Source: the human T2T-CHM13v2.0 reference genome, Homo sapiens
NCBI RefSeq assembly: GCF_009914755.1
Contig: NC_060939.1
DNA: 64,000 bases
Direction: 5' to 3' (one strand)
The notes below the pieces were generated by a model. It searched no databases. It saw nothing but the letters and a program-made list of their open reading frames with translations, and was not told where the DNA came from. Positions 1 to 64,000 of this stretch are shown one piece after another (positions within the stretch are counted from its first letter, which is position 1; each line of letters starts with the position of its first letter). Position numbers and translations under genes: made by a program.

Positions 1-210
1 TATTCTGAAGAATAAAAAAGTTTATAAAAAAAGTTGAGAAAAAAGCACCTTTGAACCGAAAAGAAACATATAATAAAAACTGACTACATTCCAAAAAATA
101 GAAATGACTCTTAAACTGTATTAAAGAAAGATTTTCACTAAAAGTTATATTACATCACATTTTACATCTAAAACGCTCTCTAGAATTTATAAAATTACAG
201 TTATTACTAC

Positions 211-349
211 CTTATATCTAGGTCCTAACTGATGAATTGCAAATATCTGTGCTGGGTTGAGTGCTTCACTGAATGGCAACAGGTTTAGCACAGAATACGC
301 TATTTGCATCGGCAGTTTCTGATGAACCACGAAAGCACTTGTCATAGCT
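211..349 (-). pseudogene. NBEA (neurobeachin) unprocessed pseudogene exon, frameshifted
   Basis: Flanked by ag (350-351) and gt (209-210) on the minus strand. Reads SYDKCFRGSSETADANSVFC, then shifts frame to FSEALNPAQIFAIHQLGPRYK. Recalled NBEA: SYDKCFLGSSETADANRVFCGQLGAVYVFSEALNPAQIFAIHQLGPGYK. 139 nt versus the expected 147 nt. Confidence 0.93.
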
Positions 350-1501
350 CTATTTTTAAAAGTCATTAAAAATGCATTATTTTTAATGATGAAAAGGTTT
401 AAATCCTTAAATCGGCCTTTAGGAATATTTTAAAATATAACAATAATAATAGAAGAAAGCATCAATTAAGACTTTATTATTTAAATAATAAATGCCAGTC
501 AAGTTTTTTGGGAAAAATGACCAATTACATGTTTTACACTTACATTTAAGCAAACAAAACAATAGCCACCTACTCAGTCTTCCGACTTACTTTTCAAATA
601 TTATAGTTAAAGGCAAAAGAGCTTATATTTATTTATTTACAAACGTTAAAATAATTTAAAACTGTCATGATGTATAATGATCCATATATAGAGAGATTGA
701 TCTGAATCAAGGGAATGACTATTCCAAAATGTAATCATGAAAACATAGGGTCTAATTTTTTAAATTCAACTTTATTTTTGAAATTATGAATCTATTCCTC
801 TATTCCTCCATATTTAGTAAAACACACAAAGAAAATAAATCCCCGCTCGTGTGTGAGTAGGAACTACACAGAACGAAACACACAATAAGACTATAATCTG
901 CTGCTTAAAGCAGATGGTACAGTGCTCTCCACATTGAGGAATTCAGCACTGAAGAAGCCAAAAGCTTAAGATCTTTCTAGCCTCTACATCTTACACCCCA
1001 CCCACCCAAACCAGGGAAAGCAGTCATGGCTCAGTTCCCTTCCCCTATCCTCAAAGGCTATTTCACACCTTAGAATGAATAAGCAAGAATCATATATGTA
1101 AGAAGTACTTTTGGTCCTTCAATAAAGTAACAAAAAGAATTGTGAATGCATACAAAGGCAAAAAGAACTGTCGTCATTAAATACCCAATCTTTAATTAGA
1201 AGTATAGGAACTTAAACTTTAACTGCATAAAGTATGTGTCATTATCTAGAATTCTCCACTTCTTAGGGCACTATTACAAATAACCAAAAAACGAAGTCTT
1301 TTCTTTCCAAGATACTGTCTTCTCATTGAATGAGTCAAGACGACCACTGGGATTTCTTCCACTCTATAATAAAAAGACTCTGCAGAGAAGATCTCCTCTG
1401 GAGAGAAGATAAAAAGCAGAATTTCATCTGTCTATTCTAATTCTGAAAACAACATTCTATTAAATATTAATTGGTTGTGGCACAACCATGAGTTTCTACG
1501 G

Positions 1502-1732
1502 CAGGGAAAAGCAACTTTTTCTATAAAGGGACAGACAGAAAATATTTTAAACTTTGCTTGCCACACCTGGTTTCTGTCCCATTCTTCTTTGATTCTGTTT
1601 GTGTCTCAAGAAACAAACAAACAAAAAACCTTTAAAAATTAAAAGCCAAGATTCTTAGGCCCCAGCTTACACAAAACCAGAAACAGGGGGAGGGTCAGAT
1701 TTGGCTCATAGGGTGTAGTCTGCCAAGCCCCG
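1502..1732. mobile_element. MER58-like hAT DNA transposon remnant
   Basis: gcaactttttctataaaggg...aaatattttaaactttg...gatttggctcatagggtgtagtctgccaagcccc resembles the MER58 consensus. Confidence 0.65.
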
Positions 1733-2149
1733 ATCTAGGGGACAAACTGTGGACCATACACACAGTGCTAGTTAAACGAATACAAGACACGATAAGCAAA
1801 TCCCTGCCCTTTGGGAAATTAAAGCCTAGAGAGAGATGCAAACAAAACTGAGAAATGAATTGTGTTTAAGAGGTAAGTTCTTGTAAAACCAGGTATGCTT
1901 GAAGGGTTGTATATTATTGAGCTTGGAAGTACTTTCAGCATTAAAACAAACCTTTTACTTTGACTCTGACAGGCCAGAATGTAGACAATGGAAAGCCCCA
2001 AGTAGAGAAACCGTAAGGACCCTTGAGGTTTTAATTCAAGTTGTTCTCTACCTAGAATCCAACTGTGTCACTTCTTCCACTGCTAACATACTGGTAGAAA
2101 CTCATATAATCTCTTTATTTTATTGCAATAAGCCATTTAAGTGATCTTC

Positions 2150-2600
2150 CTGCTTCTGTAATTTCCCTTCAAAATATTCTCAATACTGCAGGCAGACTGA
2201 TGTTTTTAAAATAGAAGCACACATCACTTGTCTGCTGAAAACCTTCCAAGGATTTTTAAGCTGAGTAAGATGCGAAAGCCCAGGCCTTACGTTTGCTTAT
2301 GAAGGCCAAAATGATTTCTGCCTAACCTCATCTCTTATTATTCTGCCTCTACCTCCCTCTGCTCCAGACAAACTGCCTTTTCCTTGAACTTTCCTATTCC
2401 GCCTCAAAGCCTTTGCACTCACTGTTCCCACTGAATAGAAGAAGTTCCCCACATACCTCGCTTGCTCAACTCTTCCTACTAAAATCATCTCTGGACCATC
2501 CGGCTCCTCCCTTCCCTACAACTACACTTTCTGTATCCCCAATTTATTTTCTCCATAGCATTTATCACGATGTAATTAATAATAGTGACTATATGTTATC
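2150..2600 (+). mobile_element. L2 fragment
   Basis: typical L2 3' motifs (aaaaccttccaa, gcctttgcactcactgttcc, catagcatttatcac). Confidence 0.65.
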
Positions 2601-2922
2601 CTTCTGTTTAGGGTCTTCTTTCTGTATCTAAATAAGGGGTAAACCACATTTTTTAGTGCTTGATGCTGGAATAAATAGAATACAGGATTCACGGTTTTTT
2701 TAATCTAAAAAACTTAAAACTTTGGCCAAATGTTCCTGTTTTTGTATCACTAATCATGTCTTTTAACAATTTTCTTATACTAAATTTAACAATGAAAGAT
2801 TCGTTTAATAAAAAAAAACTTTCAAAGTTTTAAGTTTCTACCAAACTATTTTATTATTCAACTCATATTGTAATGATAGCTCATACTCTCAAATTAAACC
2901 ACAGACAGAAAAATAGACTTAC

Positions 2923-3042
2923 ATCATTTGTGTTAACATGCCAAGCCATATCACCATAAGATACCAGTTGTCCATTAACGTAACACTGAATTTCATTGTT
3001 CCTCCATCGATTGTAAATGTGGACAATGCTGATCATGTACCA
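2923..3042 (-). pseudogene. NBEA unprocessed pseudogene exon (open, 120 nt)
   Basis: ag|...|gtaagt. Translates [40 protein letters not shown], matching the NBEA segment directly upstream of the 211-349 exon. Confidence 0.95.
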
Positions 3043-3719
3043 CTTACATAAAAAATTAAATATATCAATATGTAATGTTTGGTTATTACGGTCTAAAATG
3101 CAATTATAACATTCATAAAACCCTAGAAGAATATGCTGACAGAACTATTAATGATCATCTAATACCACTTCCTCAAGCTCCCCCTCCCATCCCTCATTTC
3201 ACAGATGGTAGAAGCGGCACATAAAGAATATTCATGGAGAAGACAAGAACTACAGCCTCTTGACCTCCAGAGTGATATTCTTTCCACTATACCAAGATTC
3301 AAAATTGTGGAAATACAATTTATTTATGTTCATTCATTTAAAATTTACATTGTGCTAGGCACTGCAGATACCCAAGGCTGACTAGTTCTCCTAGAAATTA
3401 TGAGCTATAAAAGAAATACATATGACACAATTAAACAAGTGTAGAATTATAAATCATGGTGATTACAGTGAGGAGAAAGAAAACAAAAACAGGAGAAGAA
3501 ACAAGAATACAAACATGAAATAGAAGCAGTAGCAAAAGAAAATGAAGAGGAACAAGAAAATGAGAAGAAAACACACAGCGGAAGAAAGGAAAAAGAACAG
3601 GTATGGGAATTAGAAGGCCTATAATACCTTTTATCCCCTTCTCGATTCATAAAATTTGAGTAACTCAAAGACTATCACAACAAAAAACAAGCAAAAGGAT
3701 ACACAAATAGTCATCCCCT

Positions 3720-5820
3720 AAATTTTGTTAAGAATGAGACAATGCTGCCACTCACGCCTAGCTCAGGCACCAGCAGGAGGGCACCCTCCAGAGATTGCAG
3801 GAGAAGGGGGAGAACTCTTCTTTGCCCTAGGTGTATCACCACCACTGCCACCGAAGCCTGTGTTACAGCACCCACAGGTTCCTCCCCACCCCAGAGTGGG
3901 ATGGGCCCTGCAGTGCTCCCATTCCCCCTTCCCGGCCCCCAGACTTCCTACTGCTACCACCACTAGCGCCAATGCCAATACAACCACTGTCGCCCTCAAT
4001 GTACCAGCCCACCCTACCAGCTCCTACCACCTGGCCCCCATGGGTGCCCTCCTCCCGCTCCGGTCGATGTGTGGTCTCCATCGCCACCACCAACCGCATG
4101 AGGCAAGCTGCAGAACCACGTCATCTGCAGGCTCGACCCTACCACAGGCGACTCCTCGCCTTCTCCTCCTTCAGCCTGGCTTGGAGTAGCTGGGCAGGCA
4201 AAGCCAGAAAAGCCCAAATCAGGATTCAGACAGTGGAACCGTTAGAGCCTCATCTTGTCACGCTGGTGACTGGGTGGCAGGCATCAGTTTCATTGAAGGC
4301 ACTCACATCCACCCTCCAAAGTCCAGCCTCTCCTTCTGGCAAAAGCTGGCCAGGAACTGGGGTCTGGGGTGGGAGTGAATGCCTTCACTGAAACCGGCCC
4401 CTGGCCAACTCCAGCTGACCAGGAATTGCTGGGCCCACCAGGGCTGCCCTCCTCAGGGAGCCCGAGTAGGAGAAACTCAGAACCAGCCAGCCCTCCCCAC
4501 CCAAGGGCTGGTTCCCATTCCTGACGCCTCCACCCACAGTGCCCTGTCCCCTGCTTCCCCCGTGGGTGCCTATTACTCCCTGCCCAGTAGTCCCAGGTGG
4601 TCTCCGCAACACAGAGCATGAGGGCGTGCCGGGAAACCACAGTGGGTGTGGGGGCCCTGCCGTGCAATCTAGCACGAGCAGGAGAAGATCGCCTTCTAGA
4701 GTCTGGAGTCCGGGAATAGAAGAACGATCCCTTACCTGGAGACCACCAGAAGGAAAGAGGCGGCCACTACTGTCGCTGCCGCTGCCGCCACCTCAGCTCG
4801 CCAACACCGCTGGCAGTGTAGCCCCCACAGCACCCCTAATCTGACCCCTGCCACTAGCAGTGTAGCCCCCGGATAGCACATCCAACACACCCTAGTTTCA
4901 GGCAATGTAACCCCAATACCTCCCCCAAAGCACTCCCCCCACACTGCAGGGAGTGTACCACCCAACAGTGCCCCAAATCTGACCCAGCCACGGGAGTTGC
5001 TGCACTAGATACCATCCCAAACCCACCTCCTCCCACCCCGCCACGGACAGTTCAGCTCTTGATGGCGCACCACCCCGAGTCAGCACCCAACAACGCCCCA
5101 GGCAGTGCAGCATCCAACAACGTCCCTAAACCACCCCCCACTGCCAGCATTGTAGCCCTGGATAACTCCACCCAACCCACCCCCTGCCGCTGGCAGTGCA
5201 GCAGAAGATAGCGCCCCTAATCCTTCCCCAGCCACCGGCAGTATACGCTAGTGTACACAATCTGCTTTCCCCGACCACCCCTGCCACCGCAGGCAGTATA
5301 GCCCCAGATAGCCAGCCAACCTGCCCCACCACCAGCAATGCCACCCCGGAGAGTGCCCCCAACCAGACCACTGCCACAGGCAGGGTAGCCTCTAGCAGTG
5401 AGCCCCAGTAGGACACCCAACCCTTGCCCCCAGAGGCGTGCAGGGCAGCCCCGGGAAACTCACCTACCCCATCACATTTCTACCACTGTGGCCGAGCTGC
5501 AGTCTCCGACGTCACCACCAACCACAGCGAGGCGAACCAACCAGAGCGAGGCCAGCCACGGTGGCACAGGCTCCAGCCTCCAGCATGTGGCAGTGCCTCT
5601 TCCTTCTCCTAGTCCTCCAGCCCAGCAGGAGAAGCTCCCGCTGCCGGGCGCTCTCCTACTGCTCTGTCGCCACCACCAACCACAGCGAAACAGTGTCCCA
5701 CGCTCCAGGGCTCCAGGCTCCATCCATCCTCCAGCTTCAAGCAGGAGAAAGGTTGCGGCCTCTTCCAGTTCTCTAAGCCGGTCACGGGATAGCTCTTCCT
5801 CTAGACACAGAAGAGCTTGA
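3720..5820 (-). other. GC-rich (CpG-island-like) 5' module with minus-strand splice donors
   Basis: Abrupt GC rise. Minus-strand donors AG|GTGAGT (exon end 5464), CAG|GTAAGG (exon end 4736) and GC|GTGAGT (exon end 3756). Lies just downstream of the leftward TATA box. Confidence 0.6.
4805..5420. repeat. Degenerate GC-rich minisatellite, period about 40-45 bp
   Basis: recurring unit ~cccctgccactggcagtgtagccccggatagcaccccaac, roughly a dozen diverged copies. Confidence 0.75.
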
Positions 5821-5837
5821 AATGACCTGATACGACC

Positions 5838-6101
5838 TCAGCATGCTTTATATACCGAGGTTATGCAAATGCATTTCCTGGACTACATGTTCTGATTGGA
5901 TGAGAGAAAAAAACCTCTAGGCCTACTCTGATTGGACTTTGTTTTCATGCTGTGATTGGTTGTGTTAAGACTTGCTCTCAACCAATCAGAACATGATAAT
6001 AAAGTCCAATCAGAGTAAGCCTGGAGGTTTTTTCTCATCCAATCAAAACATGCAGTCCAGGAACCTCCGTGGGCATAACCGCAGTATATAAATGATGCTG
6101 A
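5838..6101. promoter_or_regulatory. Palindromic bidirectional Pol II promoter (TATA + 3xCCAAT per arm; octamer on left arm)
   Basis: Arms 5838-5962 and 5979-6101 are reverse complements, with a 16-bp spacer. TATATAAA at 5847-5854 (-) and 6085-6092 (+). ATTGG at 5895, 5931, 5955; CCAAT at 5982, 6006, 6039. ATGCAAAT at 5863-5870. Confidence 0.8.
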
Positions 6102-6170
6102 AGACAGGTCAGGTTTATTCAGGTTCCTGTATTTTCCTGTCGAGTTGCTAGCTGCCCGTCGTAGAGGACT

Positions 6171-6950
6171 AAAAAAAATTAATGAAAATTGCTAAATCAA
6201 TGACGCTTTCAGAAGTTCCCTGTTTTTGACATCAGAGTCATATTATAATGCTCTATTTTCTGTTTCCTCACCTAAACAGAATTTTGCTTCAGGCAATTTT
6301 TTATCTGAACTTCTGTTTGTAGAAACCAGGGACATTTATTGAATTGTTTCTGGCTGGCTATTTGATCTTAACAAAGCATTTAAATGATACTGATGCCCTG
6401 GCTTGAGCAACGGAGCATCCCAGACTTTCAGTTAGTTGCACATAGCACACATACAATTCATTTGAGTTACAGCTAAATGCAATTACAGGCCTCAGAGCTA
6501 ATATATAGATCACTTTTTATTTAAGGCAATTCACCTTTGAATTGGTTAACCTTTAATTGTTTATAAAATAATAAGATGGGAAACAAAGTTGCTACCCAAT
6601 ATGTTAGTTTCCCCAAATAAACACTTATTTAAAGGTTCATTTGTTAATCAAGTATCTGGAAGTTGAAATACATTTTTATGAAAGGAAATAAATTTTAGGT
6701 GATGATTAGGTTTTTATCAAGAGCTGAAGTTTTTAATAATGAACAGGGAGAGATACTATGGCAAAACAGTAATTGAATAAAACATAAATTCAATAAAATG
6801 ATATGAAAAATCAATGACATTTATCCTGAGTCAAATATAAAGAGAATTAAATTGAGGATGATAAAATGTTTCTAATCATTGTTCCACCAGTATTTGACCT
6901 TGAGCAAACTGCCTGGGGGCCATATTTGGTAGACAGATGAGGATGTACAC
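6171..6950 (+). repeat. Copy A of locally duplicated segment
   Basis: 6171-6824 is the reverse complement of 8156-8812; 6735-6950 is directly repeated at 7894-8113. Confidence 0.95.
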
Positions 6951-7179
6951 TTTCTTTTAAATACTTGAGAATTAGCTTAAGTGCTATCATTTGATAACTT
7001 GCTCGGTATTTCATAAATGCCAGGAAATTAACTCAAATCCTTTGATGAGCTGCATTTTCTGTATTCAATTTGTGTAAGTTCAACAAATATTTATTGAGGG
7101 TCTTCCATATGCTGGGTATGTGTCTTCGCAAAATAAAGTACATTATGAAAGATGTGATGCTCAATAGTATATCATCAGT

Positions 7180-7860
7180 GAATTGCAAATTAAAATCTAA
7201 ATGAGATATCACTATATATCCACTGGATTGTCTAATATTTTAAAGTTGTCAGTATTAAATATTGGGAAAAATGTGGAGCAGCTGGAACACTCATACATTG
7301 CCAGTGGGAGATTAAAATGGTGCAGCACTTTGTAAAGCTAAACATATATTTACTATACTACCCAATAATACCACTAAGTATTTACCAAGAGAAAACAATT
7401 GTCTACACAAAGACTTGTACATGAATGTTCACCGTAGCTTTATTCATCATAGCTAAAAACTGGAAACAACTCAAAAACAGAAAAGTAAATTGATGAGCAA
7501 ATTGTGGTATATCAATTTAATGGGATACCATCCAACAATGAAATAAATAATGAACGATAACACTGATTGACATCAATAATCTCAAAATCATTATCCTATG
7601 TTAATGAAGCCAGACACAAATAAGTATTTTGTATATTATTTTATTTGCATAAAAATTTATAACAGGAAAATCTAATCTATAATGGCAAAAAGTAGATTCA
7701 TGGTTGTCTGAGCTAAGGGGTAGAGGAAGATTGATGGACTGCAAAATGCAAAAGGGAACTCCTTGAGGGTGATGGAAATAGTCTATATCCTGATTAGCAA
7801 GGTGGTTACATGCATGTATACCTTTCTCAAAACTCATAGAACATACACTTAAAATGTGCA
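7180..7860 (+). mobile_element. Old L1 (L1M-type) 3' fragment
   Basis: gaattgcaaattaaaa...atgtggagcagctggaacactc...aaaactggaaacaac...gagggtgatggaaat L1M 3' motifs. Confidence 0.75.
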
Positions 7861-7893
7861 GTGCTGGCTGGGTGCAGTGATATGGCTCATACC

Positions 7894-8113
7894 AATAATG
7901 AACAGGGAGAGATACTATGGCAAAACAGTAATTGAATAAAACATAAATTCAATAAAATGATATGAAAAATCAATGTTTGACATTTATCCTGAGTCAAATA
8001 TAAAGAGAATTAAATTGAGGATGATAAAATGTTTCTAATTATTGTTCCACCAGTATGTGACCTTGAGCAAACTGCCTGGGGGCCATATTTGGTAGACAGA
8101 TGAGGATGTACAC
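7894..8113 (+). repeat. Copy B: 220-bp templated direct duplication of 6735-6950
   Basis: near-identical sequence, bracketed by a repeated 20-mer cagtg(a/g)tatggctcatacca (7875-7894, 8113-8132). Confidence 0.95.
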
Positions 8114-8155
8114 AGTGGTATGGCTCATACCACTGCACCCAGCCAGCACTGCACA

Positions 8156-8812
8156 ATAAATGTCAAACATTGATTTTTCATATCATTTTATTGAATTTAT
8201 GTTTTATTCAATTACTGTTTTGCCATAGTATCTCTCCCTGTTCGTTATTAAAAACTTCAGCTCTTGATAAAAACCTAATCATCACCTAAAATTTATTTCC
8301 TTTCATAAAAATGTATTTCAACTTCCAGATACTTGATTAACAAATGAACCTTTAAATAAGTGTTTTTTTGGGGAAACTAACATATTGGGTAGCAACTTTG
8401 TTTCCCATCTTATTATTTTATGAACAATTAAAGGTTAACCAATTCAAAGGTGAATTGCCTTAAATAAGAAGTGATCTATATATTAGCTCTGAGGCCTGTA
8501 ATTGCATTTAGCTGTAACTCAAATGAATTGTATGTGTGCTATGTGCAACTAACTGAAAGTCTGGGATGCTCCGTTGCTCAAGCCAGGGCATCAGTATCAT
8601 TTAAATGCTTTGTTACGATCAAATAGCCAGCCAGAAACAATTCAATAAATGTCCCTGGTTTCTACAAACAGAAGTTCAGATAAAAAATTGCCTGAAGCAA
8701 AATTCTGTTTAGGTGAGGAAACAGGAAATAGAGCATTATAATATGACTCTGATGTCAAAAACAGGGAACTTCTGAAAGCGTCATTGATTTAGCAATTTTC
8801 ATTAATTCTTTT
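8156..8812 (-). repeat. Copy C: ~655-bp inverted duplication of 6171-6824
   Basis: direct reverse-complement comparison shows only scattered mismatches. Confidence 0.95.
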
Positions 8813-9819
8813 AACCAAAAAAACTGCTCTTTTGTAGTCCTTTTTAAAAGAGAAAAAAAGGGAAAAATGCCTTACTTAGCCCTTGGCACACATTTTATTA
8901 TTCATTTCTAACATGGCATGTCACATTGACAACTCGTTTTAAGTTTGAATTTTTCTTACTAAGTAATCATTTTGTATATGTTATTTTTTCATTGAATTAC
9001 AGTGTATGAGAAGCAGTCTCTCAAATCACCACATAGAATATGTGACAATCAGTTTAGTTTGTAGTCAATGTTCATTATTCCTCTATGTTTCTTTATTTTG
9101 GTAGTTTAGTCATAGTTCTTAACAACTGCCTTGAAATTTAGAGATAAAAATAATGTCTAATTTTAGTATCTTTAGTCACAAAAATAGCTGTGGAACAAAC
9201 TATAGACTAGGAAGACAGAAGGATGAGTCTTCAGATATCCTATTTCATATTAGTTGAAGAAGATTTCTTAAAACATTCCTGTTTCTCCCTACATTTATTC
9301 AGGAATTGGTTGAGGGAAAAGGAGAGTAGAGAGAAATTCAACAGATACTTAATTTCTGGTTGGTGCTTTGCCTATATATTACCGTGCTGTTGCATTACTG
9401 ACACTTATCACAGTGTGGGTTGCTAGTTATTAAATGTAATGGAATAACCTGATTTATTGTTTATAACACGCATAATTTAGAAATGTTGAAGATAAAGCTC
9501 TTCAGTTTAAATTGATAAATTATCCAAGATTATATATTAATAATATGTGCTTGATTAAGTCGGTGAACTCAGATTTGGGCAATTCTGAGGTTCATGCTCT
9601 GTCCAATACCATAGTAAAAATTTACAAAATATTTCATGAAAGGAGACATGTGACAATTGGGAAAGCCACAAGAATTTATGAGTTAATATTTATGAAGACC
9701 TCTGAAAATCCATAAGTATAATAGATTTTTATTTAGTATGTGTTTTTCAGAAGAAATAATTTTCAGGTATTTGCTTAGTTTTTGAATAGTTAAAATTAGG
9801 CTCTTAAAATTTATTTGGA

Positions 9820-10012
9820 ACCTGGACAACATAGTGAGATTTTGTCCTTACTTAAAAAAAAAAATTATCTGGGTGTGGTGGTGTGTATCTGTGATCTCAG
9901 CTGCCTGGGAGGCTGAGATGGGAGGAGAGTTTGAGCCCAGGAGGTCAATGCTGCAGTGAGCTGTGTTTGCACTACTGCTTACCACCTCTGGTGACACAGA
10001 CCTTGTCTCAAT
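9820..10012 (+). mobile_element. Partial AluJ
   Basis: cctggacaacatagtgaga...A-linker...gggaggctgagatgggagga. Confidence 0.75.
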
Positions 10013-12101
10013 TTTTTTTTTTAAATTTGGCTTAAGTCAGTCACCTTTTATATTTAATTATAATGCAAAGTCAGTGATGTTTTGATATTTTAGATTACAT
10101 ATCATGGAAGATTAAAATCATCACATTATTTTGAATTTTTTTCTACTAGTTGGTGAAAAAGATTTTTTTATGCATGCTCTAAATCTAAAATATGTATAAT
10201 CAAGTCATAATCCTTAATTTACAGAAACTTGAGTATTTTATTTGGGGTATATACTATTATTTTAATATCTAGAATGGGAAACTCATTGTGGCAGAAACTC
10301 AAACAAGAGCTTCCTCTAAATTTGATCTTCCTCTTTCTCTGAACGTGTTACTATGCTTTCTAAGCATTATGAGGTTCCAGAGAAGAGATTTTCACTTTAG
10401 TTTGTATCAAATTCATGAGTGAATAAATTCTACAGTGTGCTTAAAACACTCTGAGAAGTAGGATAGGGAAAAACTCTATAATCCTCTTATGGGTTTTTTT
10501 TAATGTGTTAATAAAATAATAATATGCCATCTACTTAAAATCCTTTTTGCAACAAGGTGCAGGGATAAATAAATAGTCCAAGTAACATGATATTTTCAAT
10601 TTTAGGCAAAAGCTCTGACAAGACTTTGATCCTTCTTCAAGGCCTGGTAGGTCTGAAATAATCTTATCCGCACATGAAAAACATTCAAAGCATTTAAAGG
10701 ACCTGGCTATAATTGCACAGTTCATGGTGGCAACTCATAGAATAAAGTTCAACTAATTCATTCCTTAGTCACATGTCATCCATTAGTTTAGCAATCTTGG
10801 ATTCCTTAAGATTAAAGTATAATGAATAGTCTCTCTTCATTTGACTAACAAAGGGGACTAATGCCTTCCGCAAAACAGAACTTTTTCTTTCCCTTTCATG
10901 ATACTGTATTTATGTGTTCTCATAACAAATCTTTCCTCTTTCAGTCGCTCAGAACAGATAAAGATAAATGAAGAATAATCTATCGATATTAGCATAATTC
11001 TGTGAAGAACTATAGCAATGTCTTGTTTACAAAAGCCAATTATACAAATGTTATGCATAATGCACTCAGGAATTCATTTAAACCAGGGGTTTTGAGTTAC
11101 ATGTTATAAGTACTAGACAACAGCTGTTTCCCTGGTGTATGATGGAGCCAACACCAGTCAGAGGTATATTATTACATCTGATTATCAGTCAGGATAAGGT
11201 AGGCAATTCTTTGGTAACAAACCATCCTCAAATCTCAGTGCTTATATAGGCACTATTTCTTGCTCCACTAGATGGTTCATACTTGCTCACACTACCCATC
11301 ATGGGTCGTTAGGAGATCTCTGCTTATGGTCACTCAGGAATTCATCTGACAAAGGAGCCACCACCTTGAATATCATGGGTCACTGTGCTGGAAGCAAAAG
11401 AGAGAAATGTGGTGGGTTTACCATCAACATTTAAGTACTCTGGCCCAGAAGTGGATTGTCACTTCTACTCATCACTTACGGGTGACAAGTGCTAGAACTG
11501 GTCACCTAACCCCACCGCAAGGGGACCAGCATGTACAATCTTACCATATGGATGTAAGGAGACAGAACAGGAAATATCTGTGAAACAGTGGTATTGTCAA
11601 AACCAATGTGTAAGATTAACTTCTGCTTAAACAAGTATATGTATTATTGCAGCAGTGCTGGTCAAAAATAACTGCTGGATGGAGTAGTAGGTTACAGAAA
11701 TTATGTAGACTGGGTACAACTTGCTGCAAGTAAGAGATGAGCTGCATAGTGCTAAATAAAGATGGCATACTTTCTGGAACATATGAGAAATTTGTCCTTT
11801 TAAGTATAAAGGAATGAGGTCAAGACAATAATCATTTTCACTGAAGCAGTTAGTTACATGGAGCTGACGAGTTGTTATGGATACTTTTCAGACACTCTGG
11901 GACAGAATTTTACGGTGGAAGTATGCACTGTAATGATTCAGGACTTGACTGGCGATATTTTGGGTATCTTAACCTCCTCCTTAAATAGGCTACCAAAAAT
12001 TTGAAACCAAAAGGGCTGAGAATCACTGCTTTAAAAAGTGAGTTATGATTGGAGGGAATAGGGTCCATCCTCTAATAAACAGTAAAGAAATCAGAAGTCC
12101 T

Positions 12102-12415
12102 GGCTGGACGCAGCGGCTCACACCTATAATCCCAGCACTTTGTAAGGCCCAGGTGGATGGATGGCTTGAGCCCAGGAGTTCGAGACTAGATTCGGCAACC
12201 TGGCAAAACCCTGTCTCTACACAAAATACAAAAATTAACCAGGTTGGGTGGCGCACCTGTGGTCCCAGCTACTTGGAGGCTGAAATGAGAGGATCACTTG
12301 AGCTCCAGAGGTCAAGGCTGCAGTGAGCCAAGATGGCGCCAGTGCACTCCAGCATGGGCTGCAGAAAGAGACGCTGTCTCAAAATAAATAAATAAATAAA
12401 TAAAATAAATAAATA
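12102..12415 (+). mobile_element. AluJ with (AAAT)n tail
   Basis: Alu dimer; flanking aagtcct TSD. Confidence 0.9.
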
Positions 12416-12631
12416 AGTCCTGTTGTCAAGAAGTCAGTAGACAATTTTTCCTAACACAATGATCTTAAGGACTTTATTTTTCCCATTTTTATTTCATTTT
12501 ATTTACACCAAATTTCTTACTGGGTTTTCAATGCAGCTTAATGCAATATGCAATGATTTTATGTTTTTATCCACTGAGATTTGTGGATGGTTTGTTACCA
12601 GAGTATTGCCTACCCTATCTCAAAAAAATAA

Positions 12632-12952
<321 letters not shown>

Positions 12953-14579
12953 TTGATCTTAAACACAACTTTTCTTGAAAAAAAGTTACCATGACAAGTG
13001 CTAATTTTTTTCTCCTACTATTTGTTTTGAAAAATTTTAAACTTACAGGTTAAAATAATAGTACAATAAATATCTATATATCTTTTTACTTAGAGTCACC
13101 ATTTGTTTACATTTTTCCATATTTTCCTCTATTTTAATCTGTCTACAAACGTATACATAAACATACTAAATGTATATGTATACACGTATGTGTGTATATA
13201 CATTCATATACTCACACATACACATCAATATTACTTTTCTTTTGTGAGGCTATTAGAGAATAAATTTAGACACAGCATTTTTGTCCTAAATACTTCAGTA
13301 TGTATCTTATAAGTACATGGATATTCTTCCACATAAGCGTGACATAATTATCACACTCAAAATTTAACAACAATAAAATTAAATATGTAATGTACAGCTC
13401 ATTTAAAAATTGTCCTTGTGGTCCAAGTAATAACCTTCATAGCCACCTGCCCTTCCCCCATCCTTAATCCAATCATGAATGAAGCCTTCTGTTTAGTTAC
13501 AGCAGAGACTGCTGTGGGAACCTAGATCTGCTTCTTTCATAGGGAATAACCTCAGGCAGCCAGGACCTGCTCTGCCTGTGGGGCTCACAGATTGCATGAA
13601 GTGCAAGGATGAGCTGAAAGTGTGGCTCTGAAGCAGCAACTGATGGGACAACTCTGAGGTCATCTACTTACCCTCAAGGGACTGAGGCAGCTCTCTCTGT
13701 GAGATTGCTGATATGCAACTGGGCTTGGCCTCTTTATTCTTCTTGGACTGACTTGACTTCTCACTTTCCTGTTTCTCCTGGGAACACTCGTAAGGAATGG
13801 CTCAGTGAATTTCCTTCTCAAGGTCGGCTTTGGGGATATATATTTACATATATGTATACATGTAACAAAACAAAGACCATTCCTTTTACAGATTATTCTC
13901 AATTTGGATTTTTCTGATTGTTTCATCATGATTAGATTTAGACAAAATATTGTTGACAAGAATACTACATACTACATAAGTGATGTGTCTTCCTAATACA
14001 GGTTTTTGAAATTTTAAATTCTGATAACTGCTTTTCTTCCAAGAAATGCCATTATCTTTTGGCCAGCACTCAAATGAAATACAGACATTCTTTTAAAATC
14101 GAATGTATTCTATTTTATTATGTTTTGCATTTCCCCTCTTGAGTTTCTCCTAGTTTACTAACCTCTCTACAGAGTAATAAAATTATATTATATTTTTATT
14201 CATAAGAAAAAGAAAAAAAACCTCATGCAACTGAAATTGCCTTAAATTATTCATCTCTCACACTATTCTTACTTTGATGTTTAATATTATTATTTTATCT
14301 GCTTAATCCCATAACATATATTCTGACATAAATCTGCAAATTGTTGAAAACAATTTACTTAACATTTCAACTACTTAAAATTTTATTTTATTTCAGACAC
14401 CTAGAAAAATAGTTCTAAATTCTACAAAACCAAAAAAAAAAAAAAAAAAAGGGGGATTTTTCTTGGACTCTGTTCGAAGTTTCAAGCCTACCATCAGATC
14501 TGTCCCAGACATAACTTCTCAGAAAGCTCTAATGGGATTTTGCCCTGTATAGTTTCACTGAAACAAAAAAGTGACAGCT

Positions 14580-14660
14580 GCTTCCCCTTCCTTCCCTTCC
14601 TCTTCCCTCCCCCCACCCTCCTCCTCCTTCTCCTCTCTTCCTTCTTCTTCTTCCTTCTTG
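14580..14660. repeat. CT-rich low-complexity tract
   Basis: pure pyrimidine run. Confidence 0.85.
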
Positions 14661-15095
14661 CACATGTCTGATCTCTTTTTCCTGGCCTCTAATTTAGCAG
14701 CCAGTGATTGGGTGACGAATGACTAATCTGAGGGTCAGAGCTTCTTTCCTGAAGCTTCCTGAAAAAAATCCCCCAGTAATTATAGGTTGCAAAAAACCTC
14801 TTCTACTTATTTAGCCATTTGCTCTTTTAGGTTCTCTTCATTTATTTCAAATTAAATGATACTTTCTTTTCTCCCAAAATTCAAACTGGAGTTTCTTTGA
14901 CTTCCTTCAGGTGCTGCTACATTAATTCAATGCATGTTGCATTTTTAATGAATAATTTTAGGTAGTGAATTTCAAGTTCTGTATCAATTTCATTAATTCT
15001 ACTTAAGTTGGGTTCCCACCATAATGAACTTTTAAACATGTGTATTATTGTTTGGCCAAAAGCACCAAATGGGTGTTCAGCTTACATTCTAATGA

Positions 15096-15165
15096 CTTCC
15101 CTTCCTTCCTTCCTCGCTCCCTCTCTCCCTCTTTTCCTTCCTTCTTTCCTTCCTTCCTCCTTTCC
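15096..15165. repeat. (TTCC)n-like microsatellite
   Basis: seen directly. Confidence 0.85.
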
Positions 15166-16762
15166 AGCATCAGCTTTAGCAAGGAGCCCTAGCAGAAGAC
15201 ACCAGAAGGTTTCCAGCTGACTTGTCTCTTTTGTTCCTAAACCACTACTAACAGCAATATTAGTCATCACTTCCCCCACTGCCCACTGTGCTATTTAAAT
15301 CTCCCTCTTTGGGTATATTTTTTCCTAAGTTTCCTTTTTCACTCCATAGTCAGGGATGTGGGGGAAACACTCCAGGCAACACCTCCCACACGCGGCCACA
15401 TAAATATTTATTAGCTTTTTATTTGTATCAATCTGTTCTGTACAACCTGTACAGCTTTTCATTGCTGACATCCTTTTTATTATTTCAAATAATAGTTTAG
15501 TATGAGAGTTAAAAGAAACATATCTTTGTTCTTGTTCTGAATCATAGAAAATTTAAACCGTCACAGGCCAGTGAGAATGTATGATTCCCTTTTGAAACAT
15601 TTAAGAGGCATAATTTTGACAGTCTTTGTTTAACAAAGACTTTGCTTTGTTTTGACAGTCTTTGCTCAGTAACTCTTATATGACTGGAAATTTTCTAAAG
15701 CTACCTTAGATCAGTTGATAGGCTATGTTTTCTCTTTCAATCTGTATGAATTCAATAAATGTTTTAATGAGAGTTTTCTAAGCACCAGATGCTGTATCAG
15801 GTACTAGGGATGACTATGAAATGACTCAGCTCCCAAGAACTTTATAATAGGGCTTAAGCAGTGTCATAACTAATACAATCCTAATAAAAGCATGCTGTGT
15901 GTTCAGACCTAAAAGCTTGCTGTGTGTGTGCATTTAGGTAAACAGTTTCATCTCTCTGGACCCTAGCTCCTCTCTGTAAAATGAAGGAGTTGAATTCAAT
16001 GATATATTCTATTATATAACACCATAAAAACACTTTACCATATGGTGTGCTGGTCCTGGACCTGTTTGCACTCAGATCCATCCTTCTGCTCTGCCTTGTT
16101 CTGGGGTGAAGAAGTTGATCCTCGGCAGGGTGACTTTTTCAGGCTCTAGAGAATTTCTGAAAGGACTGAGTCAACGGGCAGCAGGAATATATCAACCATG
16201 GAAAATTAGAGAGCAGGGTGAGGAGCGGTTTTTGGGGGAGGGAGCTATCAAGACACTCCCTCCTGTTTTCAGCCTAAGGTGGCCTCTCCAGTGGCTTTAT
16301 CTTCTCTGTGACTCCAGCCCCCATTGTATCGAGGCCACCAGAGATCCAGTCTCCCAGAGTGGTCCTCTTGGTGCCAGTAATTCCATGTTTTCCTTTTGTC
16401 TCTCCAGCCCAAGAATGATAAAGACTTCCTGCTATCGTCAATCTCCCAGGATTATTTTAGAGCCCTCTGTTTAATTCTCAGCCTCTCCACTCTTCATGGA
16501 CCCACCACTGCTTTCCATTCCTTCTGCTGTGAACATTTGAGATGATTTCTGCTTTCTTGGTTAATCTATGGCTAACCACAGTGTTCACCTCTACTTTATT
16601 TTATAATTGAGGAAGGAAAATATGAGCATAGATACATTAAAGGAGCAGACCCAAACTAGCTCCTTGTATCCAAACAAAATGAAAGAAGGTTGTATCCAAA
16701 CCTTCTTTTGATGCTGGTATCTATTTTTTGGTGCTTAGATACCAGCATCAAAGGAAGGTTTG

Positions 16763-17712
<950 letters not shown>

Positions 17713-17750
17713 CTTTCAGTCAACTATTGAAGGACACACAAGATTCTCTT

Positions 17751-17752
<2 letters not shown>

Positions 17753-17788
<36 letters not shown>
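17753..17788. repeat. (TTA)n microsatellite
   Basis: seen directly. Confidence 0.95.
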
Positions 17789-17790
<2 letters not shown>

Positions 17791-18386
17791 AGCTGCCATG
17801 TTGAATCTCTTGAAAGTTAAGGCCCATGTAAATCGAGGTGGGGGAAACCTTTAGTGAACTACATCACTCTGTGTGCTTCCTGGTTCTTAGGACAGATGAC
17901 TTTATTACAGCCTCTGAATCTATCAAATGTGTCCATTTTTCACCAGGAATGTTAATTAAAAATAAAATTATAGTGATAAATGTATTAGCAACCTAAAGTT
18001 TGGTAAGAGAAAGATATGTAAAAAACCTCTTTTTTAAAGACGAGGCTTAGGCATCCTGCTTCTTCTCCAACTCTTTTATCTCCATTTCCTTTAGGTTGGT
18101 AAGATACTTTCTTTATTTCTAGCAATTTCACCAGAGAGGTCAACAATCAAACTTACGGTGGTTTTACTTTAAAATGATAGGTAGGCAAACTTGTGGAGAT
18201 ACTCTTTTATTTAATTTATTCATTAAAAAAAGAGGTGGGATGAAAATCCACCCATTCCCACTACCCCTTACTTTGGGTATGGGTGCGAGAGAGGAGAAGT
18301 TCATGGTGATTGGGTGACAAGGAAAGTGATAGTACCATTGCTGATACAGGGAGAGTCCCAGAGAGAGAAACTAGCTGGAGGTTAGA

Positions 18387-18863
18387 GTATTACTTTCCTG
18401 TGGTAGGTGGCTTAAAACAGACATTTAGTGGATAAAACAACACACATTTATTTACTCACAGTTCCAGAGGCCAGAGTCTGAAATCAACATCACTGGCTTA
18501 AAATCAAGGTGACAGCAGGGCTGTCTCCCCTCTGGAGGTTCCGGGGGAGAATCTGTTCCTGACCTCTTCCGGGTGTCTGGTGGCTGCCAGCATTCCTTGC
18601 CTTGTGACCACATCGCTTCAATCTCTGCTTCTATGGTCACACTGATTTTTTCCTGTTCTTTGATGAAGTTTCCTTCTCAATCCCTCTTATAAAGAGACTT
18701 GAAATTGCATTTAGGGCCCACCTGGATAATCCCCAGGAAAATCTCCCTGTCTCAAGATTCTTAGTCACATCTGCATAGTCCCTTTTGCTATGTAAAGTAA
18801 CATTCACAGGTTCCAGGGCTTAGAATGGGGACATCTTTGGAGGCCTTTATTCAGCCTACTACA
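18387..18863 (-). mobile_element. MLT1-type MaLR LTR
   Basis: ctcacagttccagaggccagagtctgaaatcaa...gcatttagggcccacctggataatcc...cagcctactaca. Confidence 0.8.
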
Positions 18864-21800
18864 GTCAGATAAAGCACACAGAAAAGCTGGTGTGGGTTTT
18901 ATTTGTATGTTGTCTCTGAGTGTTTTCAAGGTTAAGATCTTTCAAGGACTAAAGAATATTGGTTAATTCCTAACATCCTGAGCTATACAATTAGTGTAGA
19001 AAGAATACGCCCTTTTGGGGTGGATGAGTCAAAATGCTCACACTTTATTAAAACCATTATAGTGAATTTTACTGTTTGTTCTGTGGATGTTACAGAAAAA
19101 GGCATATTCTCTGTATAGTGTAAAGCTTAGTCATGCCTATTAAAGATATTTTGTCATTCCGGAAATTCTGTTTTATCTCCTAGATGTATGTTACAGTTAT
19201 GTTAAAGTTTTATGTAAAGTTTCCTTTCCTTCCTAACAGTTTTTATTTTATGTATTTCCTCAGTGTATGGATTGTTTGTGATGCTTATGTTTGCACTGTG
19301 CATTGTAACTTTTACAGGTGTATAATAATCATTTTATCCATTTCATATTTTTTGCCATGATACATGATGCTGTGTCTGATTCTAATATTTCTACCTGTCT
19401 ATTCCTCTAACTTTTCTATGTTCCTTTTGACCAGGGAAACTTTTGAATCCCTTTATTTTCAACATTTCTTTGTCAATTCGTTTATACATGTGCTTCTTAT
19501 AATTAGTAAATTTAGATTTTTACCTTTTGATATAATCTGATTTTATTTGCCTTTTATTGTTATCTTTTAAGCCATTTATATTCACTATGCCAAGTCAGGT
19601 ATAGTCTTATTTTGCCATTTTATTTTATTCTTTGTGGTTTATACTTACTGTTTTCTTCTTCCCTATACATTATATGTCATTGTAGCTCCTCTTTCTTCCT
19701 ATTAGTTATTTTTTCTACAAATTTTATTCTATATTCCCATTTGTAGAATGCACATTTTTGTTCTACAGTTATATATATATTCACATATGCACATTATATG
19801 TATATAAAAATATACATATACACAGAGATTAGCATATATATGTAATTTTCAACCAATTATAAGAATGGAAGACTATTACTGGTTCTCCTATATAAGAGAC
19901 TTATCACACTTTTACTTTCCTCTTCTCTACTCCTGCTCAACATGTATTAATTAATTAGTTTTTTAGGTCAAATTCCTGGTATTAAAAATATTATTTTTTA
20001 TTTTATTTTCTTTCCCAAGAAATATATTTGATACAAGAATTATGTAACATATTGATGTTAAAAACTAGTAATTATTTATTAATGTGAATTTTAATGGATG
20101 CAGTACACATAATCAATTTTTAATATCATATTACCTCTTGAGATGTAACAGTTTTATTTATTCTTTTAGTCAGCTGTGGTATTTTCTCAAGTATCAAAGA
20201 ATTATTTCCCCCATGAATGGTAAATGGATACTTGCATTTTCTGATTTCCTCTCACTTGACTAAAAGTTTGGTTGCCTGCAGAATTTTTTAATCTGAATTC
20301 GCTGATGGATACCTGGGTTGCTTCTACTTTTTAACTATTCTGAATAATGCTGCTGTGACAGTCATTTAAAAATATAAAAAAAATTAAGCATTTTTTTGGG
20401 GACTGAGATATGCTTAAGATAAATTAACCATCATAGGAGAACATAAAACATAAATATCTAAGGGTGAACTAGAACCCAAAGGCCTAGTCTGGGTCATAGG
20501 ATATTATGGAATGAAAGAATAACCCATACTGATGAAAATGTCACTTACCAAGATGATGATCTTACAGTGTAGGAACAGCAATTGTTTAGCTACAAAATGT
20601 GTGGTAATCATGACTTGCAGAAATAAGACTGGTAAAGTCTCCCAGAAACTTTCAGGATTCCTAAAACCAGTCCTTTGTCCAAAAGTCATCTTCATAGTAG
20701 TGGCCATATCCTGAATGAAGTTACTCAGTTCTTAAGAGCATACTGTCTAGGTCTGAAGAAGAATACGGAGAGTGAAGGCAGATTCATGGACCAAGGAAGA
20801 TATTCACAAATAGAACATACAATGGGGGATGAAATGATTTTAAGGAGAAATGACAATGACAATGACAGTGGTATGTAGTATGTAGGGGGGCCATTGCTTT
20901 CAATCTTGGAAGATGAGTTCAAGTTTTGATTGCATCAAAATGGAGTCACACTGAAGTTCTCAAGTAGAATTAGCCATACATCCTTTGCTTCTGGGTTTCT
21001 GAGATATTGGTGACAAAACTGAAACTAAGAACAGATCTATTGTCAACTATGATTGTCTTGCCTCCTTTTTTTCTCTGATCTTGTTTACTGCCTGAGTTTC
21101 CCTTCACATTTTACCACCACAACTAAGCAGGGACCTTATTTATTAAGGGTACATTCTTGCATATTTCTGCTTTAACATAGCATTAGTTAGTTCAGTATCG
21201 TATGAGTGAATTTGGGGGAGAAGTAACCAGTGTCTGTATCTGCTACAGACAATGAGAAGATTGTCTTACTGCAATATTTTAGGCATCTGCCTTGACTTCG
21301 AATGAACGTTCCTGTCCATACCCTAAAGGAGAAAAGAGTTGCACTCATATAATTAAATATCCTCTAGATTTTAGCGAATATGTGGACTACTTTTTTTAAG
21401 CAAATCTGTAAGGGCAGTTGTCATTGTGGAGAACTGTGGGTTTAGTTAGTCTCCCTTAATAATACAAATGGAGAAAATTTAGTTGAGAACATTGTTGAAT
21501 TTTTAGTGGTCCAGCGATATCTCTTTGTGGAGAGAGCATTTGCTTTATTAAATCTCCATTAGATAAACTCACATTTTTATAGGAGTGTTAAGAGAAAATC
21601 TCTCCAAGTGTTTAAGCCTGGGAAAATGAGAGAGAGGAAATACAGAACGAGGTCATGTGAACCGTCAATTGTGAATAAGAGGAAAAGTCAGAACCAAAGA
21701 AAAGCCCTTAGTGTGCAGAAGAGGTAGAGATTGAAAATGAGCTGTCAAAAAGAAATGCGGGGGATAAGCTAGAATAAAACACCTAAAGAATAAATTTCAA

Positions 21801-23664
21801 GGAAAAAGAGGAACATTAATAGGGCTAAATTTGATTAAACTTGACTGAGATAAAGGGAGAGAGAAAGGTGGTTTGATTTGGGGATTAGGTTATTAGTGAC
21901 AATCTTCATAAGCAGGTTTCAAACGACTTGTAGTAGTAGAAACTGGGATGAAGGGAACTGTAGTAATTTAGGAAGGACAGGTAGAGTATCAGTATCTTTG
22001 AAAAGTTTGCAGGTGATGAGATCAATGAGAATAAATGATAACTTAATGGGGTGTCACAAAATCACCTTAAGTTGGCTGGTGAAGACTTGGGCAGTTTTTA
22101 GGAACAGATTATATTAATATTAAAAATAGGAAAAAAGAGCAAAGAAATATATTAGGACTTCTAGCTACATGGTAAACAATAAACTCTGGTTTTACTAAAT
22201 ATATTTGACACATATTATAGAATTTTCCTTGCAAATGTTGTTACAAATTATATGATATTTCCTCTTTTCCAATTTTCCTCTTACAAGGTAAATTCACCTA
22301 ATCTTTATTATGATATATTTGTAAGGGGAATTGAATTATAAGCTTTCTCAGGTTAAAATAAGGACAAAACAAAAATTTTCTGATAAAATTTTCTTGCAGT
22401 ATGCCACCATTTGCCAAAGGAAGTCAGCCATTGTAGCCTTTTCTGTAATCTTAAGTTTTTTGGACAGATATCTATTGTGCAAACTAAAATTTAGTTCTAA
22501 TTCCATTCATATTAGATATATTTATTTAATACAGTATTCTGCTTAATACAGACTTTATAAATAGAATCACATTTTATTTTTAAATGTCATATCCTAGAGG
22601 AATGTTTGTACAAATCATTTAAAAATGAATAGTTTACAAATAACTTAGCTTTAGTCTTTAAGTATTTACATACATTTATTTATGATTTGTCACACATAAA
22701 AGGACATTCTTCTTCTTAATTATATCTTGCTGATACTTAATTTTAAAGTTTTTTTTTGTTTTAATTACACAACTGGTGGTGACAATATAACCCTAGATGG
22801 CTATGGTATATTTGTTCAGGTGCCTTGAGAAATACCAAAATTTTTGACAATGTTTTTTTTCCTTTGGGTCAGATCTTTTTTATTACAATGAAAGATAAAT
22901 TTCAGTAAACTAAGAGACAGAGACTCTACACAGAGTTTCAGTTTCCCCTTAGCTCCTATAAAATGGAATGTCATGCTACTGAGATATCTCATGCACTGCT
23001 CTTGCCTTCTGTCTGAAGATGGGATTCATGAATTACCTGAATCATCTGGATCCCTAGAATTGGATTAGTGGCTCAGACAACTCCATCTTTTGGGACAGAT
23101 GATAGAAGGTATCTATTTCCTACAGCTAGGTTTTTGCAGTAAGATTACATAACTCTTATTTGATCTTTCTCATTATTTTTTTCAGGACATAAATTGTGTT
23201 CCAATTCTGATATCCAATGATCTTACCTCATTTGGGGTAGGTTAAAGTAGATACTCATTAGGACTCTAAGGAGCATATTTTTCTACTTAGTGCAAACGTC
23301 AGAAAGTAAGTAATCATGTTTAAACTGACAAGAGCTTTAACCAGGAAGTTGCCTACATCACAAGATCTCCTTCCTGTGGTAGTGTGCATGGAGTCTTCCA
23401 CAAAGAGACAGACAGATGCCTGCAATAACCGGCTTAAGAAAAGATAACCATCAATACCACTGGTTGATTTCATCTGCTCCTATGAGAAGGACAGATTGTA
23501 CATGGTGCTGTCAGATGATCTCAGAACATAAAGAGATTTCCTGAGAGATCGTTATAATATTGGGATAAAACTTTACTGCAAAAATCTCATAGAGTGAATG
23601 AATGATAGAGGTAAACAAAAGTTTATTCTATTAAAACTTACATTTTGCAGCTTATTACAACATA

Positions 23665-24016
23665 TGTTATGATTTGAATGTGTCCCCTCCAAAGTTCAAT
23701 CATTGCCAATATGATGGTATTAAGAAGTGATTAAGATAGGTATTAAGATGGTCTTTAAGAGGTGATTAGGCCTTACAGTCTCTTCCTGGCTAATGGAGTT
23801 AAAAAGCCCTTACAAAAGAGGCGTCCCGCATTGCTTGGCTAGTTGCCCTTCCACCTTATGCCATGTGAGGATGCAGCAAGAAGGCCCTCACTAGATCAAA
23901 TGCCTAGAGCCTTGACCTTGTATTTTCCAGCCACTGAAACTGTGAGAAAGTAATTTTTTTTTCTTTATAAAATAGTCTGTGGTATTTTGTTATAGGAGCA
24001 CGAATGGACTAAGACA
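23665..24016 (+). mobile_element. MST-type MaLR solo LTR
   Basis: tgttatgatttgaatgtgtcccc...ggactaagaca; near 5-bp TSD acata/acatg. Confidence 0.85.
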
Positions 24017-24462
24017 ACATGCATGTAATTAACAAATGGGTCTTGGGTATAGGCATGAAGGAGATAGCTTTCCAGTTTGCTAAGAGATGTCTAAACTGGA
24101 CATCCTTAACAGCTGCCCCTCCACCCATAACCATTGCACCGGTTTCTATATAAAAGGTCAGAACTCTGCCTTTTACTTCGAGAACTTCTTTTCTGGGAAG
24201 GTCTAACAGCTTACTATCCAACCCATTATAACTAGCTATAATATTCTGTCAAATTCCTTCAAATTGATTTCTCTGTCTCAGACCACCATAACCCATCACA
24301 ATTCTGAAAGCTGAAATAGGATGAGCACCCTCTTCTCTACAGATAGCCCTATATGGAACCCTTGGCTTCTGCTGAGATAAGATTTGAGATAGGAGAAAGA
24401 GAAAAGCTAGTTTGCCAACCAGAGGGAGGATGATGTGTTCAGTTTGCAAATGGTAAGATTTA

Positions 24463-24863
<401 letters not shown>

Positions 24864-25140
24864 AGACAACTGGAGCTAGAAGGCAGGATTGGTAGGCAAA
24901 GGGGAAGTAAGTGGAGAGAGATGGGGATTGAGGACCCAGTCTTGCAGCAAGAAGAGGAAGAGAGTTACTGAAGGAGATGTGAAAGCCAGGTAGAGAGGTA
25001 AGAGAAACCTATTACAACGGCCCCATCACAGGGGGCCTTCACAGTCACACAGGCTTCACATTTGGATCTCTAAATGAGATCATGTCTCTATATTTTGTGA
25101 ATATGTATTAAACGTTTAATTTAGAAGCAATAAATATTTA

Positions 25141-25500
<360 letters not shown>

Positions 25501-25763
25501 TTACTAACTTGTGATTAGTCTTGGGAGGAAAATTAGAAGACTGTTCCAGGAACAGGCAATTGAGGTTGTCAGAAAAGTGAGATGTTGGCAAGATGTCAAA
25601 GAGAATAAGAACTGAGAGAAGACCATGATGTTCAGCAAGGGGGCCACTAGAACTCCATAAGAGAGAGGCCTGGGTATTGTGGTCAGAGGAAGTCAAGGAA
25701 TTAGTAAATGCTAAAGAAAGTGGGACAGGTCTCAAGCATCCTTTAGAGAAGTTTGGCAATTAG

Positions 25764-25765
<2 letters not shown>

Positions 25766-25808
<43 letters not shown>

Positions 25809-25823
25809 CGTGCGCGCGCACGC
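25766..25823. repeat. (TG)n(CG)n alternating purine-pyrimidine tract
   Basis: seen directly. Confidence 0.95.
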
Positions 25824-28071
25824 CAGTGTTCATTTTTACCTCTCATCTCCTATCTCGTCCAATACCTAATATTCTCTAGGGAAATGGAATCCTGGCTGAA
25901 AGGCAGGCTTGTCCTTCAGCTGTCACAGTGCCCAAGAAGCGCACAGCAGGGAGTCTTTTTTTTTTTTTTAAATTTACGCTGTGGTGCTGGGAGCCAGAGA
26001 CAGAGACAAAAAAAGCTGTCCTGGAGTCTGTTGCATTGTGACTGAATCAAGTTATCTATAAAAGGACTCAAAATAGGAGTCTGGGTTCACAGCTTAAAGG
26101 AATGAGGCTAAACAGCAGAAAGGCTCAAGCAACCACTGGTGGAGGGGAACAAGTAAGAACTTGTCTGGAGAAGTCTGGCGCCAAGTATAAATACCCACTG
26201 CTGACATTCACACATTCCCAGCTTGCTTGTCCAAGGGCAAGCAGGAGTCATTTACAGCCTGAACCTAATAGGCATCTAATATTGTTATGTGTTGTCATAT
26301 CTCAACCACCACCATCACCACCACTCCCAGCTAGCACTCACAGAGCACCTGACCTGGGATCAGTGCCTGAATCAGAAACAGAAACTTCTAGACTGATGTG
26401 GTTCAGTGGTGCTTACATAGGCTATTGTTTACTACATCTGCACCCACCTTTCAGGAAGCATTTGGCTTGTACATTTAGCTCTGTGGCCCACTGAAGAGAA
26501 TTTCCTGTGGGCAGTGGGGTGAGGAACCCTGCCTTAATCTGTTTCTCAGGTATTCTTCTCCCCTGCTTTTATGTGTCAGAACCTGTATAATCATTGTAGG
26601 GCCTATCCAGGAGTAGGCAGAGCCAGAGTGCCCATTCCTGATGTCCACAAAGTACGGTAATGCACCCAGGCTTGATTTGGAGCCACTCTTGCCTTCCTGA
26701 CTGTTTTCAAAGATATGTCGCATGGCCTCTGAGCCAGTGCAACAAGCCTTGCAGGCATTGGTATTTGCACAACAAATAGTATTTTTTTTTTTTTGCTTAA
26801 ATAAGGGAAATAGGGAATATTTATCACAGCTATACATTTATTCATCATTTAATTCCCATTTATTTATTCATTAATTTATTCAAACACTTCTTAAGCATGC
26901 ACCATGTGATGCTTTGTGACCTCTAAGCATGCACTTTGTGACCTCTAAGCATGCCCATCTTAGAGGCCACAAAGGTTCTAAAACTATTACTTGTGGACAG
27001 AAAAAGAGACCCATATACATGTAGCATTATGTCTTATTGGAATTCAGAGCAGGAAGAGAACACATCTGGCTGGGGGCAGGATGAGGAAGGACCTGATAAA
27101 TTTTCTATTGAACAATTACTCTAAATAAGTGTGCTTTCTTTAGATGGTAAGGATTAGACCAGGATTCAAGATTACTGGATTTTGAGTCAAAGTTTGAGCT
27201 CCTTGGGGGAAAATCTGCATATATGCAGAGTCATGGTGGTAATTACAGTATTAAGCCCCATTTTGGAACACTTTGATCTGATCTGATTCAAAATTTTATT
27301 TCCTGAAAGGTTTGCTCATGTCATATTAAGGTACTCTTGTCTTTTTATTTGCAAACTCATTTAAAATCTAAATACTGCTGCTCTCTGCTTTGGACTTGGC
27401 TGCTTTTCAATAACAGGAAGGAACAATACTGTTTTCATCAGTTTTGTACATGGGCCACGAGAAGGCAGCATTTTACTTCTTTTAAGATTTAATGCTGGTC
27501 TACAAAATGCTGAGCTGTGCCTGGAGGGCTTTGTGGTGTGGAAAATCTTCAGAAATGTTCAGTGAAACCCAGCATCCTCTGATTCATCTTTAAAGAGGAG
27601 AAAAAATTATTCTATGTGACTCTATTACCAATCTTTGGGCAGAGAACCAAATAATTCGGCCAGGCTCTCAGTCTTCATGGTTGAAAAGTTATCAGGAAAT
27701 TTAAAATTTAAATTCATAGTTACAGAGCCACTAGTGAAAATTTGCTTTTTAATGAAAAATTTTTTTTTGGTCTACATTTTCACCCTCTGCGGTGGGGGCT
27801 CTTTTAAATGCCCCTGTTTAACCATACTGCATCCAGAAATGTATACATATCACAAACCTGTTGGTAATGACACCAAGGCAAGCTCCGTTTCCTTTCCCAT
27901 CATCGGTGGACCACACCTACACCAGCGCTTCCTTCTGCGCATCCTATGGCACCCGTCTACTTTCTGCTTTGGGAATCCCCACAGAGGCTAGCACAGTGCT
28001 GAACTTGTAAAACGTACACAATAAACGTTCTATTTCTTGAACGACATTGGATGATAATGCAATCTCTCTCT

Positions 28072-28640
28072 TGTAAGAGAGAGGAGAAAGAGAGAGAGAG
28101 AAGTGAGAGGAGAGAGAGACAGAAGAGAAAGGTGAGGGGGGAGGGGAGAGAGACACAGAGACAGAGTCAGAGACAGAGAGAGACCAAAAGGGAACAGCTG
28201 GCAGCAGCAGGGAGGCAGGCTTGAGGAGTTGGTGTCTGATTTACGTGGGGGCCACAGATTGGTTTGATCAGGTGTGAAGTTTACAGGGCGCTGGGAAGGC
28301 TGGTTGCCCCACCCTAATCTTATGCAAATGGGCTTTCCACTTGCTCAGCGCCATCTCGTCTACTCTTTACTGTACACGTGGCTGGCAAAGAGAAGGGAAG
28401 ATAGAGCTCTCGTTTTGAACATGTAATTCCAGGTAGTATTTTCCTATTGGCACAACTTCACGCATTTGCCTGTGCAGGCTTCCACTTCGCTTGCCTATGT
28501 CTGCAACTTCATTTTACAGTCTGCTCTTTGTTAGGAAAACAAATGATTTGAGGGCTGCTTTTAATTAAAAGGTAAAACTTACCAAGGACTCCTGTACCCT
28601 CACTATCTGCCTAACTAATTTCTTCTTAACTCCTATATCA
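28072..28640 (-). mobile_element. ERV1-type LTR with (GA)n-rich tract at its left end
   Basis: minus strand starts tgatataggagttaagaagaaatta...gcagatagtgagggtac; left boundary uncertain. Confidence 0.6.
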
Positions 28641-28998
<358 letters not shown>

Positions 28999-30202
28999 AT
29001 TAATATAAAATGTGGAACTTTTCGCTAGTGGAGATGAATGAATATACTGTGCAGATTTATGGAAGTATGACATCTAAAAAGACCAGAATAGTTCCTAAGT
29101 GAAAAGCGGAAGGATATGCCCTAGAAGAGGGCATAACTGAATGTGTGGGGAAGGTTTTCAAACTTTACTCCTTCTAATGCAAACCTCTGTGACCCCTTAC
29201 AACCCCTTCCTCTGGATGGGTATCATTCCATATCATTACAGGCAGTACTGAGAGGGAGATTACAAATTGTAAACATTTTCAGAGGTGGGGGGAGAAAAGA
29301 TGGAAACCATAAAGACACAGCTATATAAAAGGTTAATTGCATATATATTTGGTTATGGTAATTTCTGTATATATGCTTCATATCTTTTACAGTCAGTGTG
29401 TTAGTGGCAAATAAATACGTAGAACTTACTTCAAAATATTTTGTTGTTTCTTAAAGTGCCTAATTGTACCATAGTCCAACACGAAGCCCTTTTATAAGAG
29501 AGATGGAAGAGCATGCAGAATCTAATCATTAGATTCAATAAGTAAATATGTATTGAGTACTGATGAAGTACCAACTAAACATTATGATTCATTTTGATAA
29601 AACAAGCCAGTCACATTAGTAAGAAACAGCTCACTCTGGCTGGAGAACTTGTTCCCTACTTTCACAAGGTTGACTTCTTAATCCGATCAAATGAAAATGT
29701 CATGTTCACCAGAAAGGCCATTTCTGATCATCTAATTTATAGACTGAACACCCCTCACCCTGTCATTCTACTTTACAGCACCTTGTTCTGTTCACAATTT
29801 ATAATTGTATTATCACTTGTTTACTTGATTAATGTCTGTCTCACTCATAGATCGTGAACTCCATGAAAGCAAGAATCAAATCTGTTTTGAAGCACTCCCA
29901 GCATTGAGGGAAATACCTGAAGTAGAAGGCATTCAGTAAATACTTGTGGAGTGAATGTATATATTCTTGCTCTATATGTGAAAACACCATTTATTCATAC
30001 AGTTAAACTATGATGTCACTATTATGTCAGATTATTATAATGTCATATTCATTAACAACGAGACCCATAGTAAAAACAAAAATGTATTTGACAAACTGTT
30101 CATTAGTAGGAAATTGAGTTTAGTATAGATGAAATTTTCAGGTAAGATATTCTTATCTTTTTGAAGATATGACAGCATATTTAAGCTTTGGGCAAGGCAG
30201 AC

Positions 30203-30497
30203 TTTTTTTTTTTTTTTGAGACAGATTTTCACTCGTTGCCCAGGCTGGAGGGCAACGGTACGATCTCGGCTTTCCGCAACCTCCGCCTCCCGGGATCAAG
30301 CAATTCTTCTGACTCAGCCTCCCGAGTAGCTGGGATTACAGGCATGCGGCACCACGCCCGGCTAATTTTGTATTTTTAGTAGAGATGGGGTTTCTCCATG
30401 TTGGTCAGGCTGGTCTCAGACTCCCAATCTCAGGTGATCTGCCCGCCTTGGACTTCCAAAGTACTGGGATGACAGGCGTGAGCCACTGCGCCCGGCC
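30203..30497 (-). mobile_element. AluS
   Basis: antisense dimer. Confidence 0.9.
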
Positions 30498-31910
30498 TGG
30501 GCTATTTTTGTTTCCCACAGATGTTTACACCAGAATGGCTGTTGCCCGGTTTGATTGCGCCAGTGTCTGACAGCTGTGTGGTGCCTGTATCATAACAGTT
30601 GTTAAATAATTTGAATATATAATGTTTAAATATGTAGCTTGTCTTTGATCTTTTGACAACAGAGATAGCTTCATTTACCTAAAGGGGTACTGATTTTAAA
30701 AATTAATTCATTTGAATTTAAACACAGCATATGCTAGACAAAACTCTTAGGGAAAGAATATGTATATACGTGCATGTAAACCACACAGACTGAAAGAGAA
30801 GCATTCAGTACATAAATTATTAGGCTCAAGTAGGAGGTTACTATAGAGTTAGCTGCTACTTATTTTCAGAATTTGATTTTATATTTTGAATTGGAAGAAT
30901 GCCGATCTGGGAGTCAAAAACTCTTAATTTTGAGCCATGGATGCATAACCTTGGGTATTTTAATATTGGGCTTAGTTTACTGGTTTGCAAAAGAGATGAG
31001 TGGACAAGATATCTTTAAAGTCTATTCTAGGCATGAATTTTCATGATTCTGCAGTATATGTTCCTTTTAAGAAGTGAGACATTACCAGGATAAATATAGG
31101 AAAAACTAGTAGTATCCCCTTACCCCCTCACCCTCCTGAGTAACCAATTTAATATGCACAGAACATCCTTCTATCATCCTTTTTGGTACACACAAACATA
31201 TATAAACAAAAATAAATGTATGTAAGCTTTCTTGCCTGAAAAAAGTAAAATAAAATATACATTATTCAGATGTGTTTCCCTGCTAATAGACATCTGAATG
31301 TCTTCAGTTTTTATTTTTGTCACTATAAATAATATTTCAGTAAACACCATTGTAGAAGTATCACTATATGCTGATGCTTTTGTTTTTTTTCTGTCAGATA
31401 CATTTTTGAAAATAGGATTTTTGGGTCAAAGGTATATGCAGTTTTCATTTTAATAGATAATTGCTAATTTATTTCTAAAATATTTGTGGTGATTTAGAAT
31501 GGTAACAGTGCCAATTGCCAGCACTGAGTTAATATTTTGTTTTCTATTGCTGCTCACCTGAAGGCTAAAAATGATGCCATTTTAGTTTAATTTGAATTAT
31601 CTAGATTTTGTTGGAACAAGAAAAAAGAATTCTACTTGCATCTCTTCAAATGATGGGTCTGCATACCGTCTACTATGAATTGGCAATTCGTAGCCTTTGC
31701 ATATGTCCATTTTAATATGATCAACTTTTAGATATTATATATACTGTAAATATTTTTTCCAGTCTTTAGTTTGTCTTTCTGCTATGGTTTACATAGCGAG
31801 ATATACTTGTTTTTTATAAAATAGGTGGTTTGTTTTCTGTCGTTCTTAAGTGAGAAGATCTTCACCAAGGGCTTCCTTCTGGAATTTTTATAGGTTTATT
31901 TAAAAATATT

Positions 31911-32232
<322 letters not shown>

Positions 32233-32412
32233 TTAAAAAATATATAAATAGTCTAAATTTGTATTTTTACATGGGGTTTTTAATGGAGATGTACTGAATT
32301 AAAAGCTCATTTTGTCATATATAAGGCTCTTATGTGTACTTGGATGTAATTCTAGATTCCATGCTCTATTCTCTAGATTTGCTTATTCATGTGCCAGTGC
32401 TATACTATTCTA

Positions 32413-35400
32413 TTTTTTTTAAAGGTTTAAAACATTTATCACTAAAGATACTAGAATGTTCTTTGAAAACCTATTAAGACATTTAACTATTCTTTTATGC
32501 TATTCTGATCAAAAGAAAGAATAAAAGTTTAGGAAAGGGAAAAATGCACATTTCTTAAAAAAGTTTATTTCTAGCCCTGAAAGAACAAAATTATTGAACA
32601 AAGTCATAAAATACAGCAGTTAATGTCAATGTATAACAATTAAATAATTGAATGGGATTAAATTAAAAATAAAAGACATTATAAAATTTGAAGACAACAG
32701 AAAAGACAAACTATAATTTTACTTAATTCCATTTCTATCACAACAAGAAAAAAAAGCCAATGCGTTCCAACCAAAGATGCTGAATTCCAAACATAATTGT
32801 TTCTCTTAATAAAGAATAGAAGTGTGCTTGACAGAATTATCATCCATTTCTTTCTGCCTCTGTCTTGGCAGCATTCTAGAGAAGTGAATGGGAAAGACTT
32901 CCATTCTTTCAAGGCCAGGCCAGTGTTTGCTTCTTCTTTCTAACTCCAACCTCGTCTACCACAGCATCTTTGCCAGAGTGTTCAATCAGTGTGTTGACTG
33001 AGAAAAAAGAATGTGTGTATATATTTTTTCTTATATACACACACTATCAAAAAACTGATTTCACCAGTTTCAATACCTACTGTGGGAGCAGCAGAGACAG
33101 GAAGACAATCTGCTTCTTGTATTACTATGAAGTTCCACTATAAAAAACCCCAAATGAGTATTAATCTGGATTTTAGCTATAATCTATAATATTTTGACAC
33201 TGACATTTCACTAGATGTGGATCTCAGTATATTTAAAAAGATTTAGACTCAAAAATGGATGCAAATTCTTTAAGCATCTATTTTGTTTTTTTCTAATTTT
33301 AGCTACTACCTGATCAGATCTAAAATTATTCTGGCTAGAATACAGTATATACAAACGTATTTAAGTGAGTCCTATAAAGAAATACTCATAGGTAGTTTAA
33401 AATTTCTTGTTAAAGGCACAGGCTCATTTACAGTTGGTGGTTACTAGACTCTAAGCAGCTTAACATTTATATGTTAAAGGGAAGAGAATTAGTACTATGT
33501 GCCAGGCACTCGACACATGAAGACAGAGTTGTATTAGCCTCGGTGTCTTACGCTTCACAATTACTCATTTACTATTCTAGGTAGGATAAAATGTTCCATG
33601 TTTCATAGTTTCCCAGTTTTAACTGTCCCTAAAAGCAGCAGAAGAAAAAAGAAAAAGTCTAAAATATAATAAATAAGTACTATAGTAACACTGTCCTAAT
33701 AACACAAGAGGACTATTAAAGTAACTTTTAGATTTAAATGGGAATTTTCATTCTAAAGTGATGACAAAAAGGGTAAATATAAAAGGCAATTATTTAAAAA
33801 ACATGAGGCCAGGTGTAGTGGCTCGTGCCTGTAATTGTAGCACTTTGGGAGGCCAAGGTGGGCAGATTGCCTGAGCTCAGGAGTTGGAGACAAGCCTGGG
33901 CAACATGGTGAGACTCTGTCTCTACTAAAAATACAAAAAATTAGCTGGGTGTGGTGGCACGCACCTGTGGTCTCAGCTACTCAGGAGGCTGAGGCATGAG
34001 AATTGCTTGAACCCAGGAAGCGGAGGTTGCAGTGAGCTGAGATCATGCCACTGTGCTCCAGCCTAAGTGACAGAGTGAGACTCTGTATCAAAAAAAAAAA
34101 AAAATAAAAATAAAAAATAAAAAACATGAATCTTGATTCAGATATAATTTTTCTTTCAACAAGTTCTCAATGTTTTAATTTAAAATTAATAAATCACAAT
34201 TCTGTATTGCTTTTAAGATTTTGTTTAAAAATGACACATCTCAAAATTAACCAAACTATATTTCTGCTAGAGGTTAGTTTATCCATGTAACTTAAGAATA
34301 AACCACAGTGTAGCTCCCTTAACCAAAGAGCCAGGTTTTAATGACTGAAGTCAGCTGCCAGCAATGGACATGCAGGTAACTATCGAAGAAGTTGTAGCTA
34401 CAAATCCCAAACTGCTTCTATCAATGGAAAAGCCCTTTGTTGAGTCACAAGCCTGAAGTGAGGCCTTGGCACATAGTCAGTGAGAATGGTCTTTGACTTA
34501 GAAGGGAAGTGCCTCTGAGTGCATGAGGATCACAGTCTTCTCATCTCGTTGGTTTTCTATTTCATTGGTAGCATCTTCTTTATCATAATCCATCCGTTTA
34601 CAAAGAATGTTAAAATTTGGAACTCAGGTGGCACTGCAGCTTTCTGACAGAAATAAACCAGTTTCTGTAATTCAGTAATAGCTGTAGAAGGCCAATATAT
34701 TCCAGAGAAAAATGAAATCAAGAATTATATTGAAAACAGAGACCATTAAGTGCTCTAAATATGTTTCATTAATTATTTTACTCATTTTTCTGAAAATCTT
34801 GCCTTATCAATAAAAAACAGTCACTTCTCTCCTTATAATTGTATCTTATCATAGATATAGTGGGAATAAAATAATGGAAATAAAACCCTGCTAGTTTCCC
34901 CAATGTATACTACAACAGCAAAATTATTTTTTTATTCATGATTTATACTACTGCAGGATGGCAAGCAGGGGGGAAGTTAATGGGGGAAGGGGATGGTGGG
35001 AACAAAATGCCAGAACCAAACCAAATACTTGAACAACCTATTCCAAAGCAAAACAATGAATAAAGGAGAAGGAGAGGAGATGAAAGAAGAGAAGAGAAAG
35101 GGAGGGGAGGGGAGAAGGGAGGGCACTCAAATAATTAATGCTACAGGTCTCAGATCTTTCAGAATCTTTAAAAGAAACAAATTATTGCTCTCAACACGCA
35201 CATTTCATTTTCCTTTCTTGTTTTTTTACATTAATAGTCTCTACCTATTTGAAAACAAAACAAAAGTAACTCAACATCTCAAATGATCTATAAATTCATC
35301 AAGAAATACTCTGTCACTCAAGTTCTCATAGATAATACCACACTGATGATGACCTGGAGCAATGCCGCCGCCTCCAAGTCTCTACAGTTGATTTCCTATC

Positions 35401-38252
35401 GGCTGCTTCTCTGTAACACTAACATTCTCTTTCATGAGTATAATCTCTTCTCACTATATCAGAGATCACCAAGGTTCACGTCTCTCACTCTGCGCCTGCT
35501 AGTCCCAAATATTGTTCTCCTTTAAGTGGAAAAAAGCTAATTTTAAATTCCCGAAAATTCACTGGTTATTATATTATTTGCCATGGGAGGGGGGTATCTG
35601 TGAGGTGAGAGAGGATTAATGAAAAACAAAAAGAACAAAAATAAACCTAAAATTGCAACATATACAGAAATTTATTTCCAAATTGAAGGGGGAAAGGAGG
35701 GAAGAAGGTAGTGGCACTAACCAAAGTCACAAAGCCCAGGTTGGAATAAGAACAAATCACTTTGGTTCCTAGAGCCAAGCCTGAAGGGGAAACAGGCAGA
35801 AGGGAAGACGAAATGGGAAGAAATACACGGTCAATGGGAATCTTTTTCTATCTCAATGATTTAGTTATAAATAGAGATTATTAGTCTTCTCTCTATACAT
35901 GTAACAAATGCCAAACTTACTACCACAAAATTTCTAAAACTGACTTTTTCACATTTGTTAAAAAAGGTAAAAATCAAATACTTTTCTTCCCTTCCTTCAG
36001 GTCAAGTTCTGAACTAAAATATTACATGTAACAACAGCTGGTCCTAACTTTTATAAAAAGTGAAACTATATAGAGCTCCTTTGCCAACATAAGGAGCTAC
36101 ATAATTTCTATTACACTTACCTAGGCATGAGAAACTCAAAAGCAACTCAAAAGGAGCAAGTCCAGGAAAAGGAAAGCTATGAAGGAGAGAAAGACTAGCA
36201 GATGAAACAAATACTCTGAAAAACTCCAATCTGCCATTCAAGTATTGGAAATACCCCAAAGGGGACAATGAATGGGATCTATTACAACAAAGTCAGCAAA
36301 GTAAAATGCAAATCTCACATATGATAAATGGCCCTGATAGGCGGTTTGCTGAAAGACCTAAGGCTAGTGATTCAGTCCACAATTCCTTTTGGACCCTAAA
36401 GAAGGGGTTCATATAAAAGTCATACTTTTCTTTTTGCAATTTTCTCTTGGTTGTCTTCAGAGAATAGTCATTTGCTTCTTTCATTCAGGTTATGCAGACC
36501 ATTTCTTTAAACCCCCAAAAGAGTAATAATTTTCATATACTAAAAGGCTTCTTGTAGAAAATGGAAAAAAGAATATGAGGCCACAGCAGTGATGTTAACG
36601 GTTACTCTTCATTGCTTCTTTAGCTGCCATGATCAGTGGTGTCAAGCTAGATAACAGTTTGGCTAGTTTCAGGAAAAGATGCTGTAATAATTCTTTGGCT
36701 GAACCCCTTTTTTCCACATCTGTTTCCAAACATCGATTTAAGAAATCCCGAAATATTGGGGAAAGTGTCTCTGGATTCTGAAGTTCTGGGATTCCATTAG
36801 TTGCTATTAGGCACAAGGCCCTCAAGGGATTTTCACTGAGGTATGGAGGCTCTCCTTCTACCATCTCAGTAGCCATGATACCCAGAGACCATACATTGAC
36901 TTTAGGGCCATAAGCCTTCCGTGTAACCACTTCTGGTGCCATCCAGTATGGCGTTCTGACCACGGTACTGCGTTTGCTCTGCTCAGGGGTGATCTGGGCA
37001 CAGAAACCAAAGTCAGTGAGCTTAACCGATCCTTCCATTCCCAAAAGTACACTGTCACTTTTGATGTCTCTGTGGATCACTTGATTAGCATGTAAAAACT
37101 CCAATGCCTGTAAACTCTCTCTGCATACAGCGGCAATCTGTGCTTCATCCATGCAGGTTTCTGTTACCACATCAGTGAGTGACCCCCTAGCAAGGTATTC
37201 CACGACCACAAACAATTCATCTCCTACCAGGTAACTGTCCAAGAAGTTAACTATGTTGGGATTTTTTAATTCTTTCATTACCAGAATCTCATTAATGATC
37301 AATTCCTTCTTTGGCTGTTTCTGTAAATTAATTTGTTTGATAGCAACCTTCTGTCCCAGTGCAACGTCAGTAGCAGTGAAAACTGTACCAGAAGCCCCTT
37401 GTCCAATTTTTTCATATCTTGTATATTTTTTTCTTAGGGTCACCTATGCTCACAATAGTTCTTAGTTTCTCCATAATCTCTTCATCTGTCATCTTAGTCT
37501 TCTTTTTCTGTTTGTCTAAAGACTTGGCACCACCATCAACATTTGAATCACCAACTGGTGCAGGAACAGGGTCAATTACAGACCGTGTGTAAATTGATTT
37601 CATATGATCCGGTGGTGGGGCAATAACGGGAGGGGCAGTCTCTTCATCATCGTCCTCCTCCTCTGTCACTACTGCAGGTGCTTCTGTTCCCTCGGCATTC
37701 AGTGCTGGTGTTCCAGAAGGGAAGCCATCTTTCTCAGGAGGAGTAAAACTCAGATACTTCTGCTTCACTGTGTTGGAGTCGTAGACATCCAGCACAGCCT
37801 GAGGATTCTTCTTTTGCTCTAGTTTGGTGATATTTGAGGTCTGTAGTAATCGAGCCCAGTGTTCTGGCATGCCAGTGAATTCTCCAGTAACAGCATCAAA
37901 GCCAACATGGATGGTGTGTTCAAAATCAGATGGAGGAGAAATTTCTGGCCGTTCCTTTTCTTTCTTTTTACTTCCTTTCTCTGTGCCTGAGAATATGGAG
38001 ATGATTTTATGCCTGGGCTTTTTCTCCTCTGGAACAGAAGGCAAAGGTTTCAAACTGTGATTGGCTGACAAAGGGTCTTTGCCTCCAGTGCTAAAGATGG
38101 TCCTGCTCATTCGCACGGGAGGTGCTGGAGGCTTGTCTTCCAGTTCTCCATTATCACACATGATTCAGAATTATGAAATGGCCCCAGGTGAGGCAAGTTC
38201 CCCACCCCAGTGAGGCGCCTTGGTCAGAGCTCCTGGGAGGTTGCGGAGGCGC
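32413..38252 (-). pseudogene. Processed PAK2 pseudogene (partial 5'UTR, intronless CDS 38161-36595, long 3'UTR, short poly-A)
   Basis: ORFs 37412-38161 ([10 protein letters not shown]..., CRIB) and 36595-37443 (STE20 kinase to ...AMKSNR) match PAK2 with no introns. One extra A in the A-run at 37426-37432. T8 at 32413-32420 with GATAAA 15 nt upstream is the inferred 3' end (less certain). Confidence 0.95.
33807..34122 (+). mobile_element. AluS within the PAK2-derived 3'UTR
   Basis: full dimer; TSD taaaaaacatga. Confidence 0.92.
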
Positions 38253-39648
<1,396 letters not shown>

Positions 39649-40083
39649 GAATGCTGGAAAAGCACAAATGTAACGTTTTATGTGGTGGGACAGCCCTTTC
39701 AAAAGTGTTTTCCACTGCTTATACTGATGAAGGTAGAAAAAAATTTCACTTATTTTAACTCTTCCTTTAAAAACTTCTTTTTGGTGGCTCATGTCATGCA
39801 TACTCCACAAGTCCTGGAAGTTAAATGCTCTTAAATATTTGATGGTCTGGTCTTAGCAAAACGGCAGGTTTTTACTTTTACATTTTTAGCTATGTTTTAA
39901 ATTATTTGTAATCCAGACACTGAAGTTTTATTTTGTTGTGAATTGAATCTGGGCAGAGTGTACAAGGGATCTCTCTGTATTATTTTTACAACTACATGTG
40001 AATCTATAATTATCTCATCAAAAATTCACTGAAAAAGGTATCACGGAGCCCATGTTTGCTGTTACCGTCTTTGCTCCTCCCAG

Positions 40084-40181
40084 GTTACAATGCCCCGTGC
40101 CTCTCAGTGCACAGTGAAAATGCAGCAGACGTTTTTGATGTGAGCTCCACGGAATGGATCCAGACTGTCCCCTTCAACAAG
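40084..40181 (+). pseudogene. Isolated exon homologous to the MRCK/CDC42BPA CNH domain
   Basis: Acceptor gtctttgctcctcccag|G, donor AAG|GTAATT. The 98 nt read (x)YNAPCLSVHSENAADVFDVSSTEWIQTVPFNK, versus recalled CDC42BPA CYNAPYLSVYSENAVDIFDVNSMEWIQTLPLKK. Confidence 0.85.
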
Positions 40182-42796
40182 GTAATTTGACCTTAAGATT
40201 ATGCAACTAATGAGTTAATGACTGAAACGCGGAAACAGAAATAATCCATTGTACATTTACTGTAATGGGTACTTGCTAGTTTGGAGGCTTAACAAAGAGT
40301 ATAAAAAACAAAACCCTACAAAACATTATATTGATTAATTGCATTACTAGTACTAGAGCCATTTGTGACATCTAGTTCCATTATATAAAGTAGTATTGTT
40401 ATAGATAAATATATTATTTATTTATACCATACAGCACAGCAGTTATTTCCCATATTCAGTTTAAAGTTACTTTATCAGTAATTTTTACTTACCAGTATAA
40501 TTTGTTCCTTTTATACTTACCAGTATAAAAAGGAACACTTTACAGGGTAAAAGGAACATTTTTACAGGGTAAAAAAAGAAAAAAGCATATAACCAAGGCT
40601 GTGTTTCAGATTCTCAATAGGATTTCACAATGGTGATGTTTTGCAAAACAAGGACATTGACAGTAACTCCATCTACTTACCTTAGGCAGATTTTCCTAGT
40701 TTTACTTTCACTGTGTGTGTATTAATGTCTGTATAATTCTACCACCTGCGTGAGTTCATGTATCCACCACTAGTCAATATACTGAATGGCTCCAGCACCA
40801 CAGTGGGTCCCTCAAGAGCCCTTTTATAATCACTCCCCCTCCCTCCCACCTCCTTCCGCTTTCCTAACCCCTGGCAATCAGTAACCTCCATTTCTAAAAT
40901 TTTATCATTTCAAAACTGTCTAACAAATGGCGTTATATAGTATTCATGATTTTTATCTGCTAAGTCCAAATTTATTTTTCTAAAAAAACCAAACTTTGGA
41001 TTAGAAACCCAGGAGAATCCCATTGCAATATTCTTATCATATAGCAGCTACATCAAAAAATTTTTGGAATATATACAGTTCAAATAAATAGACAAAAACA
41101 AGTGATGCCCATCAGTCAGATGATAGAGTAACTTCAATTCATATGGTCCAAGTCTGACAAAAATGCATTCTAACACCTGCATCTAACACCAGCTTTATTG
41201 AATAATTTCATCACGTTTCAAAATCTGTGTCTCCTAGACCAGTTGAGCTCACAACAAAAAGCAATTGTAGAGAGTTAGAAAAATATATGAAATTAGTGAA
41301 CAAAACAGTGAAACCTTCCAACCAGGAATGTTTTTGGAACTTTCTTTGTTAGTAATAGTTCCTTATGGTTCCTAAATATTCAACCTCCCAGCATGAATGT
41401 GTCTCCCATCAAAAGAGCCACAGAATAAACACAACCTCTTTTTTCAACATCCCTCTTCCTATGCTCACGTCTCCCATCTTTTTCCCTTGTCTTACAGCCA
41501 AATTCCTGAAAATGTTATTGATATTCCTTGCCCTCCACTTCCCACCCCTATTCACACCTCCATCCAGGGCAATCTGACTTACACCTTAATCACTCCATTA
41601 AAGCTGCTCTCATACAAGTTATCAGCCATCAGTTGTGAAAACCATCTGACCTGTTTGTCTCTTCTTGGCTGCCCAGCGACACCTGACCCTTCTTTCTTCA
41701 GCCCCCACGCTGCTGCTCCCTCGATTTTCCCCACTTCCCTGAATTCTCCTTCCCTGTTTTCTCTGCTCCTCTTCCTCTGGTCGAAGCCCTCTTCCTTTCT
41801 CGCTCTGCTTACTCAGCATGTCCAAAGAGTCAGGCTGACACTACCAGAAGCGAGTCATCGATTTTAGCGTGACAAGTGGGATGGCTAGAGATTGTGTGCC
41901 ATGCACAGTACTGTTCATGAAGTCTTCCTACAACCAGGCTTCAGAGCTCCTTCCCCATTATAGGAAATTCAGGGCATAGAAGTGAAGCAGTATCATGAGG
42001 GAGAACAAAGACAGGTGCAGATTGTGGGACATTATGAAGGACAACAAATCAGTGGCAGGGAGGACTGCTCAGGATGAGAGGACCTTTGTGAGAAAGTGGT
42101 GTGCAGGGTGGACCTTGTCAGGATTCTGATTCCAATAGACAGACTGCAAAAAGAGAAATACTTGTGATAATCAAGTATGTATGACTGTGGACTATGTATG
42201 GGATGATAATCAGAATCATTGAGTACATCTTCAGGAGCGATCACAGCAATGTGATTATGGGAGAAAGTGTCCCTACTTTTAGTGATACATGTTCAAATGT
42301 GTAGAGATGGAACAACATGATGTCAGGGATTTGACTTGAAATATTCCAACAACACAACAACAAAGAAAATACTTCAATGGTCACATCTCTTCCTCCATAC
42401 CCGCCTAGATCTGCTCCACCTTGTGTTTTATGACCTCAGAGTCTATCAGTGGCCTCCGCCCCTTTGCTCAAGTTGGAAACCTGAGAATCATTGCTGATTC
42501 TCTTACATGTCAGCTTCCACTTCCAACCAAGTGTGAAGCTTTTGCAATTTTATCTCCTCAATATTCCTCATATCCTCTCCTCTCCATCCCCACCGCTACT
42601 ATCATACATAATTTTAATTCACAATTTCTCCCGTAACCCCCTAACTGGTCTCTTAGCCTCCAGTAAGTAGTAATTGAATTCCCTTAATTACTAGTGGTGT
42701 GGAGCATTCATTTGTGCGCTTATTTGCCACATGTATCTTCTTTGTTGAGGAACCTGTTCAAATACTCCGCCCATTTTAAAAATTTGGGTTGAGTTG

Positions 42797-43100
42797 GGGA
42801 GCGGTGGCTCACACCTGTTATTTCACCACTTGGGAGGCCAAGGTGGGTGGATCACCTGAGGTCAGTTCAAGACCAGCCTGGCCAACATGGTGAAACCTCG
42901 TCTCTACAAAAATACAAAAATTAGCCAGGCATGATGGCGGGTGCCTGTAATCCCAGCTACTCGCAGGGGTGGGGGTGGGGGATTGGGAGGCTGAGCGGGG
43001 AGAATCGCTTGAATCTGGGAAGCTGAGGTCACAGTGAGCCGAGATTGTGCCATTCCACACCAGCCTAGGCAGCAGAGCAAGACTCCATCTGAAAAAAATA
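42797..43100 (+). mobile_element. AluS with internal G-rich insertion
   Basis: dimer; extra gcaggggtgggggtgggggatt at about 42963-42984. Confidence 0.88.
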
Positions 43101-43184
43101 AAATTTGGGTTATTTATTTTCTTATTATTGAGTTTTTAAAATTCTTCATACATTCTGGATACAAGGTTTTTTTGTCATATCTGA

Positions 43185-43580
<396 letters not shown>

Positions 43581-46500
43581 CCAAACTTTTATCACATTTT
43601 TAAAAGTTTTATACATTGTGCTTTGATGTTGTATCAAAGAATTGTTTGCCTTATCCAAAATCAGAAAGATTTTCTTCATTGTTTACTTTTAGGCACTTCC
43701 TAGTTTTAGGTTTACATTTAGTTACATGACCTATTTTGAATTAACTCTCATATATGCTAAGAAATATAGATAAAAGTTGATTTTTTTGCATATGGTTATC
43801 TGAGGTTCTAGCACAATTTGTTGACAGCTTTTGCAGCTTGTTGGAAATACTGTATATATTAAAGCAACAGAATAGAGGATCCTGCAATATATATCAGCAA
43901 ATGTATAAACAGACACATAGATATAGAGATGGATATACACAAAATATTTTTGTATCTGTATATACAGTTCTGAATTTCATATCATATATATTATAGTTTT
44001 ATTGTTGAAATCAGGTAAAGTTAATTTATCAAATTTGTTCTTTTTTCAGTTATTTTGGCTCTTCTAGATCGTTTGCATTTTCTTATGAATTTCAGAATCA
44101 GCTTGTCAATATCTACCAAAAAATATTAAAATCCTGCTAGAATTTTGACTAGGATTGTGTTGAAACTATCTATCAATTTGGGGAACATTTATGTTCTAAA
44201 TATTGGTTTCCAGGGCATGAAGACAGTGTATCTCTCCATGTATTTGGGTTATCTTTAATGTTTCTCAGTATTCCACAGTTTTCAGTGTACAGGTCATGCA
44301 CATCTTTTGTCAGATTTATTCCTAAGAGTTTAATATATTTTGATGCTACTTTAAATGGCATTGCTTTTAAAATTCCAATTTCTGGTTATTTGTTGCTAGT
44401 ATAAAATGCAATTGGTTTTTGTATATTGTTCATGTATCCTGCAACCTTGCTAAACGCATTTATTAGTTCTAATAGCTTTTTTTGTATTTTATATTGAATT
44501 TTCTACATAGATGTTCATTTTGTCTGTGTGCAGTTTTGCTTCTTTCTTTCTATCCTGGACGTATTCTATCTCAGCTTCTTGTCTGGCTAGGATTTCCACA
44601 ACAATGTTAAATGTAAGCGTGGTGAGAGCAAACATCCCATCTTGTTCCTGATAAGACAAACAAGAAAGCATTGAGTGTTTCGTTACTAACAATGATGTTA
44701 GCTGTAGGATTTTTCACAGATGCCTTTTATCAGGATGAGGAAGCTCCCTTCTAAATGTTCCAAATGTAAATATATGACTTCATCAAATGTATTTACTGCA
44801 TCTATTGACATGATCATTTATTAATATGGTGCAATACATTGATTGATTTGAGGATGTTCAACCAACCAACCTTTCTGAGATACATTATATTTGTCCACGG
44901 TACAATATAATTTTTATGTATTGTTGGAACTGATTTGCTAACATTTTGTAAAGAACTTTTATATCTAAATTCAAAAAGAATATTTGTTTATAGTTTTTTT
45001 GTAATATCTTAGTCTAGCTTTGGTATCAAGGTGATACTAGCCTTATAAAATAAGTTGGTAACTAGTTCCTACTCTTCAATTTTCTGAAAGAGTTTAAGTA
45101 TAATTGGTAATATTTCTTCCTTAGAGGTTTGAACAAAAAACTTCAGAGAAGCAATCTGGGGTTAGAGTTTCCTTTGTAGGATGAGCATTTAATTAAAATT
45201 CAATTACTTCAATAAATATAGAGTTATTCAATTATCTGATTCTTCTTGAGTGAGCTATAGCAATTTGTATCTTTCAAAAAAATTCTCATTTCATCTCAGT
45301 TACAAAATTTATTAGGTAATGCTGTACACAGTATTCCCTTACTCCATTTTTAATTTTTACAAAATCTGTGCTGATATAGTTTCTTTCATACCTGATATTA
45401 GGAATTTGTCTCTTTTTTGTTTTGATGATCAGCCTGCTAGAAGTTTATAAATATTTGGTTTCATAGATTTTTCTCTACTTTTTTTTGGTTTATTGATGTT
45501 CACTCTGATCTCTAGTATTTCCAAAATTGTTTTTTGTGTTTAATTTGCTCTTGTTTTTCCAATTATTAAGGCAGAAGCTGGGGTAGTTAATTAATCTAAA
45601 ATCTATTCTCTTTTCTACTATAGTGTTTAATCCCATAATTTTACACACAAATATTGCCTTATCAGCATTCCACACATTTTGAAATATTGTTTTCACTCTC
45701 ACTTAGCTGAAAATGCATTGGTTTCTCTTTTGAAATCTTCTTTAGCCCTTGCAATATGTAGACATGTGTAATTCATCATCCTAATACTTGACGTTTTTCC
45801 AGAAAAGTTATTATTATTAACTTCTAATTTATTTCCAATGTGGTCCAAGAACATACTTCATATGACTTAAATCACTCCAAATATTCTGATACTTGCTTTC
45901 TGGCACAGAATGTATTCTATCTTGATAAATATTCTGTGTTTGCTTGAGAAGAGTTTATATTATGTGACTGTCAGGTGGACTGATTTATAAATATCAATAA
46001 AATCAAGTTATTTGATAGTTTTATTTTTTTAAGTCTGCTGTATCTTCACTGATTTTTTTGCTACTTGTTCTACTAATTATTGATAGTGAGTAATGTAATC
46101 CCCAACTATAATTGTGGAATTGTCTATTTCTCTTTTGAGTTCTATTGGTGTTTGTTTCATTTGTGTTGAAGCTCTGTGATGACATACGTAGTGCTTGTTA
46201 TTCTTAGAATTATCACGTCCTCCTGAGAAGCGGACCCTGTTCTCCTTATAAAACGACATTCTTCATCCCTGATAATATTCTCTTATCTGATGTCTACTTT
46301 ATCTGATATGAATATAGCCACTCCAGCTTTCATTTGATTCATGGTAACTCTTTTTCAATCTTTTACTTTTAATATGTTTGTATCTTTACATTTAAAATGT
46401 CTTTCTTACAGGCAGCATGTACTTGGGTCTTCATTCTTTTCATCAAAGCTGACAACCTCTACCTTTTAATTGGGATGCTTAGAACATTTAACAAGATTTT

Positions 46501-47619
46501 TGAAATGGTTATGTTACACCTGTGATCTTGTTATTCATCTTTTACTCAATCCATCTGTTCTTTGCTCCCCTTTCCTGTTTAGTGCCCTGTTTTGGATTTT
46601 GTTGTTGTTGTTGTTATTCCATCTCATCTTCTTTGTTGGCTTATATGATAACAAAACTTTTTGTTTTGTTATTTCAGTGGTTGCTTTACAACTCTAAGTT
46701 ACTGCAGCCTACTTTCACATGTTATCTTACTTCATGTGTGGTGTAAGAACCTTCCAGTAACATGCTTTCATTTTTCCTTTCCTGGCCTTTCGCTATTGTT
46801 GTCCTGCATTTCACTTACACATAAATTACAAACTACACAAAACACTGTTGTTATTTCCGTATAAAATTCAATTATTATTTCAAGATTTTTTAATGGAGGG
46901 GTCTTATACATCTTCCTACACAGTTACTTTCCAGAGCTCTTCATCCTTTATTACAGATCAATATTTCCATCTGATATCATCTTTCTTCTGCCTGAGGAGT
47001 TCCTATTTTATTTCCTGTGCAGCAGGTCTGCTGGTGATACATTCTTACAGTTTTTTTCTGCCTGGATATATCTTTATTTCCCCTTCATTTTGGAAAGTTA
47101 TTTACACTGGTTACAGAATTCAGAGTTAACAGTATGTCCTCTTTTAGAATTTAAAATATTTTTTCTATATCCTCCCAGATTCTGGTATCTGTGATGAGAA
47201 CTCTGGCAGCATCCTTTGTTAATCTTTATGTATGGTGTGTCCCATCCCTCTATGTCTGTATCACTAGGGTTCAATACTTTGATTACTATGAACCTTTGTG
47301 GAGTTCTTCATATTTCTTATAGGTGGGCTTTACTGAGTTTCTTGGATAAGAGATTTATAGTTTATATCAAATTTGAAAACATTTTGGCCATTTTTTTGTA
47401 TTATTTTTTCTGTCCCTCCTCTTTTCAGTCCTTCTAGGACTCAAATTACATGTATTATTGGCTGCTTGAAGGTGTTCCACAGTTTAGTTTCTTAAAATCC
47501 TTTTACTCTATTTCCTTTTGGATAGTTTTTATTGCTATGTCTTGTATTTGGCAATGTTTAATCTGCTATTAATCATGTTCTGTGTATTTTTCATCTCAAA
47601 TTTATAAGTAAGAGTTTTT

Positions 47620-47907
47620 GGGTGGGCATGGTGGCTCACACCTGTAATCCCAGCCTTTTGGGAGACTGAAGTGGGCTGATCATTTGAGCTCAGGAGTTTG
47701 AGACCAGCCTGGGCAACAAGACAAAACCCCATGTTTACAAAAATTAGCCAGGTGTGGTGGCACATGCCTGTAGTCCCACCTACTCAGGAGGCTGAAGTTG
47801 AGGATAGCTTAAGCCCAGAAGGCAGAGGTTACAGTGAGCCGAGATCACGCCACTGCACTCCAGCCTGGATGACATAGCCAGACCCTGTCAAAAAAAAAAA
47901 ACAAAAA
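47620..47907 (+). mobile_element. AluJ
   Basis: Alu dimer. Confidence 0.85.
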
Positions 47908-49351
47908 CTTTCATAACCAACTATATAACCATTCTACTACTTAGAGGAACAAAAAAGTCAATAATTCACGATTTAAAAGCTACTAAAAACATAAAATATA
48001 AAACTATGCACTAAGGAGTTTTATATATAAATTTACCCATTAAATAAATATGTGTATGTACTTCTTTAATTTAAAAAATTCTAATGACTTACAGTTTATA
48101 CCACAAGATTATTTATACAAACAGATTATTCTCATTCCAGAGTGGGCTTTTTGGGGGATGAAGTTTACTAAGCAATTTACAATGTTCTGTGAAAATCATC
48201 AGCTTTTTCAGGTTCTGTAGTAAAGTTATAAAAGTTCTAGGCACCATATCTTTTTAAACCATAAGAAAATACGAGGGCACATGTGTGTATGTATGTATGC
48301 ATGAATGCTTTTATGGCAGTTTTATTCGTAATTACCAAAAACTGGAAACAACCCAAATGAACTGGGGAATGAATACAGAACCTGTTGTACATCCATACAA
48401 CGCAATGCTACTAAGCAACAGAAAGTAATTACTGATACATAAAAACATGGATGAATCTCAAAATACATTAGGTTAAATAAAAGACGTCCGTCTCAAGAAG
48501 CCACATACTGAGTCAAGCAGGGGGATCCCTTGAGACCAGGAGCTTGAGGCCAGCATAGGCAATATAACAAGGCCTCCCATTTCTATTAAACAAACAAAAA
48601 TTAAAACAAAAAGGCTAAATACTGCGTGATTTTGTTTACACGGAATTCTGAAAAGAAAAAAAAAAAAAGACAAGACAGAGAAAAAAACAGATCAGTGGTG
48701 GCCAGAGACTAGAGGTAAGGAAATGGGCTGACTATGGAAAGGGTCATGAGGAAATTTTTTGAGAAACTAACTCTATATCTTGATCATCATGGTGGTTGCA
48801 CAACTAGATGTGTTTCCCAGTCTTACAGAACCATATTCAAATACACCTTAATAAAGATAATTTTCAACCATACATATGATAGAATCATAATTATTACTCT
48901 TATACTAAGACCAAATAGATGCTGCTTAAACCACTGAGGCAAGAACACTAAACCTTGGTCTGATCTGCCTCCAAGTTTGAAAACTCCCTTCCATTAACAT
49001 TTTGCCTAAAAATTAAACAATATTTGTAAATTAGTCACAAAATCCTTTAAGATTAAAATATACATATATTCTTAAAGAAAACTACCTAGTGCTTGCAACC
49101 AAGTCATTTTAGGAGAAAATTAGCTTTGTTAAGAAGGGAATAAAGCCCAAGTAATAAATATTAACATCCATCTTTTCCAGAATCATGATGGTCAAAACAA
49201 TGAGACTCTTCTCCTAATTTTGGTTCAAAATACCAAAATTTTTACTTCAAAAACTCTCTAACAGATTATTATAAAATCTTAACATTTGCCTAAAAGTCTT
49301 TAAGTATTTTCACATAACTAGGCAGTATAACAAAAAAAGAGCACAGGCTTA

Positions 49352-49624
49352 GGCTGGATGCAGTGGCTCACACCTGTAATCCTAGCATTTTGGGAGGCCA
49401 AGGCAGATCGCTTGAGTCCAGCAGTTTGAGACCAGTCTGGGAAATGTGGCAAAACCCCGTCTCTATAAAATACATTAAAACGTGGCCCATACCTGTAGTC
49501 CCAGCTACTTCAGGGGATGAGGCAGGAGGATGGCTTGAGCCTTAGAGACAGAGGCTGCAGTGAGCCAAGATCACGCCACTCACTCCACTCTGGGTGATAG
49601 AGTGGGACCCTTTCTCAAAAAAAA
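49352..49624 (+). mobile_element. AluJ (internally deleted)
   Basis: Alu motifs with short gaps. Confidence 0.82.
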
Positions 49625-50697
49625 ATTTTTTTTTAAAGCACAGGCTCAAGAACTCAACCCACCTAGGCAAGTTATTTAACCTAATTTTCCATCGATTGTA
49701 TCATCAGTAAAATTGGGATAATTTTACCTACCTCTAGGAATAATCCTAGACTATTACATGAGTTAATACATGTATTATAATAAATCACAGGGTAATGCCT
49801 GGCATAGTTAACTAAGTCTCAATACCAACCTAACATAAATGAATGACACCAATAATCACCAGCTGTGTAGTCTTTGCATACCACAATTCTGCCCTGTAAG
49901 GTAAGTGGCCTAAATTCAATGGCCTAAATAAAGACCTATCTAGTAATACTACTCTATATTCCTATTATTTTACCTGAATTGCACCTACCTAATTCAGTTT
50001 GCAAAAGAAAGGTTAAGTATTATACCTCTTATATATAAAAAAGTGAACTATAAATAAGTTAAATGACTTACCCAAAGAAACAGTAACTTGAAGGCAGAGC
50101 CAAGATGAGGATTTGGTATTGAGACTCCTTAAAACTTTGTCCTCTCCAAAATTTTTAGCCCTCCATGAATTCCTTCCCTCCTAAACAAAGATACGGGTAT
50201 AATGCACCCCCAAAAACCTCCAATTTAATAATTTAAAAATTTCATTAAGCTATACATTTGATTTGTGCACTCTTCTGTATGTTTTATATCATAATAGAAA
50301 GGTTAAGTGGCTTATTACCTAATACACTAGTATTCACTTGTATTCACATATGAATACATACACTTGTATTCACATATGAAGAGAAGTAGTGGAAAAGTTA
50401 CATTAAAAGCTAAAAGGTGACAAACTAAGCAGATTATGTTCTTTAAAATTTTGTGAGAGGCAAAAGTTTTTAACTGAGGTATATAATACATGTACAAAGA
50501 AGTGCACACTTCCTAAGTCTACTATTCAATGATTCTCATAAACTGAACACAACCATGAAATCATGACCCAGATCAAGACAGAGAACATTACCAGCACACC
50601 TACAATCTCCCTTGTCCTCATCACCAAAGATAACCATTATTCTGATTCCATTCCCATCTGTTAGTTTTGTCTGTTTTTTAAGCTTTACAGAAATGGA

Positions 50698-50804
50698 GTG
50701 CTCGCTTCGGCAGCAAATATACTAAAATTGGAACAATACAGAGAACATTAGCGTGGTCCCTGCACAAGGATGACATGCAAATTGGTGAGGCTTTCCATCT
50801 TTTT
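50698..50804 (+). pseudogene. U6 snRNA retrocopy (RNU6 pseudogene)
   Basis: gtgctcgcttcggcagca...acagaga...gatgacatgcaaatt...ttccatcttttt, full length with several substitutions; sits in L1 sequence with no evident PSE/TATA upstream. Confidence 0.95.
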
Positions 50805-51027
50805 ATTATTACAGTAGTCTGTATTATTTCATATCCAAAAAAATGATCAATATGAAGAATGGGATGAACTAATTAATACTGTGATTGAAGACAATAGCAT
50901 TATTTGCCTGGGAAACTAAAGACAAAACAACTGGAAAACTACTAAAACTGTTAAAGGAGTCAATTTGCTACTTATGGAATAAACATATACTGTATTCACA
51001 GTAACATATATTATGGAATTAAAATCA

Positions 51028-51207
<180 letters not shown>

Positions 51208-51529
51208 TTAAATAACCTAAGTGTCATCTCCATGAATGCATGTATACAACTTTGTTGGATTGAAGGCTCCTCATCTCAACCCCACTGGAGGTAAATGCTA
51301 TAAAAGTAAGTAATTCAAGAAAGTTTCATCCAAATTAACTCATGTAAAACAAAAACAAAACAAGAAAAATTTGCCACATCAAGGTAATGTTATAAAATGT
51401 GTAATGTAACTACTGTCTTTATTTGTGTCTCACTTACAAAGTAGATCTGAACTATGGATTACTACTACTTACTTTGATTAAAAAAACACTGATGTGAGAT
51501 ATTTTTGTAAATTTTCTTTACCCAAAGGT

Positions 51530-52100
51530 TCACTGCAGCCATAAAAAAGAACAAAATCATATCCTTTGCAGCAACATGATGCAGCTGGAGATCATCATCC
51601 TAAGCTAAACATTGGGTAAACATGGACATAAACATGGGAACAATAGATACAGGGAACTAACAGAGAGGAGAGGATGGGAAGGGGCGAAAGCTCAAAACTG
51701 CCTACTGGCGGCTGGGTACAGTAGCTCACGCCTATAATCCCAGCACTTTGGGAGGCCAAGGTGGGTGGATTGCTTGAGTCCAGGAGTTCGAGACCAGCCT
51801 GGGTAACAGGGCGAAACCCAGTCTCTACAAAAAAATACAAAAAATAGCAGGGTATGGTGGCCCACCACTGTAGTCCCAGCTACCCCGGAGGCTGAGCTGG
51901 GAGGATCGGCTGAGCCCAAGAGGTCAAAACTGCAGTGACCAGTGATTGCAATATTGCAATCCAGCCTGGGGGACAGAGACCTACCTTGTCTCAAAAAACT
52001 TAAACAAAACTACGTGCTGGGTGCTATGCTTACTACCTGGGTGATGGGATCAATTGTACCCCAAACCTCATGCAATATACCCATGTAACAAACCTGCACA
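51530..52100 (+). mobile_element. L1P 3' UTR fragment with nested AluJ (about 51709-51998)
   Basis: gcagccataaaaaagaac...catgtaacaaacctgcaca interrupted by an Alu. Confidence 0.82.
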
Positions 52101-52691
52101 CTATTATTATTGCGAGAAACAGAGCTAATTTAGAACAATATATATAGCTTGACCCAATTTGAGGAAAAATTTTACATTTGTATATTTGTTGAAAACAACT
52201 ATCAATAAAGAACTAAAATTGCATACTATTCATTCATATGACTGAATACTACACAGCTATTAAAATTAATGAAGTAAGGCAGGTGCAGTGGCTCACACTT
52301 GTAATCCCAGCTACTCGGGAGGCTGAGGCTCGAGAATCACTTGAAACTGGGAGATGGAGGTTGCCGTGAGCCAAGATTGTGCCACTGCTCTACAACCTGG
52401 GTGACAGAGTAGGACTCTGTTTCAAAATAATCATAATAATAATACTACTAATAATACACATATATCAGCATAAATAAATGTAACTTTCCAATTACAGAAT
52501 GTATGTACCAAAATATCACATAAATTTGAAACACAATAGTACTACATGTTAAATATATGTAGATATTTGTAGGAAGAATATAAGTGCATGAGCTAAAAAG
52601 ATAAATAACTTCTGCATAAGAAAATAGGATCTAAGAGGATGACAAAAGGGACTCCAACCGTATGCATATTTTATTTTTAAAAACAAATTTA

Positions 52692-52988
52692 GGCCAGGCA
52701 CAGTGGCTCACCCCTGTAATCCCAGTATTTTAGGGGGCCAAGACGGGCAGATCACTTGAGGTCGGTTGGAGACCAGCCTGGACAACATAGTGAAACCCCG
52801 TCTCTACTAAAAATACAAAAATTAGCCGGGAGTAGTGACAAGCTCCTATAATCCCAGCTACTCAAAAGGCCAAGGCACGAGAATTGCTTGAACTTGGGAG
52901 GTGGCGGTTGCAGTGAGCAGGGATTTTACCACTATACACCAGGCTGGGCAACAGAGTGAGACCCCATCTCAAAAATAATAAATAAAAA
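52692..52988 (+). mobile_element. AluS
   Basis: full dimer. Confidence 0.88.
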
Positions 52989-53053
52989 CATATATAAATA
53001 CACTTTTGAAGCAAATCTGATAAGATGTCAGCATCTATGAAATCTACTGAATG

Positions 53054-53405
<352 letters not shown>

Positions 53406-53511
53406 TTAAATTATTCTCCATATTTTTCTAAATTTTTGAAATATTTAAACTTTGCTCTAAAAAAGTCGAGATTTTGGAATTCAGAGACAGGCTTTGTAGA
53501 TTCAGTACAGG

Positions 53512-53512
<1 letters not shown>

Positions 53513-53548
<36 letters not shown>
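53513..53548. repeat. (TG)n microsatellite
   Basis: seen directly. Confidence 0.95.
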
Positions 53549-53550
<2 letters not shown>

Positions 53551-53600
53551 ATAAGCCTGTTATTCTGTACTATAAAATTTCTAACTAAAAAAAAATTATA

Positions 53601-55175
53601 TTAGGTTGGTGCAAATGTAGTTGCAGTTTTCGTATTGTTGAAACTTGCTATTTGATACTGGAATACATTCTTAAATATATGTGGTTATTTATATACCATT
53701 TTAATGCACATTTCTCACCTTTTTTGCTAATAACATATTATTTGCTGTTTTATTCTTTTAGACAGTGGAAATTATATTATTAAAAAAAGCAAATTCAAGC
53801 GATTTTCTTGAGTTCAAAATGGGTCGCAAAGCAGTGGAGACAACTTGCAACATCAACTACACACTTGGCCCAGGAACTGTGCAATGGTGGTTCAAGAAGT
53901 GTTGCAAAGGAGACGAGAGCCTTGAAGATGAGGAGTGTAGTAGCCGGCCAGAAGAAGTTGGCACTGACCAATTGAGAGCAATCATCGAAGCTGATCCTCT
54001 TACAACTACACGAGAAATTGCCGAAGAACTCAATGTCAACCATTCTACGCTTGTTTGGCAATTTAAGCAAGTTGGAAAGGTGCAAAAGCTTCTTTTTTTT
54101 TTTTTTTTTTTTTTTTGAGATGGAGTCTCACTCTATCACCTAGGCTGGAATGCAGTGGCACCATCTGGGCTCACTGTAACCTCTACTTCCCGGGTTAAAG
54201 TGATTCTCGTGCCTCAGCCTCCCTAGTTGCTGGGATTACAGGCACCCACCACCACACCCGATTACTTTTTGTATTTTTAGTAGAGCTGGGGTTTCACCAT
54301 GTTGGCCAGGCTGGTCGTGAACTCCTGGCCTCAAGTGATCTGCCCGCCTCAGCCTCCGAAAGTACTGGGATTACAGGCGTGAGCCACCACGCCCTGCCAA
54401 AAGGTGAAAAAGCTTGATAAGTGGGTGCCTCATGAGCTGACCAAAAATTTTAAAAATCGTCGTTTTGAAGTGTTGTCTTCTCTTATTCTACATAACGACG
54501 ACGAACCATTTCTTAGTTGGATTGTGACGTTTGACAAAAAGTGTATTTTATACAACAACAGTGATGACCAGCTCAGTGGTTGGACCGAGAAGATGCTCCA
54601 AAGCACTTCCTGAAGCCAAACTTTCATCAAAAAGAGGTCAGGGTCACTGTTTGGTGGTCTGCTCCTGGTCTGATCCGCTACAGCTTTCTGAATCATAGTA
54701 AAACCAATACATCTGAGAAGTATGCTCAGCAAATCGATGAGATGCACCGAAAACTGCGAGGCCTGCAGCTGGCACTGGTCCACAGAAAGGGTCCAGTTCT
54801 TCTCCACGACAACACCCGACAACATGTTGCACAACCAACATTTCAAAAGTTGAATGAATTGGGCTACAAAGTTTTGCCTCATCCACCATATTGAACTGAC
54901 CTCTCACCAACCGACTACCACTTTTCCAAGCATCTAGAAAATTTTTTGCAGGGAAAATGCTTCCACAACCATCAGGATGCAGAAAATGCTTTCCAAGAGT
55001 TCATCGAATCCCGAAGCATGGATTTTTACGCCACAGGAATAAACAAACTTATTTCTCATTGGCAAAAAATGTGTTGATTGTAATGTTTCCTATTTTGATA
55101 AAGATGTGTTTGGGCCTAGTTATAATAATTTAAAATTCGTAATCCAAAACCACCATTAATTTTGTACCAACCTAA
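53601..55175 (+). mobile_element. Full-length Hsmar1 mariner transposon (defective)
   Basis: TIRs ta|ttaggttggtgcaaa... and ...tttgtaccaacctaa. Transposase remnants: TVQWWFKK, WVPHEL, WIVTFDKK, LLHDN, PY*TDLSPTDYH. Confidence 0.95.
54092..54398 (-). mobile_element. AluS inserted in the Hsmar1 transposase
   Basis: TSD aaaggtg(c/a)aaaagctt. Confidence 0.93.
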
Positions 55176-55211
55176 CAGTACCTACATTTATTACCTCAAC
55201 TGCTCTTCAAC

Positions 55212-55500
55212 TTTCTTTTTTTGAGACAGAGTATCCCTCTGTCACCCAGGCTGGAGGGCAGTGGCACAAATCTCGGCTCACTGCAACCTCCACCTCCAGG
55301 GGTCAAGTGATTCTCCTGCCTCAGCCTCCTGAGTAGCTGGGATTACAGACGTCCACCACCACGCCCGGCTAATTTTTGTATTTTTAATAGAGACGGGGTT
55401 TTGCCATGTTGGCCACGCTGGTCTCAAACTCCTGATCTCATCTGTCCACCTTGGCCTCCCAAAGTGCTGGGATTATAGACATGAGCCACGGCGTTCAGCC
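55212..55500 (-). mobile_element. AluS
   Basis: antisense dimer. Confidence 0.88.
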
Positions 55501-56224
55501 TAATCTTACTCTTTAAAAGAATAAAGTAAGGGCAGACAATAACGAATGTCTTAACCCAGAAATCTCACCTTTTTGAATGATGTTCTCCATTCACAGAAGC
55601 ATTTAAAACACTACAAGTGTGCAGTAAACAGCAAAAGCCAACAAGCTCTAATCACTTAAACTCTAGAGAATATATGACACAGCTCTTCCTAAAATATCAC
55701 CAGATGGGTATATAAACGTAGAACGGCTTAACTCCCAGCTGTATATTAACACCAAATCTCCAATAAGCCTATACTGTCATAATAAAAATCATTTGCCTAA
55801 ATCTCTTCCAATTCATATTAGATGTATTAATATAAACCATATCCTACCTGAGTTGCTACAACTCCACTTGATATTTAAAACACACCACAACACACAAGCA
55901 CACAAACACACATACACGGATACAGAACTTGGGAGTTCAGGCTGAGTTCTGCATTTACAGAGTTCATAGAAACCAATTTTTCTTAAGGTATCTTTCATAA
56001 TTCTCAATCAGCTTATTAAAAAGAGAAAAACTAGATGGCTCAGTCCTCTTGTGTTTAACTGTGATCAAATCCCACAATGTCTTCAGTCATAGTAGAGTTC
56101 ACAATGATAAAGTTCAAGTAAGCTTACCTGCCCCATTCCTCCCATACTACTTCCTACAGCTGCCACTCGTCTTAGGAACTGGAGCCAGTTAACCACCCAC
56201 TTTCTCAATGGTGACTGTGACCTA

Positions 56225-56574
<350 letters not shown>

Positions 56575-57123
56575 TAGCAATTTTTCCTACTTATAAAAGT
56601 AATACATGCTCATTGTAGAAAAATGGGAAACTATAGAAGAATAAGAAGCAAAAAAGCCACATTATCCCACCGAGACAGAAATTAATCACTACTAATATTT
56701 CCATTCATGGCAATCCAGGGTCTCTTCTGTATATCAAAGTGTATTAGTTCATTTACCAAACAGGATTTTAAGTACTGCAGAACAAGGGGGAAGTAGCATA
56801 CTAATTCTTTGGAAGACTAATTTTCTTCAGTGTAAAGAAGTTACACTTACTGCTGAGTAAGTCAACCATATGTACAGGAAACTGGAGACAATGACAAAGG
56901 TGAGGGAAAACATGCCTGCTTTTTCTTCATTCACTCACAGCAAACCATGGAGTCCATGTTTTGGGAACCATTATGTATGCAAAGACCAACTAATGAGTAT
57001 GTTTCCTTTATAAATAGCAGCCTACTAAATAAACAAATACATACATACATATATACGAATATACAGTCTTGCCACAGGAGTTACACACACAGTGAAAGGA
57101 ATGACATTAAGAGTATTTTTAAA

Positions 57124-58122
<999 letters not shown>

Positions 58123-58640
58123 AAGAGTATGTTTTTTGTCACCATGAAAGTATCTTAAGAGACAGTAAAGGGATATGTGAAAGGTTGATCTAAAATTCAT
58201 GACCTCTTCCACAAAAATAGTTTCTGTGCACATAAGATGAAGGAACAATCTAACTACGGAAAACGTAACTGTTGATTTTATAATGCTATAACTTATTTAC
58301 ACGTATAAATAAATATGCAGGAGTTTAAACAGTTAGTCCACAAATATTGATAGCTTACTCTGTACCAGGCAATGTATTAACTGCTAGGGAGTAAGGGAGA
58401 GAACAGCCACCAGTCCCTATTTCTGCAGAACTTTCAATCTGTCTCTTGAAGTATGATGTCAAACACTAGGCATGTGGCCTCAAGCAAGTCACAACAGTCC
58501 TGATTAAATGATGATCTCAAATCCTTGTGATGATCTAAGAAGATATATGTGAAAGTAGCTTATAAATCATGTTACCTAAAGTAAAAAGAGATATGTAGCC
58601 ATTTGTGCAAAGCACTGTTTATAGCAATCATCTTCAATAG

Positions 58641-58952
<312 letters not shown>

Positions 58953-59595
58953 TCTCATTTCTTTTAACTGGCAAAAAATAATCACTCAAGTTGCTTAATA
59001 TAATCTCTTTTGACAGTCTCTAAGATTTTGATATTATCTTTCTCTGCCAATGACCCATATGAAGTAACTGAAATTAATTTTCCCATGATGGGGGAGAAAA
59101 GATTCACTTTTTTCTAATACAAAAAGCTTTATTTCCTGATTTCATAATTTATAGGGGTTAGGGGGCAGGCAGCCACAGATCAAAAGCAACTTATTCAAAC
59201 TCAAGAAAAAAATTATCTTTTAATCTAAGAATCACCATGGAAAGTTTGTTATAGGCTCAGGCTAATCCAAATAGTTAGTGACAGGTTAATTGTGGTACTT
59301 TGAAAGCAAAGGAGAGCAAGTAGCAATTATTCTTCCCTTCACTCAGTCTCTAACACCTAACCTCTTAAAAAACAGGGAGATATATATTATAGCCAAATTG
59401 CTTTCCAAAAAAACATAATTTTTAAAAATATGCTCTACACAGTATCAACTGTTTGTATCTAAAAGAAATAGACTATTTACATTGCTTTTTATCCTACGAT
59501 TTATCCTTTTCAAATTCAGCCACCTCAACGATGCAAAAAAGTATCAAACTGATGCTTTAAATTTATTTTTGCCCTTATTGCAGATATGACTCTAA

Positions 59596-59907
<312 letters not shown>

Positions 59908-60024
59908 TAGCATGGGACATTTTAAAGGCATTCATAATCCAACTAAACAGGACCACCTGCAAAACTAGTGAAATGCCCAAAAACAAACATCTATAAATGC
60001 CCAATATTAAACCTCAAGGGTCTA

Positions 60025-60443
<419 letters not shown>

Positions 60444-61211
60444 CCTCCAGGAGTACCCAAGAAGCCCCAGGGTAAAAAAGGAAAATATTTGAACTTTATT
60501 TTTAATTATCATCCTTGTTAATTTTTTGTTTGTATTTTAAAGTCCACAATAATCAGTTACTATATGTTTATTACTTGTAAATTAAATATCTAAGGATTAA
60601 GAACTGATGCTCAATATTTTTCTTTTTCTCTTTTTTCAAAGCAACAACATGAAGTTGTATCAATTTTTTTTTCTGACTTCATTCTTCCCATCCCATCAGT
60701 TTTTTGTTTTTTTTTTAAAGAGACAGGGTCTCACTATGTTGCCCAGGCTGGAGTACAGCGGCGGTATTCATAAGCACAATCACAGTGAACTTTAGCCTTG
60801 AACTCCTGACCTCAAATATCCTCCTGCCTAAGCCAACTACGTAGCTGGGACCACAGGACCACGTACCACACCTGCTTAATGCTCAAAAGTTTTTGGTGAT
60901 GGGGTAAGCAACGAAAGTTTGGAGACCACTGGTCTACACGACTCATTGTCACTGAACTTTCATTTTTATCAGCTCCCTCCCAAGAGTTAAGCTATGGAAG
61001 TAAGTCCTGATGCTGAAAAAGAAACAGAAGAAAAACTGTTTCAAACTATTTTGAACTCCCAACAAGCTAAAGATGACAAATCACTAGCAAGAATATATGG
61101 AATTGAATACTAATATGCTGTTGACGGGAATTTCAAATAGACATCCTATCTAAAGGGCATCTTGAGTATATCCACATTTAAAACACACATACCCTTTGAC
61201 CTAATAAGCCC

Positions 61212-61521
61212 TTTTTTTTTTTTTTTTTTTTTTTTTAGAATGAGTCTCACTCTGTCGCCCAGGCTGGAGTGCAGTAGCTTAATCTCGGCTCACTGCAGCC
61301 TCCGCCTCCTGGGTTCAAGTGATTCTCTGTGCGTCAGCCTTCCAAGTAGCTGGAATTATAGACCCTCGCCACCACACCAGACTAATTTTTGTATTTTAGT
61401 AGAGATGGGGTTTCACCATTTTGGCCAGGCTGGTCTTGAACTGCTGACCTCAGGTGATCCACCCACCCGCCTTGGCCTCCCAAAGTGCTGGGATTACAGG
61501 CATGAGCCACCATGCCTGGCT
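61212..61521 (-). mobile_element. AluS
   Basis: antisense dimer. Confidence 0.9.
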
Positions 61522-61550
61522 AATAAATCCGCTTTTAAGAATTTATCCTG

Positions 61551-61842
<292 letters not shown>

Positions 61843-62151
61843 TTATCCTAAGGAAATAATAGGACAATTCAATGCCCAAACAAGTTCATCACAGTACTAC
61901 TTTAAGAGAAAAATTGGCAATATCCATTAACAACACAGAACTGCTATAAACTATGATGCATCCATATTATAGAACACTAAATACTCATTTACTCATTAAG
62001 GGAATATCAATTTTACATGGAAAGTTGTTCTTTTTTAAGGTATTTCAATAGATATGCATAAGAAAAAAATGAAAACACCAAACATCACATCCAGATGGGA
62101 TTACAGGTTATCTCTACTTTTTTAAAAAAAGAAAAACATTAAAACTGTTCT

Positions 62152-62499
<348 letters not shown>

Positions 62500-62819
62500 T
62501 TAAAACTCCAAATTATTGTCCTGTATCACTTCCAAAACTCTTTGTAAACACTCTGTCTTCCCATGTCATTTGTGGATCAGTCTAAATACTTAATCTAATA
62601 TTTGGTTTATCTCATGGAAAAATGATAGGCATATAATAAACAACAACCCTGTTTCAAGTTAACCATCTTGTCTTTATACCAATTCTTGCCAGTTATGTCA
62701 TGATTTATCAATATACTTATAACTTCCTTATATTCTGCCAGATTATAAATCTATGAATAATTCTGAAAATTATTCAGAAATTTCTATCTCTCTTCTGCAA
62801 CTAAGTTACAAAAGTATTA

Positions 62820-62941
62820 ACTACTTCGGGAGGCTGAGGCAGGGAGAATCACTTGAACCTGGGAGGCGGAGGTTGCAGTGAGGTGAGATCATGCCATTGC
62901 ACTCCAGTCTGGGTGACAGAGCAAGACTCTATCTCAAAAAA
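62820..62941 (+). mobile_element. 5'-truncated Alu
   Basis: right-arm piece; TSD tattaactact. Confidence 0.85.
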
Positions 62942-63363
62942 TATATATATATTAACTACTAAAGAAATTAGATTTAGACCCCAGATAAGTGAAATCAGAA
63001 AAGCTTGCTACCATCTGTCATAACAGAATCATTCTGAATATCTATAGTTATCAGATCAAGACAATACCTGTGTGGTTAACAAGTACTCCACACTCCATCT
63101 GAAGGGAAAAGAGTACTTAAGAAGATTATTATAGCATAAGTTTATGTGCTTTGTTCATTAATTCAACAATTTAGAACAAAGCTATGAGGTATTTCACCGC
63201 TAACAGAATAGCTTTAAGGTAACCCATCTTCACAATTTTCTCTTTGTTTTCATTTGTTTCATGCCTTACTATTTTATAGACAGTCATTCTATCGGCATTG
63301 CACAAGTCCCTAAACAACTACGACCAAGTTTTATCACGACCCAAAAGAAAAAATAACTTTCTA

Positions 63364-63490
63364 GGCCAGGTGCAGTGGCTCATGTCTATAATCCCAGCAC
63401 TTTGGGAGACCAAGGCAGGACTACTCAAGCCCAGGAGTTCAAGACCAGCCTGGGCAATGTAGCAAAACCCTGTCTCTACAAAAAATGAAA
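63364..63490 (+). mobile_element. Alu monomer (FLAM-like)
   Basis: left-monomer sequence followed by an A-rich tail. Confidence 0.8.
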
Positions 63491-64000
63491 ATAATAATTT
63501 TTAAAAAGAAAAAATACATTTTACATGGCAACCAAGTATACATACATAAACATATCTTTTAAAAAGAAAGGTTTCCCAAATCAATATTTACTTTTACTTT
63601 ACACAATGTACTGATATATTCTTTTTTAAAATGCTTTTTAAAATAAGTACATTGATTTCATTACCCTATGACACTGCCACCTGCTACTTAAAAATGTAGC
63701 CTTAAAACTTAATGCAGAGTGTGCTAAACTCCTTGCTCCTACCACCTTCTCCCACGGCTCCAACATAAGAAAATGGGTAAAATCTAGCAAGTCTATTCTA
63801 AGTACAGACCTTGGCATAAATGTGAGACACTCCAGGTTCCTCTGAAGTCCCTGCAACATTGTGATTATTCTAACTGGCAGACAGGATACATTTGCTGAAA
63901 GGTTTCTCCAGCCAGACTACAGAAGCAGAAACCTTTTCTGTTGCCATATCAGTGATATTGCTAAATTCTGCACTTGACAATGTGGACCAGGTTTACTACT

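What the first reader, a model, noticed from the sequence alone, without database searches (positions are those of the whole stretch)
5768..6170. Palindromic, mirror-image bidirectional promoter with histone-H2B-like architecture
Seen: arms 5838-5962 and 5979-6101 are reverse complements around a 16-bp spacer, and weaker symmetry continues to about 5768 and 6170. Each arm has an outward-facing TATATAAA and three CCAAT boxes. All six CCAAT boxes and both TATA boxes are intact although intervening bases differ between the arms. The left arm also has an octamer (ATGCAAAT) 8 bp upstream of its TATA. Known: TATA + adjacent octamer + CCAAT is the Oct-1/NF-Y layout of H2B promoters. Inference: an old fold-back duplication made a symmetric, two-way promoter cassette whose motifs were maintained. 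The rightward unit is cut at 6170, exactly where the duplicated segment begins. No histone ORF follows either TATA.
Basis: partly seen in the sequence, partly recalled or inferred. Interest (0 to 1): 0.8.

Follow-up and report, generated by a model that had tools for sequence, protein, structure and literature searches.

The report
Truncated REP522 repeat with palindromic promoter
The mirror-image TATA/CCAAT cassette is real, but it is the conserved core of a known low-copy human repeat (REP522) that is already reported to carry cancer-activated promoters, so this locus is one truncated copy and not a new invention.

Summary
In detail: arms 5813-5962 and 5979-6126 are reverse complements around a 16-bp spacer. 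They carry six CCAAT boxes, two outward TATATAAA boxes and one octamer.

The palindrome is not local. The T2T assembly holds at least 40 places with the same segment, and the palindrome was present in all 19 other copies checked. Left arms resemble other copies' left arms more than their own right arm, so the fold-back predates the family.

The published miR-5701 19-mer (PMC3184096, Table 4) lies at the homologous position, with 2 mismatches here. Its only two exact sites are diverged family members on chr15. A preprint places miR-5701 in the 'Rep522 repeat'. [quoted passage not shown]

The window copy (3472-6170) is cut at both ends. Across 38 copies the 190-bp core changes about 4-fold less than its flanks, and the CCAAT boxes change least.

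The H2B-like layout holds for the left arm only. No histone ORF and no sequence homology were found.

Verdict: a known repeat and a plausible latent two-way NF-Y promoter. Interest is low to moderate.

The parts
3472..6170 (.). Copy of the REP522-family unit, cut at both ends. The left about 90 bp (plus a further 2 kb in some subfamilies), about 125 bp of the right arm, and the right-hand GC-rich repeats are all missing.
   Evidence: homology to paralogues runs 3472-6171. In other copies the sequences beyond both ends are homologous to each other but not to the window.
4800..5770 (.). GC-rich zone (62% GC, CpG o/e 0.39) made of degenerate units of about 150 bp.
   Evidence: (families D1, D2, D4 with spacings 142-178). 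Tandem Repeats Finder does not score it as an array.
5813..6126 (.). The palindrome: left arm 5813-5962, spacer 5963-5978, right arm 5979-6126.
   Evidence: I1-I3. One search gives a self-reverse match 5825-6114 at 79%.
5875..6062 (.). Slow-evolving core of the palindrome. It contains no CpG and holds all six CCAAT boxes.
   Evidence: 1.20 changes per column against 4.2-4.75 in the flanks. Transversions alone give 0.42 against 1.9-2.2. One search shows the same direction in each of 4 subfamilies.
5895..5899 (-). CCAAT box L1 (ATTGG on the + strand), 45 bp upstream of the left TATA.
   Evidence: Intact in 36 of 38 copies.
5931..5935 (-). CCAAT box L2.
   Evidence: Intact in 37 of 38 copies.
5955..5959 (-). 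CCAAT box L3.
   Evidence: Intact in 29 of 38 copies.
5982..5986 (+). CCAAT box R3.
   Evidence: Intact in 32 of 38 copies.
6006..6010 (+). CCAAT box R2.
   Evidence: Intact in 37 of 38 copies.
6039..6043 (+). CCAAT box R1, 46 bp upstream of the right TATA.
   Evidence: Intact in 36 of 38 copies.
5847..5854 (-). Left TATA box (TATATAAA on the - strand), pointing left.
   Evidence: A TATAWA is present in the left arm of 21 of 38 copies.
6085..6092 (+). Right TATA box, pointing right.
   Evidence: A TATAWA is present in the right arm of 27 of 38 copies.
5863..5870 (-). Octamer ATTTGCAT (read on the - strand), 8 bp upstream of the left TATA.
   Evidence: Intact in the left arm of 14 of 38 copies.
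6069..6076 (+). Decayed mirror octamer (GTGGGCAT here). Five other copies have ATTTGCAT at these columns.
   Evidence: Alignment and counts (right arm, 5 of 38).
5984..6002 (-). Position homologous to mature hsa-miR-5701, with 2 mismatches. It overlaps CCAAT box R3.
6060..6107 (+). Exon 1 of the predicted lncRNA LOC124900633. It lies inside the right arm and is followed by GT at 6108-6109.
   Evidence: Hub gene table. The model starts 25 bp upstream of the TATA, so it is not evidence for a TATA-directed start.
6171..6172 (.). Right breakpoint of the repeat copy. The unrelated AT-rich inverted duplication 6172-6816/8168-8812 begins here.
   Evidence: The breakpoint is shared only with the 99% copy at chr15:19.98 Mb (L002).

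Best explanation
Window 3472-6170 is a truncated copy of REP522, the low-copy repeat spread by segmental duplication. Its palindrome is the family's ancestral core. The core consists of two mirror-image promoter halves. Each half has three CCAAT boxes in forward orientation, about 45, 80 and 105 bp upstream of an outward-facing TATA box. Ancestrally, an octamer probably sat 8 bp upstream of each TATA.

The most likely mechanism is as follows. NF-Y loads on the six closely spaced high-quality CCAATCAG-type sites and opens the core. TBP, and where the octamer survives an Oct factor, set divergent starts about 30 bp outside each TATA. The GC-rich flanks are methylated and heterochromatic in normal somatic cells, so the module is latent. 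It fires when methylation is lost, as in tumours and early embryos. RNA that reads across the core folds into a long hairpin, and the small RNA called miR-5701 is a by-product of that hairpin at two paralogues.

Shown here: the anatomy, family membership, the ancestry of the palindrome, and slower change of the core and its CCAAT boxes. Taken from print at family level: CAGE promoter activity in cancer, RNA increase at the 8-cell stage, and H3K9me3. Inferred: NF-Y/Oct/TBP binding, the start sites, and any activity of this particular copy.
For: Family: 40 places in T2T, 74-100% identical over 5768-6170. The central palindrome is present in 19 of 19 other copies checked.

Ancestral fold-back: mean identity between left arms of different copies is 0.854. 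A copy's own left and right arms average 0.797, and left versus right arms of other copies average 0.793. Subfamily clusters recur in both arm clades.

Identity as REP522:
- The miR-5701-5p 19-mer printed in PMC3184096 Table 4 matches window 5984-6002(-) with 2 mismatches.
- Its only 2 exact sites in the assembly are family members, 77% identical over 5842-6099.
- bioRxiv 10.1101/2021.12.09.471935 states that miR-5701 overlaps the Rep522 repeat (passage).

Constraint: core 1.20 changes per column against 4.2-4.75 in the flanks, and transversions 0.42 against 1.9-2.2. CCAAT columns score 0.63 against 1.31 for the rest of the core; 45 of 10000 random placements score as low. The core is 2.4-4.7 times slower than the flanks in each of 4 subfamilies. 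All six CCAAT boxes are intact in 24 of 38 copies, and five or more in 34 of 38.

Expression context from print (passages only):
- REP522 RNA rises at the 8-cell stage (PMC6545021).
- The REP522-rich BAGE locus is H3K9me3-covered in liver and active in Tc1 mouse (PMC3560060).
- REP522 is linked to cancer-specific lncRNAs (PMC6925957 citing Horie 2017).
- miR-5701 expression rose after MBD1 or HDAC3 knock-down (PMC9365560).

This copy: the predicted lncRNA exon 1 at 6060-6107 lies in the right arm (hub table).
Against: - No direct comparison with the Repbase/Dfam REP522 consensus was possible. The name rests on the miR-5701 link and a verbal description.
- No CAGE, ChIP or methylation data could be consulted for this locus or any copy.
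- TATA boxes are kept on both sides in only 16 of 38 copies. The octamer is kept in 14 of 38 (left) and 5 of 38 (right). A whole subfamily (chr18/chr21/acrocentric, L034-L040) lacks both TATAs. TATA/Oct cannot therefore be essential to whatever keeps the core.
- In the subfamily that contains the window copy, the CCAAT columns are not slower than the rest of the core (0.20 against 0.18).
- The whole 190-bp core is slow, not just the motifs. A structural cause tied to the hairpin, or a low local mutation rate, is not excluded.
- The lncRNA model starts upstream of the TATA and is only predicted.
- This copy has lost part of its right arm and its right flank.
Confidence: 0.8

Rival explanations
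1. One reading: a local, old fold-back duplication at this chr15 site created a novel H2B-type (Oct-1/NF-Y/TBP) two-way promoter, and its motifs were then maintained here.
For: In the left arm, TATA, an 8-bp gap, the octamer, a 24-bp gap and CCAAT match the spacing seen in one real H2B promoter. That promoter is L046: TATA, 8 bp, octamer, 25 bp, CCAAT. All six CCAAT boxes and both TATAs are intact here.
Against: The same palindrome is present in 19 of 19 other copies, and arms group by side rather than by copy. The fold-back therefore predates this locus. The element is a known repeat. No histone ORF was found. The best match to 3 H2A-H2B promoters is a 10-mer at E = 0.15, and only 1 of those 3 sampled promoters has a perfect octamer.
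Confidence: 0.03
2. The palindrome is chiefly a microRNA gene, a mir-5701 paralogue whose hairpin is the functional product. On this view the promoter-like motifs are incidental.
For: The core folds into a very stable hairpin. The mature miR-5701 maps to the homologous arm position. Several papers report effects of miR-5701 mimics (search listing; passages).
Against: The window copy has 2 mismatches in the 19-mer, and no MIR5701 gene is listed in this window's table. The discovery rested on 2 reads. [quoted passage not shown] The mature sequence ends in the CCAAT-box complement. Rfam gives only below-threshold generic hairpin hits.
Confidence: 0.04
3. The palindrome is an inert relic. The core is slow-evolving for non-selective reasons, such as AT-rich CpG-free composition or hairpin-related repair. 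The motifs do nothing at most copies, including this one, and reported REP522 transcription is read-through or opportunistic.
For: The whole core, not only the motifs, is conserved. The core contains 0 CpG. The TATA and octamer decay freely. CCAAT columns are no slower than the rest of the core in the window's own subfamily. The region is pericentromeric duplicated DNA.
Against: Transversions show the same 4-5-fold deficit as all changes, so CpG decay is not the cause. There is no sign of arm-to-arm correction (0.797 against 0.793). CCAAT columns are the slowest in 3 of 4 subfamilies and overall. CAGE promoters are reported to be enriched on REP522.
Confidence: 0.12
4. The core descends from a real H2A-H2B intergenic histone promoter that was captured, made palindromic and then spread.
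For: The same motif set and nearly the same spacings occur in L046. Three copies (L026, L030, L033) keep ATTTGCAT next to the TATA on both arms.
Against: No alignable sequence exists outside the motifs. No histone-like ORF is found in the window copy or in a full copy (0 of 17 ORFs with any Pfam family). CCAAT + TATA + octamer also occurs in other promoter classes (recalled).
Confidence: 0.03

Closest known systems
REP522 (RepeatMasker/Repbase entry; listed as 'Satellite/telo' in PMC4240582; 'unclassified interspersed repeat' in PMC4896275)
   Same: - It is largely palindromic and multi-copy, and lies in pericentromeric, acrocentric and chr22 duplicated regions.
- It holds the miR-5701 hairpin.
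- It has GC-rich degenerate repeats on both sides of the palindrome.
   Different: Nothing differs at the family level. This copy is cut at 3472 and at 6170, so only about 200 bp of the right half remain. The family unit seen here (about 3.2 kb, or about 5.2 kb in a chr22/chr10/chr17 group) is longer than the 1.8 kb quoted for the consensus.
Divergent histone H2A-H2B gene-pair promoters
   Same: Both have two outward TATA boxes with several CCAAT boxes between them. Both have an octamer 8 bp from the H2B-side TATA and a CCAAT 24-25 bp further in (L046).
   Different: There are no histone genes on either side. Real spacers are not palindromic, and no sequence homology exists beyond the motifs. 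The octamer and TATA are poorly kept in the family.
MIR5701-1/-2 loci at 15q11.2
   Same: They sit at the same palindrome position and fold into the same hairpin. They lie about 250 kb and 1.1 Mb from the window on the same chromosome.
   Different: The window copy has 2 mismatches in the mature 19-mer. It belongs to another subfamily, 77% identical over the palindrome.
NF-Y-rich repeat promoters such as LTR12 (recalled; the abstract of PMC3730095, seen in the listing, reports NF-Y on repetitive elements)
   Same: Both are clusters of good CCAAT sites in a repeat that becomes a promoter when epigenetic silencing is lost.
   Different: REP522 is not an LTR. It has no terminal structure of a retroelement and no coding relic, and it is mirror-symmetric.

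Membership tests
REP522 repeat | Contains the sequence annotated as hsa-mir-5701 (statement in bioRxiv 10.1101/2021.12.09.471935) | tested here: met
   Both exact sites of the published 19-mer lie in diverged members of the same palindrome family. The window carries the homologous 19-mer with 2 mismatches.
REP522 repeat | About 1.8 kb, largely palindromic, interspersed (PMC4896275) | tested here: met
   The family has 40 places on 13 chromosomes. In full copies the palindrome is 420-655 bp, with GC-rich units in inverted orientation further out. The window copy is truncated.
REP522 repeat | Significant alignment to the Repbase/Dfam REP522 consensus or HMM | not testable with these tools
   No Dfam or Repbase library is on hand.
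Histone H2A-H2B bidirectional promoter | Flanked by divergent H2A and H2B coding sequences | tested here: not met
   No histone-like ORF was found. Pfam gave 0 families for 17 ORFs from the window copy and a full copy.
Histone H2A-H2B bidirectional promoter | TATA, adjacent octamer and CCAAT boxes on the H2B side | tested here: met
   The left arm has TATA 5847-5854, octamer 5863-5870 and CCAAT at 5895. L046 has the same order and spacing. The right arm has lost the octamer.
Histone H2A-H2B bidirectional promoter | Sequence homology to real spacers | tested here: not met
   blastn-short against 3 spacers (L046-L048) gave a best hit of 10 nt at E = 0.15.
mir-5701 microRNA gene | Exact mature sequence within a hairpin | tested here: not met
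   The hairpin is present, but the 19-mer has 2 mismatches. No MIR5701 gene appears in the window's gene table.
NF-Y-dependent promoter | CCAAT boxes with favourable flanks about 60-130 bp upstream of the start | tested here: met
   There are six CCAAT boxes, four of them as CCAATCAG. They lie 45-105 bp upstream of the TATA boxes. The NF-Y flank preference is recalled knowledge.
NF-Y-dependent promoter | NF-Y occupancy and CCAAT-dependent transcription | not testable with these tools
DNA-transposon terminal inverted repeat / repeat terminus | Inverted repeats at the two ends of the unit | tested here: not met
   The palindrome is internal: about 2.7 kb from the left end and 0.5 kb from the right end of the 3.2-kb shared unit.

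The most novel reading that the evidence does not exclude
The 190-bp REP522 core is kept by purifying selection in at least four subfamilies. It acts as a portable, NF-Y-loaded, two-way promoter module, possibly of histone-spacer ancestry. The module seeds lncRNA and small-RNA genes wherever segmental duplication drops it, and it fires at embryonic genome activation and in tumours. On this reading miR-5701 is simply the CCAAT-box strand of its hairpin.
Probability: 0.25. Interest if true: 0.55.

Novelty: already known. Interest (0 to 1): 0.3.

Why it matters
As an object, this is one more truncated copy of a catalogued repeat, so the locus itself is ordinary.

The session adds three points at family level:
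1. An explicit motif map of the REP522 core: six mirrored CCAAT boxes, two TATA boxes and relic octamers.
2. Evidence that this core, and the CCAAT boxes most of all, changes several-fold more slowly than its flanks in 38 copies.
3. The observation that the annotated microRNA miR-5701 is cut from the CCAAT-bearing arm of that hairpin.

If NF-Y binding is confirmed, it would give a simple mechanism for the reported activation of REP522 promoters in cancers and 8-cell embryos. It would also be a reason to treat miR-5701 results with caution.

I found no statement of this motif grammar in the searchable library. 'REP522' occurs in 14 papers, and none of the top-ranked papers in the combined search holds both REP522 and CCAAT or NF-Y. 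The two primary papers, Kaczkowski 2016 and Horie 2017, are not held, so they may already describe it.

Tried and rejected
- Rfam on 3000-9000 at E up to 1 gave only below-threshold hits to unrelated miRNA and leader families over 5905-6035. These are generic hairpin matches and were rejected.
- Pfam on 17 ORFs from the window copy and from a full chr17 copy gave 0 families. No transposase, reverse transcriptase or histone was found.
- Tandem Repeats Finder on 3400-6300 gave only two microsatellites. The periodicity of about 150 bp seen by the repeat finder is too degenerate to score.
- The terminal-inverted-repeat or 'repeat terminus' reading was rejected because the palindrome is internal to the unit.
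- I first read the sharp ends at 3472 and 6170 as family termini. This was rejected after one search showed that other copies continue in homology with each other beyond both points.
- Arm-to-arm gene conversion was tested as a cause of symmetry and not seen.
- Homology with three H2A-H2B spacers was tested and not found.
- Kaczkowski 2016 is not held.
- The preprint found under 'largely palindromic' concerns a cDNA artefact and is irrelevant.
Full report
**Observation**

One search finds three nested inverted-repeat pairs centred at 5970.5:
- 5908-5962/5979-6033 (55 nt, 89% complementary, 16-nt spacer)
- 5875-5910/6028-6063 (92%)
- 5813-5866/6073-6126 (74%)

One search places ATTGG at 5895, 5931 and 5955 and CCAAT at 5982, 6006 and 6039. 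TATATAAA lies at 6085-6092, its mirror at 5847-5854, and ATGCAAAT at 5863-5870, 8 bp from the left TATA. All four exact CCAATCAG octamers of the 64-kb window fall within 5892-6013, two per strand. The window-wide count of 4 is not itself above chance (2.9 expected), so the clustering is what matters. As RNA, 5875-6063 folds into one hairpin of -122.5 kcal/mol, z = -18.5.

**It is a family, and the palindrome is ancestral**

A search of the window's own assembly (T2T-CHM13) with 5768-6170 returned 80 matches. These are 40 places, each hit in both orientations, at 74-100% identity. They lie on chromosomes 2, 5, 7, 9, 10, 13, 14, 15, 17, 18, 20, 21 and 22. The tool states that such counts are lower bounds.

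All 19 other copies first fetched (L002-L020) carry the same central palindrome, 193-484 bp long with 71-84% arm identity. I aligned 38 copies: 36 of the 40 places plus the two MIR5701 loci.

When left arms and reverse-complemented right arms are put in one tree, left arms of the large subfamilies group with left arms and right with right. The same subfamily clusters recur on both sides.
- Mean identity between left arms of different copies: 0.854.
- A copy's own left versus right arm: 0.797.
- Left versus right arm of other copies: 0.793.

So the fold-back happened once, before the family spread. There is no sign of later arm-to-arm correction.

**Identity**

I recalled a Repbase entry, REP522, described as largely palindromic, and tested that lead.
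- A T2T microRNA preprint states that hsa-miR-5701 overlaps the 'Rep522 repeat' (passage).
- Table 4 of Watahiki et al. 2011 (PMC3184096; passage) prints miR-5701-5p, a 19-mer from 15q11.2 supported by 2 reads.
- That 19-mer matches the window at 5984-6002 on the minus strand with 2 mismatches. It is the only match in 64 kb at up to 3 mismatches.
- Its only two exact sites in the assembly are chr15:18,856,824 and chr15:19,727,907.
- Both sites sit at the homologous arm position of diverged members of the same palindrome family: 77% over 5842-6099, with six and five CCAAT boxes.

I could not align the window to the Dfam or Repbase consensus. The name therefore rests on these two links. I put it at about 0.9.

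**Anatomy of the unit and of this copy**

Copies on chr5, chr17 and chr10 share a unit of about 3.2 kb. A group on chr22, chr10, chr17 and chr2 shares about 2 kb more on the left, with a common boundary.

The palindrome centre lies about 2.7 kb from the left end and 0.5 kb from the right end of the shared unit. In full copies it spans about 420-655 bp. It is flanked on both sides by GC-rich degenerate units of about 150 bp.

The window copy runs only from 3472 to 6170. Beyond both points the other copies remain homologous to each other but not to the window. The right cut removes about 125 bp of the right arm and the whole right flank. It abuts a 99% inverted duplication, 6172-6816/8168-8812. 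Only the 99% twin at chr15:19.98 Mb shares these breakpoints.

No ORF in the window copy or in a full chr17 copy hits any Pfam family (0 of 17).

**Conservation**

Parsimony changes per alignment column on the 38-copy tree:

| Region | All changes per column | Transversions per column |
|---|---|---|
| Core 5875-6062 | 1.20 | 0.42 |
| TATA/octamer zones | 2.7-2.8 | 1.17-1.35 |
| Outer 60-70 bp flanks | 4.21 and 4.75 | 1.9-2.2 |

Because transversions show the same deficit, CpG decay does not explain it. The majority sequence of the core has no CpG at all.

The 30 CCAAT columns score 0.63 against 1.31 for the rest of the core. Only 45 of 10000 random placements of six 5-mers in the core score as low.

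Within each of four subfamilies, where alignment is unambiguous, the core is 2.4-4.7 times slower than the flanks. The CCAAT columns are slower than the rest of the core in three of the four. They are not slower in the subfamily that contains the window copy (0.20 against 0.18).

Motif retention across the 38 copies:
- Six of six CCAAT boxes intact: 24 copies. Five or more: 34 copies.
- TATAWA in the left arm: 21. In the right arm: 27. In both: 16.
- ATTTGCAT in the left arm: 14. In the right arm: 5.
- The full set of six CCAAT boxes plus two TATAs: 9 copies, including this one.

Three chr22 copies keep ATTTGCAT next to the TATA on both arms. This suggests the ancestor had it on both. The window's right arm reads GTGGGCAT at those columns. 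What is kept is therefore the CCAAT-rich core. TATA and octamer are dispensable in whole subfamilies.

**H2B comparison**

I located H2A genes with Pfam PF16211 and cut out three H2A-H2B spacers. One, L046, has TATA, 8 bp, octamer, 25 bp, CCAAT on its H2B side. It has three CCAAT boxes between the two TATA-like elements. The window's left arm has TATA, 8 bp, octamer, 24 bp, CCAAT. The other two spacers lack a perfect octamer. No alignment goes beyond the motifs; the best is 10 nt at E = 0.15.

The resemblance is one of layout. Membership as a histone promoter fails, because there are no histone genes and no sequence homology.

**Function**

At family level, print supports promoter activity and epigenetic silencing. 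I saw passages only, not whole papers.
- CAGE promoters on REP522 are activated in cancers.
- REP522 is tied to cancer-specific lncRNAs (PMC6925957 citing Horie 2017).
- REP522 RNA rises at the 8-cell stage (PMC6545021).
- A REP522-rich BAGE region is covered by H3K9me3 in human liver but transcribed in Tc1 mouse liver (PMC3560060).
- miR-5701 is de-repressed by MBD1 or HDAC3 knock-down (PMC9365560).

My reading is that the core is a latent two-way promoter. NF-Y would load on six closely spaced good sites, and TBP (and Oct factors where the sites survive) would fix outward starts. Methylation of the GC-rich flanks (CpG o/e 0.34-0.39 here) would keep it off.

Factor binding and start sites are inferred, not shown. 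For this copy the only hint of use is RefSeq's predicted lncRNA LOC124900633. Its first exon, 6060-6107, lies in the right arm and ends at a GT. It begins 25 bp upstream of the TATA, so it does not show TATA-directed initiation.

**Rivals**

- A microRNA gene as the main function is unlikely. The window has 2 mismatches in the mature sequence, the discovery rested on 2 reads, the stem is very long, and the mature sequence ends in the CCAAT complement.
- An inert relic with a structurally slow core cannot be excluded. I give it about 0.12.
- Histone-spacer ancestry is possible but unsupported beyond layout.
- A transposon terminus is excluded, because the palindrome is internal.

**Verdict**

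The object, however, is a truncated copy of a catalogued repeat whose promoter activity is already reported. The motif map, the constraint measurements and the link between miR-5701 and the CCAAT arm are modest additions. I could not find them in the searchable library. The two primary REP522 papers were not readable here.

Noticed in passing
window 6172-8812: This is a near-perfect inverted duplication: arms 6172-6816 and 8168-8812 are 99% complementary with a 1351-nt spacer. Inside it are direct repeats 6735-6950 and 7894-8113 (99-100%). It starts one base after the REP522 breakpoint and is AT-rich (32% GC). The chr15:19.98 Mb twin shares it at least as far as 7670.
   Followed up: partly
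L044 (chr15:18,855,324-18,858,342) and L045 (chr15:19,726,407-19,729,425): These hold the only two exact copies of the published miR-5701 19-mer in the assembly. Both lie in a diverged REP522 subfamily, about 250 kb and 1.1 Mb from the window. The mature sequence ends inside a CCAAT-box complement.
   Followed up: yes
L021 4037-6006, with L026, L029, L030, L033 and part of L025: A further 2 kb of AT-rich sequence (36% GC) to the left of the 3.2-kb unit is shared at 79-83% identity. Five copies on chr22 and chr10 share a common left boundary when compared with the chr17 copy, while the chr5, chr18 and acrocentric copies lack it. It may be a larger ancestral duplicon or a second element. Its ORFs have no Pfam family.
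   Followed up: partly
L034-L040 (chr18, chr21, chr15p, chr13p, chr22p): This acrocentric/chr18 subfamily has lost both TATA boxes (the left one by a short deletion) and both octamers. It keeps 5-6 of the 6 CCAAT boxes.
   Followed up: partly
window 5905-6035: Rfam gives below-threshold hits to unrelated plant and animal miRNA families and to the bacterial Phe leader. These are an example of generic long-hairpin false leads.
   Followed up: yes
window 38614-39659 and 57125-58126: These are two 94-97% similar segments of about 1 kb, partly direct and partly inverted relative to each other (D12, D16, D17, I2, I9). One lies inside the PAK2 pseudogene LOC646214. They are probably young L1 pieces. 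They were not examined.
   Followed up: no

What the first reader, a model, noticed from the sequence alone, without database searches (positions are those of the whole stretch)
40060..40190. Orphan, frame- and splice-intact exon of an MRCK (CDC42BPA)-like gene
Seen: a 98-nt exon with a strong acceptor and donor and an open frame, too short for the ORF track, encoding YNAPCLSVHSENAADVFDVSSTEWIQTVPFNK. Recalled: the CDC42BPA CNH domain has YNAPYLSVYSENAVDIFDVNSMEWIQTLPLKK, about 9 differences in 32 residues, far more than the NBEA exons show. Retained splice sites indicate a genomic rather than processed origin. I could not find neighbouring MRCK exons. Inference: remnant of an ancient duplicate, possibly a lost MRCK paralogue, carried into this duplicon and perhaps unannotated.
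Basis: partly seen in the sequence, partly recalled or inferred. Interest (0 to 1): 0.75.

Follow-up and report, generated by a model that had tools for sequence, protein, structure and literature searches.

The report
Lone fossil exon of MRCK-alpha duplicate
A single dead exon copied long ago from the kinase gene CDC42BPA survives on human chromosome 15, probably the last trace of a kinase-less sister gene that horses, dogs, cattle, squirrels and tarsiers still carry.

Summary
Window 40084-40181 (+) is a 98-nt open segment with AG/GT borders. It matches one CNH-domain exon of CDC42BPA (chr1:226214413-226214511) with identical borders, length and phase; 79 of 98 nt and 23 of 32 residues are the same.

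About 220 nt of the downstream intron still aligns to the CDC42BPA intron at 73%, so the copy is genomic rather than processed, and old rather than a recent segmental duplication.

No other MRCK exon lies within 184 kb, by tblastn, blastn or a profile HMM. The human genome holds the piece twice, both times in 15q11 (18.64 and 19.94 Mb).

Protein searches found a concrete candidate parent. It is a kinase-less "MRCK alpha-like" paralogue (C1, PH_MRCK and CNH domains) predicted in many Laurasiatheria, a ground squirrel and a tarsier. It forms a well-supported clade beside placental CDC42BPA, and no human protein or gene for it turned up.

The exon fits that family in one residue (Val where 43 of 43 placental CDC42BPA rows have Leu) and in its apparent age. 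However, 32 residues cannot place it (AU p 0.38-0.56 for all placements), and synteny could not be tested.

Six residues are unique to it, which fits neutral decay. Verdict: a real but non-functional relic of moderate interest. The lost-paralogue idea is plausible but unproven.

The parts
40084..40181 (+). Relic exon, 98 nt, phase 1 to 0, encoding 32 residues of the last CNH blade of an MRCK-alpha-type protein
   Evidence: Borders, length and phase are identical to the CDC42BPA exon chr1:226214413-226214511. 19 of 98 nt differ: 9 nonsynonymous and 10 synonymous, at codon positions 4/4/11.
40062..40083 (+). Inherited 3' splice site: polypyrimidine tract plus AG
   Evidence: The last 14 nt or so are alignable to the CDC42BPA acceptor. 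Homology further upstream is cut off by a repeat ending near 40037.
40182..40402 (+). Inherited 5' splice site (gtaattt) and about 220 nt of residual intron homology to the CDC42BPA intron
   Evidence: 151 of 208 aligned columns identical (72.6%), z=14.9, 0 of 200 shuffles reach the score. The next 380 nt show nothing (z=0.4). One search gives one colinear HSP, window 40069-40402.
39945..40037 (.). Interspersed repeat copy 47 nt upstream of the acceptor, which bounds the homology
   Evidence: 37 of the 40 scored matches hit only query 46-145, at 78-93% identity, on many chromosomes.
39660..47625 (.). 'Orphan' block that hosts the exon; no counterpart outside 15q11 was found
   Evidence: window 39660-42790 matches full-length only chr15:18.64 Mb (itself) and chr15:19941614-19944742 (-, 99%); for 40200-47625 only dispersed repeats scored elsewhere; a chr22-derived segment starts at 47625. 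The second chr15 copy was not listed, so two-copy status is shown only up to 42790.
38251..39659 (.). L1 3' end inserted between the PAK2 retrocopy and the relic
   Evidence: window 38253-39627 matches dozens of loci at 91-95%. Masked in the hub's table.
32418..38250 (-). PAK2 processed retrocopy (the body of LOC646214), unrelated to the MRCK exon
   Evidence: window 32418-36684 matches chr3:199554003-199558334 at 93%; an intronless kinase domain at 36829-37407 (-), Pkinase E=1.2e-57. The upper end of the retrocopy is approximate.
32546..40775 (-). Annotated transcript LOC646214 (NR_027053.2), which reads the relic exon antisense
   Evidence: Hub annotation. The 39660-40775 part has no chr3 (PAK2) match.

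Best explanation
The segment is a non-functional fossil: one exon plus about 220 nt of its downstream intron, from an old unprocessed (genomic) duplicate of the 3' half of CDC42BPA (MRCK alpha).

The most likely parent is the placental 'MRCK alpha-like' paralogue. This is a kinase-less C1/PH_MRCK/CNH protein still predicted intact in many Laurasiatheria, a ground squirrel and a tarsier, and missing from the human gene set.

On this reading the gene died in the lineage to anthropoids. All its other exons were deleted or overwritten. Retrocopies of PAK2 and of a chr2 sequence, an L1 and Alus now fill the neighbourhood. The surviving piece sits in an 8-kb block of 15q11 that was later duplicated once, in inverted orientation, within the pericentromere.

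It does nothing today. It is read only antisense, by the LOC646214 transcript.

Shown: homology, borders, age class, orphan status, copy number, and the existence and phylogeny of the paralogue family. Inferred: that this exon belongs to that family, and when and how the rest was lost.
For: - Exon borders, length and phase are identical to the CDC42BPA exon.
- Intron homology of 72.6% over 208 columns, z=14.9, against 80.6% in the exon. This is too diverged for a primate segmental duplication. By my recalled neutral branch lengths it is about what two copies would accumulate on the human lineage since roughly the boreoeutherian ancestor.
- The paralogue family is real and old. Its 15 rows form a clade with SH-aLRT 100, sister to placental CDC42BPA (82), inside a mammal clade (99). 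Its inner topology follows the species tree: squirrel with tarsier 99, carnivores 100, cetartiodactyls 96. Its domains are C1, PH_MRCK and CNH, with no kinase.
- No human member appears in two protein searches. Two genome searches find only CDC42BPA, CDC42BPB and CDC42BPG, two decayed retrocopies and this exon.
- At site 28 the window has Val. 43 of 43 placental CDC42BPA rows have Leu, while the 32 paralogue rows have Val (16) or Ile (16) and never Leu. Thr22 occurs in 7 of 32 paralogue rows and 0 of 43 CDC42BPA rows.
- Six residues (C5, H9, A14, S20, F30, N31) occur in 0 of 171 MRCK rows, as expected after loss of constraint.
- No other MRCK exon in 184 kb: 13 protein queries, 11 CDC42BPA exons by blastn and a profile HMM over 9793 ORFs, where the next best hit has E=2.6.
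Against: - Placing the 32 residues on the family tree is unresolved. Log-likelihoods differ by at most 3 units, and the AU p-values are 0.51 (with the paralogue), 0.56 (with placental CDC42BPA), 0.38 (outside both) and 0.46 (free). These used fast searches and only 2000 resamplings.
- Identity to the window is 20-25 of 32 for paralogue rows and 22-24 of 32 for CDC42BPA rows, so neither is preferred.
- Val28 is probably the ancestral state (non-mammal rows have I, V or M), so it excludes descent from crown placental CDC42BPA but does not define the paralogue. Thr22 is scattered within the family, so it is homoplastic.
- The substitution pattern does not require a functional past. With the intron distance as the neutral yardstick, an exon that was neutral ever since the duplication predicts about 11 nonsynonymous and 6 synonymous changes. 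Observed are 9 and 10, which is not significantly different (my arithmetic).
- From contig lengths and my memory of chromosome sizes, the cattle and dog genes seem to lie on BTA8 and CFA1, regions syntenic with human chromosome 9 rather than 15. Yet no copy exists on human chromosome 9.
- No nucleotide sequence of the paralogue was available.
Confidence: 0.6

Rival explanations
1. An independent, dead-on-arrival fragment. A small genomic piece of CDC42BPA (or of its mammalian ancestor) was copied once, long ago, was never part of a working gene, and has drifted neutrally ever since. It has nothing to do with the MRCK alpha-like family.
For: Exon and intron divergence fit neutrality since the duplication (see the Against line above). 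Only about 335 nt of homology exists and no second exon lies within 184 kb. Placement on the tree is unresolved. The apparent chromosome-9 synteny of the family in cattle and dog (recalled) does not match 15q11.
Against: It needs a second duplication of the same part of the same gene at about the same time as the one that made the paralogue. It also needs the complete disappearance of the paralogue that the human lineage must have inherited, given that tarsier and squirrel group inside the family. Val28, Thr22 and Val16 are all states seen in the family.
Confidence: 0.3
2. A live, unannotated coding or regulatory exon that is still spliced into some plus-strand transcript. Its open frame and splice sites would be maintained by selection.
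For: Open frame, a 17 of 20 pyrimidine tract, AG and a GTAAT donor. The two chr15 copies are identical over 501 nt.
Against: Six residues occur in 0 of 171 MRCK rows, including two Tyr positions that are aromatic in 170 of 171 (site 9) and 167 of 171 (site 5) rows. No partner exon lies within 184 kb. No protein of 75-2000 aa shares three 5-residue words with it. The hub table lists only an antisense transcript here. An open 32-codon frame is expected by chance about one time in five. The identity of the two copies reflects a recent duplication (99% over 3.1 kb).
Confidence: 0.03
3. An ordinary recent segmental duplication of CDC42BPA into the 15q11 pericentromere that diverged unusually fast.
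For: The window is a mosaic of duplicons from chr2, chr3, chr13 and chr22 at 87-93% identity.
Against: The exon is 80.6% identical and the intron 72.6%. Homology ends after about 220 nt, whereas the neighbouring duplicons are 87-93% identical over 3-6 kb. Val28 would need a reversal from the Leu fixed in 43 of 43 placental CDC42BPA rows.
Confidence: 0.02

Closest known systems
CDC42BPA (MRCK alpha), exon encoding residues about 1416-1447 of the CNH domain, chr1:226214413-226214511 in T2T-CHM13
   Same: Same exon borders, 98-nt length and phase. 79 of 98 nt and 23 of 32 residues are identical, and about 220 nt of downstream intron are still alignable.
   Different: The relic has none of the other exons. 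It carries six residues seen in no MRCK protein examined, has Val where all 43 placental CDC42BPA rows have Leu, and has no plus-strand transcript in the hub's annotation.
Predicted 'serine/threonine-protein kinase MRCK alpha-like' proteins (e.g. horse P0014, tarsier P0070, ground squirrel P0065, zebu P0056): kinase-less C1/PH_MRCK/CNH paralogues
   Same: Derived from the same part of CDC42BPA. Val or Ile at site 28, Thr22 and Val16 all occur in the family. The apparent age of the relic matches the family's origin on the placental stem.
   Different: Those are full open reading frames of 580-790 aa, whereas this is one exon. Membership is not resolved by phylogeny, and neither synteny nor nucleotide sequences were available.
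Unitary and unprocessed pseudogene fragments in primate pericentromeric duplicon mosaics (e.g. the NBEA, NF1 and IGHV fragments of 15q11; named from the hub table and my recall)
   Same: A gene fragment with its intron-exon structure retained, embedded in a mosaic of retrocopies and duplicons, and present in more than one 15q11 copy.
   Different: Typical 15q11 duplicons are 87-99% identical to a surviving ancestral locus. This piece has no ancestral locus left in the genome, and its nearest relative is only 73-81% identical.

Membership tests
CNH domain (Pfam PF00780) | Match to the profile above the gathering score | tested here: inconclusive
   17.2 bits against a cut-off of 26, E=0.005, covering profile positions 217-246 of 255. 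One exon cannot reach the cut-off. The homology itself is secured.
MRCK (CDC42BP) gene | Kinase domain, coiled coil, C1, PH, full CNH and CRIB encoded at one locus | tested here: not met
   Only 32 residues of CNH are present in 184 kb. The only kinase domain nearby belongs to the PAK2 retrocopy on the other strand.
Unprocessed (genomic) pseudogene fragment of CDC42BPA type | Exon borders coincide with those of the parent, and flanking intron homology is present | tested here: met
   (borders, 98 nt in both). (intron: 151 of 208 identical, z=14.9, 0 of 200 shuffles).
Recent segmental duplication of CDC42BPA | At least about 90% identity, colinear over kilobases including introns | tested here: not met
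   only window 40069-40402 aligns. Exon 80.6%, intron 72.6%.
MRCK alpha-like kinase-less paralogue (orthologue or relic of it) | Groups with the family in a tree | tested here: inconclusive
   AU p 0.38-0.56 for all four placements. The free fast tree put it next to the tarsier row, the best likelihood put it next to human CDC42BPA, and the differences are at most 3 lnL units.
MRCK alpha-like kinase-less paralogue (orthologue or relic of it) | Family-typical residues (not Leu at site 28) | tested here: met
   window has Val; paralogue rows V 16, I 16, L 0 of 32; placental CDC42BPA L 43 of 43. Val or Ile is probably ancestral, so this is permissive rather than diagnostic.
MRCK alpha-like kinase-less paralogue (orthologue or relic of it) | Conserved synteny, or intron homology with the gene in other mammals | not testable with these tools
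   No non-human eukaryote genome can be read here.
Processed pseudogene (retrocopy) | Exon-exon junctions without introns | tested here: not met
   Intron sequence and both splice sites flank the exon. Compare the chr11 and chrX copies, which are intronless.

The most novel reading that the evidence does not exclude
The exon is the only surviving human trace of a placental gene family that nobody has studied. This is a kinase-less MRCK-alpha paralogue (C1/PH/CNH) that arose on the placental stem, evolves 5-10 times faster than CDC42BPA, is kept as an open frame in Laurasiatheria, a squirrel and a tarsier, and was lost on the way to anthropoids. The decayed retrocopy on chr11p15 shares Cys5, His9, Val28 and Phe30 with the exon. 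It may have been made from that gene's spliced mRNA, which would show that the human-lineage copy was once expressed in the germ line.
Probability: 0.5. Interest if true: 0.45.

Novelty: new member of a known kind. Interest (0 to 1): 0.3.

Why it matters
On its own, the piece is one more pseudogene fragment in a pericentromeric mosaic and has no expected function.

Its value is as a pointer. It led to a widely conserved, kinase-less MRCK-alpha paralogue that exists only as automatic gene predictions. My six literature searches found no paper about it. The exon also suggests that humans, and probably all anthropoids, lost that gene.

A dominant-negative-like C1/PH/CNH protein could modulate MRCK/Cdc42 signalling in the species that keep it. 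Its loss would add to the list of lineage-specific gene losses in primates.

For annotation: the 5' 1.1 kb of the 'PAK2 pseudogene' transcript LOC646214 is not PAK2-derived and runs antisense through this relic.

Tried and rejected
- **PDB search**. The top hit, designer Kelch proteins, is a sum of six sub-threshold repeats (0 stretches pass) and was set aside. Only mrck-1 is meaningful.
- **Protein placement by ML.** A full search timed out. Fast-search trees with an AU test of 2000 resamplings are uninformative.
- **dN/dS reasoning.** I first read the excess of third-position changes (4/4/11) as proof of a functional past. Once the intron distance was available, the pattern proved compatible with neutrality throughout, so I dropped that argument.
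- **Word-index search with the exon.** A 42-aa window reference then found no candidate sharing three 5-residue words. This is weak evidence, because the horse protein should share some words.
- **Weak chr4:9933265-9933444 hit** (E=0.045). Local tblastn gave only E of about 0.2-0.45, with no colinear neighbours, so I treat it as noise.
- **chr11 retrocopy as proof that the exon's gene was transcribed.** The six shared states reach only P=0.03-0.16 under simple neutral simulations, so it remains a lead, not evidence.
- **Search for further homology** between window 24000-50700 and 13 kb of CDC42BPA gave only Alu-Alu matches apart from the exon HSP.
- **Literature.** LOC646214 appears only in CNV and expression lists (22 papers, 15 listed, listing only). 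The Makoff and Flomen 15q11 map (PMC2394762) was searched for six terms, with 0 occurrences of PAK2, CDC42, MRCK, NBEA and LOC646214 and one unrelated mention of BCL8.
Full report
**What is there**

Reading the window shows, on the plus strand:
- a pyrimidine-rich tract (17 of the 20 bases before the AG, my count);
- an AG at 40082-40083;
- 98 bases (40084-40181) that are open in the frame of ORF 40002..40190;
- a donor, AAG|gtaattt.

**Is it more than chance?**

- Pfam matches the peptide to the end of the CNH domain, profile positions 217-246 of 255, E=0.005. The score is 17.2 bits, under the 26-bit cut-off, as a 32-residue piece must be.
- Among solved structures, the only meaningful hit is C. 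elegans mrck-1 (7z6e_A, residues 485-513, E=0.001). The nominally better designer-Kelch hits are sums of sub-threshold repeats.
- A filter-free phmmer run over 1.84 billion proteins found 51 hits at E<=1e-3. Nearly all carry the same MRCK motif, and the best reaches 5.6e-8.
- In the T2T genome, a 501-nt query around the exon found two identical chr15 copies (18,639,900-18,640,400 plus strand; 19,944,002-19,944,502 minus strand) and one further homologue, chr1:226214398-226214523, at 82% over 126 nt (E=7e-26). The other 37 of the 40 scored matches belong to a short dispersed repeat at window 39945-40037.

**Relation to CDC42BPA**

The chr1 match is the CDC42BPA exon for residues about 1416-1447. 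Aligned base by base, the two exons:
- start after the same CAG and end before the same GTAATTT;
- are both 98 nt long and share the same phase.

They differ at 19 of 98 bases, at codon positions 4/4/11: 9 nonsynonymous and 10 synonymous changes, of which 15 are transitions.

Downstream of the donor, the next 220 nt still align to the CDC42BPA intron. 151 of 208 columns are identical (72.6%), z=14.9, and 0 of 200 shuffles reach the score. The following 380 nt do not align (z=0.4). Upstream, the alignment is cut off by the repeat (also the single colinear HSP 40069-40402).

The piece is therefore a genomic, intron-bearing copy, and it is far more diverged than the duplicons around it:
- PAK2 retrocopy, 93% to chr3;
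- chr2-derived piece, 93%;
- chr13-shared piece, 89%;
- chr22-derived piece, 87%.

**Orphan status**

No second MRCK exon was found in chr15:18,540,001-18,724,000:
- tblastn with CDC42BPA and 12 paralogue proteins gave only this exon at E<0.07;
- blastn with 11 CDC42BPA exons gave this exon at E=1e-30 and only non-colinear noise otherwise, best E=0.004;
- a profile HMM of the family against 9793 six-frame ORFs gave E=2.1e-14 for this ORF, with the next best at E=2.6.

Genome-wide searches with the horse and tarsier paralogue proteins found only CDC42BPA, CDC42BPB, CDC42BPG, decayed intronless copies on chrX and chr11, and this exon twice. Both searches ran in a stricter mode that can miss matches under about 60 bits.

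The 3.1 kb around the exon exist only at the two chr15 sites, at 99% identity to each other. From 40200 to 47625, nothing but dispersed repeats scored elsewhere.

**A candidate parent**

The best long hit, P0014, is a 730-aa horse protein named 'MRCK alpha' or 'alpha-like' by NCBI.

Searching with it, and with its tarsier relative, listed the same kind of protein from horses, cattle, deer, pig, camelids, whales, dog, fox, hyena, meerkat, stoat, sea lion, hedgehog, a fruit bat, a ground squirrel and the tarsier Carlito syrichta. No human, ape, monkey, mouse or rat entry appeared among the 120 rows shown of 190 and of 174.

These proteins have C1, PH_MRCK and CNH domains, and no kinase or CRIB domain.

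In a tree of 36 rows (quick IQ-TREE, SH-aLRT only):
- the 15 paralogue rows form one clade (100);
- that clade is sister to the 10 placental CDC42BPA rows (82);
- both sit inside a mammal clade (99) that excludes sauropsid, coelacanth and fish CDC42BPA;
- inside the paralogue clade the species tree is recovered, and branches are several times longer than in CDC42BPA.

The human lineage must therefore have inherited this gene and lost it.

**Does the exon belong to it?**

For:
- At site 28 the window has Val. All 43 placental CDC42BPA rows have Leu, and the 32 paralogue rows have Val or Ile (16 each).
- Thr22 is seen in 7 of 32 paralogue rows and 0 of 43 CDC42BPA rows.
- The intron distance (JC about 0.34) is roughly twice the human-lineage neutral branch since the boreoeutherian ancestor. 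That figure is my recollection, not a tool result. It would match an origin on the placental stem.

Against:
- Val or Ile is probably the ancestral state, so site 28 only excludes a copy made from crown placental CDC42BPA.
- Thr22 is scattered within the family.
- Overall identity is 20-25 of 32 to paralogue rows and 22-24 of 32 to CDC42BPA rows.
- Constrained ML trees differ by at most 3 log-likelihood units, with AU p of 0.38-0.56 for every placement (fast searches, 2000 resamplings; a full search timed out).
- The substitution counts fit an exon that was neutral from the start about as well as one that was functional until roughly the tarsier split.
Those regions are syntenic with human chromosome 9, where no copy exists.

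I therefore hold the paralogue-relic reading at about 0.6 and an independent dead fragment at about 0.3.

**State of the exon**

Six residues (C5, H9, A14, S20, F30, N31) occur in none of 171 aligned MRCK rows. They include two tyrosines that are almost invariantly aromatic.

Together with the absence of partner exons and of any annotated plus-strand transcript (hub table), this marks a dead sequence. The intact frame and splice sites are inherited and easily kept by chance over 98 nt.

**Context**

The relic lies inside the single annotated exon of LOC646214, but antisense to it.

The body of that transcript is a PAK2 retrocopy. Its kinase domain is intronless at 36829-37407 on the minus strand (Pkinase E=1.2e-57), and its 3' part is 93% identical to chr3:199554003-199558334. 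An L1 3' end (38253-39627) separates the retrocopy from the relic.

**A lead not settled**

chr11:15364652-15365068 holds a heavily decayed, intronless copy of this exon joined directly to the next two exons.

Over 86 comparable bases it agrees with the chr15 exon against CDC42BPA at 6 sites, including those giving Cys5, His9, Val28 and Phe30. It agrees with CDC42BPA against chr15 at 8 sites, and it is alone at 21.

Simple neutral simulations give P=0.03-0.16 for six or more coincidences. A shared origin is possible but not shown.

**Literature**

No paper in the searchable library links CDC42BPA to a 15q11 pseudogene or describes the kinase-less paralogue. LOC646214 appears only in lists (listing only). 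The 15q11 map paper PMC2394762 does not mention PAK2, CDC42 or MRCK (term search only). Subscription journals and GENCODE pseudogene tables were not visible to me.

**Verdict**

The feature is a real, very old, unprocessed one-exon relic with no sign of present function. It is a new member of a known kind, of modest interest, mainly for the unstudied gene family it points to.

Noticed in passing
L030 / G000 chr11:15364652-15365068 (+): A decayed intronless (processed) copy of an MRCK-alpha-type mRNA. It covers this same exon joined directly to the next two exons. It shares Cys5, His9, Val28 and Phe30 with the chr15 exon, but the sharing is not significant (P=0.03-0.16).
   Followed up: partly
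L027 / G000 chrX:35337194-35340077 (+): An old intronless MRCK pseudogene, colinear with CDC42BPA residues about 370-1541 within 2.9 kb and full of stops. Its CNH end resembles MRCK beta (…SEYG…VEWVQT…).
   Followed up: partly
window 28427-32411: A segment 93-95% identical to chr2:165452649-165456373. It ends 7 bases before the 3' end of the PAK2 retrocopy (32418). These may be two adjacent retrocopies or a chimeric insertion. The parent gene was not identified.
   Followed up: no
window 47625-57120: Two further duplicon pieces: 47625-50700 is 87% identical to chr22:30363082-30366052, and 50679-57120 is 89% identical to chr13:18074756-18081206 (pericentromeric).
   Followed up: no
window 39660-40775 (-): The 5' 1.1 kb of the annotated 'PAK2 pseudogene' transcript LOC646214 has no PAK2 (chr3) match. 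The transcript starts in orphan sequence, runs antisense through the MRCK relic and an L1 3' end, and only then enters the retrocopy.
   Followed up: partly
proteins P0014, P0053-P0075, P0136, P0141-P0149, P0154, P0156: The kinase-less MRCK alpha-like family (C1, PH_MRCK, CNH) is conserved as open frames across Laurasiatheria, a squirrel and a tarsier. Its branches are several times longer than those of CDC42BPA. I found no paper on it.
   Followed up: partly
G000 chr15:19941614-19944742 (-): A second, inverted copy of the exon and its 3.1-kb surroundings, 1.3 Mb away at 99% identity (100% over the central 501 nt). The extent of this intrachromosomal duplication was not mapped.
   Followed up: no
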